A stretch of 64,000 nucleotides of DNA from Spizellomyces punctatus DAOM BR117 (taxonomy: Eukaryota), in the NCBI GenBank assembly GCA_000182565.2, contig KQ257450.1; one strand, written 5' to 3'. The notes beneath the pieces are model-generated. The model did no database searches, had not been told where the DNA came from, and saw nothing but the letters and a program-made list of their open reading frames with translations. Every line of letters begins with the position of its first letter. The first letter of the stretch is position 1. Made by a program: the position numbers and the translations under genes. Positions 1-64,000 of this stretch are shown one piece after another.

Positions 1-1936
1 GCTCATGTCAAGCCGGGTGGGCCAATAGGGATCCACAAGGCATAGGCGGGGTAGGTTACCAATCCTAGGGTCACTCCAGTACATGTCTGAGCAAATGTCC
101 AGTAACCGCTGTTCGAGCATCGTGCGAACTTCTTCCCTAACTTGGGGCTTTCCAAACTGCTTTGCAAATTCCTTGAAGCGCTGTTTCAACGCATCAATCG
201 ATTCAAGGGCGTAGCTCTCTGCACTAATCTTTCGATCATTGTAATGGACTTTGAACTGGTACCGAGCTTCATCCAATTCGGATTGTACGGCATCTGAAAT
301 GCTGTGCAGGGATCGTCCCATGTGGTCCTCAAGTACTTGCATGAGTCTCCGTCTCAGTGTCGCAGTCCCCACCATGACCTTTTTGGACCGGTATGAGGGC
401 TGAGAATTGAAAAAAGCGTCTTCGGAACGTATCAACGCCTGAGAATTCATTCCAGACCCAGATGATTTGCACACTACTCCAACGTAGCCCAGTTGGAGGG
501 GGTAATCCTTGTTGGTCAAAATCCCCACACCCGTGTCCTGCTCGACTAAATCCATCTTTGTGACGACACCGATTGTACGTTGCCCTCTGGGATCCACTTT
601 GCGACTCGCTCGAAGTGCTTCAGAGTTGGCTAAATCGACATCGGCGGCGCATACAGCCAGAATGATATTAGGCTCGCGAATGTAGGATTCGCACAGGTCG
701 GCAATTTTCTCTTTGAGAATGGCGGGTTGATTTCGATTGTGGATTTGGATGTAACCTGGGAGGTCGACAAGGGTGAGATCAGGTACATTGGCAGAATACA
801 CACGGAGTTCGATCGGATTGTTTGAGACGCATTCTGCGTCGGATACGGCCATGTTTAGATCCGTTAGGGTCTTTTGCACCTGAGTGAAATCGCGAACTTT
901 TCCTAATCCCAGCTGAGGAAACTCTGCGTACTCTTCAGCCGAGTTTGGTGTGTGAATGAGCGTGAGCTCAATGGGTCGTCGTGTTACCATATTCGTACCC
1001 CTGTTCCAAACCCAGTGTTAAGCTCTTATGAATTATGCATGTTTCATGCACTACCACCTACTTTGGCAAAAATTCATGACCAACAATAGCCTCCAACACA
1101 GAACTTTTACCCGAACTCTGCGATCCAATCACCACAATACTAGGTAATGTCATCTTTGCATTATTATCCACTGTCTTTAACAAATTCCGGACTTCAATCA
1201 GCTTCTTGGTCAACACCATCAAATCTTCATCAGGCGGAGTCATGGTGCTCATTGGTTTAGTCTGCGTTGCCTGATGCTGCACGGCCTTCATAACATCCAA
1301 CTCTGTCGGTATCGTTCCAATCGGGTCCCCACCCAACGCCGCAGTCGTCAGTTCATCAAACTTCTCAGCAGCTTTTTCCATGCCTGGAAGTGCGGGAGGT
1401 GTCTGTGGGAGTATATCGGGTAATTTAAACTTTGATAAGTCAACGTCGATATCTGGGAGTCGGATTTCGGGGATCTCGATATTACTAAGGTCGATACTTG
1501 ATACAAAATCGTTGGCCTTTGAAAAGGCATCTTTCATCCAGTCTGGGACATATTCTTTTTGTAATTCTGTACAAAGAGTATTTTAGTACTCTAACTTAAT
1601 CGCCTGGTTGCAGTGCACTCTGAACGACGTACCGTTCAACTTGTACCCCATCACCGCCACCATACCCCCACCCGCAGAAGCAGCCGCAACCGTCATACGC
1701 AACAAGGAAAACGTTGCCCTCGCTGCTCCAAATATGCTTCTCCGTTGTTCATGTCGGGTATTTCTGTGCTGCCAATGTTGCCATCGCGGCCGACGGGTAT
1801 ATTGCGAGTTGGTCCACATGTGCCGGTGGAGGGGTACAAAAGGCCGTGTTGTTTGGCCTCTGTACCCGCGAAGGAGGCCGTAGTTTCGGAAAGACATTGC
1901 GCGTGGTAGGGAGGTTGAAGTTATGGATTGGGACAT
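1..1936 (-). CDS. MGM1: Mitochondrial dynamin-like GTPase Mgm1/OPA1 (3' part runs off the window)
   Basis: Arg/Ser-rich presequence and hydrophobic segment; [23 protein letters not shown] (G1), [15 protein letters not shown] and LTLVDLPG after splicing introns 1567-1632 and 1001-1061. Confidence 0.93.
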
Positions 1937-2288
1937 GACGGCGGCGCCGACCGAGCCCAGCTCACGCTCTCTCGTGATGGTCTAGCAAGAGACCAAAAAC
2001 AGCTCTGTTAATGACTCCTTACTAGGAGACCCCGCTGTACCCTACAAATGCTATATGCAAATATCGTCCTCTTGCAGTCAAGTATAAACTGCTCGCAGCC
2101 AGCAAAAACACTAATTTTGCGTAAGTGGCGGACAACAAAGGAAAACACTCCGACTACGAACGCTCAAGTGAGTCAGGCGGTTCTGCGCGTATCCATGCCA
2201 ACAACGCCGATAGCGTGACTCATCCTGGACGTCCAGCAATCCGATCTTCGTTACCAATGGCTTGCCCATCCAAGCTGTTGAATTTACG

Positions 2289-4364
2289 ATGGACAGCGAT
2301 GCCCAAGAGGTAAAAGAGATACCCTCAACTTCTTACCGTGCGCATCCTATCAACTCTGCTCTCGTTACTGTAGGAGATAGCATCAGAACCAGGCCGCATC
2401 GTGACGCTCCGTCCCGGTCAAGAATTCCGTTTCGAAAATGATTTTTCAGAGAATGGGATCGTTACCCTCAAGGTATGGACCAATAACACCAGCATGAGCA
2501 TTATAGAGTGTACATGCCATACAATCCCTTCCTATTACCAACAAAATAGATTGTACAATACACACAATTTTGGATGGGACGTACAATACAAAAGACAATA
2601 GAGTCCAGTTGTTGAAACACCTTTTTTTTTTCCTTTTTTCTATCCAGCTCAAATCAGGCCACGCCGAGATCTTTGGCACAGAACTCGCATCAGACCCCAC
2701 CTACGCATTCTCGGGTCGAAAAGTCGCAGTGTACACCTGGCATGGATGTACATTAGAGATATCCTTTTGCTTTTTATTTTTTCCATCCTTGTTTTTATCA
2801 TGTTTTTCTTGACTCTGTAACACGTTCGAGGGAAACCTACTGTAGATTATATAGCAGAGGAGGCTCCGATGCAGAGTTATTTGAATGTTCATCTTGCGTT
2901 GGAGCAGTTGCGTACTGCTGCTGCTGAAAAGGGTGACGCAGGACCAAAGGTACAAAGTGTGTCAAGAAGCGAATTTGTATTTGCTTCTTTTGTTAATGTA
3001 TTTGTTTGTTGTTTTTTTGAGGAGTAGGTCATGATTGTCGGACCCGAAGACGTAGGAAAAACCTCACTCTGCAAAATCCTCTTAAACTATGCAGTCAAAC
3101 AAGGCAACAAACCCATTTTTGTCGATATTGATCCCAACGAGGTATTGAATTTCCTTTATCACCCTACTTTCAACTCGTCCTCAATAAACTTTTGTAGGGA
3201 TCTGTCAGTTTACCTGGCACACTCTCAGCAACAGCCATCAGCCGTCCCATTGACGTTGAAGAAGAATTCTCGGCATCGTCTGCAACGACTGGGACGAGTC
3301 CGTTGGTGTATTACTATGGGTATGCTTCTGCTTTGGAGAAACCGAAATTGTATCATGCGTTGGTGGAGCGGTTGGCGGGGGTCGTGAATAAGAAATTGGA
3401 TCAAGTGGATGGTGAGTAGACTTTGTCTGTCCTTTTTGTTTTTTTGTGATGGGGAAATGTTGATGGGGTTGTTGATGGTGGGTAGTGCGTTCTTCGGGGT
3501 GTATAATCAATACCCCGCGACAGTTTGTGGATGTGGATGGATACGAAACGTTAACCCATGCTATTGATCAATTTGGAGGTAACGTCAAAGAAACAAATAC
3601 CCAATATAGTATATCTAATACACAAAAACATGATGTTCTGTATAGTGAATGCTATCCTTGTTCTGGGCCACGAACGCCTTTACAGCGAACTCACAAAACG
3701 ATTCCCAAACGGTTCAGGCATATCCATTATCAAACTTGCCAAATCCGGTGGAGTACGTTTCCTTTTTTTTTTTTGTGTGTTTTGAAAATGTAAATAAATG
3801 GTTAACAAATGATTTGTATAGGTCGTCACACGAGATAAAACCTATCGCAAACAATTACAAATGCATAAAATAAAAGAATACTTTTATGGAACGCTTAAAG
3901 GGGAATTAAGTCCTTATTCTTCTCTTGTTTCTTTTACGGATGTTGCTGTACGGATGGTTGGTGAAGGTAAAGATGCATACTATCCAAAATAGTGGTTATA
4001 TAGTCTGTGTTTTGTATGTTATAACTTTTGTGTTTTTTTTTTTTTAGGTACATTGGCACCCTCCTCAGCCCTCCCACTAGGCTCCGAACGCCTCCTCCAA
4101 GAAACCCGACTCGTCAAAGTAGAACCCGGGGACATTCTCCTTCATTCCATATTAGCCGTCTCGAATGCGCCTCTCCCCGACACCCAAACAAACCTAACAC
4201 CCGAACAAGAAAGTTCCTTGGTGCTTGGAACGAATTTAGCTGGGTTTGTGTATGTGAGTGAAGTTGAGGAGGAGAAAAAAAAGATGACGGTTTTGGCGCC
4301 GAATCCCGGGAGGTTGCCTAGGAGGTTTTTGGTTATGGCGAGTTTAAAGTGGATGGAGGATTAA
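2289..4364 (+). CDS. CLP1: mRNA cleavage/polyadenylation factor, polynucleotide 5'-kinase Clp1
   Basis: Multi-exon; [15 protein letters not shown]-loop [33 protein letters not shown]-terminal APNPGRLP...LKWMED. Confidence 0.93.
2759..2823 (+). other. U12-type (minor spliceosome) AT-AC intron in CLP1
   Basis: 5' end ATATCCTTTT, branch-like TTTCTTGAC at 2805-2813, terminal AC at 2822-2823; removal joins ...[22 protein letters not shown] in frame. Confidence 0.88.
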
Positions 4365-4607
4365 AATATGGGATTTGTGAGGTTTTTGGTGTTTTGTGTA
4401 AATGGGCATCTTTTGGTTGTAGCTTGTCAAAAAATCGATATACCTTTAGCTAAAAAAGCAAAACAAATCGGGGTCTACTCCTCCCATTCCGTCATTACTA
4501 GTAAAATCTAAACAACTCTATTGGAAATTCTAGACTATCAAAAATCCCAAAAACACCACCCAATCAACTACAAAAAAAAACATAAACCAATCCCTCATCG
4601 ACTTGTA

Positions 4608-5969
4608 TCACTCATCAACACAAAAAACACGTCGCCCCGCAACAAAAACCTCAACAACATTCCTCTCATCTCCCAAAAACAAAAACTTTTCAAAACACTC
4701 TTGAGGACCTTCACCTTCAAACACATCCACAGACCGACTCGCAAAATGATCCCTCCGTCCATCCGCACACGCATCCAAATCCACTAAAATCGCATCAAAA
4801 TATTTCCCATTGACGAAATTCCCTGTTTGGGCGTCCAGTCCGAGTGTTTTCGCGCCGCCCAATGTAGCCATATAAACTCCTTCCTCTAACGATAATGGCA
4901 CCGTTCCATCTCGCATGGATAAAACTCGGGAAGCAATCAAAGCGTTTCGGATGGCGGTCAAGAGGTTGGTACTCCACCCCCCCGCAACATCTGTGCCTAA
5001 TCCAACAGAAATACCGGCATCTAAAAGAGCGCGGACGTTACATATTCCACTTGATAATGCGAAATTGGAGACAGGACAATGTGAGATGGAGGTTTGTGTG
5101 CGTGATAAGAGTTCACGATCGGAATCGTTTAGGTGGATACAATGTGCTAAAATCGTTTTGGGACCCAAAATCCCGCAAGAGTGATATGCTTGCACGTACG
5201 GGAGATGAAATAGTGATTCAACAAGTGTGCATTCTTGAATATTTTCCGCACAGTGGGTTTGTATTCGTAGGTTTTCAGAGTCCGATAACGACGAGATGGA
5301 GGCAAGTAACTCTTTTGTACACGATACCGCAAACCGCGGTGTCAAAATCGGTTGAACGAGTTCCGACCCAAGTTGTCGTACACCCCTAATAAACTCGATT
5401 GTATCCTCACAAGACTGCTCAGCACTGTTCTCAACGTAGCCGTCCCCACCATTCCGATCCATACAGACTTTACCCACAAGAGCACGTTGACCCATCTCAA
5501 CGCACGTACGCGCTAAAAGGATCGTAGCGGGTGTATGGATCGTACCATACCACGCTGCAGTCGTTGTTCCGCATCGAAGGGATTTGGCTACCACCCGTTT
5601 ATAAATCGTTTCAGCGTACGAGAGGGAACTAAAGCGGCGTTCGTGGGGGAATGTGTAGGTTGTTAGCCAGGTTAGGAGGGGGAGGGTGTAGCCTGTGCCT
5701 GAAAAGGGGTACTGTGGGGCATGGATGTGTGTGTCGATGAAACCGGGGAGGAGGAGGGTGTGGGCGGGGAGATGCCGGATTGTGGGAGTGTTGTTGGATG
5801 TGAGGGTGGCGAGAAAGGTGTCGAGAGGGGTGGATGGGGGGAGAGTGTGGACAAAGGCGATGGTGCCGTCTGTGTTGACGCCGAGGATCCCTGGATTGAG
5901 GTAGGCGAGTTGGGTTTGGGAGATGGAGTGGATGATGGTGCCCACGTAAATGGTTTCGACGGTTGCCAT
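4608..5969 (-). CDS. GUD1: Guanine deaminase (amidohydrolase family), single exon
   Basis: PGFIDTHIHAPQY, ILTPRFAVSC, IQTHCAEN, ILAHCIHL, HCPVSN, GLGTDVAGG; likely start MATVETIY at 5969. Confidence 0.93.
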   Translation of the reverse strand: MATVETIYVGTIIHSISQTQLAYLNPGILGVNTDGTIAFVHTLPPSTPLDTFLATLTSNNTPTIRHLPAHTLLLPGFIDTHIHAPQYPFSGTGYTLPLLTWLTTYTFPHERRFSSLSYAETIYKRVVAKSLRCGTTTAAWYGTIHTPATILLARTCVEMGQRALVGKVCMDRNGGDGYVENSAEQSCEDTIEFIRGVRQLGSELVQPILTPRFAVSCTKELLASISSLSDSENLRIQTHCAENIQECTLVESLFHLPYVQAYHSCGILGPKTILAHCIHLNDSDRELLSRTQTSISHCPVSNFALSSGICNVRALLDAGISVGLGTDVAGGWSTNLLTAIRNALIASRVLSMRDGTVPLSLEEGVYMATLGGAKTLGLDAQTGNFVNGKYFDAILVDLDACADGRRDHFASRSVDVFEGEGPQECFEKFLFLGDERNVVEVFVAGRRVFCVDE

Positions 5970-6372
5970 AATAAAGATTTGGCAAAAGTGTAAATTGCAA
6001 CAAAAGACAATGAGCACCAACTGGTGAGCAATGTGGGTTTTTAAACAACTGTGACTGATAAGAACACGTAAGCCGCGTATCTTTAAATCCTCTCATAGTC
6101 TAATCAAAGCGCATCGAAAAATACAAAAACACAAAACGGTTTATTTATATACAAAAAAGCGATAGAGAAGGAGAGAGAGCCTATTCAACAACAACAACAA
6201 CAAGAAAAGTAAAGAAAAGAAATGGCAAAAACCCCAACAACATGCCAATACAAACTAATCTCCCAAAACGAATACCCCAACATGGTTGCAACACTCGTCT
6301 TTTATAAAAAGACCCCCAGCAAAAAAACAAAAACTACGCAACACACACAATATTCAAAAAAAAAAAAAAACA

Positions 6373-7446
6373 TTATCCCATCTTGGCCTGCAACAACTCT
6401 TCTCCCGCAAACTCTTCCGAAGGCGGTGCAGGACCCAACGGATCCGCCCCCTCAGCAGGCGCACCAGGCAATTCCTGTCGCCCAATGGCACGCGCCATAA
6501 GCGCATCATGAGCCTCCCGCAAACTCGCCTCCAAACTCGCGATCCGCCGATTCAGTTCCGCTTCACGAGCGGCAAAAATGGCTCGCTCTTTTTCGACAAC
6601 GGCGAGTTTGAGCGACATGCTGGAATTGAGGGCTTCGAGTTGGGCGACTTGATTTTCGAGGGTGGATAGGCGGACGGCTTTGCGTTCGCGTGAGCGGCGG
6701 GCAGCCTCTGTAAATGAACTGTTAATCTCAAAGCACAACAAACAAGAAAACAGAACAAAACAAACCTGTATTCCTCCGCCGCTTTAATGCCAACTCATCC
6801 TCCAATTCCTCCATCGCTTTCGTAGCCCCTTCAGCCAACCTCGCCATAGCAGACGACGATTTCGTCGGCCTCCCGTTCAAAGGACTCGCTCCTTCAAGGT
6901 TTGTATTATCGTACGGTTTTGACCGCCTTCGTCCCGTCCCTCGTTTCGCTGTACCGGGTGTCTGCACAGCAACAGCAGCGGCGGCGGCAGCAGCAGCAGC
7001 GGCAGCAGCAGCAGCCACAGGATCGTGCTGCACGTCTAGATGGTGGTGGTGAGAAAGTGTGTTATCCAGCGTATGGTCTGCGATATCCGATCCCTCAGAG
7101 TCGGGACCCAATTTAAAGGACGCAGAGGCGGAAAGAGAGTTTTGGAGTTGATCTGGGGATACGACTTGGGGGGGTGAACCCGTCAACGCAGAGGGTTCCG
7201 CAGCTACTAGACAACGAGATGAGAAACTTGAAAAATCAACGCGCCTATCAACTTTATACCTTCAGCAGGAGCGTTCTCGTTGCGATCCAAATAGAGCCCA
7301 GCAGCATACAAGACTGATGGACCATCCAAATTCACCAAATCGCCGTTCGGCATGCGCTTGAAATATAATTGTGCCGCTGCTACGTCTATCGTTGGTGCAA
7401 GTGGGTTGGAAGGTATCGGCAAAGGCAACACACGGTCAGTGTCCAT
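6373..7446 (-). CDS. bZIP transcription factor, Gcn4/CpcA-like basic region
   Basis: Introns 7207-7259 and 6708-6765 give KRRRNTEAARRSRERK followed by a leucine zipper (LSTLENQVAQLEALNSSM); poly-Ala tract. Confidence 0.85.
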
Positions 7447-7658
7447 GAGTAACCCTCTTACTCCCCGTATTTTCCTCGGGGCAAAAGATTGTATGGTGCC
7501 CTCTCTCTCCGATACACACACACACACACACAGGCGCGCGCTATACACTCTATAAAACGCGAACCGTTTCCCAATGCAAAACCAATTGGGAAAACTCCCT
7601 CAATTGTATGAATAGATGCGAGAAGACGAGGAAAGCAAGGGTTAGGTAAACCTTGGAG

Positions 7659-7708
7659 TGAGTCAAACCTTGCACGTCACTTTGACTCACAACCCTCGCT
7701 TTGAGTCA
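7659..7708. promoter_or_regulatory. Cluster of three AP-1/Gcn4-type TGA(C/G)TCA sites
   Basis: TGAGTCA 7659-7665, TGACTCA 7683-7689, TGAGTCA 7702-7708, upstream of the bZIP gene. Confidence 0.65.
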
Positions 7709-8069
7709 TCAAATCAAGAACGAGAAGAAGAAGAAGGAGAAGAAGCGTTTTGAGAAGAGAGAGAAAGAGAAAAGCGCCTCTCACGTGGAGTCACGAGTAT
7801 GTATTTACGTAATCATGCCGTATGCCTCCCATTATCCACATACAGTTTGTTAACGATAGTTATATCGCTGTATTTTAATCATTCAGGAATATTCACAGAA
7901 AAAACTCTTACACACACACACATATCATCATCTATTGCAACCCACTCGTTTATATATATATATACACACAAAGAAATCAATAGACAATTTGCACATAATT
8001 GGCTATAAACAATTCTCTCTCTCTCTTTTTCATACAAAACAAATGTGGAAAGAGCTAGCATTGCAGTTT

Positions 8070-9669
8070 TCAGATTACAATAAAGCTAGCCACCACAGTC
8101 AACACTCCAAATAATACAGTTTTGTATTGGACGGTGGACGCTGCCGAATTCGAGGATCCAGTGCCCAGGACACCATTCCCAGGTGGGACGGCCGTCAAAT
8201 TGCTTCGGACATTCGGGTCACGAATGGCAGCAGCAACGCCAATCTGTTTATTAGCGGAATCAAACACGGTGTAAAAGGCGCGCAGGAAAACGTTGCCGAA
8301 AATGGCAGAGGGGAGGAGGGGTTGGGCTTGGCCAGGGCGGGAAGTGGTGGATCCGCCGTGAATGTCTTGTCCCGCAAATCCGCTGACGCACGCAGTGACA
8401 CCGGCAATGTCGGTCGGCTGCATAAAGAGATAGTCTTGCGGGCTAATCGTGACAAAGTGCCCACCCGTGAATTCAAATTTAATGTCGGGAAAGCCAGACG
8501 GGATCTTGCCGCCGGGACACGCGGTGGCATAGAGAAAGGGGGGAGAGTTGGAGACGCGCTGCAAGTTGAGCATCGAGTTGATTTGGTCGGCGGTTTGGAC
8601 GGGCAGGACGGCGAGCGAGGTTCCAGTGTCAAAGACGGTGGCAAAGTTGGATGGGAGACTGATGGTGCGAGAGGAGCCGGGAAACGAGACGGCGGTCATG
8701 AGGGACTGCCAAAAGACAAAGGGTTCCTTGCCGTTGGGACCGGATCCCGCCACAGGGAGCCAAGTAAGACCACCGGTGAATCGCGCGGCATCCACGCCCC
8801 CAAGCGTCAATCCGCCATTTTGATTTGTGCTGTCAATGTAGTAGCCAAATACAGGGGAAGTGACCTGGTTTGCACTGACGACGCGTTCCCACCAGGTTGG
8901 AGAAGCCGTTCCGCCCGCAGTGGTAGGAAGGGAAAAGGACATGCCCATGATGCCGTCCATATCCGAGGTATTTTGATTTGGGGATTTGATGGAGGTAGCT
9001 GCCTCAAATTGGAGATTGGGGACAGACAGGGTGTTGATGGCGACAGTGTCCTTTACAAAGATGCCCTGGACCGAGGTTCCATCAACGTACTCGATGGGAT
9101 CTGCTTGTTGGGAGGTTGCCTGAAAGGTGGAACTCTTTGCCGGATCAAAGCGGCGACCGTTGCGGTTAATGTCGCCAGTGGTGGTGGTAGTCTGAACCCA
9201 GAGTTGGGAAGAGCCCGTATCAAAGAGGACGGACATTGGCTGTGGCGGAGTTCCAATTTCCACGGCTCCCTGATACTAGAAATATATCAAGACATTGAGA
9301 GACATGATTCCATTGTTTTGCTTGGCAATTTGTTTTTTCTTTGATTCTTACAGCAAACAAGGTGCCTCCATCAGCGCCCGTCCCAGTCAATTTGTTGATG
9401 GTAATCTCTCTTCTGTGGACGCCTCTGACCGAGAGTGGCAGCGGTTTTTGCAAGTGAGCGGTCACTTCGAGTTTATGCAGTTTAAACAGTTCATTCTTCA
9501 AGCCAATGCTGCAAGAGAGCAAATGAGGGATGAGCGATGAGCTGTGGTCAAACGTGGAGAAAGACTATAATCCACTACACACATACCTGCATGGAGGGTC
9601 GCAAGCCTCTGCCTGTGCCCATGCCCACACCCACCCCACCACCAATAGCGATGACAAGCTCTTTATCAT
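8070..9669 (-). CDS. Secreted pepsin-family aspartic protease with probable GPI signal (yapsin-like)
   Basis: Signal peptide MIKSLSSLLVVGWVWAWAQA, two introns, catalytic FDTGSS and FDTGTS, IFGNVFLRAFYTVFD, hydrophobic C-terminus after SNSAAS. Confidence 0.9.
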
Positions 9670-10362
9670 TATCCGTTTGCGTATGCGTATGTGTGTGTAT
9701 GTGTGTGTGTAAAATAAAATAGATGAAGAAGAAGAATGTACACAGCCCAAAAGCAAAAGAAAGAAGGAAATAAGAAGCTTCCTAATAATAAATGTTTCAA
9801 ATCGTCATTGCAATGTCATATATGATGGAATGCATTTGAATGAACATGGTAGATTTCATTGGTTGCAGCCACATACATTGCACAGCCACAGAGAAGAAGA
9901 AGAAGAAGAAGAAGAGATGTAGGAGTGTGTTGAGATGGGTAGAGATTGTGTGAGTGAGTGAAATAACTTAGACGATGATTTCCCTTATTTCAAGTAATAG
10001 TAACTCTTTGCGAGTGAATAATGCGATAGTAATTGGAAGATGTGTTTAATCCCTTTGATTATCGGCTGAGCAAACACTCAGGCTGGCTGGTTGCTTGTAA
10101 CTTGAATCCATAGGCTGTGCAATTACCAACATAAACTATAATGCTATGAGGCTATGAGCCAATATAAGCATTAGTAGAAAAAGGTTTGATTGAAATACTT
10201 TACAAACAGAATAAACAATGCATTTCATGTGTGTATGTGTGAGTGAGCGATATTCAAGAGAATGCAACTGCGAATTTCAATAATTATTGTTACCATGGTT
10301 ACATTCATTCTACCTGGTGGGCATTTGCACATTCCCACAATCGCTCATCCTTCGTCTGGAAT

Positions 10363-11663
10363 ATGGCCCCACCACTCCGCAACAACCCATATGCACTCTT
10401 GAAAAATATAGATAGACTGCATGCTGCTGGTCGCATACACTCACTCCCTCCATGGTATGACGCTGTCAGACGGCATCCTCCCGCTACATTTATTCCAAAG
10501 GGAGCAACTCCCACAGAGACGGGCGCATTCGCTCTAGACTCGCACATTCAGAGAGGATCGGCTCGTCAGAATCCTCTCACCTACAGGCCGCACTATGTCT
10601 CCAAGCCAGCTGTTATTGTCTATCCAGAAGACGAGATTCGCGCTGCGTTTTACAGATGGCATCCTCTCGAACTCGCAAGGCCAATTAGTCTCGTCAGAGG
10701 GGAAGAGGATTTAAAGGAGCGGGATTGGAAGGATATCTATGGAGGGAGACCCGATCTCGACGTGACGGGTGAGAGGTGAGTTGGCGTTAGGGCTTTGGTT
10801 TGGTTAGGATTAGGGTTTGGGTTAGGATTAGGGTTGGGTTTGGGTTGGGTTGGGTAAGGTTGGGTTAGGTTAGGGTTCGTGTTCGAGTTCGGTTTAGGGT
10901 TCGTTTTAGCGTTCGTGTTAGCGTTCGCGTTCGGTTAGGGTTAGGGTTAGGGTTTCGTATTAGGGTTTGGGTTGAGGTTGGGTTCGGGTTGGAACTAGGG
11001 CCATGACTCGCTGGCGCTCGTCATGGAGATGTAATGGAGAGCGACATTGAGGGACAGGGCTATGGTTATGACTCGCTAGCGCTCGTCATGGAGATGTTGT
11101 TGGAGAGTGACATTGAGGGACAGGGCTATGGTCATGACTCGCTGGCGCTCGTCGTGGCATCAATTTACTCTTACTTACCCGCTTGTCTCCATAGTGTCGT
11201 TCAACATACACTCTACCTCATGACGCACAAGAATCAATCCCGCCACACTGCCTACCAAAATGCTCTTTCCGCCTTTTACAAGGCCCGTGTTGAAATCGAA
11301 GAGCGTGAACGCGCTGCTCAACAAGCGGCTCAAAAGGCAGCACTAGAAGAACTTTTAGCGGACGAGGAGGAGGATCTCGACGACAAGCAACGCGCAGTTG
11401 CAGAATTTTGGTCCACCCGTCCTCTCACAAAACAATTTGTCGACTGGGAAATGGACGAGTTGCAAAAGAGTCAAATGTGGGAGGGCAAGATTGCCGATGC
11501 GTGAGTGCCCCGTCCTGATACTGTGGAGGAATGTGGAATGTCCATTAATGTATTTTTTTTGTTGGTTTTTTTTAGCAAACAAGCAAGAAGGGATCTTCAG
11601 CTCAAGATGGAGCAGTTTGAAAAGAGACATTTGGAGAGTGACAAGACGGATTTGTTGGCTTGA
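10363..11663 (+). CDS. RSM25: Mitochondrial small-subunit ribosomal protein mS23 (fungal Rsm25)
   Basis: PPWYDAV, IVYPEDEIRAAFYRWHPLELARP, VTGES|VVQHTLYLM; introns 10776-11194 and 11501-11575. Confidence 0.8.
10787..11000 (+). repeat. Degenerate interstitial telomere-like (TTAGGG/TTGGG/TTCG) array inside an intron
   Basis: Many TTAGGG, TTTGGG, TTGGG and TTAGG units; a perfect (TTAGGG)3 near 10935-10952. Confidence 0.85.
11002..11153 (+). repeat. ~65-66 bp tandem repeat, ~2.3 copies
   Basis: Unit CATGACTCGCTGGCGCTCGTCATGGAGATG...GACATTGAGGGACAGGGCTATGGT begins at 11002, 11067 and 11133. Confidence 0.9.
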
Positions 11664-11965
11664 CGTGTGTCCTTTTTAGATTGAGGAGTGCTGCCCCGTG
11701 TACATGTATCTGCGCATGCGTGTGTGGGTGTATGTGGGCATGGGCGGAACGGAGGTGCTTGGGTGCCATAGATGGCTGAATGGGGCGCGGATGCGTCGAT
11801 GCGGGGGGTCAGACCTGGGCGTCCTGCGCACGTCCGTTATTGTCTGACACGACCCACTGGACGCAACGTGCTGTGGCATGCTGTATTTATCTTTATATAT
11901 TTTACCTATTCAAAGACTTGCGAGTTTTGCCATAAACGGTCTTGCCCAGATGAGTCCCACTTACT

Positions 11966-11975
11966 GTCACGTGAC
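11966..11975. promoter_or_regulatory. Palindromic E-box GTCACGTGAC (Cbf1/USF/TFE-type bHLH site)
   Basis: Perfect 10-bp palindrome 48 bp upstream of the GatB ATG; related motifs precede other genes in the window. Confidence 0.55.
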
Positions 11976-12023
11976 TAGGTTAACCCCAATCGCTCACCCC
12001 TTCTTTGCAAGCATTCGAACACA

Positions 12024-14180
12024 ATGCATTCTAGATGGCCAGTTCATGCTGGCCTACGACATTTAGCGCGCCGACATGTTCCTATCCGGCATTCTCACAC
12101 AACCCTCTCCCAACCCCCCCAAACCCACCTCATCACCACCCCCACCGGCCAAACCTACGAACCCATTATTGGCCTCGAAGTCCACGCCCAACTCTTGACA
12201 AGCACCAAACTCTTTTCCCCCGCTCCCTCCCTCCCTTCCTCTTCCTCACCCAACATAGCCGTCGATCCCACTGATGCGGCATTTCCCGGCACACTCCCCG
12301 TCCTGAATGCCCAAGCCGTCACATTGGCAGTGAAAACCGCTCTTGCACTTGAATCCGATATCCAACTCGTCTCCTCGTTTGATCGCAAACATTATTTTTA
12401 TCCGGATTTGCCACCTGGGTATCAGATTACGCAGTTTTGGAATCCGATTGCGAGGGGTGGGAGTTTGGCGGTTGGCATGGCCGATGGGTTACCCTACACC
12501 CGACGCGTACGCTTCATGCAGATTCAGTTGGAACAAGTTGTGTAAAACTGTTTTTTGATGATGTATTGATTGAATGATGTAAGCTGATTTTGTTTATTTC
12601 TTGTGTGGTTTAGGATTCGGGAAAGAGTGTTTTGGGCGTCAAGGATGGACAGACTCTTGTAGATCTGAATCGGGCGGGTGTGGGTGTATTGGAGTTGATT
12701 ACTGAGCCCGATTTGAGGTATACAGCGACGTCACATTCTTAAATTTACCAGTATTGAAAGACTTTTGATAGATCGTCACTAGAAACGGTCACATTTCTTA
12801 AAAAACTTCAAAGACTGTTATGGTACACCTCCATTTCATCTCCCGATATGGATGAGGTCGGTCTTTTCGCACATTAGCTTTGCCCATACCCTCCTTTTGA
12901 TAGTCTTATGTTTAAGGGCGCTTGGCGGTGTGATATCAACGTCTCTGTTCGACCTCTAGGCGCCCCCTACGGAACCCGCACAGAAATCAAGCACTTGGTG
13001 AAATTCACGTCGATTAAAGCCGCCATTGGTATGTCAATACCCCTCTTTCTTTCACTACTATTTTGCAGACACTAACCACCAAAATGTTTAGAATATGAAA
13101 TTGATCGACAAGTCCAACTTCTTGAATTGGGGCAACCTGTCCAACAGGAAACCAGATCCTTTGATCCACGTCTTGCTCAAACGGTTCGCTTGCGGGGCAA
13201 GGAAGGCGTACAAGATTATCGGTAAACATCCCAGTCTTTGTTCTTTTTTTGTCTTGTCTTTATTTCCTTACCCTTCTCAATTTAGGTATATGCCGGAACC
13301 CGACCTCCCATCCATCCACCTCACACCCGTACGTCCCTTGTTCCTTTTACCAGTTTCCAAACATTAAACAAAAACACTTTAGGCATTTATTTCCAACATT
13401 TCCCAAACCCTCCCAGAACCCCTCGACACCCGCCGCACCCGTCTTGCAAAGCAGTACAAACTTTCACCCTACCAAATCGAAATTCTCATGTCGGAACCTG
13501 GTGCCGTAGAGTATTTTGAAAAAGTTGCGGTTGGGAGGCGGGGTGGTAAAGTTGCCAATTGGTAAGCTAGAATCAAGAATGTGAAATGCTGTTTTTCAGT
13601 CTTGACAATGGATTATTTTTTTTTTTTTGTGTGTGTGTGTGTGTATATAGGATTATTGGTGATTTATTTGGATCCCTCCGGTCGCGACATTTAAATCTTT
13701 TATCATGTACGGTTCAACCCACCCGTCTCGGCGCCTTGATTGATCTCGTCGAAACTGGACGTGTATCCGGTATAACCACCTTCATACGATTTTTTTATTT
13801 TTGTGAAAAGAAATAATGATTTGGAATTTTAGGATTACGCGCAAAGGATATCTTGCATACCATGATGGACGGAAATACCCAATCACCCCTCGAAATCGCT
13901 CAAGAACAGGGATGGATATTGGCGAGTGATGTACAAGCTTTGGAAAAACTTTGTGAGGAGCTTTTAGAGGAGTTTCCTGAAATGGTTTGTTTTCTGTTTA
14001 TGAAATACTTTGTTGAAAGTGTTGGATTGTAATGTGTTTTTTTTTGGATAGGCGGTCAAGGTCCGAAACGGCAAAACTCGGGTCATAAAGTTTTTTGTGG
14101 GGGAAGTCATGAAGCGGACAAAAGGCAAAAGTGATCCTGTACTTGTTGCTGAAGTTTTTGCAAAGTTGTTTAAAATGTAA
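12024..14180 (+). CDS. PET112: Mitochondrial glutamyl-tRNA(Gln) amidotransferase subunit B
   Basis: [74 protein letters not shown]; 9 introns. Confidence 0.93.
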
Positions 14181-14297
14181 TTTGGGGGTATATTTGAAGA
14201 TATAATTATTTACATGACTAGAACGCTTAACAGGAATATGCAATGCAAAAGTGTTTTTTCTTTGGCGTCTTCAATCCAACCTTTGAACACATTTCCA

Positions 14298-14411
14298 TTA
14301 AATGTTATCCTCGCTCTCATGATACAGTACGTCCATCTCGATCCGTAGGTTATCACACAAGAGTACGCGGTACTCGTAGGATTCACTCCCGCCCATTTGC
14401 ACTGGTCCGAT
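14298..14411 (-). repeat. Diverged tandem copy of the 3' end of the Sfr1/Mei5-like gene
   Basis: Aligns to 14458-14592 with substitutions and two in-frame deletions. Confidence 0.85.
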
Positions 14412-14457
14412 ATCATTCACCTCCGTCTCCTAACCCGTCCCTTCAAGGGGTAAACAT

Positions 14458-15357
14458 TCAATTAAATGCATCCTCACTTTCATGATACACTCCCAATACG
14501 TCCATCTCAATCCGTAGGTTATCACACAACTCTTTTAATGTGGGTACGCGGTACTCGTAGGATTCATTCCCCCCCATTTGCACTGGTCCGATTTGTCGCG
14601 GAGGTAGACTAGAGCTTCTTGAGCTGCTGTACGCCATTTATGTATCATTCAACCAACGTGGTATCTTCATCCTACACAAAAAAGGATCTCAATAAACAAT
14701 GCCCTCGTAAAATGTGTGTTTGCTTTGTACTACGATTCAATGTACCCCTTCACCAACTTCAATTTCCGGATCCGATCTTCAAGTCCATCAACGGTCGTTT
14801 TCAATTCCTTTAATTCCCGTTCCAACCCCACTAATTCCGCATCCCGTACCGTTCCAGATTTCATCGGAGACAAAAACGGTTTATACACTCTTTTCGTAGC
14901 TTGTTCCATCATTGGTTTCTTGAAAGGTGATTTAAATGGTTTTGATACCCTTTCTAATTTGGGTTTTGTTCGTGGGGTATCTACCGACTATACATTCTTT
15001 TAGTTTGTCTACATGTCTTTTTGCATATACGATTATTTATGGAAACGTACTGTGTTGGGTCGTTTTAATGGCGTCGTTGGGGTCCGAGTAACGGGTGTCG
15101 GTATTGGCATGGATTCACCTCGAGGACCATTATTCCAGTACAAGACCACGCCATCCACTTTACATGCATGTACAACACGCTTGGTCACCAATTCATCCAA
15201 AAGGGCCTTAAAATACATCAGTTTAAATAGCATTTTAATGGATTCTTTGGGAGAGTACCTTTGGATTTGAAGCATGGTCCAAGTGGATCATCATCTCCGC
15301 TTCTGTGAGCGGTGTCGGTAGCGGTGGGATGCATCCTGGGAAAAGTGGATCTGACAT
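14458..15357 (-). CDS. SFR1: Sfr1/Mei5-like recombination mediator subunit (last exon frameshifted as assembled)
   Basis: KPFKSPF and KPFLSP motifs, coiled coil LERELKELKTTVDGLEDRIRKLKL, IHKWRTAAQEALVYL and TLKELCDNLRIEMDVLG...ESEDAF; needs single-base corrections near 14648 and 14593. Confidence 0.6.
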
Positions 15358-15805
15358 GCCCGCCAGCAATCTAGTTCCTTCACGGCGACGTTGTGATGTG
15401 AAGGGTAGTGTCATGTGAGTGCATGTGAGCGTGAGTATGTAAGAAACTCCGCGTAGGAGATGCTCGGAATCGCTTTCAAGCAGGGTTTTTTGTCTGGGCA
15501 TTATCTAGGTTCTTTTGTCACCAGTGTTTAATTATAAAAATATTCTTTAGAAACCGGGACCTTTTTCAAATTTCTTGCATCACGTTCACATATCTTGTTT
15601 TGAGTGGTATGCATGTGTAGGTTTGGATGTATGGTTCATATCGTTTTTGGAGATAATCGACAATGGAATAATAAAATAGTACAAGTGTGTGCGTATGCAT
15701 CATAACGGAGATAAAGATCTACGCAAGATTTCATTTTTGATACATCACACATATGTATAAAGCATGATGCAAAAACTCCATACCCAAAAAAATCCCTTAC
15801 ACCTA

Positions 15806-18800
15806 TCATGAACCCAAAAGTTGACTACTCGACCCACCCATCCCACCTCCCCCCTTATCCAACGCAACCACAGAAGCACTCTTCGTATCCAGAGCTACCA
15901 CAGAAGCACTCTTACCCACAGAAACCATACTCTGCTGCGATTGCATTAAATTCATGGCAGAAGGACCCGCCACAGCCATCGTTCGACGTCGTTCGAATTC
16001 TCGTTGAGGGGGTCTGCGGTACCAAAATACGAGACCTGCTCCTGCTATGATGGCGACGACGCCTGCTGCGCTTCCGATGATGGCTTTGGTTGCTGTGGGT
16101 GAAAGGAAGGCTTTGTTCGTCCTGTTTTTTTAATGGTTTTTGGTTAGAGGTTGGCGCTTTTTTGTGTTGTTATAGTGCCACTTACGTGTTTGGATCTGTG
16201 AGATTTGGAGCGGGGTCCGCGGGTTGTGGTGTACCACTTCTGTGGTTAAACAAGACGTTGAGTAATCCGCATAGCTATGCAACCCGCAAAAAATATGGGA
16301 AGCAACGTAGCCGGTACGTACATGGTATCCGTTGAGGTAGTCATCTCGTTACCCGTCATTGAACTCGTTGCAATCAAATCCGGATTTGATGTCATTTTGA
16401 TGGGCCCATCAGTGGGTGTACCTCGAGTTGAGGTACCTCCCGTCGAGGTAACTCCCACAGAGGTCCCACCCGTAATAAAACCCTCAGAAGTACGGCTCAC
16501 CACATCCGATCCCGACAAACTACTTGCCAACCCAGATGACGACTCTACCCCAGTTTCCAAAGACGATGATAATGTCCGACTAACGGGTACGGAAGGTGGT
16601 GATGATGATTGCTGTGAGGATGATGGAGGTACACTAATTGACTCGTCAGTGCTTGATGATGCGGGTGTTGATGATTGTACAGTTGAAGGGGATGCAGATG
16701 ATTGTAGAGATGACGGGGATGCAGATGATTGCAAAGATGTCGTAGTCAAAGACGTCTCGGATGACAAAAGAGAAGAGCTTGATGAAAGCAACGTGGAACT
16801 CGCACTGCAACAAATCTTTTAGTTCAGGCTCTTATCCCCACCTCCACCCCAAGATTGGTACTCACATTGATGATGACGATGATGACGATGATTTTGATGT
16901 TGATGACGAAGATGTGCTTGACAAAACTATCGACGTACTGAATGAAATAGCAAAAGAAAGTTCAAATACCGACCCTTCTGACACCCAAAAATGCCCCAAT
17001 CCACTCACCTATTCGTGAGCGAGCTAGAATACCCAGACGTGACAGTTGACGATATATTGCTCACCGTCCCCGTAGGTACCACACTCACAGACGAATTACT
17101 AACAGACGACCGAGCAGACGACAATGACGATGTAGCAATAGAGACACTACTCGACTTTGTTGTCGAAAACACCGGGAACGGAATAAGAGAGGCATTAAAC
17201 TGCACCAATAGGCTCATTGTACCATTCAAAACCCCATTGGAAACAATCAACCCAATCGTAGCGTTCTGGGAAGCAGAAATATTCCCATTCCATTGTATAG
17301 AAACCTTTCCGGCATCTACATCAGACTGCCCAAATCCAGTCCCGATGTCAACTTTCTTTCCATTCGCCATGAGAACAAGGGAGACGTTCACCGGCGCCGC
17401 AACATCCTCAAGTGCATACATTATTTTTAAACCTGGTGTTATGGTCTGGTATCGTAACTGCATCGCATCGATCGTGGTCGTGTAATTCGACGCAAGTGCT
17501 TTGGGTGCCAGTAAAACTCGTCCGGTCCCAACAGATATGGGGTATCCTTCCACATAAATAGGGAGCGTCGTGTTGTAATCTGCCGAAACACCATCGGATA
17601 CCTGTACTATGATATTGGTTGTACCCGCTGTTCGTCCTGCAAGGTACACCAACCGACCGAGCATGAGGTCGTTGACAGATATGACTGAGCCTGCTTGCAC
17701 CATTATGCTGGATGTTGTGGTGGTGGGGGATAATGTTGACGTTGCCGTTGGGGTTTCGTTTAAACTTGCACTTGTAGTGGTACTCGATACTTGCATGGTT
17801 GTTGCTGTTGTGGTCGATGGTGCGTTATTTGGGTTTGTTCCTGTCGTGCTATTCGACTCGGTGGTAGATACATTTATTGCTATAGCGGATGTAGAGGCTG
17901 AGGTGATGGAATTCGTTGCTCCCAGAGAAGTTGTTGGTGTAACCGTGCCAAGAGGGACGGACGATGACGCTGCTGCTCCTACAACAGTGCCCGAGGTGCT
18001 AGAATTCGTCGCTTCCAGAGAACTTGCTGGTGTACTCGTGCCAACAAGGACGGATGATGACACTGTTCCTACGACAGTGCCCGAGGTCGAGACCCCTCCA
18101 ACGCTGCCTGATAATCCCGACGTTGATGCCGTGAGTGGAGATTGGACGTTTAACCAAAGACTTCCAAGTGATGGACCACTAATGACGGTCAAATTCACAG
18201 TATAAGAAAGGTTTTGTGCAGCCATGAAATTGTCGATGGTGACATTCAAGTTGGACGCTAAAGTTTTGGCGGGACTGTCAATCACCGTCGTAAGTGGTTG
18301 GACGGTAACGGTTGGCTTGGCGACAATGTAAACGTCCAGAGCGGTATATACCGTTTGCCAACCGTCATAACAAGAGACATTGAGCTGGAATACAAGACAT
18401 TATTTAACTTGGTAAGACGAATCACAACGGGGGTTGAAAACAAAAGATCTTGGGTGCCTTTTCATCTTACCTGTGTTTTCCCGACGACACCTTTGGCAGC
18501 ATTAAATCGCACATCTTTGGCCTGCATATCATCTGCACGCCTACCAAACGACACAGATAAAGTACATGAGCACCGACCGTTGGTAGGTACATATATCACT
18601 CTCTCTCCTTACCAGGACCAGCTATTCCACGGATAATTATAGGCATCATACAGTCCTCCAAATTTCGTGATGGAGGCATAATTGACAGCCGAGTAGCTGA
18701 TCGATGACGTTCCATAGTTTTTCGTCAAAATGTCAACATCAGGCTGAACAGCGCTGATAATTCCAGTATTCAAAAACGCTCCCCCGTTCTGCGGTACGAG

Positions 18801-21800
18801 CAAGACCCTGGTACCCAACCACTGTAGCGGTAAATGAATATGCACCGGGACGTTAAAGTTTATGGGAGGATTCGCCCCGTCCGTTGCGACCATTGTAATA
18901 TTGTAATCTCCTCCCGTGATGTTTTGCCTTGCCGCGATTTTGACTTGATTCCCGCTCCCCGCTACAAACGTAAATCCAGCTGATACAGTCGTTATCGTCC
19001 ACCAATACGAATCATAAAAAGAGACAGTCATATCCACAGGAATCGATATAATCGAGTAGGTCAATAATCGGTCCGAAAGAACTGGTAAACTCGTGACGTA
19101 GATCCATTTCGATCCACCCTTGGGTAAGACGATGATAAAGTTTGAGTTCAAACGTGGGGGTACTGCTACTAGCACCTCTAAAGAGAGACTTGAATTCGTT
19201 AGACCGTCCCAGAGGTTCGTACCAAAAGTGTATTTCGGAGATACTGTCGCATTCGTGCTCGTTGGCGCATGGGTAAAAACAAGCATTCCATCAGCAACTG
19301 CCTTTTGTGTCCAGGTAGACCCAATCGTTACAGTGGACTGGTTTTGTACTCCAGATGTTACTTGGAGATTACCATCGTTATCCACGGTCGGTAACGATAA
19401 CACAGTATACGTCAGATTCCACGGCGCCAATATGGGCTCTGCTGTTGTCACCGAAAACCAGGATGCATTCAGCGTAATGGAAGATCCCCAAGCAATCACA
19501 GGCAAAGTTTTGCTGATTTTTGGCGGTGTATATACGAATGTGCAGAACCATTGATCTGCTTCCGTTCGAAATCCCCCAGTTGATATATTATACCTGAAGC
19601 AATTAGAAGAGAGATTGGAGGATGCCGTTGCATAAAACTCTAGATTGCTATTCGCAATATCATTCTGCGTAAAGGTGTATTGGCAAGGTTGCACCGGCGG
19701 GCACGGTGTTTGCGAAGGGCTGCAGGTGCAGTATGTCGCATTGTAGAGTGGTACCCTTGTATAATAATCTACCCATAGCTGTAAGGATCCAATCTGTGGA
19801 CTCGACAGAATCGTGTACATTAAGGAACTTGGTGCCTCAAAGTTGGATACCCATTCGAGAGACGACTTTGGGACCACGACTCGTTGAGACGTGGTACGAC
19901 CCGTCCAATCAATGAACATGGTTTGGTTTGCAGTCATTCTTGGTGCGTCTTCGTATACGATGGAGACCGTTTGTTCCGTAAAATTCCATATTCCATCCGT
20001 AAAATTATACGTGAAAGCGTCCCTTGCTCCTGCACGGTCTGTGTAGTTGGTATTAAAAACCAAGCGATTGCTGTTGATATCATCCTGAGTCCACCGGGAT
20101 CCAGATGAGAGATTTGTAACAGTCCCATTCACCAACAGGCTAAGACGAGCTTTAGCCGGCTCGGAAGAGAGTGTATACATCAACTGTGTGGTTGCATTGT
20201 CCGAATCTTGCCAGTTCAAATAGCCCGATGTAATGTTGACTACCGTCGGTTGAGCCAAAACGGCCAGTTGCAGAGCAACGTTGGTTTGTAGTCGAGGCAT
20301 ATAGTTCCATTGTATGGTAATCATTTGAGAAACAGGAGGATTCAGCCCGTCGGTAAAGGTAGCAGTGAAGCGGAGCCAACCAGGCACACCATAAATGCAG
20401 TCGACAGCAAATCCGGTGCTCATATCCTGCAGGGAGAACGAATACGGACCGCCAACGTTTGATGTCGGCCAAATATAGCCATAGCTGTAGTCCAGCGTCA
20501 ACCAGTTGGAATAGCATTCTGCGCTGTTAATCTTTGGGAACGTCCAAATAATGGATGACGCTGGTAGTGTTGTCCAAACGTTGAAGGTCGACAAGATGTT
20601 GCACCTTCGTCTCGAATAACTATCTGCATCACAAAGTGGGCTGAGGGCACCCCTATACTGTGGCGGCGGGACGAAGTTCACATTGAAGCGGTCTTGCACA
20701 ACGTTGATTCCATCTGTCACGCTGGCATGAACGTTTAGCAACTTACCCATTGTCGCATGGCCCATGCATAATCGCCCACTTACTTGTAATCAAAACTGAC
20801 GCTCATATTGGTCAAACTTGTTAAAGGCATATCTACCATCATCAGATCGACACCAATATTTGATGCATTCCACATGTCCCCGACGCTGAGCCGTCGACCT
20901 TTAACCATGAGGGACCCAAAGGTGAGATTACTTAAAAGTACAAATGTCAGTTGGTTCGGCCCATCCACATCCGTCCATGTCAACATATTGGTGGTGACTG
21001 TCCTATTCCCGCTTGTGGGATAGGCAAAGAGAGTCGTTGCGGCACCCTTTACAGGAAGCTGATTGACCAGTAAAACCGTGGCATTCCCAGCCGACGGAAG
21101 TCTGTGCCAAGTATAAAAGATCATAAGCGAAGAGCACTATACGTCCATCAACGTAGTGAATACTGAATATTACCCAACCGCATCGTAAACCAAAAAACCA
21201 AAGTCGTCACTTTTGGCAATCTCCTGATTCACCCATCCCGTATGCCGATAAGTTACAAGGTTCCTGTTGATGTCATCTAGCAGGAATAAGACATTAATAA
21301 CAATGGAATGTGCTCTTGGTGAAAGCTGCACTTAGAATGCAAACCTTGAGAGAATTGAGAGGATGAGAGTGTTCCACGCAGAGGTCCTCTCGTAATCTAT
21401 CCCCGATCAAATTTATGTTAGTACCTAACATGATTTTTGCTTGATATCATCGCACTCTTAAGCATTCGCACCTTGTACACAATCTTTGTTGCATCAGGCT
21501 GATCAGGAGCCAGTGCCTTCAGATTGGTAGATCCAATGCTCTTGGAATTCCACCAGTAAGTCCACATGGTAGTCTGAGAAACAATGACAGGCATGTAATG
21601 GTACTGTATCCGCAAGGTTCCGTTCGAAGTCGTTGCACTGCTCTGGACGATCAGCTGAACAACCTCCGTACCCGCTTTACTTGCCGTCGCCGTAACTCGT
21701 AAGTTACCACTATCAATGTCGCTCTGGAACCACGTACCACCAGGAACCGGCAGGACCGTCCAGTTGGTACCATTAAAGAGTTCCAGCTGATACGCCATTG

Positions 21801-24786
21801 ATACATTTGTGTTTTTCAGCAATGTATACTTCATCTGGTCCGGAGGAGTATCGGCACATGTGTACTGAAGGTGTTCAGTCTGAATTGGAAATGTGACAGT
21901 CGGCATTCCATTGACCGCAGCGCTTAACACAACTCGATTGGAAACCAAAACCGGCCAAGCAGGAATAATAGTGACGTTGTAATATTGTACGGCTGGTAGA
22001 ATGTTGTAGGGATCCGAGACCGAGAAGGCTATCCTCTCACTTCCAAGATTCGTACTCGACACCATGTACTGCACGTTTCCTTTATCAATATCATCTTGAG
22101 TCCACGTCGTGGCACAGGACCATGGCGCTGTAGCAGACGTCCTGGCTTGCACACAACCAAAGTCAAGCAGGGGTCCCGACGACAGCGAGTAAACAATTGA
22201 TGTGGGAAGGTTGTTAATATCAGAGTATTGTAATAATCCGCGAAGAGGCACACTGCCGTTACGTGGACAAAATGCAGTTATGTTAACCGATATCCAAGGG
22301 AGCGAGTTCACAATTATCGAGAATTTTGAAGAGAGGAGGTTAACTCCGTCCGATACAGTAAAGGAAATAACAGCCGTTCCGTTCCACCCTGTCGGGGGAG
22401 TATATTGCAGCTGTCTGTTACTGATATCCAACGCTGTGAAATTAGTCAGCATTTGCTGGTCTAGCGACGATGCATTCGTCAGATTTCCAGGAAACGCCGG
22501 GGCGATAATAGTAAATAGCAGCGAACTGGGTGTAACACTTGGTTCAACGCTCGTGGCCATTAGCGACGAGTCAGAAATAACCAGCGACCCGTTTTGCGCG
22601 ACGGTTGGAGAAATGCTCTTAATTACCGGCGCTGGAAATTGATATACGGATACTGGACCGCTTGGCACAGAGTACGAGCCATCCGACAGCGTAAAGGCAA
22701 AAGTAGTCATCCCGTACGAGGAAGGATTGAATCTTAGTTGGACGTATCCAGAGTTCAAGTCATTTTGACTGAAACGGGGCAATGTAAACATATATTGCTT
22801 GTTAGAATCGGCTTACATGAATCGTCGTACTTACCTGAATGAAACAAAGTAATATGGACCATTGTAATAGTTTGCAGGGCCTAGGTACGTGATGTACCTG
22901 TACAGTCCAGCGCCATTTCCTGGCCACTGAGTAACCGTAAATTGCAAACCCCAGGCATTATTCTCGACATCAGTTCCCCCCAATATGGTCTTCATGTCAA
23001 GAGGCTTGCTGTTTTGTGGGACTACCACGCCGCTCTTGGTCGTGATGATGGGTGGATAGTTGACATAGACACTGTAGCTACCAAATGCGCTGCTGGCTCC
23101 CGGTGCAGTCGCGGTGTAATTCAAGGTTGCTGTTCCGGTGAAGGTGGCCGATGTATTGACTTGTACTTGATTATATGCCACCTGCGCTAATGAAAAGTTT
23201 CCTCCAACTCCAACATTCTTCCATCCCGATGTATCAAGTACTCGTAGAAACATGCCATCTGTAATGGAAACGATCGTATAAATTACCGAATCAACAGCCA
23301 TCGTCGGAGCCGGATTCATGATATGAGCAGGTGCCACGGTTCTCCACGCCGCTCCTTGTAGCCAGGTAGTCGTGTAGGTTTGGTTAGTCCACGTCATAGG
23401 AAGAATGGTTATGCGCAAGATAGTTGGGATGTAACCTGGCTGGGAATCTGCAACGGTCAGATTGACCTCAGCAGTTCCATTCGTCGCGATCGGCTGGTAC
23501 CATATCATTCCATTGCGGACATCATCGACTGTGAACGTGCTATTAACCGGGAGGACCTTTGGGACGCTGCCCGGGGTGGCCATCTTTGTCAGAGTACCGG
23601 CGTTCGAGTAGGCTTGAATTGAGTACACCAAGCGAGTTGCATCATCATCTGTGTCAGCCGCATTGAGATTCACGGATTGCAGTTGAACGGCAACGTTTGC
23701 GGATGTGCTTGCAGTTGTGATCGGGGATACCGTAGGTGGGAAGTTGAACTCAACTGAGAGACCCCCAATGAATTCGTACGGTGTCCCATCTCTGATATAG
23801 TAATTGCAGTTTGTCCAGCGAGAGCTGGGCGATAAAGCCATATATCGGACCCTACCAGAATCTATATCGGACTATGTTTTGAGGGTCAGAAGAGCAAGCT
23901 TTGGGCTTAATTTGTAGAAAATAATAGGATACCTGGTAAAACTTCCCTCCAGGGCCAATATTCGTCCAGGTTCCGTTGATCTTCAATTGCAATCCACCAA
24001 AGGACGAGTCAAATCCCCACCAATCAGCTTCTTCCCATAGGGCGTCCGGAACGACTTTGGACACATACTGCACCATAGCAGGGGTGATCATTGTTATACT
24101 ATTCGGTCTCACCGTGATGTACCCGCCATTGCGTTTCGCCCATGGATCGCTGCACGTATATCTGATATTGCCTACCCACGACGTTGATATAGTTGTATCA
24201 ACTTGCAGTCCATTTATATATGTGTTTCCCGGACATTGCGGCCCGGTTTGATAGCCACTGCTATTTCCCTGGACTAGTGTCCAAACATAATATGGGTAGG
24301 GTCGAGCGTACGTATAGATCGAATGTCCCACGAAGAGATTTGGGCAACCTGTTGCTGTATGTACTGTATCTGTGAGGAATGACATCTGAAAGTATTTGCC
24401 GTTGCCATTATCATCCAGCACCTCATAGGCACCTAACCATGTAAGATCATCAGTTGAGTGTGCTTTGGTAACGAGTCTAACTAGACAATGCCTCACTTGG
24501 GAAAGGAGAGTCATACAACCCCAGTTTGGTCCCATCGGTGCAGCTCAGGCCGTGGAATTTCATGGCACGTTGCGGATACGAACCGCCAACGTGTTGCTGG
24601 TAATAAAGCCGCAGCCCGGTGACAAACCGTCCTGAGCGAGCATATTGATTAAAACGAGAGCGAACGGCACGCGAGTGCTTTCGTGTACATGTGCTAACCG
24701 TATGGGCATGTGTAGTTCTTGGTTGTGCATGTGGCCGCCAATGCTATGCTGGGTGCTAATAGAAGCAATGCAAGTACCCAGGCCAT
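15806..24786 (-). CDS. Giant type I membrane protein: signal peptide, Cys-containing beta-prism-like head, ~15-17 CSPG (cadherin-like) repeats, Ser/Thr stalk, TM helix, short cytoplasmic tail
   Basis: MAWVLALLLLAPSIALA at 24786; recurring cores FSQDDINRNLVTY, WTQDDIDKGNVQY, WTQDDINSNRLVF, FTQNDIANSNLEF with downstream FxFxVxDG; TM AIIGSAAGVVAIIAGAGLVFWYRR; TGA at 15806-15808; ~14 GT-AG introns. Confidence 0.85.
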
Positions 24787-25731
24787 CGAAGGCCAATGAT
24801 GTGGAACTCGCAGCTGTCGACAGGTTGCCTTTTCTTGGAACATGATTGGACTTTCGCTCTCGCCAGATGAAGAAACGACGACACATTTCAAGCTAGACAG
24901 AGGGCGCTGAGTTTCGGTGGTGTAGTTTGAGTGTCTTTGGGGCAATGTTCAGAAGTTATATTATTAGATTGGAAGACCCTAAGGCGAACGTCATCCATCG
25001 CAGACGGAATTAACTTGGCTGACGTTAACTGATTTGTATTGTCCCAACATTTAAGCTAGACCTTAACGCTACACGACACCGATTGAGCAGGATGCAGAAC
25101 ATGTTCGGAGGTTAACTCGGAGGTCAACTTGGAGCTCAACTCGTTCAGGGTTACCAAGTCAAGTTGCTCCGATCTGGATAATAAACTTAATAGACCACCC
25201 CAATAAATAACCTGAAGTAACGGGACTCATTTCGGAGTTTCCGTCTTTATGGTAGAACTACTTCTGTTGCCTTGAGCCATCGGAAACTGCACATAAAACC
25301 GCCGGGTTGAAAAGTGTTAAGGTGACATTGTCCCAAACAACGATGCCTGTTGCCCTTGGAATACTCCCAATTCGTGGCAGCTCCCGCGGAGATTTCTTCT
25401 CTGGTTAGACTTACGACTTTCTGAAAAAGAGTGCAACAAGAACGTCCGCCAACATGGGTCAGACGCTCTGGTGCTGTCATAGTATCCTCGGCCCCTTCAA
25501 AAAACAAACATTTTACGCATCATCAATTGGACAAAATAAACGCATGGTAAACCTTGGAGACACGACACTTGGCTGTTGACCTTGGGCAACCCTGTCCATG
25601 TTCAGTAACGTGACCTAGGATCTGCAAGCACGTGCATTCACGTGATGCTTTTCTGGTTCCAAAGGCCGACGTTTTGCTCTCCCGTCGTAGATTCACCACG
25701 CAAGATCAAAAGCACTTGGATTTGCAACGCC

Positions 25732-26286
25732 ATGTCTACTGGAGGAGTCACTGTCAAAGACGTGAGCGCACACGACTTTATCAAGGCGTATGCGGCTTAC
25801 CTCAAACGCACGGGAAAACTGGAAATTCCCAAATGGGTGGATTTGGTCAAAACAGGTGCCTACAAGGAATTAGCTCCCTATGACCAGGACTGGTTTTACA
25901 TTCGTGCAGGTACGTACCCACGTTTCCCTTTACTCAGTCCAGCTCGTCATACTGATCTATTCTGCAGCCTCGGTTGCAAGACATATATACATCCGTCAGA
26001 GCGTGGGTACTGGTGCCCTCAAAAAGAAGTACTCTGGACGGCAAAATAGAGGCAACCGCCCGCATCACCATGCCCACTCATCAGGTTCCATTGCACGAAA
26101 GGTGATGCAAGCATTGGAAGGGATCAAAGTATTGGAAAAGGATGCGGCTGGGTACGTTACAGAATGTGTGGCACTTTGGATGGTGTGTTTATGTTGTGTT
26201 TTTGCTTTAGGGGACGACGGATCTCAACAGATGGACAGAAGGACTTGGATCGTATTGCTGCGCAGATTCGTAGAAGTGCTGAATAG
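25732..26286 (+). CDS. RPS19: 40S ribosomal protein S19 (eS19)
   Basis: VTVKDV...[45 protein letters not shown]...[16 protein letters not shown]; 2 introns. Confidence 0.97.
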
Positions 26287-26563
26287 AGTATGTAGATATT
26301 TAGACATGTACACAAGCGTCCATACTCTGGCATACCATTTGGGATGCTGCAGGGAATAAACTATTGTGGTGGCCTTGCGGCCTTTGGAATTGCGTGCGCT
26401 CACGGAACGATTGTGGATGGTATTGCAATGGCCCGCGCGTGCGTTTGGCGAATTCCATTGCCGAGTCAAGGGTAAATCTAGCCCGCCTAAGAAGCGGTGC
26501 TATACCTGTGGACCAGCTCTCTCTCTTCGCATCGGAGCTACCACAGGGATCGATACACGCACT

Positions 26564-28673
26564 TCAACAGGAACAAATACGATAATCCCATCTTATTGCG
26601 CAAAGGATGATATTCGCAAATAACAGATATCGTTGACTTACGCTCCCTCCACAAGCAATCCGCGTGCATACTCCTCTGCTGATGCAGCCATATCGGGAAA
26701 CTCTTGCAGAACTCGGTCGTAGTTGTTGCGGTCGAGGCGGTAGGCATGGCACGCCCCTATCGCACGAACGGTGTTCAATCGTGGTATCTCGACGACAAGA
26801 GCGGTTTCTAGGTTTAAAAGTCAGAACGACGTTAGAATCAGCACCCGCTCGCCCCAACAAACCTCCAAAGAAATCGCCGCTCGTCAAAACCAGCTTTCTC
26901 CCATCTCCCCAAACAACCTCCACTGATCCACTCGCAATCCAAAACATATCCGAGCCTATCGTACCCTCTTTATAGATAACTTCCCCGGGCATGTAAAACC
27001 GGTCCTGAAGACAGAGCGCCAGGGACCCCAGGAAGTCTTCGTTCATGGTGTGTAAAACGGGGACGGATGCGAGGAGATTAGGGCCGGATGCTATTTGCTA
27101 TAGCAATAGTCAACACTCACCTACAGCCTACTAAAAAAACGAGATCTGATAAACACACACCTGCTTCAGCGCCAAGTTGAATTCCTCCAAAATCCTTCCC
27201 TCATCAAAAACCCTCCCATGAAACTTCAACCATAGAAACTCTCGCACACGTCTCCGGGTGCCTGAATCTAAGTTTCTGCTACTCATGTACTCGGTCACTT
27301 GGTCCAGTTTCTCGTTGTAAAGACGGCCGGGTGGATCAAGCCCCACTCGGACGGCTTGGATAATCCCTGTCAGGCATCCGGTGATAAGAGCCCCGAAGAG
27401 GACCCAGACAATGTGGAATGCAATTTCAGCTGGTGCGCGGGGTCTGGGACGGAAATTAAAAGGTTTAAACATGACATGGCTCTAACGAAAAGTGCTTCAA
27501 ACTACGTACCGAACCTCCCACGTAAACGGCCAACTATTGGCAACAGCCATCAGCAGTCCCCACGCATACTGCCACCAAAACCCCACACCCACCACCCATT
27601 TAAACTCGCCGAATGTCCAATATCCCGTCAGATTTCCATACAGAAACGTTAAACACGCATTCATATGCAAATACCACAACAACGCGACGGCAAAAGTAGA
27701 CATGGTCACGATAATATGCCCCGCTTTCAGTGCTCGCGCCGTCGTCTTTGAAATGCGCGTGTAGACGGGGTTGGTCGCCAGTATGCGGCGTAAACGGTAC
27801 GCTCTCCCCATCCGAACCAAACGAAGCGGACCCAACGCAATACTCGGGGCACGCTCGTAATAGATCAAATCATACGGTATCGCTGTTAAAACATCTACCA
27901 CGCATGCTGGGCTCGTCACGTACGCGCTAAACGACTTTGCCAGCGATGGGCACGAATCACGCAACGTGACGGCGTTGATGAGAGTATCCATGGTATAGAG
28001 GCCCGTCAAAAGTTTGGAGACAGTTGTGACCCGGTGCACACTACAGCGTTCGAAACCGGCAGCGACGGGGACGATAAAGAGCGTATGCCAGTATGCACCT
28101 ATGGCATGTGTGAGTAGCTAGTGGCCTGGAATGTATCGAGTGAAGGGAGACTTACATGACATGATGAGATCCCAAACGAGTTTGATGGGTGAGGTTGGAA
28201 GCAGACCCCACCTCCTTTCCTGTTTTTCCACCTTAGAGTCCACTATCTGTTCTTTCGCCGGTTCCTTAACCTCTTGTTTCGCACTTGAGGGCTTTCGCAT
28301 CTCCTCAGGTGATGTCTTTGACAATGCAATCACGCTGGATCTCTCTGACGATGCGTCTGACTCCTCCTCAGGCCGGCCTGCAGATGCTGACCGATGCATC
28401 GTTGTGGAATCTGTTCAAAATAGTCCGGATCACATTCCATCTCCTTTCAATACAGGCAGCCGAAAAAAACGTACGCCTCCCTATATCTTCTTCCTCAAAT
28501 ATCACTCCACCGACCCACATGGATTCGGCGCGCACCAGCTCATGACGCTGGTACCGCTCCAATTTCCCAACCAGCACCTGTGTCGTTTGTTGGAGGGCAT
28601 CCAGGTCTGTGAGTTGGCTCGTCAAAGTTGTCCTGGCTTGGTGAAGGAGACTTAGGAGGTGTACGCGATGCAT
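26564..28673 (-). CDS. 6-TM cation channel with cyclic-nucleotide-binding domain (CNG/HCN/KCNH superfamily)
   Basis: S3 DVLTAIPYD, S4 LRLVRMGRAYRLRR, S5 YLHMNAC, S6, C-linker EKLDQVTEYMSSRNL, CNBD GEVIYKEG...GDFFGETALV...PRLNTVRA. Confidence 0.88.
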
Positions 28674-29187
28674 TTTGGAGGTTAAACATATATTTAGCTG
28701 GACTGGATATTCGGAGGATCCTTATAGTAAAGGGGTTGTCTCGGGGGTATCTGACAGATTACTTACCAAGCATGTATTCACCATTTCTACGCAGCTGATA
28801 TATCACCATAGCATCGCAAACATACAAGCATGGCAGGAGAATAGAATATGGCCATACACTATTCACTTCATACATTTGTGAGATACACCATGTCGATTCA
28901 TGGTATTTGTGACATACCTCAAAGGACAAAAATAGAACACATCTCGACAAGTCCTCATGAGGACTCTAGTTTCTTATGACGGTTCTGGGCACTACTTTAC
29001 TGATTGGGAAGACGGATAGAAAATGCGACGATGCGTTAAAGAATCCGTGGTTTTTGTAATGCAATGTTGGGGGTATCGATCGGCATGTCTCATTCTAAAA
29101 TCGTCCCGTCCCCAAATAACTGTGTAAACGCGTACCCGCGCGGCCTCCCACCGTCAGTCGCATTCCCAACCACCTCCCCACCACACA

Positions 29188-29800
29188 ATGACAGTAAGTC
29201 CGCATGGCTCAACGTCCCCTCGCATACAATCTCACAAAAGCCCCCTACTCAGATATACAATCTCTACATTTTCGACCGTCACTGTAAATGCGTCTCCTTC
29301 ACCTCATGGACCAAACCACGCACAACTGCCACGAGTCCTGAATCGTCGTCACCAGGGGACGTGACGCAGGGGACGGCGAAGGGTGCAATAGGAGCAACTG
29401 GAATGAGTCTAGAAGAGGAAGCGAAATTGGTGTACGGTGTGGTGTTCTCCTTGAGGAATTTGGTGAGCAAGTTGAATGCCAAACCTGGGTAAGCTGCCCA
29501 CTCTTACAGTCATTTTGAGCAAAACTAATCACGAATCCCAACAGAAGCGAAGGATTCATCTCGTATAGGACGAATGCATACAAGCTCCACTACTTTGAAA
29601 CACCCACTGGCCTCAAATTCGTCATGAACACCGATCCCCACATGGATAGTATGCGCGACGCCCTACGCATGATGTATTCGCATATTTACGTAGAGTATGT
29701 GACAAAGAATCCGTTGCAGCGGTTGGATGGGCCGATCGAAAATGAGCTTTTTAGGAATAATTTACAGAAATTTGTAAGGAGTTTGCCGGGCTTTGAGTAA
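29188..29800 (+). CDS. BET5: TRAPP complex subunit Bet5/TRAPPC1
   Basis: MT|IYNLYIFDRHC, EEAKLVYGVVFSLRNLV, YRTNAYKLHYFETPTGLKFVMNTDP, IYVEYVTKNP. Confidence 0.93.
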
Positions 29801-29975
29801 GTAGAAAGCGGGGGAGGGGATAGGGCTCGGACACGGATGGTCTTGACCGCTACCCACCAAGATACCAAACAAGCACAAGCCAACTGCAACAAGTGTGGAA
29901 TAATGTATATACAAAGAAGTAATGAAAAAGAAAACCAAGCTAGAAATTAATAAATTCTATAAACCCGTCTTCACA

Positions 29976-32888
29976 TCAACGTCGTCCCTTGCTTTTCCCC
30001 TTCCCTTTTCCCTTCAGTCCATGCCGGCCCGTCTTTGCCCGTCTCTTCTCCTTCTCCTTCCTCTCCTTTGCAATCTGCTGTACCGTCTTCAATTCGCTCT
30101 TGACATTTGCCGCGCGTTTCTTGGGATGCACGGCTGCTTGACTGGCATCACCAGCAGCCGCCTCCTTTTCGCGCTTCCGTTGATTTCGGGCATAATTCTT
30201 TGAGTTGACATCGGGTGCTGTGATTTTCGTGTGTCGGTACTTTCGGGTACCTGTTGACAGGCCTCCAGCGTTAGCGCGGTGAACGGCATCCCCGAGTTCC
30301 TGTTCACCAGCACGAGGTAGTGCCACTTTTGTCCGTTTCTGCCAATCTTCAAATCGCTGTGTTTTGTAACTGGCATTTACAATTGCGCCACTCTCTGTTC
30401 GAATCTTCTTTTTATTATCCGATCCGATAGTGTGTCGGACAAAGTTGTGTTTTGTCTTGTCCCACACAAGTGCTCCTCGGGTCTTGCGGAGACCGTCGGC
30501 ATCTTCCGCTTGGAGTTCGAGGGTGGCGGCCTGCGCGCGTTCGGCGAACGAAGCAGGGCCTTCGTTGGAGTTAACTGCGTAGCCGCGTTCCGTTTCGGCG
30601 TCAGCCTGGCGGTATGAAATATAATGCTCTTCATCGCGGAAGGACGCAGGGCTTTTGCGTTTTTTCGAGGTCGTCAGGACACTCGAGAATGTTTTCTAGA
30701 GAGAACACAATATCACGAGAATGAATGACCATATCTTAAATACAAGCGCGTCCAATTGTTCACCTACCGCAAGATCTGTCTCATCGGCAGCTTCTACCGT
30801 CGTCTTGCCCAATAGCTCAGTCTGTTGCTGAGCCAATTTCATATCTTTCTCCGCTCGCTGCTGTCTCCATGCTGCCACCGATGACCCAAACTGCCCCCTC
30901 CGTTTCTGCATCAACACTGCTTCTGCCGTTTTCAGACCCTTCTTGGTCGTTTCGAAGACGGTCTCGGCCGGCCGAAATTTAGATATGGATGCAATCATGG
31001 CTGCTTGTGCTTGCTCTGCTGGATTGATTTTCTCCGCCAAAAATGGGTGAATGCCCAGGTAGACGTCTCCAATCTCCTTGGCACGAGCATAGGATTCCTT
31101 CGATGCCACAGGTCGTGACTTATAATACATCTTGTACGCATTCTTAGCGGACGTCTCCAGGTTCTCCATCGTGATATTATTCTTCACTGTGGAAATAACC
31201 TGTTCAACATCCATCGCCAATGCTGACGGTGGAATGATTCCGTATACGAATTCAGACGTATAATCCGGCTGACGAGCTACGACCTCCCCGTTGATAGATG
31301 TCTTATCGAATGTTGAAGCAAATACTAATGGTCGTCCTGTGAACAGTTGCAGATCTAGCAAATAAGGTACTTCATCCGTCGACACCAACGAGAAGGCTTT
31401 TCCTGTCCGTCCAGCACGTGCCGCACGTCCAACTCGGTGAACAAACACCTTATTCGACGCAGGAAAATCGTAGTTGATAACGTTATCCAAGAGCGGGACG
31501 TCAATACCACGAGCCGCCACGTCAGTGACGATGAGGACTTTCACTTTTCCAGCTCTGAATCTGGCGAGGTGGAAACGACGCGCGGATTGATCGAGCGCAC
31601 CGTATATATAAGTATTCTCTACACCAGCTGCCGAAAGAAGTTCCTGGACGTATTCAACATGGTGTTTGGTGGCGACAAACACAATCGTCATTTGATCTTT
31701 TGGAATGGCGAAACGGAAAAGCGACAAAAGCGCGGCATCTCTCTCTTCTTGTTTAATAGAAAAGAAGTACATTTGCAAATCTTTGCTGATCTTTGTGTCA
31801 ACATCGAGACGAATGAGAGCAGGGTCCGTCAAGCCCGCTTTCGCAAAATCGACCAACAGCCTTGGCAACGTAGCAGAGAACAGCAACGTCTGACGGGACT
31901 CAGGTAATCGAAACAAGATTTCCCGCAACTGCTCCGCGAAACCCATTTCAAAAAGTCGATCCGCCTCGTCAAACACAACATACTCGACAGTTTTCAAGTC
32001 CAGATTCATTTCAATCATCAAGTGCATCAATCGACCTGGTGTGGCAATGATCACGTCCGGGTTGCTCGCAATTGCCGAGAACTGATCTTCCATGCTATCT
32101 CCACCAACCAAAACACAGAACCGTAGATCTGTGTATTTTCCGAGGTCTTTGATGAACTTGAGGGTTTGTAGTGCAAGTTCTCGTGATGGTGACAGAATCA
32201 GGCCACGGGCACCGACTTTTGCTGAGTGTGCTTTAAGACGCTCCAAAAGGGGGATGACGAACGCTGCCGTTTTACCGGACCCTGTCCTTGCCATCGCCAC
32301 AATGTCACGGCCTTCCATGATAACGGGGATGGATCGTCGCTGTATGGGTGTTGGAACTTTGTAGCCTTTGTGTCCAATGGCTTTGTAGACGGGGTAACTC
32401 AGACCCATAGATTGAAATCCACCAGATTTTTTGCCCTTTCTGTTGGCTGCCTTGATTTTATCAGCTAGCTCCTTTTCTTCTACATCGTCCTCGTCCTCTT
32501 CCGCGTCAGTGCTGAAATCCTCACCCTCGTTTTGCTCTTGCTCGCTTTCGTCTTCTTGGCTCACATCTTCCTCCATATCTTCACTTTCAGATCCGCCGTC
32601 TTCTACGCCTTGATCACCTACAGCGCTCTCCTCATCCTGACTAAAGTCCACTTCATTCTCTTCTGTGTCCTCTTCGTCACTCTCCCAGTTATTATCATCA
32701 GAGCTTCCCTCAGCATCTATATCTGACCCGCTCTCCCACACATCATCTTCGTCATCCTTTTGCAATGGAACAGTCTCAAACTCTTCTTCCTCCTCTTTCT
32801 TGTCACCACGACTGGGTCGTGATTCTTTACCCTTCTTGCCGAATTAACCATCTCGGCCTTTGCCGATTTGAAAACTTTTCCTTGCCGC
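29976..32888 (-). CDS. DBP10: ATP-dependent DEAD-box RNA helicase Dbp10/DDX54 (5' end at assembly gap)
   Basis: KKSGGFQSMGL, MARTGSGKT, DEADRLFEMGF, SAT, HRVGRAARAG, C-terminal KKIRTESG; one intron near 30697-30767. Confidence 0.93.
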
Positions 32889-32988
32889 NNNNNNNNNNNN
32901 NNNNNNNNNNNNNNNNNNNNNNNNNNNNNNNNNNNNNNNNNNNNNNNNNNNNNNNNNNNNNNNNNNNNNNNNNNNNNNNNNNNNNNNN
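32889..32988. other. Assembly gap (100 N)
   Basis: Run of 100 n characters, a typical placeholder of unknown true size. Confidence 0.99.
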
Positions 32989-33265
32989 GCTTTGATGTTT
33001 AGACTAATGATAGCGCTTTGGAACTTGATCGGCAAAAACAATTATAACCATGAACCGCCCTGCATCCAACGCAAGATTCAAGAACCGGATCGATCCGATA
33101 TCGGGATGCTAGACAAGCAGGCGAGACATTTGTTATAGCCAATATACGAATTCTTGGATCAATGAAGAGAAAAGATCCACAGAGATGTTTACTAGCAACA
33201 TTATTTCGTATAGTCGCAAAATGCCCGAATTCTACTCTTCTATTCTCAATCAATCAATCATGGCA

Positions 33266-34105
33266 TTACACTTTGATCAAACCCTTCACTCTTCCATTTT
33301 GTAGCCAGTCAGATGCGACATTATCTAAATGGTTATCAAAATCAACCAGCACATCATATACACGACTTTTGATCCAATCCTGTCGTGTGGCCTGTGGAAT
33401 CTCGGGGCCGACGAGGCTGGAGGGACGAGTGAGACCGCAGGTGGTAAATGGATAAGGCAGAGCACAACTTACTAATTGGATTGTAAGGGTTTCCAGCCAC
33501 CATTCGTCTTCGTATACGGCTATAAAGAATCCGCCAACGTCAGGTAAACGTCCCCTTATCCTGCAAAGAACTGACTGCAACGACTTACAATGACACCCAA
33601 CTCTCCATTCCCAACCTTCACCGCATCAAGCTAGATCAATTCATTCGCTTCAATTCACAGTGCCCTCACCCCATCAATGCACCAAAATAGAAGCACTTAC
33701 AACTAATAGAACCGCCCCACTAAAGCGCTCGTCAATAGTGTCCATAATTCTCGTCACGGCAACCGAGGGTTCCTTGTCCGCCGCATTCAGGTTTGCGGTG
33801 TAAAACCCGATAATTTGAGTCGACGTTTGGGTAGCGTAGATTTCGATCTACAAAAAACGTAGTTACATTAATGAACTTTAAAGCACATTCAAAAAAATAC
33901 ATCCTGACTATACCTGCTGAAACGCGATCTCCAAGCTCCCCTTTAAAACCTCTCCGTGAAAGCATGGTACCGCATCCGTGATTTCGATCCCTTTCGACGT
34001 TTTCTTGCCTAGAAGGACGCCGCTGACAGAGTGTACGGCATATTTGGCTGAATGCAAAAGGAACACGGTATAGGCAAGGGTGTGGAGGGTATAACTTTGA
34101 GACAT
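33266..34105 (-). CDS. EMC8: ER membrane complex subunit EMC8/9 (UPF0172)
   Basis: LLHSAKY...VSGVLLG...ITDAVPCFH...LEIA; C-terminal LVDFDNHLDNVASDWLQN; 4 introns. Confidence 0.88.
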
Positions 34106-34566
34106 GATGTGGCTACGGGAGGAGGTGCGGAGTACGATATGCGCAGAAGGTCTTTTGCGTCGGGTTTGGCTTGGCTGGGTAGAGTTATTTGCTGCTATGA
34201 CCTGCGTCAGGTGGATTGGGCACTAAATTCGACCACTAGAGATCCGTTTTGAACTGGCAGGTGCCATGTGAGTCACCACACGCTCCGATTAAAATGTATG
34301 AACGTGTGAGGTTTTCCGCATCCATCTCACTAACCAACCTTATGTCGAGTATGGGTAAGTTCGAGACGACAAAACGGTTGCGGAATGCCAGTCAACATCA
34401 AGTATATAAATGCCAGAGTGACCTTTTCTACAACATACAGAACGCATTTATTCAAAAAGCGTCCCATAGCACGAACAGCGGATCCAGTATTGGTTCCAAT
34501 CAGCGTTTTTATAATAGTATCTGTAAAGTTTGCCAGCCAATCCCGATTCATCACAGTATCATGGGC

Positions 34567-35420
34567 TCAGATCTTGGCACTAATCTGCTCAGCCAAAGCC
34601 TTCAACTCCTCCTTGTCCACTGTCTTTCCTGGCCATCCTACCCCCAAGCCCTCTTCTTCATTCGGCTTAGGACTGTGACAAAAGGAGAAATGGTCAGCCT
34701 TACATAACGGAGACACAAACTCCAAAACGTACATGATATGGAAATGTACATGTTCGACTACTTGATCTGAAACAATGGTAACGTCAAGATGGAAGCCAAC
34801 AGCAACAGAAAGTGTGTCCAGCCAACTCACGAGCGAGCCTGCCATTGTTTTGCAAGATGTTGTAATTTGGTGCATCAAGAGCTTTGGCGACCCTCTTGGC
34901 GACTGGGAGTAGATCCGCCAAGCTTTCGTCTGATAGTTCATGCGCAAAAGTGGCATGCTCTATGGGTGCCCATAATGAGAGAGGGTGATGGTGAACAATG
35001 AAAGCCGGATTCATATATACCTTTGGGGATCACAAGCTGTCGTATTCCATACATGGAAAGTTAACAAGGGCATCAGAAGCAAAAGCGCATCTCTCAGTCG
35101 AGCCACCCACCGTCTAACAACATAAAAACAAGTTAGAACTCTTCTGAGCAAATGAATGACCGTCCCATTACGTACATGTCCTTTGGCGAGAGGGTTGACA
35201 TCCAGAAACGCGTACGACAGCTCCGTTTCTAGTACTTTGAAGGACGGAATCGTGCCCTTTCATAAGGAAAAGTTTAAGGGGCTGACAAGATCACTTTCGA
35301 CTTTGTCAATGTACCTTGATAATCTACAAATGGCATACGGACGCGACAATAAGAACAGAGTCACGGTGATGAATGGTAGCTATGTACACTCACTTTGCAG
35401 AAGATGCAGTTGGCTGCCAT
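34567..35420 (-). CDS. HNT1: Histidine triad nucleotide-binding protein (HINT family)
   Basis: Spliced: CIFCK|IIK|GTIPS...AFLDVNPLAKGH|T|LVIPK|EH...NNGRLAHQVVEHVHFHIIPKP. Confidence 0.93.
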
Positions 35421-35909
35421 ATTAATCGATGAGTTGAATTCTGATTCAATACGTTAGAATGCCAGGATTGTAGGAAAGGTGGGGGATGGACCACGCCAGA
35501 ATGGGACAAAGTTGGAGTGACTCATGATAGTGACATGGATGTCTCCACGTGATCTTTGGTGGAAAGCCCTTGCTCGTGGCTTCACACATTAAAAACAAAA
35601 ACGACATGGGGCCGAGATAACTTGCTCCAAAGCCTTTGATTTGAGGTAATAGGATGTGAAAAAAGTGCTAGGGACTCTGAAAAAGCCGCATGTTTCCAAT
35701 GTAAATAATACATTAGTTTGCTTCTCTACTGATTTTGAGCACCTACAAGTGGTGCTAGTACCTCTTCTGCAGTTCGCCTTCATGTGTTGCATCCAATAGA
35801 TTGAAAGAAGACAAGTCTCAGTATAAAAGCCGATTGCTCGCTTGACGCCCCGTACCTAGTTCTAACTAACAAGAAGGGCGTATAGCGTACAAAGATGACA
35901 TGACCACAA

Positions 35910-37736
35910 CTATTCATCTTCCTCAATCTTCTCCTCCACCACTAAACTCGCATTCGGCACTAGCCCGGCATCGCGCAACGTCTCTTCCATATTCACATAG
36001 ACCTTGCGGGGATACGTATTGACAATCACAAAATCGACATCAAATTCCAATGGGAGCAGATCCCGTGTTTCCACAAAGTCATACAAGTTCTGCATTGTGT
36101 CATCTGCTCGGAACCGCCGCACCACTCGTTCGCCGCTGGGTAATCGAATGCTCAGTTTAGACAGTTGGGACTCTGACGCGTCCGGTTCAGCGGGTAGTGT
36201 ATCTGTCAGGTGCTGCTTTCGCTTCTTTTTGGCTTCGATGCGAGCTTCTCGGTTCTTTTCCGCCTTTTCAGCCGCTTCACGCTCCTTTTCTTGTTTTTCT
36301 CGTTCCTCGCGAGCTCTTCGCTCCTGATATCCATGTGTTAGCAACAATGGATACGGTACAAACTAATCCTTGGCCCTTTACCTTTTCTTGATCAGCTCGA
36401 AGTGATGCCTGGTACGCCTCATCTTGTTGTTCTCGTATCATCCGCGCTTGCTCCCGCGCCTGACGTTCGGCGCGAATGGAGAGTAGTTGGGGGTCTACTT
36501 GCTCAATTACACGTGTAACAGCAGCAATCACTTCATCAGGGGAACAAGGACCTATGCAAGCAGAGCGTTCAAAATGACGAAGAGCACTACCAACATTCGA
36601 AGCATGATGATTCGCACCTTCTATTCTTTCCACAACCTTGAGGCTTGATTGATGCGGAGCAATGATCGCGAGAAAGGGATATTTGGTGGCGGAAAGAATA
36701 TTGCTGACCTGGAATTCTTCCGAATTGCGAACGTCACCAGCCCATACCAGGATGTTTTTTTGGATTAAGAAAGATGAGAGACTCTCTGATCCAAGTGTTT
36801 GGCTGGTCAAATCGAAGGAAACACAATCAGCACGTCCACCCCGCGTGTATTGCTCGAAACCAAGTGCTACCGTACCGGCAAAATCCACTAGTGTCATCAT
36901 GCTCTGGAGAATGAAGATAGACAAGGAGGTATCGAATCTCACTCTTTGCTTTTTGAAGTGCCTGAGTGTACGTTCCCTGGAAGAACTGTGGATGTAGGGT
37001 GCCATAGATTTGCTCAAAGTCGAGCAGAAACCTTGCTGCTGCTGCTTTGAGATCGCGGGGAGTTGTTGAGCGTGTGGTTTGTGCCGCTGGTGGGCGTGGT
37101 ATCGGACGGAGACTTGGAGGCAGGAAACTGGCTAAATATTGGGGGAATGAGATGCGACTTGCCGGCTCGCTTTGTGCCAATGCAACCTAGTGGTGCTACC
37201 TGCGTATGAAAGGATGGCCCATGCAATCCGCAGCGGTAGGGTAACAGGAAGAGTCAGCAATGTCCATAGCGACACGGTCTAGAGTTGCAAGATGCGGAAG
37301 TGATCTCAGCGTGATGAACGTGACATGGAAAAGATGGCGGGACTGGTGTTTTTTATCACATACCTGCCTTTGTAGGCCACCAGAAGTCGTACTATTAGTT
37401 GAAGTGGAGGAAGCTGGTTGAGGTGCGTCCTCTGGAAGGTGGTCATCAGTGCCCACTTCTTCGAACACACTATGCACAGATCGCTGTGGTGGTCGCAATG
37501 AGTTGAGAACACTCCCAAGTACAGTCAGCGGTCTAGATTAAATGCTCACCTGAAGATCCCAGCCATGGTTTTCGAGTATCGCCAAGGCAGCGTCGAGATC
37601 TTCCTGATTGGTAATTGCCTACGGAAGGAGTCAGCTGCTGCTGCTTCACACAAGAACCAATCATGATAATTTGATTGACCTGAAAGTTCTGTAACTTGTC
37701 TCTCTGGTCGGCTGTGAGTCTATCCAAGGTGTCCAT
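35910..37736 (-). CDS. UBA-UAS-UBX domain Cdc48/p97 adaptor (FAF2/UBXD8/Ubx2-like)
   Basis: N-terminal QNFQAIT...ILENHGWDL, UAS YLLVYLHSPEHDDT, REQQDEAYQASLRADQEK, UBX IRLPSGERVVRRF...NTYPRK. Confidence 0.88.
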
Positions 37737-38343
37737 GGTCTGTGTCTCGAGATTAGAACTATAGGAGCACTGGTTTATGGCACTCCCCGACCGGGTGAGC
37801 TTTCAAGCCCTGGCTCTAGTCACGTGTGGCTACACGGCACACTTGCATCATGTCATCAAAACGAGCCTTTGTTGAAGCTTCTGGGCATTTAAGAGTAGAA
37901 GGTTGCAGAACAAACGGTTGAGAACAGGACGAGCAGAAGTGGAATAGCCTCTCCCATTCTCATCTGTCTGGGTAGCAGATATTTAGTTTGTAAACGATCT
38001 ATCGATGAACTATCCTTTAGAATGGCGACATCGTCCAATACTGACAACTTTGTGCCAAGTTTGCAATAGCGACTAGAACAGTAGATATCCGGCATTTCGA
38101 ACACTAGCTCCTGCATCTAATATGCAAAGTATGAGCTCGAAAACCCATACGAAACTGTATTAAGTAGCCGGCTGGAACCATTCAAAGCCACGGGAACGAG
38201 TTTGGTGCATCGGACCCTCAGCTCCGCCCCGTATGTCTTTTGCTTGGCAAATGGACTTCTACTTGGCAGATTTTCTACAAAATAAACCCCTCGGTGAACA
38301 CTTTGACTCTTTGCCACCACCATAAAAGACATACTCTTGCCCA

Positions 38344-39373
38344 ATGGCATCGTCTCCTTACTTGGAAGCTGTCCCAACGTCCTTTTTGGATCAGCCCAAC
38401 CACAAACCGTCCTCCCATTCCATTACGATGCCACAACAAGAATATTCTGCATCTACTTCATCCATCCTTCCCCTTGCATATGGACCAGACTCGCCTGAAG
38501 GTCCAGCACAACCCAAAACCCGCCGCGTTCTATCCCTCCTGTTAGCGACGAATTTATGCACCTTAATATTCACAGTCGTTCCAGTGCTAGTTGAATTACC
38601 AAATATCAAAGGCAACTGGTATGTTGGAAACGATGTCATACGATTGCTGGAACCCATTGTGGCGATGCCCCTGTACTTTGCGGTGATATTGGAGAGCGGA
38701 ATATTTTCGCGAGGTTCCACTAAAGGTATGGATATCCAGCGAGCAGAATCTGCTTCCCACGCTCTGTAACTAAAACACCCCTGCCTTTTCAGAAAAATAT
38801 CTGGTAGGAACGCTCTTTATGATATCTGCTGCAATCTATCAACAAGGCGCCGGTTTCCACTCCGCTGCAAACATGTTCAAACATCCTTTCGTGGATTTCA
38901 TGGACGAGAACCCGGACCTCGTCTCCCAATACTCATTCTTCAACGATTTCCGTACATGGGTTCGAACGGATTGGGAACACGGCATATCTCACTATATGTA
39001 TGCCGCTGGAGGCATTCTGATGGCATTTGTCATCGCCTATCTATACAGAAACGTTCACGATCCCATGAGATCTTCCATCGACAAAGTATTATTCGCCGCT
39101 GCGACATTAGTGTATGGCTTGATCATTGGATCGGTAGCCATCGAATTCCCCAAGGGTTCCATTGTCGCGTTGATTTTGGTTGTCGTCTATGGCTTCGGGG
39201 TGATTGGTTCATTCCTTTTCCGAAGGGAAGGAAAACAAGCAAGGAGGTTGGGAAGACGATATGTCTTACAGTATTACCTTTTGGCGTACATGATAGCCTT
39301 TATTATCGTACTTGGCTGGATTGGTCATGTGCGAGGATTTGGGAATAGGGAGGATTCTGGAATAAAATTTTAG
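38344..39373 (+). CDS. Uncharacterised multi-pass membrane protein (possibly CLN6-like)
   Basis: Two exons (intron ~38726-38791), ~7 hydrophobic helices, intramembrane His motifs GAGFHSAAN and WEHGISHYMY. Confidence 0.75.
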
Positions 39374-39585
39374 ACTCAATGGGATATGCTGGGCTGAAAT
39401 CGCTCTCATGTTGGGTCGTCTGGCAATTGTCCCAATGGTAGTTAATCATGTATATAGTAGAGTTATTAAATGTTGATAATGCATAATCTGTTCAACCATC
39501 ACAAATGATCGTGCAATATGCGTGGCGCTCCACACTTGGACGAGAAAATTATGACAAGAAAATGCAAGGAATGGTCGACAGATGT

Positions 39586-41664
39586 TTATTCCAAAATGGC
39601 AACCAAATCTTTCAACTTTGCGATTTCGTTTTTCTCGATTTTTGTCTAGAATACCGAGGTCAGACGAACATTCTAGGTACTGTGCTCACGGCTCACAAGA
39701 AGCTCACCTTCCACCCAGCCAGCTCGTCTTCCGTCTCCTCAACTTCCATCATTCTTGGTTCAACTCCAACAACTTCCAGAGCGCTCCCACCATCCCGCGG
39801 ATATCCATGTCCTATTCTAATAACAAATATCCTCCCCGTAGCATCAATATGCACGATCAATTCCCGTGCTTCAGGGTCATAAGATGCTCCCTCATATTCT
39901 GCACACACATCCTCGACTTCTTTTTCTCTTTGGACAAGGTTACGAACCCGGAGTGGGATCTCACGAGTGAATAATGAAAGCATGTCGTCAAGGGAGGTGA
40001 AATATGTGTTGGCAGTATGGAGGAGATCAGCAATGGGGCAGGGGTAGGGTATATCTGCGAACTGATAGCAGAGGAAGGTTCATGTGTAAGAACCAGGATA
40101 ATATCTCGAACCGCAAGCTGCTGACATACCTTTGCATCCAAAACCCACCCACTCAATGACTTTGCATCCCGCTTGAAACTCAGCATCAACGTACATGTTG
40201 ATACCCCATCCAGGTCATACACTATTTCTACCTGGGAACTACTTGGATGTCGGATGTCCTTCAATCCTTGTAGCTGTTTCAATAAACGAATCTGCTCCTT
40301 GTACCTGTGTCAGACAACATATCAGCAATCTTCCAGAAACTTTTTGGCAAACGTAGAAACCGAACCATATCCCCAGCTCCTCCAGTTTCGGATCCTTCGA
40401 TTTGGATATTCTTAAGGCTTCAGCCGCGCATGCTTCCGCTTCGGCGCGTTTCGGTGTCAGGTTGGCAACCTCCTCTACCACGGCTTTGGTTTTGGATTGA
40501 CGGTATTCAAGAGTTGACCTCCAGTGATTAACTTGCTCCTCGAGTTCCGCGATTGCTGCTGCCTACAATTTTACATTACACATTTTCCATGAAAACTTCT
40601 GCTGATGTGCTAATAGTATACCTGCTCTTCAACGGCCCTCTCGTGTTCTTCTATTGTTATCTATCCAATATCGAGAAACTGTGAGGTAATTCATTATAAT
40701 TGATTCGTATCGTGTTACGCTTACAGTTCGTGGATTTTGTCTAGAGTTCAACTCCTGTAGTTCTGCATCCTGCATACGGACATATTTGAGCACCAATTAT
40801 GCATTACGAGTACTGCGACATACCATCTGCTTGTACTCGTCATATAGTTGTGTCGCCATTTGAGATTGTTCCAAGAGGGCAGCGTGACCTAATACCCAGC
40901 ACAGTAAGGGACGAAATCTCGGATGTGCATTCACATACACCAATTAGCTTATGTATTCGGGACCTACCATGATAAACAGATTCAATTAGCCTATCGACTT
41001 CCTCTCGCATGTTCCTTACTGCTGCTTTCTTGGCACGCAACAGATTTTTTTTTTCTGCGGATCGGGTCTCTGAGTGGATTTCGACGATATCGTTAGAATT
41101 ACACACTTACAAAGTATGAACAAGTGCTGCCTTACCCATCTCTTCAATCTCGTGATCGGTTGGGAATTTGGGGGGAATATCCAACACTCGCTTCAGAAAA
41201 CCTTCTTTTGCTTTCTGCTCCACATACGTGAATTTTAGCTTTTTGAATAGTTCCTACGAACACATGAATCTACGATTAAGCACATGACTAAATTACATTC
41301 CGGAAATCACTGGCTGTCAAGTGAAGAGCGAACCTCGTGAAACCTAAACTCGGCTTCCACGTTTTTGGGTTGGCTCCTCAAGAGCGCTGGAATATCCAAT
41401 CGTTCCGTTCGATCATTGTCCGGAAACGTTGTCCCCTTTCCTAAGGCAATCTCAGCGTCCGTATCGGGCTCTTCATATTTAGCTATCCAGTGTTGCCGGA
41501 GCTGTTGAAACCACAACGAGGTGGTTGGGACGTCGGTGCTAAATCTACGATAATGGTAAATTTCGTGGCCTTTGAAATATGTGTGAAATATGGGCTCGGC
41601 TAACACACTTGAGAAGAGATTCAAACGTTTCTTCTGGCGTTGATTGGGTGGTTGCTGAAAGCAT
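39586..41664 (-). CDS. Kinetochore protein Sos7/Kre28/Zwint-like
   Basis: EFRFHE|ELFKKLKFTYVEQKAKEGFLKRVLDIPP resembles the Sos7 core, followed by a long coiled coil and a beta-rich RWD-like C-terminus; multi-exon. Confidence 0.7.
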
Positions 41665-42281
41665 TGTGGATCCTTCGTAGAGTCGTAAGGCAGCTGGACG
41701 AGCAAACATGGCTTGCGATCGCGTCGCGCTCGAGGTCCGAATTCATCGGACAACAAGACGCCTTTCAAGCCTCATAAAACTTTAACTCTGAATCTACCAC
41801 CCATTAAAGTTGCTTTTAACACCCGGCTCCTTTGATCTGCGCAAGAACTAATGTCCGACGACGTATCCTAAGGAAAACAGTCACAATATTGTACAACTGC
41901 GATGGCCATTTTTGAATTGTCACCAGTATACAGTTGTGATATTATTTGATACTGATTAATTCACTTTTTGGATCTGGTCACTTTTTCCCAAACCCACTAT
42001 TTCCAGACCACCTTGGAAAACCGTAACCTTATGAAATCTGGGAGTTCAGAACGCTCGTCTTTTGTCAATGTTGTCATTTGATATCTTGCAACTTTGTCCA
42101 AACTTCAAGTATTGTAGGGGCACGTGACCTACTGTCGAGGTCAGCAGCAGTGACAGTGTTACCGTTCGTCTGCCATGATCGGCGCCGCTCTTGACATTTT
42201 ACCGTTTACTATAACCTATTCACCCCGTTGATATCCTTTCTTGTCCGGTGCTGACTTCAACAGTCTGGGCTGCCGGCGAGC

Positions 42282-45200
42282 ATGGAGGAGGATATTGATA
42301 TCGAAGGCGACGACGAGGAAGAGATTCTCGCTCAACAGGTTGGAGAACTTGGCGATCGGAACGGTTTGAGCGGACCCCATGAACCAGAGACTCAGAAGCA
42401 AATATCAGTGAGGTTGTTGTCACCAGAATTGATTTCCAGAATGTGATGGGAAGATGTACAACCGGGCTGACATGATTTGCATACGTGACGTACAAATTAG
42501 GTCTGGAGGCGGGCTGAAAACGGAAGATGTGACAACCTTGCTGGAGCAGTACCCTGAACCTGGTTGGCTATCAGAGCAAATGGTAAGCACCTTGCGGTGG
42601 CGATGACCTATATTGGCTGAATTCTGACCTTGTGGGTTGATCACAACAGGACTGGAAAAGATCCCTCGACGCGGACATGGATGAACAGTCCCGCGCACTC
42701 ATTGAGTCCATGATTGCGGAAGAAGAGTTCTATTTTGGACAAGGGACAGTATCTCTACCACCATCTGGTGACCGTCTGGTCAAATCCGACAGTAAATTCC
42801 AGCAGGATGACAAGAAGATCGCAAAGAAGCGGACGAGCGGGGGGCCGGACGATGGGTAAGCTCCAGAGTTTTGAAATTTTTACAGGGATTTCGTCAATGG
42901 AAAGCGCAGAAACTGATCACCTCACAGATTGCGTAAGAAAACAAAGCGAGACAAGCTCTCTGCTGGTGCGTCCGTTCCGTCACACAAAGTTAAATGGACA
43001 AAGGAAGAGGACGAAAGGCTTCGAGAAGGCATTGTACGTGTTTGCCACCAGTATTGGCTTGCGCGAGATCGGTACTAATATTGATCTTACCGTTTTCCCT
43101 CACAGCGACTATACGGATATGGATCCTGGAAGCGCGTAGCGTCATTTATGAAAACACGGACCGCGCTGCAAATCAAAAACCATGTCCGACACTTGACCGT
43201 CCACGGTGGGGTTCGCTTTGAAGGTTCAGGTGCGGAAAACTGCAAAGGAGATTTAGCCGTGGACATACCGGCAGTGGACAAGAAGGTTGATATGCAGGAA
43301 GAGGACGAAGACGTGGATATTGACATAACCGATGATGAAGATCCGATAGGCAAAGGTGAAAATGGAGGAACGACTTTGGCTGAGAACGTGGTACTTGTTC
43401 CGGGCGAGGAAAGCGCAGAGAATGTGGAAAATCTGGGCATAACAGAAGAAAGGGAAGCTGTAGAGAGTGGCGATGACGAGTCTTCGGGCACGGGCGAAAA
43501 TGTGACACTCGCTACGAGAGAGGATGTCGGGCTAGCGTCAGATATCTCAAGCTCTGAAGCTGCGAATAGAGGGCAGGAGAAGGAAAACAATCTGCCACCA
43601 GCATCCTGTCTTGAGGAGTCGTTCGAGGGCGAGCAGACCGTCACAGATATGGAATCACTCAGAGAGGTGGCTGAGGCTGGAACTCATGGCACCGAATCGC
43701 TGCAAATGACCGAAAATGATGGTCATCCGTGCGTGTCGGCTACCGACGTAAGCCTAGAATCGAGCTCCGTAGAAGCTCCTGGAAGAACATCCTCGGCAAG
43801 TGATTTGCATGAACTTGGGACTCGGCCAGTCAAAATGAATATTTCAACTTCTGAAAGCCGTTCAAACGGCGCAAATACCACCTCTGGGCACAGTGAGGAG
43901 CTGGATGAATCACCGCTCGTCAAATATTCTGAAAAAGCATCCGAAGTTTCCGAGGACTCAGGAGCTGTGACACCGCTCGATCTAAGCGCGGTTACTCGTT
44001 TACTTATACCCGACGACCTAGAGACTACGTCGTCAGCAGCCGAAGAGTCGACGTCATTCGAGATAGATAGCGACGCGATTCAACGATTTGAGGTATCTTC
44101 ACTGCCTGAGTGGTTTTTATCCACCCTAGCTGTATCACAAGGCAAAAAACCCCATCCCCGCACTCTTCACAAGACGCCAGAGCGATACAAGAAGATTAGA
44201 AATTACATCCTCGCGGCGTGGGATAAATGCAAACCCAAGTATCTGACCAAAACCAGCGTACGACCCGGTCTAAAAGGCGAAGGTGACGTTAACGCGATCG
44301 GCCGAATACATGAATTTTTAGAAAACATTGGTGCAATCAATGTGGGATGTGCAGAAAAGGGGGGCCGAAAGTATTACGGCGGCACAGGAGTAAAGAAACC
44401 AAAAGAGGATCTTGCCGATGATATGACCGAGCTGGAAGCTGGGAGTGTGTGGAGTTTTATGGAGGAAGGGAGACGACGTAGGCGGAGAGTACGTAATGAA
44501 CGGGGAGAATGGGTATATGAGGATACCTTGGGTGGGGATGACGATGAGGGAGGATCCGCGCAAACTGGCGAGGATTTGGCAATAGCCAAGGAAGAAGCAC
44601 GGCTGTTTGCGCTGAATTCAAAGTATTTCGCGGACGAAGAACTTGAGAAGTATGACAAGAGGCTTCTCAAACGGCGTCAAAGACAGCGTGGGTTCGCCCC
44701 CAGCATGGGAGCACCAGACTCGGATATCTTGGGCGACTATGACCCATTCCGTTTAATCCCTACCCGAAGTTACAGTACAGATGTTCCCGCCCCGTTCCGC
44801 GTGGTCGTTCAGTCCAATGCGATGATTGTCATGGACGTTCACTCCCACCTCGCACACACTGAGATCATTGGTCTTCTGGGCGGAACATACGATCCCATCG
44901 AAAGGATACTGAAAGTCGCTGATGTATTCCCATGTCGAAGTCTTAGCACGGGCGTCCAATGCGAAATGGATCCTGATTCCGAAATGCAAGCCCGTGAAGT
45001 GTTTTCTGCGAAAGGCTACGATGTGGTTGGGTGGTACCACTCCCATCCAACCTTTGATCCCATTCCCTCCATCCGCGACATTGAAAACCAAATTGCGTAC
45101 CAGACTCTCTTCCAACGACATGATGGTGTCGAACCTTTCATTGGTGCCATCGTCACACCATATGATCCGCGATATTCTGCAGATAGGCGCTCACGATTCG

Positions 45201-45636
45201 GATTGTTAAGCGTATCACAGGAATGGAATTCGATGCATGAGTATCGGCTTCCCTACTCTTGTAATGTCACAGTAGTGGCGTCTGAAACGTTAAGTGGGGA
45301 GCTGTTTGAGCAGCTAACGCGTTTGTTGAAGGAGTATAGAAATTATGAACAGTGAGTAGTCCGAACACATTCCATCGATCCTTGTTGAAGCACGGTGTAT
45401 TCACTCTTTCCTTTAGCCGTGTGGATCTGCTCAAACCCTACGCGCCCCGGTCCGATCCAAATTTTACCCGTGTCGAGAAACTCATGCACAGCGTCGCGAC
45501 ACATGCGAACCTTGTAGGATCTTTGGAAGGGCAAGCGTTTGTGACGCGGCTACGGGATGTGGTCTTGAAAGGCTTTTGCGGAGTCTCATCCACTCCCAGT
45601 GGGAACGGAGAGCAGTATAATAATGATACTGGATGA
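42282..45636 (+). CDS. MYSM1: Histone H2A deubiquitinase MYSM1-like (SANT/Myb + SWIRM + MPN/JAMM)
   Basis: MEEDIDIEGD, SRALIESMIAEEEFY, SANT KWTKEEDERL...RTALQIKNH, SWIRM KTPERYKKIRNYI...GDVNAIGRIHEFLE, JAMM VGWYHSHPTFDPIPSIRD. Confidence 0.9.
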
Positions 45637-46006
45637 CGGACACTGTACAGTGCGATTGAATTGGGCATTTTATTTGTAAATACTGTTTTGATACTGTTTT
45701 GATGGGTATAGTTATCTTTATTGTGTAAATGGAAGATTAGGATCATTCCAAATATCATGTTTCCGATACGAACGTCATGAGCTCATCGTTGAAGTGAAGT
45801 GAAAAATGTTTCCTTGGACGTGGTACGCATACTTTCCTTATGAACCTTGGTGCATACCACCACATTGCCCCGCTGGACCTTACGGACGTTTTGGTCCAGC
45901 CTTCTTCATGAGTGGCATTGCCTTCAAGCACACGCACGGTGTTACCATTTCCGCAATGTAAAATTTGTACAATAAGTTATAGAAAGAATAATATTAACAC
46001 CTCCCG

Positions 46007-46821
46007 CTATTTGACGTATTTGCTCATAAATTTGCGATGGAAATCACTTCGCAATACATCGTTGATAAACCTTTTCTTCGGATTCTCGTCCACCCCTTTC
46101 GCCTGATTTTTGAACACAACATCATCGTCCCAACGTCGCTTCACAGAGAAATCCTTGTTGGCCAAAGGCTGCAATAGTGGATTTCCAGTCAAAGCCTCCT
46201 CCTCCCGTTTGAGTTCTTCCTCTGCTAGGCGTTCCTGCTCAAGCCGCTCCTTCTCTTCTGCTCGTTCTCTGCGGATTTTCTCGAGCTCGCGGAGAAGTTC
46301 GGCTTCGTCGTCATCATCATTGTCATCAGAATCCGATTCGCTGGAAAGAAAAGGGAACGGATGAGCGCCAGGAAATGGATGCGACATGTGAACAAGTAGG
46401 CTTTACCTCTCTGCACCCTCGCTTGCGGAACCGTCAGCATCATCATCGTCATCATCAGAATCGTCTGCGTCTATATGTTCGACTCGCATTCGTTTCACAG
46501 TTTCCTCTTCAAATTCCACTATGTGGCAAGTCCAGCGTGAGGATTGTGCACATGAAATTTACAGATGGCCAGAAACTTACCATCCCTTCTCTTCTCCCCT
46601 CTCGTCTTCTCAAAATGCTCTCTCTCCTTCTGCTCCAATCGCTCCTTCAAAAGCTGCGCATCGATATCTTCAGGCGCATTCTGACCCGGTTGACGTAGCT
46701 TGAGCTTGGTCTGCGTGGCAAGGTCTCTGCTACTGACAAGGGAGGATGGTGCAGCGTTCGTATCACGCAGACTATGACCTCCTGCTGCTGGATTCCAGGT
46801 GGGACGCGCTGCAGTAGTCAT
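46007..46821 (-). CDS. CWC15: Pre-mRNA splicing factor Cwc15
   Basis: [58 protein letters not shown]. Confidence 0.95.
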
Positions 46822-47776
46822 GTTGCAAAAAGAAGTAGCGTAGTAAGTTTGTTGTAATGGAAAGGACTGATGACACTTGTTTGCAACAAGCGACATTGAC
46901 TGCGATGTGGTCGTTGTCATGTCAACAGGAAAGTGGCACAGTTCACGGTGACCTGAGCGCTTCACATCCAGCACGCCATGGAAAGGAGGGCTCACCAGGT
47001 CCTGCTAGTGAGGTAGATGATATCAGTAGTATAATGAATTTCATGTAGCTGGCCTTGTCTTTGGGATTGGCTCTCCACATTTCCTTTTCGTGTTGAGAGC
47101 GATGAAAAAGAGAAGCGGATTCTCAGCGGAAACATGAAAAAGAAGATTACAAAAGACACAGAGATGAATGCATCAAGCAGGTGGCATATTGGACTTTGTG
47201 AGGATTTAACGGAACATTCGTTCAAAATAGGGTTTTCTGTGGCATCCAACAAACCCCTCGACGATGGGTTTTCAAAGTCTGAAGAAAAATGTGGAGCCCG
47301 CTTTGAGCCAACGCTCTACACACAGAGCCTACCTGCCGGCTTACCTGTTATTATGGCATTCTATAGACGTGCATTCTCATAAGGCCCTCTGTAGATTGAC
47401 TGTATAGTTGAATGCCACTGTGCGTAGGCAACAGAACGTGTGCTAAATGCCCTGTCCTCCACTCTACTCCCATTTGTAGACTTGTATTTTACAATGGGGA
47501 TGGTATTTGTTTAGTGTACTGTAATTGGCTTTATAACCAGGGTCCAATGTGATTCAATCCCCGTTGGCTGGATGACGTGTCCTCCCACCCCTCCAACGTT
47601 TCCTCGCAGGAACTTCCGAACCTCCACAAGATCCGGTCGCGAAATCAGGTCTCCGCCTACCACAGTTTCCAATCTCTCTTCGAACTCTCGGTACCGTTGA
47701 TTGTATTCCCAGCCGTGGGCTGCTGATTGAATACGCATCCGCCCAAAACGCCTAATTACGTCCGAAAGCTGCAACC

Positions 47777-50700
47777 ATGGCCGGAAATCCTTCAAGCCCG
47801 TACTTGGTAGCGAACCTTTTGGAGAAAGTAGGGTGACTGCTGTATTTTAATATATGCACTGCCACTTGAGCAGCGCTTCACCATTTGTTAACATGGTGTA
47901 TTGCTAACACACAATTTATCGGTAGATGTCTCACCACGACTCCGATTATCGATATATGGCGACAGTTGATTTGATGGCTGCACTCCAAACGGAAGGCTTT
48001 GCTCTCGAGGATGTTAATGAGAAAAAGGTTGTAAGCGCTCTCATCAAACTTTTGGATGATCAAAATGGTGAAGTTCAAAATCTCGCGGTAAAATGGTGAG
48101 CCTGGAAGCAAAGCATAACTTGTTCCTGTGGTTCGGTTGGCTAATAGCGGCCAAATAGTTTTGCTCCGCTGACAAAAAAAATACATGAAAGCCAGCTGCA
48201 AGAAGTGGTCGACCAGCTTTGTCGACTTTTGATGGACAAGCGCCCAGAGCTTCGTGATATTGCGTGCATTAGTCTCAAGACCGTCATAGTAGAGATACCG
48301 TCCGGCTCGGTGGTTGCAAGTAAAGTCGTGAGCAGTCTGATTCCAAAGTTGCTGAATCAATTTACAACGGTATGAAAAAGAACAATTGTCACGTAGAGTC
48401 TGCTTCCTTGGCGACTCATTGGCGCTCTTGGGTTTATCACAGAACGCCAAGGATCTACAATTGGATGTTATTGACATTCTCTCCGAAGTTCTAAGCCGCT
48501 TTGGACAGTCGCTGACTCAAGGCGCGAATGGCTCCCAGCTACAAAAATCGATTCAAGATACGCTATATCCTCTCCTTCATCATTCCCGACCTGCTGTTCG
48601 CAAAAGGGCCACAGGGGCCATCGGCAATTCTGTCACACATATACCTGATGATCTTTTCCACACATTGGTGAAGAAGCTTCTTGCAGACTTGCGTAATGAA
48701 GGGAGGTCTGCAAATCACGAAAAGCTACGTACTTTCATAGGATGCCTAGCCACTCTCAGCCGATACAGCTCTCATCGCTTGGGACAGTATCTTAACGATA
48801 CTCTACCTCTTGTGCTCGAATACACGGAATTCAATGATGACGAACTACGGGAAAATTGCTTACATGTAAGATCCTATATGAATGTGCGCTGGTCAACAGC
48901 TCTAATTTGAATACCGCTTTGTGTTGATCAGGCTCTGGACTCGTTTGTATTGCGGTGCCCTACTGAAATGACCCCTCACATTCCTACCGTCATTGATGTG
49001 TCATTGAGATATATCAAACATGATCCTAATTTTCAATATGAAGACGAGGACGAGGATGGTTCAGAGGCGATGGATGTCGACGATGAAGGAGAGGGCAATG
49101 GGCCTGAGGAAGATGAAGAAGAAGATGACGATGAGTGCGTGCTTGCCTTATGAGACTTAAGAACCTTAAGCTAACGTATCCTTACCGTGTAGATATGATG
49201 ATGCTGATTATTCTGATGAGGACGATGTGTCGTGGAAAGTGCGCAAGGCTTCCTCGAAGCTTCTGGCGTCCATCATAGGCACACGCTCAGAGCTGCTAGT
49301 CGATTTGCTGCAGAACGTGGCGCCGGTCTTGATTGCCAGATTTAAGGAACGCGAAGAAAGTGTCCGAGTAGATATTTTAAACACTTTTATAACACTCGTG
49401 AGACAGACTGGCGTTGCAGCAGGGATCGGAAAAGCCTCTGAAACTTCTACAGCCAGAAAGCGGGACACTAAGCGCCGGAAGGGGGCAAGTGGAGCGGTCG
49501 AGATGGAGGTCACAGGGTACGTGCTATATATGCAGACAACTCATTCACTGACTGCTAACCATAAGAATACTTAGTCCTCGTGAACTACTCGAAGAGCATG
49601 TTCCGCGTTTGAGCAAAGCGCTTTCCAAGCAGCTTAATGGAAAGTCGATCCAAACGCGGCAGACAGGATTCACACTTTTGCGTGAACTTGTTCGGGTGCT
49701 TGATGGTGGGCTCGATGTCCATATGGGTCTGTTCATACCGGCAATCGAGTCGTCTTTAACCAGTGCTACTCCCGGGCATCCTTCCAAGAGTTCTACCAAT
49801 TCTAATTTGAAGATTGAATTATTGGAATTCTTACGGATATTGTTCATGACTCACGAGCCTCACGTATTCCATAAGTACCTAGCCCGCTTGGTCCCGCCAA
49901 TTGTCACGGCTGCTAAGGACAAATTCTACAAAATAACTTCTGAAGCTCTCTCAGTTTTTGTTGAGCTGACCAAAGTATTGCGACCAATTTCGTTCGACGA
50001 GGAAAGCAATCGACACCAAATTGGACCCCTCTTGTCCCCCGAGTTGGACAAGTACCTCCAGCTAATGTACACCACTACATTGGATCGATTGAAAGCGGCC
50101 GATATTGATCTGGAAGTCAAGGAACGATCTATAGTAGCCTTGGGTATCATGCTGTCGCAGGCCGGTGATCTGCTACCAAGCGATCAAATTAGGACCGTCG
50201 TACTTCCACTATTGGTCGATCGCTTGAAGAATGAACTTACACGCCTAACCACGGTGCGCGTTTTGACGAGCATTGCAGAGAGCCCCCTATTTGAGGATGC
50301 AGCCACGTCGCGGAAAATTGACTTGACTCCGATTCTGCCTGAGGTAGTTCCTGAGGTTGCGTCCTACCTCCGCAAATCTCATCGACAACTTCGTGTGGCA
50401 TCGCTTCAATGCCTCGAAACATTCGTTCGCCAATACGGCAAGCAGCTTGGCGCCAACATTTACCCAACCATTTTATCGGAAGTGCGCCCCCTTCTATCGG
50501 ACTCCGACCTTCACATTCTTCCTTTGGCCATGTCGGTGGTTTGTGTGGTAGTGTACAATGGGCCAGGCGCAGATGTGTTACCAATAGTGAAGAAGGACAT
50601 TCTACCGCAAATCGTGAAAATGATGATTGAATCGCCCCATCTGGTGGGTGCCGGTCCTGGGCTAGAATCTTTGCTTCAAGTTTGGCAATGCGTTGTACGT

Positions 50701-52484
50701 ACAGGCGGGAGCGAATTGTTCTCCCGTAGTGTTGATATGCTACTGCAACCAGTTGTCGGTCAGCCTGGACACCCTGTGGCAGGCAAACAAGTACGTTGTC
50801 ATAAGATCGGGTGTCGAACGTGGGCCGAGCTAACATTGTTCTTATAATAGGCATTCTCAGTAATTGCGCAATCCATTGCGATCTTGTGCCTCAATTGGGA
50901 GAAGGATGCTCCGCCGACAATAGAGAAATTTATTAATGAAGTGGAGAATGACTCATCGAAGGAAAGTATGCGTTATGTTAGTTTGTTGAGCCTGGGCGAA
51001 ATAGGACGGAAAAAGTACGTATCGTCGACACACTTTATGATATGCAGGCACCACTTGACTCAATATGGATCTCAACTTTCAGGGACCTGTCCGGCTTGCA
51101 CCCCGAGCTGGACCAAACGCTCCTGAAGCTATTTGCATCACCTTCTGAAGAGATAAAGCAGGCTGCTGCCTTTGCATTGGGCAATATCGCGCTAGGTAAT
51201 CTGCAACGATATATGCCGATTGTGCTTACAACGGTCCGGGAAGGAGGCAAAAAGCGCTACCTGGTTTTGGTGGCTCTTAAGGAGATTATTACACGCTTTT
51301 CACATCACGAGGCGTCCGCAGCGTCTACATCTACTTTACAAGCGTTTGCGCCGGAGCTTTGGCAGGTGCTTTTCCAACACACCGAAGAAACAGAGGAAGA
51401 GGCAACCCGAAATATCATTGCCGAGTGCCTCGGCAAATTGTCTTTGTCACAGCCTGGCACATTCCTGCCCGACTTGCAGTCACGGTTGGCTGCCTCTAAT
51501 GCTCACGCGAGAGCTACCGTTGTAACTGCCATCCGTTTTACATTCACCGAACATGTTGAACATGAAGACTTCGACACACTTCTACGGCCTTTGATTGTAG
51601 ATTTCCTGCGGCTTGTGAAAGATGATGATTTGGTTGGTAATGAGCGTTTTCAGGTGACTTCGTCGGTGTGGTTACATTGACACTCTATGGTTAGAATGTT
51701 CGGCGCGTGTCTTTGACCACGTTGAATTCGGCCGCCCATAATAAGCCCCATCTTATTCGCGAATCCCTCGGCGAGTTGTTGCCCCTACTTTACGATGAGA
51801 CCGTTGTCAAGGTACACTGTGGATGGGAGCGGTTCATAATCTACAGTGTTGAAAAACACTAAACAATCTCATATTTTCCAGAGCGAACTCATTCATGTGG
51901 TGGAGATGGGTCCGTTCAAGCATCAAGTAGATGATGGCTTGGACACCCGTAAGGTGGGTGCTGTAGCCACACGTGGATTCATAGTGTGACACAGAATTAA
52001 TTTTCGAATGTAGGCGGCGTACGAGTGCATGTATACCCTACTGGAAACCTGTCTTTCCCGGATAGATGTGTTCGGCTTCTTGCAACGTGTGATGAACGGT
52101 CTTTCGGATCCATCCCATGACATTAAGGTCTTGACTCATCTGATGCTACAACGACTTGCGTCTCTGTCCCCTACTGCCGTTGCACAAAAGCTGGATGAAA
52201 TGGTAGAACCCTTGAAGTTGACGCTATTTTCTAAACCGAAGCAGAATGCCGTGAAACAAGAAACGGAAAAGACAAATGAACTGGTGCGAAGCGCGGCCAG
52301 AACGGTGTTGATTTTGGCACGTCTGAGCGATGCCGGTGTCAGCCCAAGGTTTACCGATTTTGTAAAAGAAGTGCAAGGGCCACAAAGTCCCGTTGCTGAT
52401 GTTATGGCGGCCGAGTCACAATATGGTACACAAACGAATGGTGTAGGGTATGGTTTTGGGGTAGTGCCAATGGATTTGTCGTGA
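47777..52484 (+). CDS. CAND1: Cullin-associated NEDD8-dissociated protein 1 (HEAT repeats)
   Basis: [86 protein letters not shown]; 11 introns. Confidence 0.96.
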
Positions 52485-52631
52485 TGGATATATGTCATTT
52501 CCAAATAGGAATTTCAGTTTGCTGTTACCATCATGTGAACACAGGAATACAGAAATGTATCTTGTAAGGTTGTCTCATCCTTATATGGTACAATACACGC
52601 TGTAGTGCGCATTGGTTGCCTAACGTGTTGT

Positions 52632-53856
52632 TCATTTACCCTTTTCTTCCATTTGGATCGTCGGTAAGTTTTCGTCTTGAGTTTCCTCTTCCTTTGGGGG
52701 CTCCGGGATGTCTCCACAGCATTCTGGGCACCGCTTCGCTTTGAGTGGGATGTCTGTGTCCGTCAATAATTGACATGAGACATGTATAATGAATCGCAAA
52801 AGTGATCTTGAACTTTGATTACCTTTGGTACACAGGGGACAAGGCTTCGTTGAAGGAGGCTTTGGTGGGTCAGCGCGGCGAAACGCTCTCGCATACGCTA
52901 ATGTGAGGGCGTTAGCACGATATTGTTACCATGGCTTAAAATTCTATGGGCCGCACAACTTACTCTTCACGATGAAAAAAACTGCATATATCAATTGTAA
53001 GTGCACGTGCAAAGATAACGATTAAATACTGTAGAGGTCATTGATGGCATGTCTCACCTGCTACTGCAATGATCAAAAAGTTGATAATCACTTGGATGAA
53101 GTTCCCCCTACCTATGTGCGTCAGTGTTCTGGAGCCTCGTTTGGTGTATTAGTGACTGTCATATACCAGTTCCTGCAGAAGGCGCGGTTAGTTTACGGGT
53201 GTACTGTTTGGTGAGCACAAGAGTCTTACCATGTTACAGCTCCCGCGTTTTTGGCTTCACAACGATAAACGGGCCAGATATTATCAGTGCTATTCGTATT
53301 TTACAAAGAATTCTCTGCTGTCATTGTCCTACCGTCTGTTGGTGTAATGTACATTGTCTTATTACATGGTAGGGTCACGCCATTATGCCGGGGGCATCTT
53401 AAAAGTACAAACTGATTTGAGAGTTGAGTGGGTGTACCCAGGCTGATGAACGGGAGGAATATGTCGTTTACGAGGGAGTTGACGACGGAAGTAAATGCAG
53501 TTCCCATAACTATGCCCACCTAGAATAAAACGATCGTAATATTAATATCAATCAAGATCTGACCGCAACATTTGTTTACGATCAGGACATACCGCCATGT
53601 CAACGACATTTCCTCGATTCAGAAACTTTTTAAAGTTCGTCCACACCCCTTTGGCCGCCTTTGTACCCTTGTTTGTTTCATTTTTGAGCTCTTGAGCGAG
53701 ATCTTTTAGGATAGATTGGTCACCACTAGTGGCATGCGCAGGTTCAGGTGTGATCTGATTAGACTTTTGCTGTTGATTCTTATTATGCAAAAAAGGAAAA
53801 TGTCGTCGTGGTGGAGCGCCCGATTCAATATCTGGTGGTGGCTCTGAAGAGGTCAT
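52632..53856 (-). CDS. mscL: Large-conductance mechanosensitive channel MscL with C-terminal CxxC...CxxC zinc ribbon
   Basis: FKKFLNRGNVVDMA|VGIVMGTAFTSVVNSLVNDIFLP, WNWGNFIQVIINFLIIAVAVFFIVK, TKPCPLC...IPLKAKRCPEC; 7 introns. Confidence 0.9.
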
Positions 53857-54309
53857 TCTGCTTGGTATTGCTGGTACACTTTATAGGAGAGATATTCTAC
53901 GAATCGTAACCCAGTTCTCGCCGTGGATCTAAACTTGTTACGTAAGCATTAAAAGATGGAACCAGACGGGCTATCAGAAGCCGGAATAGAGTTCATCTGT
54001 CCAGGAGAAGCCGCATAGAGTCGGTGGTAAGTAATCCTTCCACTGTAACTGGTCGAAGGTAAGGATAGACATGTCGGAATGAATTACCTAAGCATGTGCT
54101 AATCGACTCGTTTCGGATTCTTGTCTCAGGTCCCGAAGCGCGACGGTGCGGGTGGGTCAGGTGAAGCAAGATGCCTTCACTCTTGCGACCCGAGCTGTCC
54201 TGTATATAACGACGTCGTTCTTCCCTCTACCCCCACTCTGAAAGAACAAAGAAGAGTTAACGAGAATAGAAATACAAAGAAAAAGAAGGTCGAAATCACC
54301 GCAAAGGAT

Positions 54310-55773
54310 ATGCTACAAGTTGAAGAGACTCTAGACTATCGGCGAGGAGATCCTTTTGCCGACACTGCCGACCTTGCTTCAAACATAGAGGCTCTGCATC
54401 TATACGATTATAAAGCGATATGTCCTGTGAAGGAGCTACATGCTCGGGTCCCGGAGGAAACTGGGGCCGTCGAAGAGGTTGACGAAACAGATTCCATAGG
54501 GGACCTCGAGTGGATGGAAGCAGTTGCAAACCCGTCTCGATGGCTACAGGGTAGACCAGCCTTTTACTATCCGACGGACCCGCGATTGCCTTGGCACTTC
54601 AGTTGGATAGACGACGGCATGATAGGAGGCATGAGCGCTCCTGTAAGTTTTGTCGTTGCTGAAGGATACATGGCACAGTTTGGATTGACCTACGCATTTC
54701 TATGACAGGGCGAGCGCTTTCATTACCCAGCTCTAGTCGACGCCGGAGTTGGTCTGATTGTGAACTTAACAGAAGCGCCGATTTCACCTCGCGGAGGGAG
54801 CGATTTGAGGACATTGTGTCAGCATTGTGAGTTTCAAGTGTCAAAAAAATGTGGGATGGCTACCGGATCTGACTAGATACTTGTGTACGCAGGTGATTAT
54901 ATGCAGGAAATATACTGCGACGATATTTTTGACGATATCAGGCCATCCGATGACCTGCAAGTCCTCTTCCTACCGATGCCTGATGGATCGATTCCAAGCT
55001 ATTCCCAACTTCGCCTCTTTAACACTCATGCTCGTGATTTCATTCGACGGGGTAAAAAGGTCATCGTGCATTGTCAGGCCGGTGTCGGGCGAACAGGCAC
55101 GTTTCTCGCCATATATTTACTGGAAAAGTATCGATGCACCCCAGAAGAAGCTTTGGCCCGGTTGCGTTGGGTCAGGCCACAAAGCTTGAGGTTCCATCGC
55201 ACAGATTGGGCGGCGGAACCTTTCAGGGTGTTTGAAAACGAGCAGTATAATCAGAATTTACTGCAAGAGAGGTTTGTTTATAGATATTGGGCTAAGTTTA
55301 TTCAAGGGGATGCAATAGATGAAGGGCTTAATAAGGAGAATGGAAATTCGACGGATAATTCTATTCCTATGGACGAGAAAGAAGATACAGATATAGAGCT
55401 GCAGAGTACTTCATCACCAACCTCCTCTACCGAAGGGTCGAGTAACAGCGACGGAGGTTCTCAGCCGACGACACCAAGTTCCACAGCCGAGAGTGATACC
55501 ACGAGTCCTCTTAGCGATGTTGCAATGGTATTGGGAGCCCTAGTGGACGCTGAGCTTGATGCAAAAATTGCCGCCTTTGAGAGTTATCACCAGTCTCTTT
55601 CGACGATGCAAGAGGGACCTACAGATCCAGCTATAGCCGCCTCTCTTTGTTACCCGTGTCGTGGAGTTTTATCTGTGGGTCCCTTCCCCATCCGAAAAGG
55701 CGGTGTATGGCCATCAGCAGCGGAGGAGTCGGCGTCAGATGACAAGCTTGTTGGTGACTCTAGTACAGTCTAG
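54310..55773 (+). CDS. Dual-specificity protein phosphatase (Cdc14/DUSP23/PTPDC1-like); start codon uncertain
   Basis: HFSWIDDGMIGGMSAP, VNLTE, LPMPDGSIP (acid loop), catalytic VHCQAGVGRTG; frame is open from the acceptor at 54130. Confidence 0.85.
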
Positions 55774-56233
55774 TTTACTTCTAGTCACGGCGAGGGTTGA
55801 TAATTGATAGAACTGAACTTGGGAGGGGAGCTGCTGAGAGCGCGGAAAATGTTGAGCGTAGTCTGTAGATGAATGAGGGAAGCTGTTGGACAAGTGGTCA
55901 ACACTGGCGGCGGTCTCTTTGTTCAGAAATATTGTATATAGTTCATTGATATGTAGAATTAGCAGCACAACAAAACATGTATGTTTATATATCCCATTGT
56001 TACCATCGACTATCGCCTTGGAAAGTCTAGTAATACGTGTGCTCCACGTACGCCTACTGGCATTAGCCGAATCCTTTGATGCGTCTTGTCTTGTTTAGTC
56101 CTTGCCGGCTTTGTTCGTTTTCCAAAGCGGCTCACCTAGTACGAGATAATCTATTCTATGATTCTGTCAAATGTACATCGTGAACATGAACATAACCACA
56201 GTCCAATTGTGTTTATCGTCCTACTCAAAGAGC

Positions 56234-57855
56234 TTATACAATGCCAACCACGTAAGCTGCAAGACGGTACACATTTTAATACTGCGTCTGATCATGGGGA
56301 ACATAACAGCGTTAATGCTCATTCTGAACGTACCATTCCATGACTGCAACTGCTCGAGTGTACCGTCTACTCTCTCATACGAATACGCGCCCTCCGTCCC
56401 AGATCCACGGCGGGTTGATGAGCGCTTGTTAGTATGTCTATGCCTAGGTTCCTCATCACTAATGTCGCTATCATGATTTTCTTCCTGTTCATCGGTCCCC
56501 TCGTCATCTGTAGCAAGACTATCTTTGCTAGCATCGGCCCTCGCTTCTTTCTCTTCTGTACTCGCCGCAATCCAAACGTGAGTGGATCGGAACCCAGCCT
56601 CCATCATGGCCTCGCGAATCTCTATGATGGTGTATGCGCGAAAATCATACGTCCAAGCATTCTTCAGCCATGAGCCTGAGCATGGTAGCAGTTAGATGAG
56701 AGAGCTTTCAGATGTGGGTAGGTATTGCGGCACTCCTACCATCGTCAAACCGAAAATGGAGATGCACTTTGGAAGTATTTGTTAGAGCATCATAAGGCTT
56801 TTGCTCGAAGTAATACTGCCAGATTAGGAAACCAAGTCATAAACAAAGTACATAAATCACTGCATTCGTTGGCCAAAGCCCTGCAAAAAAACGCATACCG
56901 TGAAATCACTGTATCTTCGTTCGAATAACCGTCCACCGGTCGAACTGACTGTTGCCCCACCGAACAAGTCAACAATCAGCGTACCGCCGTCAGCCAGTCC
57001 CTCTCGGCAATTGCGTAAATAAACCATTAGATCGGGGCGCTTCTTGAAGTAATTGACGCCGTAATTTAATCCAGCAATGATATCCACTTTCGGTACGCCA
57101 AGGGTATTTCGATCGGATAATACATTCCCCACCACAACTTTTACACGCTCACTTTCCGGGCCTCCATCCAAGCCCAATGTTCTCTCCTTTGCATATTTGA
57201 TAACATTGGGATCCAAGTCAACTCCCCAGGCTTCATGTTCAACACTGCCTTTGCACCATTCCCGGCATAGAATAGCAGTTCCGCAAAAATCTTCTCGAAG
57301 AATGGTTGGACGATGTCGAGGGGCTGTACTCTCGGATCGGAGCTCGGAGTACAGGTTCACTTTAAAGGAGGTAAGCGATACGAGCAGGTTTATTCAGATA
57401 TTCGCAGTCTCAATGCTTACCGAGATTGTGAACTTCGGCAGATGGTAACTGCACAGCTTCCATCTAGACACAATACAATTCGATTAGTAGATGCAACCAG
57501 CGTTAAATGTGGTAGTAAAAATACGTCCTGGCACACTTACATAACATCGGTGACGGTCAACTGTCTCGGCAATGGGAGTTTGCCCAGCAGCGCGAGCACG
57601 AGCAAGGCGCTTGCGGTCAGCTTGTTCCAGCTCATCCACAGTCAGCCTCGAGGAGGGGGAAGATTCATTACGGACTCGAGGGGAGGAATGGTGCGACGCT
57701 CTGCGGGACGAGCTGGGAGGGGTATCGTAATCCAATGACAAAGACTCAAAGTCTTCAGACAGGTTCGTCTTCAACCAGTGGCTTCGCCCGGTAGCTTCTC
57801 CATTAGTATCTCTCCGTCTTGATTTACCATGCTTGCCTTTTTGCTTCCCTCCCAT
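56234..57855 (-). CDS. Class I SAM-dependent methyltransferase (LREDFCGTA family)
   Basis: DRHRCYMEAVQ, LREDFCGTAILCREW, GVDLDP, DIIAGLNY, GGTLIVDLFGG, terminal SWNAYVVGIV*. Confidence 0.85.
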
Positions 57856-58800
57856 TTCTGCAAATGGACTTTCATCAGATGGAGTCTGGATGATCTTACC
57901 AGAATGAAATGAATATACCAGCCACACATCCATGGCAACCCCCTGGAACGCCAAACTAAGCACTGATCACCTATTGGAATTTGATGACAGCAGCCAATAT
58001 TCGTTGGCTCATGCTTATTGTGAATGATAAATAAAGCTCAAGATGGTCAGAAATAAAATAAATGGCCCTGGAAATGATGAGCTTCCGGATTGTTTAGTCC
58101 AATCGTCAAGATCCTGCATCTGCACCAACTACCTAATCGGCGTTGGCCCACAGCCAGGTTGATCCCATCAGATGGTACGGTCTTCCTGTAGGATAACAAA
58201 GATCATGACAAGTATCTTCTCCGCTGACCTTCAAGACGTTCATCCTCGTCTTGTCGCATGTTGATTTCATAGCGCCGAAAATCCTCCCAACGACACAGAA
58301 ATTCCGTCCCCTGGCAGGAAAGTAAGTCCGTCAGCACGTTACGGCGGATCACCCATAATGCAACGCTTGAAATGCCCGCCTCCAAAGTGTGGGAAACAAG
58401 GCCCCCAGTGTGGAATCCTAAAAAAGAATGGTGGTATCGGACCACTGTAGCTATTTCTTATATGGGATCCATTTACCCATCTCCACAAATATACACCACC
58501 AACGCAGAAGGGAAAGGCTCATTTGAAGTAGGAATATTAGCACCAGAAATCAAGGCAGAGCAGCTGCTCCTGCCTAGTGTCGTTGCTGTCAGTAACCCGG
58601 CCGGTTAAGATAACAAGCTTTGTAGTGATTTCTAGGAAGCTGGTCGGCCATTGAAGGCATGGAACACATTTCGCAGGACGGATGGGATCCCCGCAAAGAT
58701 GGGTGCAGCTAAGCCACCAAGATGTGCATATTCACGTGTTCAAACTGAACGACAAAAGACCGACGATGACCCAGGTGGTCTGCATTCAATCATCGCCGAC

Positions 58801-59269
58801 ATGGTTGCCAACCCTGACGTTGTATCTGCCGAGGAGGTGCTATCGAGAAAGGTTTGCTCATCAAGTAACATGATTCAGAAAGTTACTTGTGTAAAATGAG
58901 CCTGACCACCTTTCTATTAGTATGACCAGTGCTTGTCGAATGCGGTTGTGAAGGCGGGCATGGGGATCAGTGTTGGTGTTGGTTTGTCTTTCTTATTTTT
59001 CAAACGTAAGTGACTACGTGGTGCGGTTATGGTCGCTGGGAAAGACCCTCATTTGCGCTTTAAGGGAAAATGTGGCCCATAGCAATGTCAACTGGTTTCG
59101 GCTTGGGTGTTGCATATGAACAGTGTGCAAGGTAAATAATATCCTTACTTCATGCTATTTGGATGCATTCGAATCTAATTGCGATTATGGACCCTTTAGG
59201 AGCTTCAATCCACGCCGTGAGTTAGGTCAAGAATTGCGAAAAGCATCCGACCTCGCTGGCAAGCCATAA
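58801..59269 (+). CDS. MIC10: MICOS complex subunit Mic10
   Basis: Spliced SAEEVLSRK|YDQCLSNAVVKAGMGISVGVGLSFLFFKR|KMWPIAMSTGFGLGVAYEQC. Confidence 0.92.
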
Positions 59270-59519
59270 TGATGACATGACAGCCTGTAGCACTAGTTGG
59301 CGATAGTATTTGTATCAAGGCCTGACGATTGTGGGCACTTTTCCTGGTATCGATTATATCCAAAACCTCAGCATCTTTATGAAAATCAAGAGAATACTAG
59401 CTTACGTTTGACATTTTGTGCGAACCGAACCAAGGGACGGTTTCCCCCAACCCTAACCTCCGGGACACATACGACAGCTCGCCCATACTTTACACTATCA
59501 CTTCCCAGCTGTAACTCAT

Positions 59520-61542
59520 CTAATCCTCTTTCTCGACAGCTATATTTCCACCTCTCATCAGAGCTCCCCGAACTCTTTCAAACACTCTTTCCATTCCAGG
59601 CACAATACCGTTCACGTCTTCGCTTTCAACACCCTCGGCATCGACTGCTTGCACAATTGCTACTCCCTCGCGCCCCATTGCAGCTCTTCCCTGTCTGCTG
59701 ACTGTTCTCCCTCCTCCATAAGCAGCTGACAACTCTGATTGGGCGGATGGGTACGTTTGCAGCCGGTTTTGAACTGCGGACGGGGTATCTATAGGCCGAA
59801 TCGGCCACGTAGTAGGATCAGTAGACGGATAGTGAAGCGGATTTGTGACTTCTGGATGTGGGGTCGTGGCAAGATTGATCATTCGATTCGTAAGGGGGTC
59901 ATATCGACGTTGTGTGAGCCGCGTATAACAGGTCTCCGGAGATACTCGTAGCAGGAGGACCCTATTGTACGAAGGACTTAGTGTGTGTTCGATGGCTATG
60001 GTAGATGCCTAGCAGAGGTCCGCAATATCATGTCTGATGCCCACTTGCAGTTAGCAACACATACCGATTAGGTAGGATGCCTTTCTCCGCTAAAGCGTCA
60101 GCTTGTGCCTTTGTTCGCGGATATCCATCCAAAACCCATCCTCGGTCTACGCAATCCTGACGCTTCAAGCGATTGGCAATCAGTTGGAGAATTTGATCAT
60201 CGGGTGCTGTATATAGACCACAAAAAGACAACCTAATCAGCAAGTTGGCGCAAAATGGCATGAAAGGCATATCTACCGTCATCGGGGTTGTTGGCATAAT
60301 TGGCCAACTCCTTCCCTATTCCCGTGCCAAGAGACAATTCTTCCAGGATTACGGTGCGGGGAGACACTGTGGTTGCAGACATATAAGGCATGCCCGGCGT
60401 AAATTCAATACACACAAAATGATATACCGCAAACCACAGCGAATTCTTTCTCTATCATGCGGGCCACACTGGTTTTGCCGCTCCCAGGAAGTCCACCTAC
60501 TATTACTTTCATCATTCTCGGGGCCCTCGTTACTCGTCCTTTTCCAACCTCGGAAATAACTTCCTTTAGTGCTTCTTCCTCATGGCCGATGATCCCATCA
60601 GGAAGGACGAGCTTTCGAAGGCACTCCTTATCAAAGGAGCTGTATATGCCGAAGAGGTGACGCCGATACTGATTCAAGCGTGTGCGCACAGCGGCTTCAG
60701 TATCGGTGGACCGCTGTATCAATCGAGAAAGGATTGTAGGGTTCTGAGGAGGAGGATCTAGCGTGAGATGATACATTCGATTGGTAATTGGGTCAATGCG
60801 AGTTTGCGTCAAGCGGCTGACGATAGTTTCGTCTGGGATGTCAAATACAACTGCGAGAAATGGATGTGAAGAGAGTGTCGAGGTTGCGGAATTCACCGCT
60901 TTGGATGCCCGTCGAACTCTACTTACCGACTCGCTCTGGCAAAATTCCTCTGCTAATTAATCCCTTTGCTTGTTCCTTTGTCCTCGGGAAGCCTTCTAAA
61001 ACAAATCCGCGCATCCCAACTTCGGGATCTTGCAAGCGCGCGGTGACAAGTCCCAGCATAACATTATCTGGCACATACTCTCCACGCTCGAGGTATGGAC
61101 GAGCCTGCGTCCCTAAGCTGGTTTGTCGTTCAATTGCAGTAGCTAGGAGCCGACCGGCAGATATATGTACTGCGTCAAGATGGAGGGCAAGTTGCTCAGC
61201 CTTTAATACCAGATAATGAGTTAAGCTACCCGAAATGTCCATTTTTTATCGTCAATTGTTGGCCTTACAATTTTTGCCTGCCCCGAAGACGGGGGTCCGA
61301 TGACAGCAATTCCTTGTGCTGGTGCAGGCATTCAAATATATTAGCGTTGAATGATATGCAGGCAAGCTTCGCAAGTACTCACCGGTAGGCTTCTGCAGCT
61401 GCTCAATTAGAAACTGAATGACATCATCCGGCCGGTCCATTACCATCCGGGATGTGATACTTTGGAAGAGATCAAAAAGCTCATGCTTGTCTGCATAGCT
61501 TGCGAGGGATGCAGCTCGATCTTTTGGTAAAAGTTCGTTCAT
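59520..61542 (-). CDS. AK8: Adenylate kinase 8-like (RIIa/Dpy-30-like docking domain + two AK domains), axonemal
   Basis: YADKHELFDLFQSITSRMVMDRPDDVIQFL; GFVLEGFPRTKEQA; lid RIDPITNRMYH; second domain GLPGSGKT and GWVLDGYPRTKAQA. Confidence 0.88.
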
Positions 61543-61712
61543 TTCCAACAACTATGTATTCCCAGTATATTCCAGCCAGAGCGGTGATCTGTGTTGTGTG
61601 CACGCAGATCGCTTACCTAAGGCAGACACGTCCCGCCAGCAGTTGCTGATCATCGAAAATAAGCCAGTACACACGAGCAATTTCTGATATCTTGCAACAG
61701 ATTTACTCCAAT

Positions 61713-64000
61713 ATGAAGCTCAAGATCCATCAAGATAAATCAAATAAGCGTAATTGTTGATTAATTCTAAACATTTTCGAGAACACTTAAATAACTTCCG
61801 TTTCCGATATTGTAGATGCTGACATTGTTACATCAGTCGGCTGGACAAGTAATAATGAGCTTTATTCCTTTGGGTAAATAATGAGAATGTGTGCCGTAAA
61901 TATTCGATACTCTCTCGGACGTGAGTCTCATTGAGATCCTTGAATAGGGACGATCAAAAGATCTTTCGATGGTCTGGGGACGGGGATAGTCTCGGACAAG
62001 TGACAACAACTTTGTTCGATGCCGGACAGTCAGGGGTGGATGTTTACATAACGGAAATGCACTGGTTCCCAGTACCACCTGGAAAAGGAGGACAGACCGC
62101 GGCTGAGGTTTTTGCAGCGGGTGCGACGGATGGTAGGGCATTTGGAACGGTGCACCAGACTCAGTTGGTTGTCCTTCCATCAACGCCACTCATCACTTGG
62201 CTCCTTTCAGGAAAGTACTACCTGTGTACCAAAGCGGGTAGGGTAGAGAAAGTAGTGGAAGCGCACAAAGGCGCCCTATTATGTTTGCGATGGAACAATG
62301 AAGGGTCCGCACTGATTACTGGTACGAAGCCTTGAAGGATTTTGAGTGCAGGCCGAATTACAGATCTTTATTCATGTTCACATCGGCTCAGCGGGAGAAG
62401 ATGGACACGTGAAGATATGGTCCAGGAGCGGCATGCTGCGATCTGTCCTAGTGCAGATTGGTATGTATGGTCCCCTTTCGAAGAACTGTTCTCTGCAATG
62501 GCTAAGAATGTACTGGCAGGTTATCCAATTTATTCCCTTTCATGGTCGCCCGACAATGACCAAGTACTTTTTACAAACGGACGGAACCTTATAATAAAAT
62601 CTCTGCAGCCTGCGAGTAAGCCAAATCAGGTCCGTTTCTCGAACCATGAGTGATCGCCTTGAATTACAATGTATTGATAGAACTTTATAAGAACAGTGGA
62701 AAGGACACGATGGAATTATCCTTAAAGTCGACTGGAACTTGGTAAATGGGCTCATTCTCTCCGCTGGTGAAGACAGAAAATACAAGGTAAAGAAGACAAT
62801 AGCTTGTGCACATCTGTTTCCGTCAGTGGCTTAGACAAATACTAGGTCTGGGACAGCTTCGGCAGACAATTGTATTCGAGCAATCCTCATGATCACCCCA
62901 TTACATCCATTTCGTGGAATCCGAGTGGAGACCTGTTTGCGGTGGGATCATATAACTCGCTACGAGTTTGTGACAAGCTAGGGGTGAGTATGCGTGAGCG
63001 TCCTGCCTTGGAATTCCATCAATTGTCTGCCTTTCCGCTTAGGCTTGTATACCATTACCATAACAGTGGTCTGTTGCGATGGAGAAACTGAATAGTGGAT
63101 CCATCTTTAACATCTCTTGGACTCCCGACGGCACGCAAATGGCTTGTGCTGGAGGTTCTGGTGCAGTGGTGTTTGCACATGTAATAAACAGGTAAGAAGC
63201 AGGAAAGTTGGTCTTGCTGTAGACCAAAGCAAGCAATCTCAAGATGGGCGTAAGTCGTATGGAATGCTAATCGAGCTCCTAGGCGTTACGAATGGAAAAA
63301 TCATGAAGTAACCCTGTTAGATGACCATACAATACATGTTCATGACGCAGTGAATGGCTCTACAGAGAACCTAGGTATTATGGCTCCGTGATATGCACAA
63401 CTGGACGGCGTGGTTGCTAAACATGTAGTTGTCAATCTTGCGAGAAGATTTCCGCGACCGTGTCGTGAAAGTGTCCCTTGGCTTTGGTTATCTCGTTGTT
63501 GCGACATCTTCGCAGTGTCACGTTTACAGTGAACGGAACTGGAACACACCGGCTATTGTAGACTTGACGAACAATGGAAGAGTAACTTGCATACAACAGT
63601 GTCCTGAGTAAGTACGGACCTCACAATCTATATCCTTCGGCTACCAAGACCGCACGACGCTGACATTGTTTGCAGGTATTTTGTTCTGGTAGACACTGTG
63701 ACGGGCATTCAAATATTTTCGTACGAAGGTCGATTGGCTAGCTCCCCGAAGTATGCTGGATTGCGAGCAGAATGCGTGACACCGCAGACGATATCCATTT
63801 CCGGAGACGTGCTCGCGGTCAAGGACAAAGCTGACGAGAAAAGTATGTTCAGACAATGCTCGTATAACTGCATTCCTAACAGCCATTCACTAGCTATATA
63901 TATCTTCGAGAGTGCTTCTGGTCGTCCCCTTGGCAATGGCACCATTAAACACACAGCCGACATTGCGGAAATTGGGCTGAATCAGTGTGCATCTACCGTC
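61713..64000 (+). CDS. IFT80: Intraflagellar transport protein 80 (WD40), 3' part runs off the window
   Basis: [88 protein letters not shown]. Confidence 0.95.

What the first reader, a model, noticed from the sequence alone, without database searches (positions are those of the whole stretch)
15806..24786. NG2/CSPG4-like giant surface receptor or adhesin built from CSPG repeats in a zoosporic fungus
Seen: hand splicing gives one ~2,600-2,700 aa protein with a signal peptide, ~15-17 tandem ~110-130 aa repeats, a Ser/Thr mucin stalk, one TM helix and a ~70 aa tail. Each repeat has the pattern 'lxYti..P..G.L...(F/W)(T/S)QxDI..G.v.Y...F.ftVsDG', e.g. IVYKITRGPLRGTL..FSQDDINRNLVTYRHTG..DDFGFLVYD. 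Established: this is the CSPG (cadherin-like) repeat of animal NG2/CSPG4 and FRAS1/FREM, also found in large bacterial surface proteins, and not a typical fungal adhesin module. Inference: a rod-like adhesion or substrate-sensing molecule, possibly for zoospore attachment or encystment, inherited from the opisthokont ancestor or acquired from bacteria and then intronised. This is the best candidate for an undescribed system in the window.
Basis: partly seen in the sequence, partly recalled or inferred. Interest (0 to 1): 0.85.

Follow-up and report, generated by a model that had tools for sequence, protein, structure and literature searches.

The report
Chytrid giant CSPG-repeat surface protein
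This is a real gene of the soil chytrid Spizellomyces punctatus for a very long, sugar-coated membrane protein built from the same repeat as animal NG2/CSPG4 and FRAS1; databases already list it as uncharacterised, and it is a chytrid-specific relative of the animal proteins, not their counterpart.

Summary
On the minus strand, 24786..15806, 15 exons and 14 GT..AG introns of 61-86 nt give a 2,669-aa protein. It has a signal peptide, a six-cysteine N-terminal head, about 17 CSPG (Pfam Cadherin_3) repeats, a Ser/Thr stalk, one TM helix and a 69-aa tail.

Cadherin_3 scores E 1.4e-73. An AlphaFold model of two repeats (pLDDT 93.9) matches human CSPG4 repeat 1 best (Z 10.9).

The gene is already in NCBI as "uncharacterized protein SPPG_00685" of Spizellomyces punctatus. 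That model lacks the first 188 residues, including the signal peptide.

Co-linear orthologues occur in Powellomyces, Fimicolochytrium and Borealophlyctis. No LamG, Calx-beta, VWC or QYWV motif is present. Chytrid repeats group with each other, not by position with CSPG4 or FRAS1 repeats.

It is therefore a new fungal member of the CSPG-repeat family, not an NG2 orthologue. Vertical or bacterial origin is unresolved. An adhesion or surface-rod role is inferred and untested. I found no paper on it. Interest is moderate.

The parts
15806..24786 (-). Whole coding span of the gene (NCBI SPPG_00685, extended at the 5' end). Exons: 24786-24699, 24631-24497, 24432-23933, 23871-22835, 22768-21472, 21396-21345, 21276-21174, 21101-20784, 20721-18613, 18540-18471, 18384-17009, 16937-16866, 16804-16322, 16239-16186, 16121-15806.
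   Evidence: The splice model is. Residues 189-2669 are letter-for-letter identical to database protein P0001. Junctions 3/4 to 10/11 run through continuous orthologue alignment.
24730..24786 (-). Signal peptide, aa 1-19 (MAWVLALLLLAPSIALAAT). It is absent from the public gene model.
   Evidence: Read from the sequence. All three full-length orthologues start with a comparable hydrophobic leader followed by the first conserved Cys. No signal-peptide predictor was available.
24011..24729 (-). N-terminal 'head', aa 20 to about 215, with Cys at 20, 27, 60, 104, 141 and 168. It spans exons 1-3 and includes introns 1 and 2. No known family.
   Evidence: It is conserved at 24-31% identity in P0016, P0011 and P0004 (BLAST E 4.7e-14 to 1.6e-11; alignments). 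No Pfam hit at E<=0.1. The AlphaFold model was unusable (pLDDT 40).
17194..24010 (-). Array of about 17 divergent CSPG / Cadherin_3 repeats, aa ~216-2300, including introns 3-10. One degenerate unit lies at aa ~1194-1318.
   Evidence: Pfam Cadherin_3. A generic HMM finds 11 repeats and a self-trained HMM 17. A profile of alignment A3 hits CSPG4 chain 7ml7_B at E 4.4e-29.
21967..22629 (-). Two consecutive repeats, aa 634-854, that were modelled.
   Evidence: AlphaFold2 mean pLDDT 93.9, pTM 0.80, two beta-sandwich domains. The best structural matches are human CSPG4 repeat 1: 7ml7_B Z 10.9, rmsd 2.7 A, 107 aligned residues; 7n8x_B Z 10.3; the next entry is at Z 8.1.
17704..18126 (-). Ser/Thr-rich insert of about 140 aa, aa ~1990-2130, inside a loop of one repeat. 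It contains a 93-nt unit repeated 2.1 times at 17900-18087.
   Evidence: Composition is 23% S and 23% T. Tandem repeat. In the 330-residue C-terminal stretch of Borealophlyctis P0011 printed, the stretch before the matching 'F.LNDL' motif looks much shorter to my eye. I did not align or measure it.
16200..17190 (-). Mucin-like Ser/Thr/Pro stalk, aa ~2302-2560, including introns 11-13.
   Evidence: 34% S and 15% T. 27-nt x 2.6 and 3-nt repeats. Powellomyces P0016 has an equivalent S/T/P-rich stretch before its TM helix.
16019..16084 (-). Single transmembrane helix, aa 2578-2599 (AIIGSAAGVVAIIAGAGLVFWY).
   Evidence: Read from the sequence and found by a crude hydrophobicity scan. It is followed by a positive cluster, RRPPQREFERRR.
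15806..16018 (-). Cytoplasmic tail, aa 2600-2669, plus the stop codon. It contains a duplicated KSASVVALD(T/K) unit and ends ...QLLGS.
   Evidence: 30-nt x 1.9 at 15856-15913. The tail is not conserved: the Powellomyces orthologue has a 16-aa tail ending ...KASAP.

Best explanation
SHOWN.
- This is a single 15-exon nuclear gene of Spizellomyces punctatus (NCBI SPPG_00685).
- It encodes a 2,669-aa type I membrane protein. In order: signal peptide, a six-cysteine N-terminal head of no known family, about 17 divergent CSPG (Pfam Cadherin_3) beta-sandwich repeats, a mucin-like Ser/Thr stalk, one TM helix, and a short tail.
- One repeat carries a 140-aa Ser/Thr-rich loop.
- The tail is not conserved between species.
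- It belongs to a chytrid-specific family with co-linear orthologues in Spizellomycetales and Rhizophlyctidales. The individual repeats were already distinct before those orders split.
- It is homologous to the CSPG repeats of animal CSPG4/NG2 and FRAS1/FREM and of bacterial giant surface proteins. It is not an orthologue of any of them.

INFERRED (mechanism).
- The repeats form a long, heavily N- and O-glycosylated extracellular rod, raised on the mucin stalk. If each domain spans about 4 nm, a figure recalled for Ig/cadherin-like domains, the rod is several tens of nm long.
- The rod presents the conserved Cys-rich head, and possibly repeat surfaces, to bind substrate, wall or matrix polymers. 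That makes it an adhesion or surface-contact molecule.
- Because the tail is short and unconserved, anchoring or adhesion is more likely than NG2-style scaffolded signalling.
- The life stage at which it acts (zoospore, cyst or sporangium) is unknown.
For: Gene model and identity.
- Model.
- 100% identity to P0001, named SPPG_00685 of S. punctatus. P0001 is an exact substring of my model from aa 189.
- The N-terminal extension is backed by three orthologues that begin with a leader and the same Cys pattern.

Repeats.
- Cadherin_3 at E 1.4e-73.
- 11 repeats with a generic HMM and 17 with a self-trained HMM. The same generic HMM returns 15 repeats for 3 of 4 CSPG4-like proteins and 12 for the 4 FRAS1-like proteins, as expected for those families.
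- Model of two repeats at pLDDT 93.9. The top structural matches are CSPG4 repeat 1 at Z 10.9 and 10.3, against 8.1 for the next entry.
- An alignment profile hits CSPG4 7ml7_B at E 4.4e-29.

Family.
- Orthologues named, with orders.
- Repeats cluster by position across species.
- 38 of 40 chytrid repeats form one clade, SH-like support 0.90, in a FastTree of 205 repeats. Chytrid monophyly is not rejected (p-AU 0.77).

Surface glycoprotein character.
- 66 N-X-S/T sequons, all in the ectodomain, against 39.5 +/- 4.9 in shuffles.
- S/T stalk, TM helix and positive-inside cluster.

Tail. 69 aa here against 16 aa in Powellomyces, with no shared motif.
Against: - No experiment or expression evidence bears on function.
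- RNA reads from the one RNA run that laid reads were sparse. About 100 reads were laid from about 6% of the run, concentrated at 15600-16227, with no splice joint reaching the reporting threshold. The exon joins therefore rest on reading frame, splice signals, the public model and orthologue continuity, not on transcripts.
- The head domain has no recognisable fold or family, so calling it a 'binding head' is conjecture.
- Several acidic positions common in bacterial and animal repeats are depleted in the chytrid repeats: column 13 is 0% D/E/N against 89% in bacteria and 55% in animals, and columns 77-84 are also reduced. Any Ca2+- or ligand-related behaviour of other CSPG repeats may not transfer.
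- Junctions 11-14 lie in low-complexity stalk and could not be checked against orthologues.
- An in-frame ATG 57 nt upstream, at 24843, could be the true start.
Confidence: 0.6

Rival explanations
1. It is a passive surface coat or wall-associated structural glycoprotein. On this reading it is a mucin-like glycocalyx or spacer that protects or hydrates the wall-less zoospore or links membrane to wall, with no specific ligand binding.
For: The ectodomain is very rich in S/T, with a 260-aa stalk, a 140-aa S/T loop and excess N-glycosylation sequons. The cytoplasmic tail is not conserved. No recognisable lectin or enzyme domain is present.
Against: A coat would not need about 17 individually conserved, position-specific repeats and a conserved six-Cys head kept across two chytrid orders. 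All known relatives, by recalled literature, act through specific protein or matrix contacts.
Confidence: 0.22
2. It is an NG2/CSPG4-type co-receptor. The ectodomain captures ligands, and the tail recruits cytoplasmic scaffolds to signal to the actin cytoskeleton during crawling or encystment.
For: The overall plan is the same as CSPG4: a distal head, a long CSPG-repeat array, a TM helix and a short tail. The repeat fold is closest to CSPG4.
Against: No LamG domains are present. The C-terminus is ...LLGS, whereas the four CSPG4-like hits end in (Q/E)YWV. The tail is not conserved in length or sequence between Spizellomyces and Powellomyces. The repeats are not positional orthologues of CSPG4 repeats.
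Confidence: 0.1
3. Origin rival: the family was acquired by an ancestor of Spizellomycetales and Rhizophlyctidales from a bacterium, as a giant Cadherin_3/Big_9 surface protein. It then gained introns, a eukaryotic signal peptide, a mucin stalk and a TM anchor.
For: - The best non-fungal hits are bacterial-type giants. In one search, 15 of 18 proteins scanned carry Big_9/Cadherin_4, and many of these also DUF4347, FG-GAP or RTX. E-values go down to 3.3e-150 for these, against 1e-23 for FRAS1 and 4e-15 for CSPG4; the best of them, P0006, was too long for the Pfam scan.
- The chytrid-family profile gives 1.7e-104 for the best bacterial-type hit, against 1.8e-60 for the best FREM and 3.3e-46 for CSPG4.
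- In FastTree the chytrid clade sits next to 9 bacterial repeats.
- Every fungal hit I could name comes from two sister orders.
Against: - Whole-protein E-values scale with repeat number and regularity. Per repeat, the best bacterial and animal scores are close, for example 46.2 against 45.8 bits and 64.7 against 64.7 bits. The bacterial/unlabelled pool was 930 repeats against 184 animal ones.
- Support for the sister relation is only 0.54.
- A tree with all eukaryotic repeats on one side of a branch is not rejected (p-AU 0.82). The same holds for animal repeats alone (p-AU 0.88).
- The chytrid repeats do not nest inside the sampled bacterial repeats.
- The fungal distribution was not surveyed systematically.
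Confidence: 0.3
4. The long ORFs belong to several adjacent genes or to a pseudogene, and the single giant protein is an artefact of hand splicing.
For: No RNA read spanning a junction was recovered. Four junctions lie in low-complexity sequence.
Against: - All 14 introns have GT..AG ends and lengths of 61-86 nt, and they restore one open frame of 8,010 nt.
- The public annotation joins the same exons 4-15.
- The Powellomyces orthologue of 2,419 aa has the same head, repeats, stalk and TM order in one protein.
- Conserved motifs continue across junctions 3/4 to 10/11.
Confidence: 0.03

Closest known systems
Animal CSPG4 / NG2 (melanoma chondroitin sulfate proteoglycan)
   Same: - Type I membrane glycoprotein with a long tandem array of CSPG (Cadherin_3) repeats, then a TM helix and a short tail.
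- The modelled repeat is structurally closest to CSPG4 repeat 1 (7ml7_B, Z 10.9, rmsd 2.7 A over 107 residues, 19% identity).
- An alignment profile hits CSPG4 at E 4.4e-29.
- The motifs L.YT, FTQ.DI and vsDG are shared.
   Different: - There are no N-terminal LamG domains; a six-Cys head of unknown family takes their place.
- About 17 repeats against 15.
- The repeats do not pair by position with CSPG4 repeats.
- No QYWV PDZ-binding end.
- It has a mucin stalk and a mucin-like loop.
- Chondroitin sulfate attachment is not testable here, and by my recollection is not expected in fungi.
Animal FRAS1 / FREM1-3 / sea-urchin ECM3 family
   Same: Tandem CSPG repeats. The fish, sponge, snail and nemertean members are significant hits (E 1e-23 to 1e-10, named). 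[quoted passage not shown]
   Different: No VWC, furin-like, Frem_N or Calx-beta domains. FRAS1-like proteins show 12 repeats with the same HMM. In the tree the chytrid repeats form their own clade.
Bacterial giant Cadherin_3 / Big_9 / Cadherin_4 surface proteins (with DUF4347, FG-GAP/VCBS, RTX or Por_Secre_tail)
   Same: They are the highest-scoring non-fungal relatives. They have tandem arrays of the same repeat and are presumed surface adhesins.
   Different: The bacterial repeats are far more regular, at about 70-100 bits per repeat to Pfam against about 30 here. They also match Big_9 and Cadherin_4 strongly and carry bacterial secretion or accessory domains. The chytrid gene has 14 spliceosomal introns, a eukaryotic leader, a mucin stalk and a TM anchor.
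Fungal mucin-type membrane proteins and GPI adhesins (Msb2/Hkr1, Flo, Als). Recalled, not tested here.
   Same: A Ser/Thr-rich, heavily glycosylated stalk that lifts an N-terminal region away from the cell surface.
   Different: By my recollection those use PA14, Als-Ig or no folded repeat modules. None is known to me to use CSPG repeats. No Pfam family of that kind was found here.

Membership tests
CSPG-repeat (Pfam Cadherin_3, PF16184) protein superfamily | Profile match above the curated threshold | tested here: met
   E 1.4e-73, 244.1 bits against a cut-off of 25.5, with 7 stretches, on P0001. 3 of 8 exon ORFs individually exceed the cut-off.
CSPG-repeat (Pfam Cadherin_3, PF16184) protein superfamily | Tandem array of ~100-120-aa units with the L.YT / FTQ.DI / vsDG signature | tested here: met
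   11 units with a generic HMM and 17 with a self-trained HMM, at 105-125 aa spacing. The group consensus keeps these motifs.
CSPG-repeat (Pfam Cadherin_3, PF16184) protein superfamily | Beta-sandwich fold like the solved CSPG4 repeat | tested here: met
   Model at pLDDT 93.9. 7ml7_B at Z 10.9 and 7n8x_B at Z 10.3 rank first among 981 chains re-aligned, with the next at Z 8.1. In Foldseek's own ranking, cadherin and Ig tandems and a fucoidanase came first, and CSPG4 was not in the 50 rows shown.
CSPG4 / NG2 orthologue group | Two N-terminal laminin-G domains | tested here: not met
   No Laminin_G family at E<=0.1 on P0001, the exon 2 and exon 3 translations, or the orthologue P0004. CSPG4-like hits carry PF02210/PF00054.
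CSPG4 / NG2 orthologue group | Fifteen repeats that correspond one-to-one by position | tested here: not met
   About 17 repeats. 38 of 40 chytrid repeats group with each other rather than with individual CSPG4 repeats. The tree has only 106 columns and weak deep support.
CSPG4 / NG2 orthologue group | C-terminal PDZ-binding motif QYWV on a short tail | tested here: not met
   The protein ends ...QLLGS and Powellomyces ends ...KASAP. The four CSPG4-like hits end in (Q/E)YWV.
CSPG4 / NG2 orthologue group | Chondroitin sulfate chain attachment | not testable with these tools
   This needs biochemistry.
FRAS1 / FREM family | Twelve CSPG repeats combined with Calx-beta, plus VWC/furin-like or Frem_N at the N-terminus | tested here: not met
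   None of these families was found on P0001 or P0004 at E<=0.1. FRAS1 and FREM hits carry PF03160, PF00093 and PF19309.
Bacterial giant cadherin-like adhesins | Bacterial secretion or accessory modules (RTX, Por_Secre_tail, DUF4347, FG-GAP) and strong Big_9/Cadherin_4 co-matches | tested here: not met
   On P0001, Big_9 reaches only 20.1 bits and Cadherin_5 15.2 bits, both below cut-off, and no accessory module is present. The gene has 14 spliceosomal introns.
Classical cadherins (Pfam Cadherin, PF00028) | PF00028 match and Ca2+-binding linker motifs | tested here: not met
   No PF00028 hit. Acidic positions common in other CSPG repeats are depleted in the chytrid repeats. The fold is only generally cadherin/Ig-like.

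The most novel reading that the evidence does not exclude
The chytrid family is a surviving branch of an ancestral opisthokont CSPG-repeat membrane receptor. On this reading, the NG2/FRAS-type way of holding a cell to extracellular material predates animals. In soil chytrids it mediates zoospore or germling attachment, or triggers encystment. It could then be studied genetically in a tractable, wall-less, crawling fungal cell.
Probability: 0.15. Interest if true: 0.7.

Novelty: new member of a known kind. Interest (0 to 1): 0.4.

Why it matters
CSPG repeats are known from animal matrix and co-receptor proteins (NG2/CSPG4, FRAS1/FREM) and from bacterial surface giants. My open-literature searches found no paper on them in fungi.

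A conserved, membrane-anchored, 17-repeat protein in two orders of soil chytrids adds a candidate adhesion molecule to organisms whose zoospores lack a wall and crawl like animal cells. It also gives a non-animal eukaryotic outgroup for the evolution of the CSPG-repeat family.

S. punctatus can be transformed, according to the title and abstract of PMC7213984. I searched that paper's text only for 'cadherin', 'adhesion' and 'integrin'. Localisation and loss-of-function tests are therefore feasible.

On the practical side, the public gene model should be extended by 188 residues so that it includes the signal peptide.

The finding is incremental. The domain is already auto-annotated, and no new mechanism is shown.

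Tried and rejected
1. RNA support.
- No listed holder of the stretch was on record as RNA.
- Runs X1-X3 gave contigs that run straight through the introns, so they behave as genomic DNA.
- Raw RNA run X7 gave about 100 reads from about 6% of the run, 83 of them laid only partly. They lay mostly at 15600-16227, and no joint was reported.
- This is neither confirmation nor refutation of the splice model, and it says nothing on life stage.

2. N-terminal head.
- Pfam found nothing.
- ESM Atlas features were below the recognition level, with only bacterial 'hypothetical' clusters at 0.90-0.91. I treat this as uninformative.
- AlphaFold2 on the Powellomyces head with a 5-row alignment gave pLDDT 40. 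It was unusable, so no fold search was run.
- My recalled impression of a VMO-I or beta-prism-like Cys pattern stays untested.

3. phmmer of the whole annotated protein against PDB sequences gave no hit at E<=0.01. Only the alignment profile reached CSPG4.

4. Foldseek's own ranking of the two-repeat model put generic tandem Ig and cadherin pairs and a fucoidanase first, with low TM-scores of 0.22-0.44. CSPG4 surfaced only after re-alignment.

5. Origin.
- Best-hit counting (38 'other', 1 FRAS) is confounded by unequal pool sizes and by unlabelled animal fragments in the 'other' pool. I rejected it as evidence.
- The quick IQ-TREE search left chytrid repeats in four places. Constrained trees were better than that free tree, and none was rejected.
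- All three constraints are mutually compatible with a three-way split, so the root and donor stay open.

6. Distribution.
- The word-indexed searches missed even known orthologues P0011 and P0016 (and, P0004), so they cannot show absence in other fungi.
- No whole genome is held for this window, so paralogues in S. punctatus were not surveyed.

8. Literature. No paper held 'CSPG repeat' with 'fungi' or 'SPPG_00685'. The 14 papers with 'Spizellomyces punctatus' and 'cadherin' (11 listed) were seen as a listing. Passages of two of them were read, and neither mentions this protein. Supplementary tables, where a locus tag would most likely appear, were closed.

Full report
WHAT IS THERE

Stop-to-stop ORFs on the minus strand between 24948 and 15806 form a chain of long open frames. 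A codon-usage and splice-site dynamic programme, corrected by hand at the 5' end, gives 15 exons and 14 GT..AG introns of 61-86 nt. The CDS is 8,010 nt, encoding 2,669 aa.

It is split over exons 5, 6 and 7.

IDENTITY

Exon 9 is 100% identical to a database protein named 'uncharacterized protein SPPG_00685 [Spizellomyces punctatus DAOM BR117]'. Its UniRef name is 'Cadherin domain-...' and Pfam PF16184 is pre-computed for it. That 2,481-aa protein is an exact substring of my model from residue 189.

The public model therefore starts at an internal Met, around window 24091. It lacks the signal peptide and most of the N-terminal domain.

My extra exons are supported by three chytrid orthologues. 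Each begins with a hydrophobic leader, followed by the same pattern of conserved cysteines and motifs (BLAST E 4.7e-14 to 1.6e-11; alignments). An in-frame ATG at 24843 remains a possible alternative start.

REPEATS

- Pfam Cadherin_3 was listed for 5 of 8 exon ORFs, above the curated cut-off in 3. On the annotated protein it scores E 1.4e-73 with 7 stretches.
- I built a generic 106-position CSPG HMM from bacterial, snail and chytrid seed repeats. It finds 11 units in this protein.
- As a control, the same HMM finds 15 units in 3 of 4 CSPG4-like proteins (13 in the fourth) and 12 in four FRAS1-like proteins.
- An HMM trained on the protein itself finds 17 units, 16 of them at i-E<=1e-6. This is circular, so it is useful only for counting.
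- Units are spaced 105-125 aa. One degenerate unit sits at aa ~1194-1318.
- No other CSPG-repeat ORF occurs in the window.
- At the DNA level the repeats are too diverged to register as tandem repeats. Only small duplications in the Ser/Thr regions and the tail were found.

STRUCTURE

AlphaFold2 on aa 634-854 (window 21967-22629) used a 20-row alignment of chytrid, bacterial and own-protein repeat pairs. It gave pLDDT 93.9 and pTM 0.80, with two beta-sandwich domains.

Foldseek ranked generic tandem cadherin and Ig pairs and the cadherin-like C-terminal domains of a fucoidanase first. Re-alignment of 981 of those chains put human CSPG4 repeat 1 on top. 7ml7_B scored Z 10.9 with rmsd 2.7 A over 107 residues, 7n8x_B scored Z 10.3, and the next entry scored 8.1.

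A profile of the same alignment hits CSPG4 7ml7_B at E 4.4e-29. That profile is dominated by bacterial rows. A plain phmmer of the whole protein against PDB found nothing.

OTHER PARTS

- The head (aa 20 to about 215, with six cysteines) has no Pfam family and no useful Atlas match. Its model was unusable (pLDDT 40).
- The ectodomain carries 66 N-X-S/T sequons against 39.5 +/- 4.9 in shuffles.
- A 140-aa Ser/Thr-rich insert sits in a loop of one repeat (aa ~1990-2130).
- A 260-aa stalk (34% S, 15% T) precedes the TM helix (aa 2578-2599), which is followed by RRPPQREFERRR and a 69-aa tail.
- The Powellomyces orthologue has the same stalk and TM order, but a 16-aa tail with no similarity. Neither tail ends in a PDZ-type motif, whereas the four CSPG4-like hits end in (Q/E)YWV.

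RELATIVES

An exhaustive HMMER search with exon 5 found 492 proteins at E<=1e-3, 144 at E<=1e-10 and 22 at E<=1e-30. I looked up names for 30 of the best 150.

Fungal relatives:
- Borealophlyctis nickersoniae (P0011, submitted under the name 'FRAS1- extracellular matrix protein 1').
- Powellomyces hirtus (P0016).
- Fimicolochytrium jonesii (P0015; P0004 was already named).
- These belong to Spizellomycetales and Rhizophlyctidales.
- Two short unnamed fragments from one 3.9-kb contig (P0072, P0131) also look chytrid-like.

Other named eukaryotic hits were all animals: sponges, a nemertean, fish and a snail (FRAS1/FREM/ECM3-like). Four further hits have CSPG4-like ends.

Of 18 top hits scanned with Pfam, 15 are bacterial-type giants carrying Big_9/Cadherin_4, many with DUF4347, FG-GAP, RTX or He_PIG. 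The other 3, the chytrid proteins, carry Cadherin_3 only.

Neighbouring genes are unrelated housekeeping genes: MRP-S25, GatB, RPS19e, a cNMP-gated channel, sybindin and a DBP10 helicase.

ONE GENE OR SEVERAL

Conserved repeat motifs run uninterrupted across junctions 3/4 to 10/11 in the alignment with the orthologues. Powellomyces has the complete head-repeats-stalk-TM order in one protein.

RNA data did not help. Three runs behaved as unspliced genomic DNA. The one RNA run that laid reads gave about 100 reads, mostly on the last exon and 3' UTR, with no reportable joints.

ORTHOLOGY AND ORIGIN

In a FastTree of 205 repeats, 38 of 40 chytrid repeats form one clade (support 0.90). Within it, repeats group by position across species. 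The array was therefore already differentiated before the two orders split, and it is not being homogenised. It also does not map one-to-one onto CSPG4 or FRAS1 repeats.

The sister group of that clade is 9 bacterial repeats, at only 0.54 support.

On an 84-row subset, a quick IQ-TREE search was poorly resolved. Three constraints were tested:
- chytrid repeats as one clade (p-AU 0.77);
- all eukaryotic repeats on one side (p-AU 0.82);
- animal repeats on one side (p-AU 0.88).

Each gave a better likelihood than the free tree, and none was rejected. Together they fit a three-way split of chytrid, animal and bacterial repeats with unknown root.

Whole-protein scores favour bacterial giants. This follows repeat number and regularity. 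Per-repeat best scores to bacterial and animal repeats are similar. I conclude that vertical inheritance and ancient transfer cannot be told apart with these data.

WHAT IT MOST LIKELY DOES (INFERENCE)

The protein most likely forms a long, glycosylated rod on a mucin stalk. The rod displays a conserved Cys-rich head for contact with substrate, wall or matrix material. The unconserved tail argues against NG2-style scaffold signalling.

The chytrid repeats keep the FTQ.DI and vsDG motifs. They have lost several acidic positions common in bacterial and animal repeats, so properties of other CSPG repeats should not be transferred uncritically.

NOVELTY

No paper on CSPG repeats in fungi, or on this locus tag, was found. 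Passages of two candidate papers do not mention it. Supplements were closed.

The domain call already exists in public databases. This is therefore a new, undescribed fungal member of a known repeat family, with an improved gene model. It is not a new kind of system.

Noticed in passing
window 24091-24786 (-): The public gene model (P0001, 2,481 aa) starts at internal Met189. It omits exons 1-2 and the first part of exon 3, which hold the signal peptide and most of the six-Cys head. Orthologues support the longer model.
   Followed up: yes
introns 3, 4, 6 and 9 (window 23932-23872, 22834-22769, 21344-21277, 18612-18541): Four of the 14 introns interrupt different repeats within a 5-nt window of the same conserved F-x-Q|D motif, at phases 0, 2, 1 and 2. 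Three of the four exon ends finish in AG| (the fourth in TG|). This could reflect an old intron copied along with repeat duplication and later slid, or repeated insertion at a CAG|G proto-splice site.
   Followed up: partly
window 17900-18087, 16670-16739, 15856-15913: There are recent small tandem duplications in the low-complexity parts. A 93-nt unit x 2.1 lies in the Ser/Thr loop, and a 27-nt unit x 2.6 in the stalk. A 30-nt unit x 1.9 duplicates KSASVVALD in the cytoplasmic tail.
   Followed up: no
P0015 and P0004 (Fimicolochytrium jonesii); P0072 and P0131 (one unnamed 3,875-bp contig): F. jonesii has two family members, of 1,682 aa (with the head) and 701 aa (repeats only). Both may be truncated models or paralogues. 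Two short unnamed fragments from one contig resemble the chytrid repeats and may come from a further, unidentified chytrid-like organism.
   Followed up: no
window 26567-28117 (-): About 2 kb upstream of the gene, neighbouring ORFs match Pfam cNMP_binding and Ion_trans, which suggests a cyclic-nucleotide-gated or HCN-like channel gene. The other neighbours are housekeeping genes: MRP-S25 at 10243-11501, GatB at 11979-12542, RPS19e at 25609-26356, sybindin at 29040-29489, and a DBP10 DEAD-box helicase at 29979-32843.
   Followed up: partly
window 32889-32988: A run of 100 N, marking an assembly gap.
   Followed up: no
window 15600-16227: The few RNA reads of run X7 pile up on the last exon and the 3' flank, at depth 7 and 2.8, with the first mate on the minus strand. 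83 of the 100 reads were laid only partly. This would fit a 3'-biased library, but the strand convention of that library is unknown.
   Followed up: no
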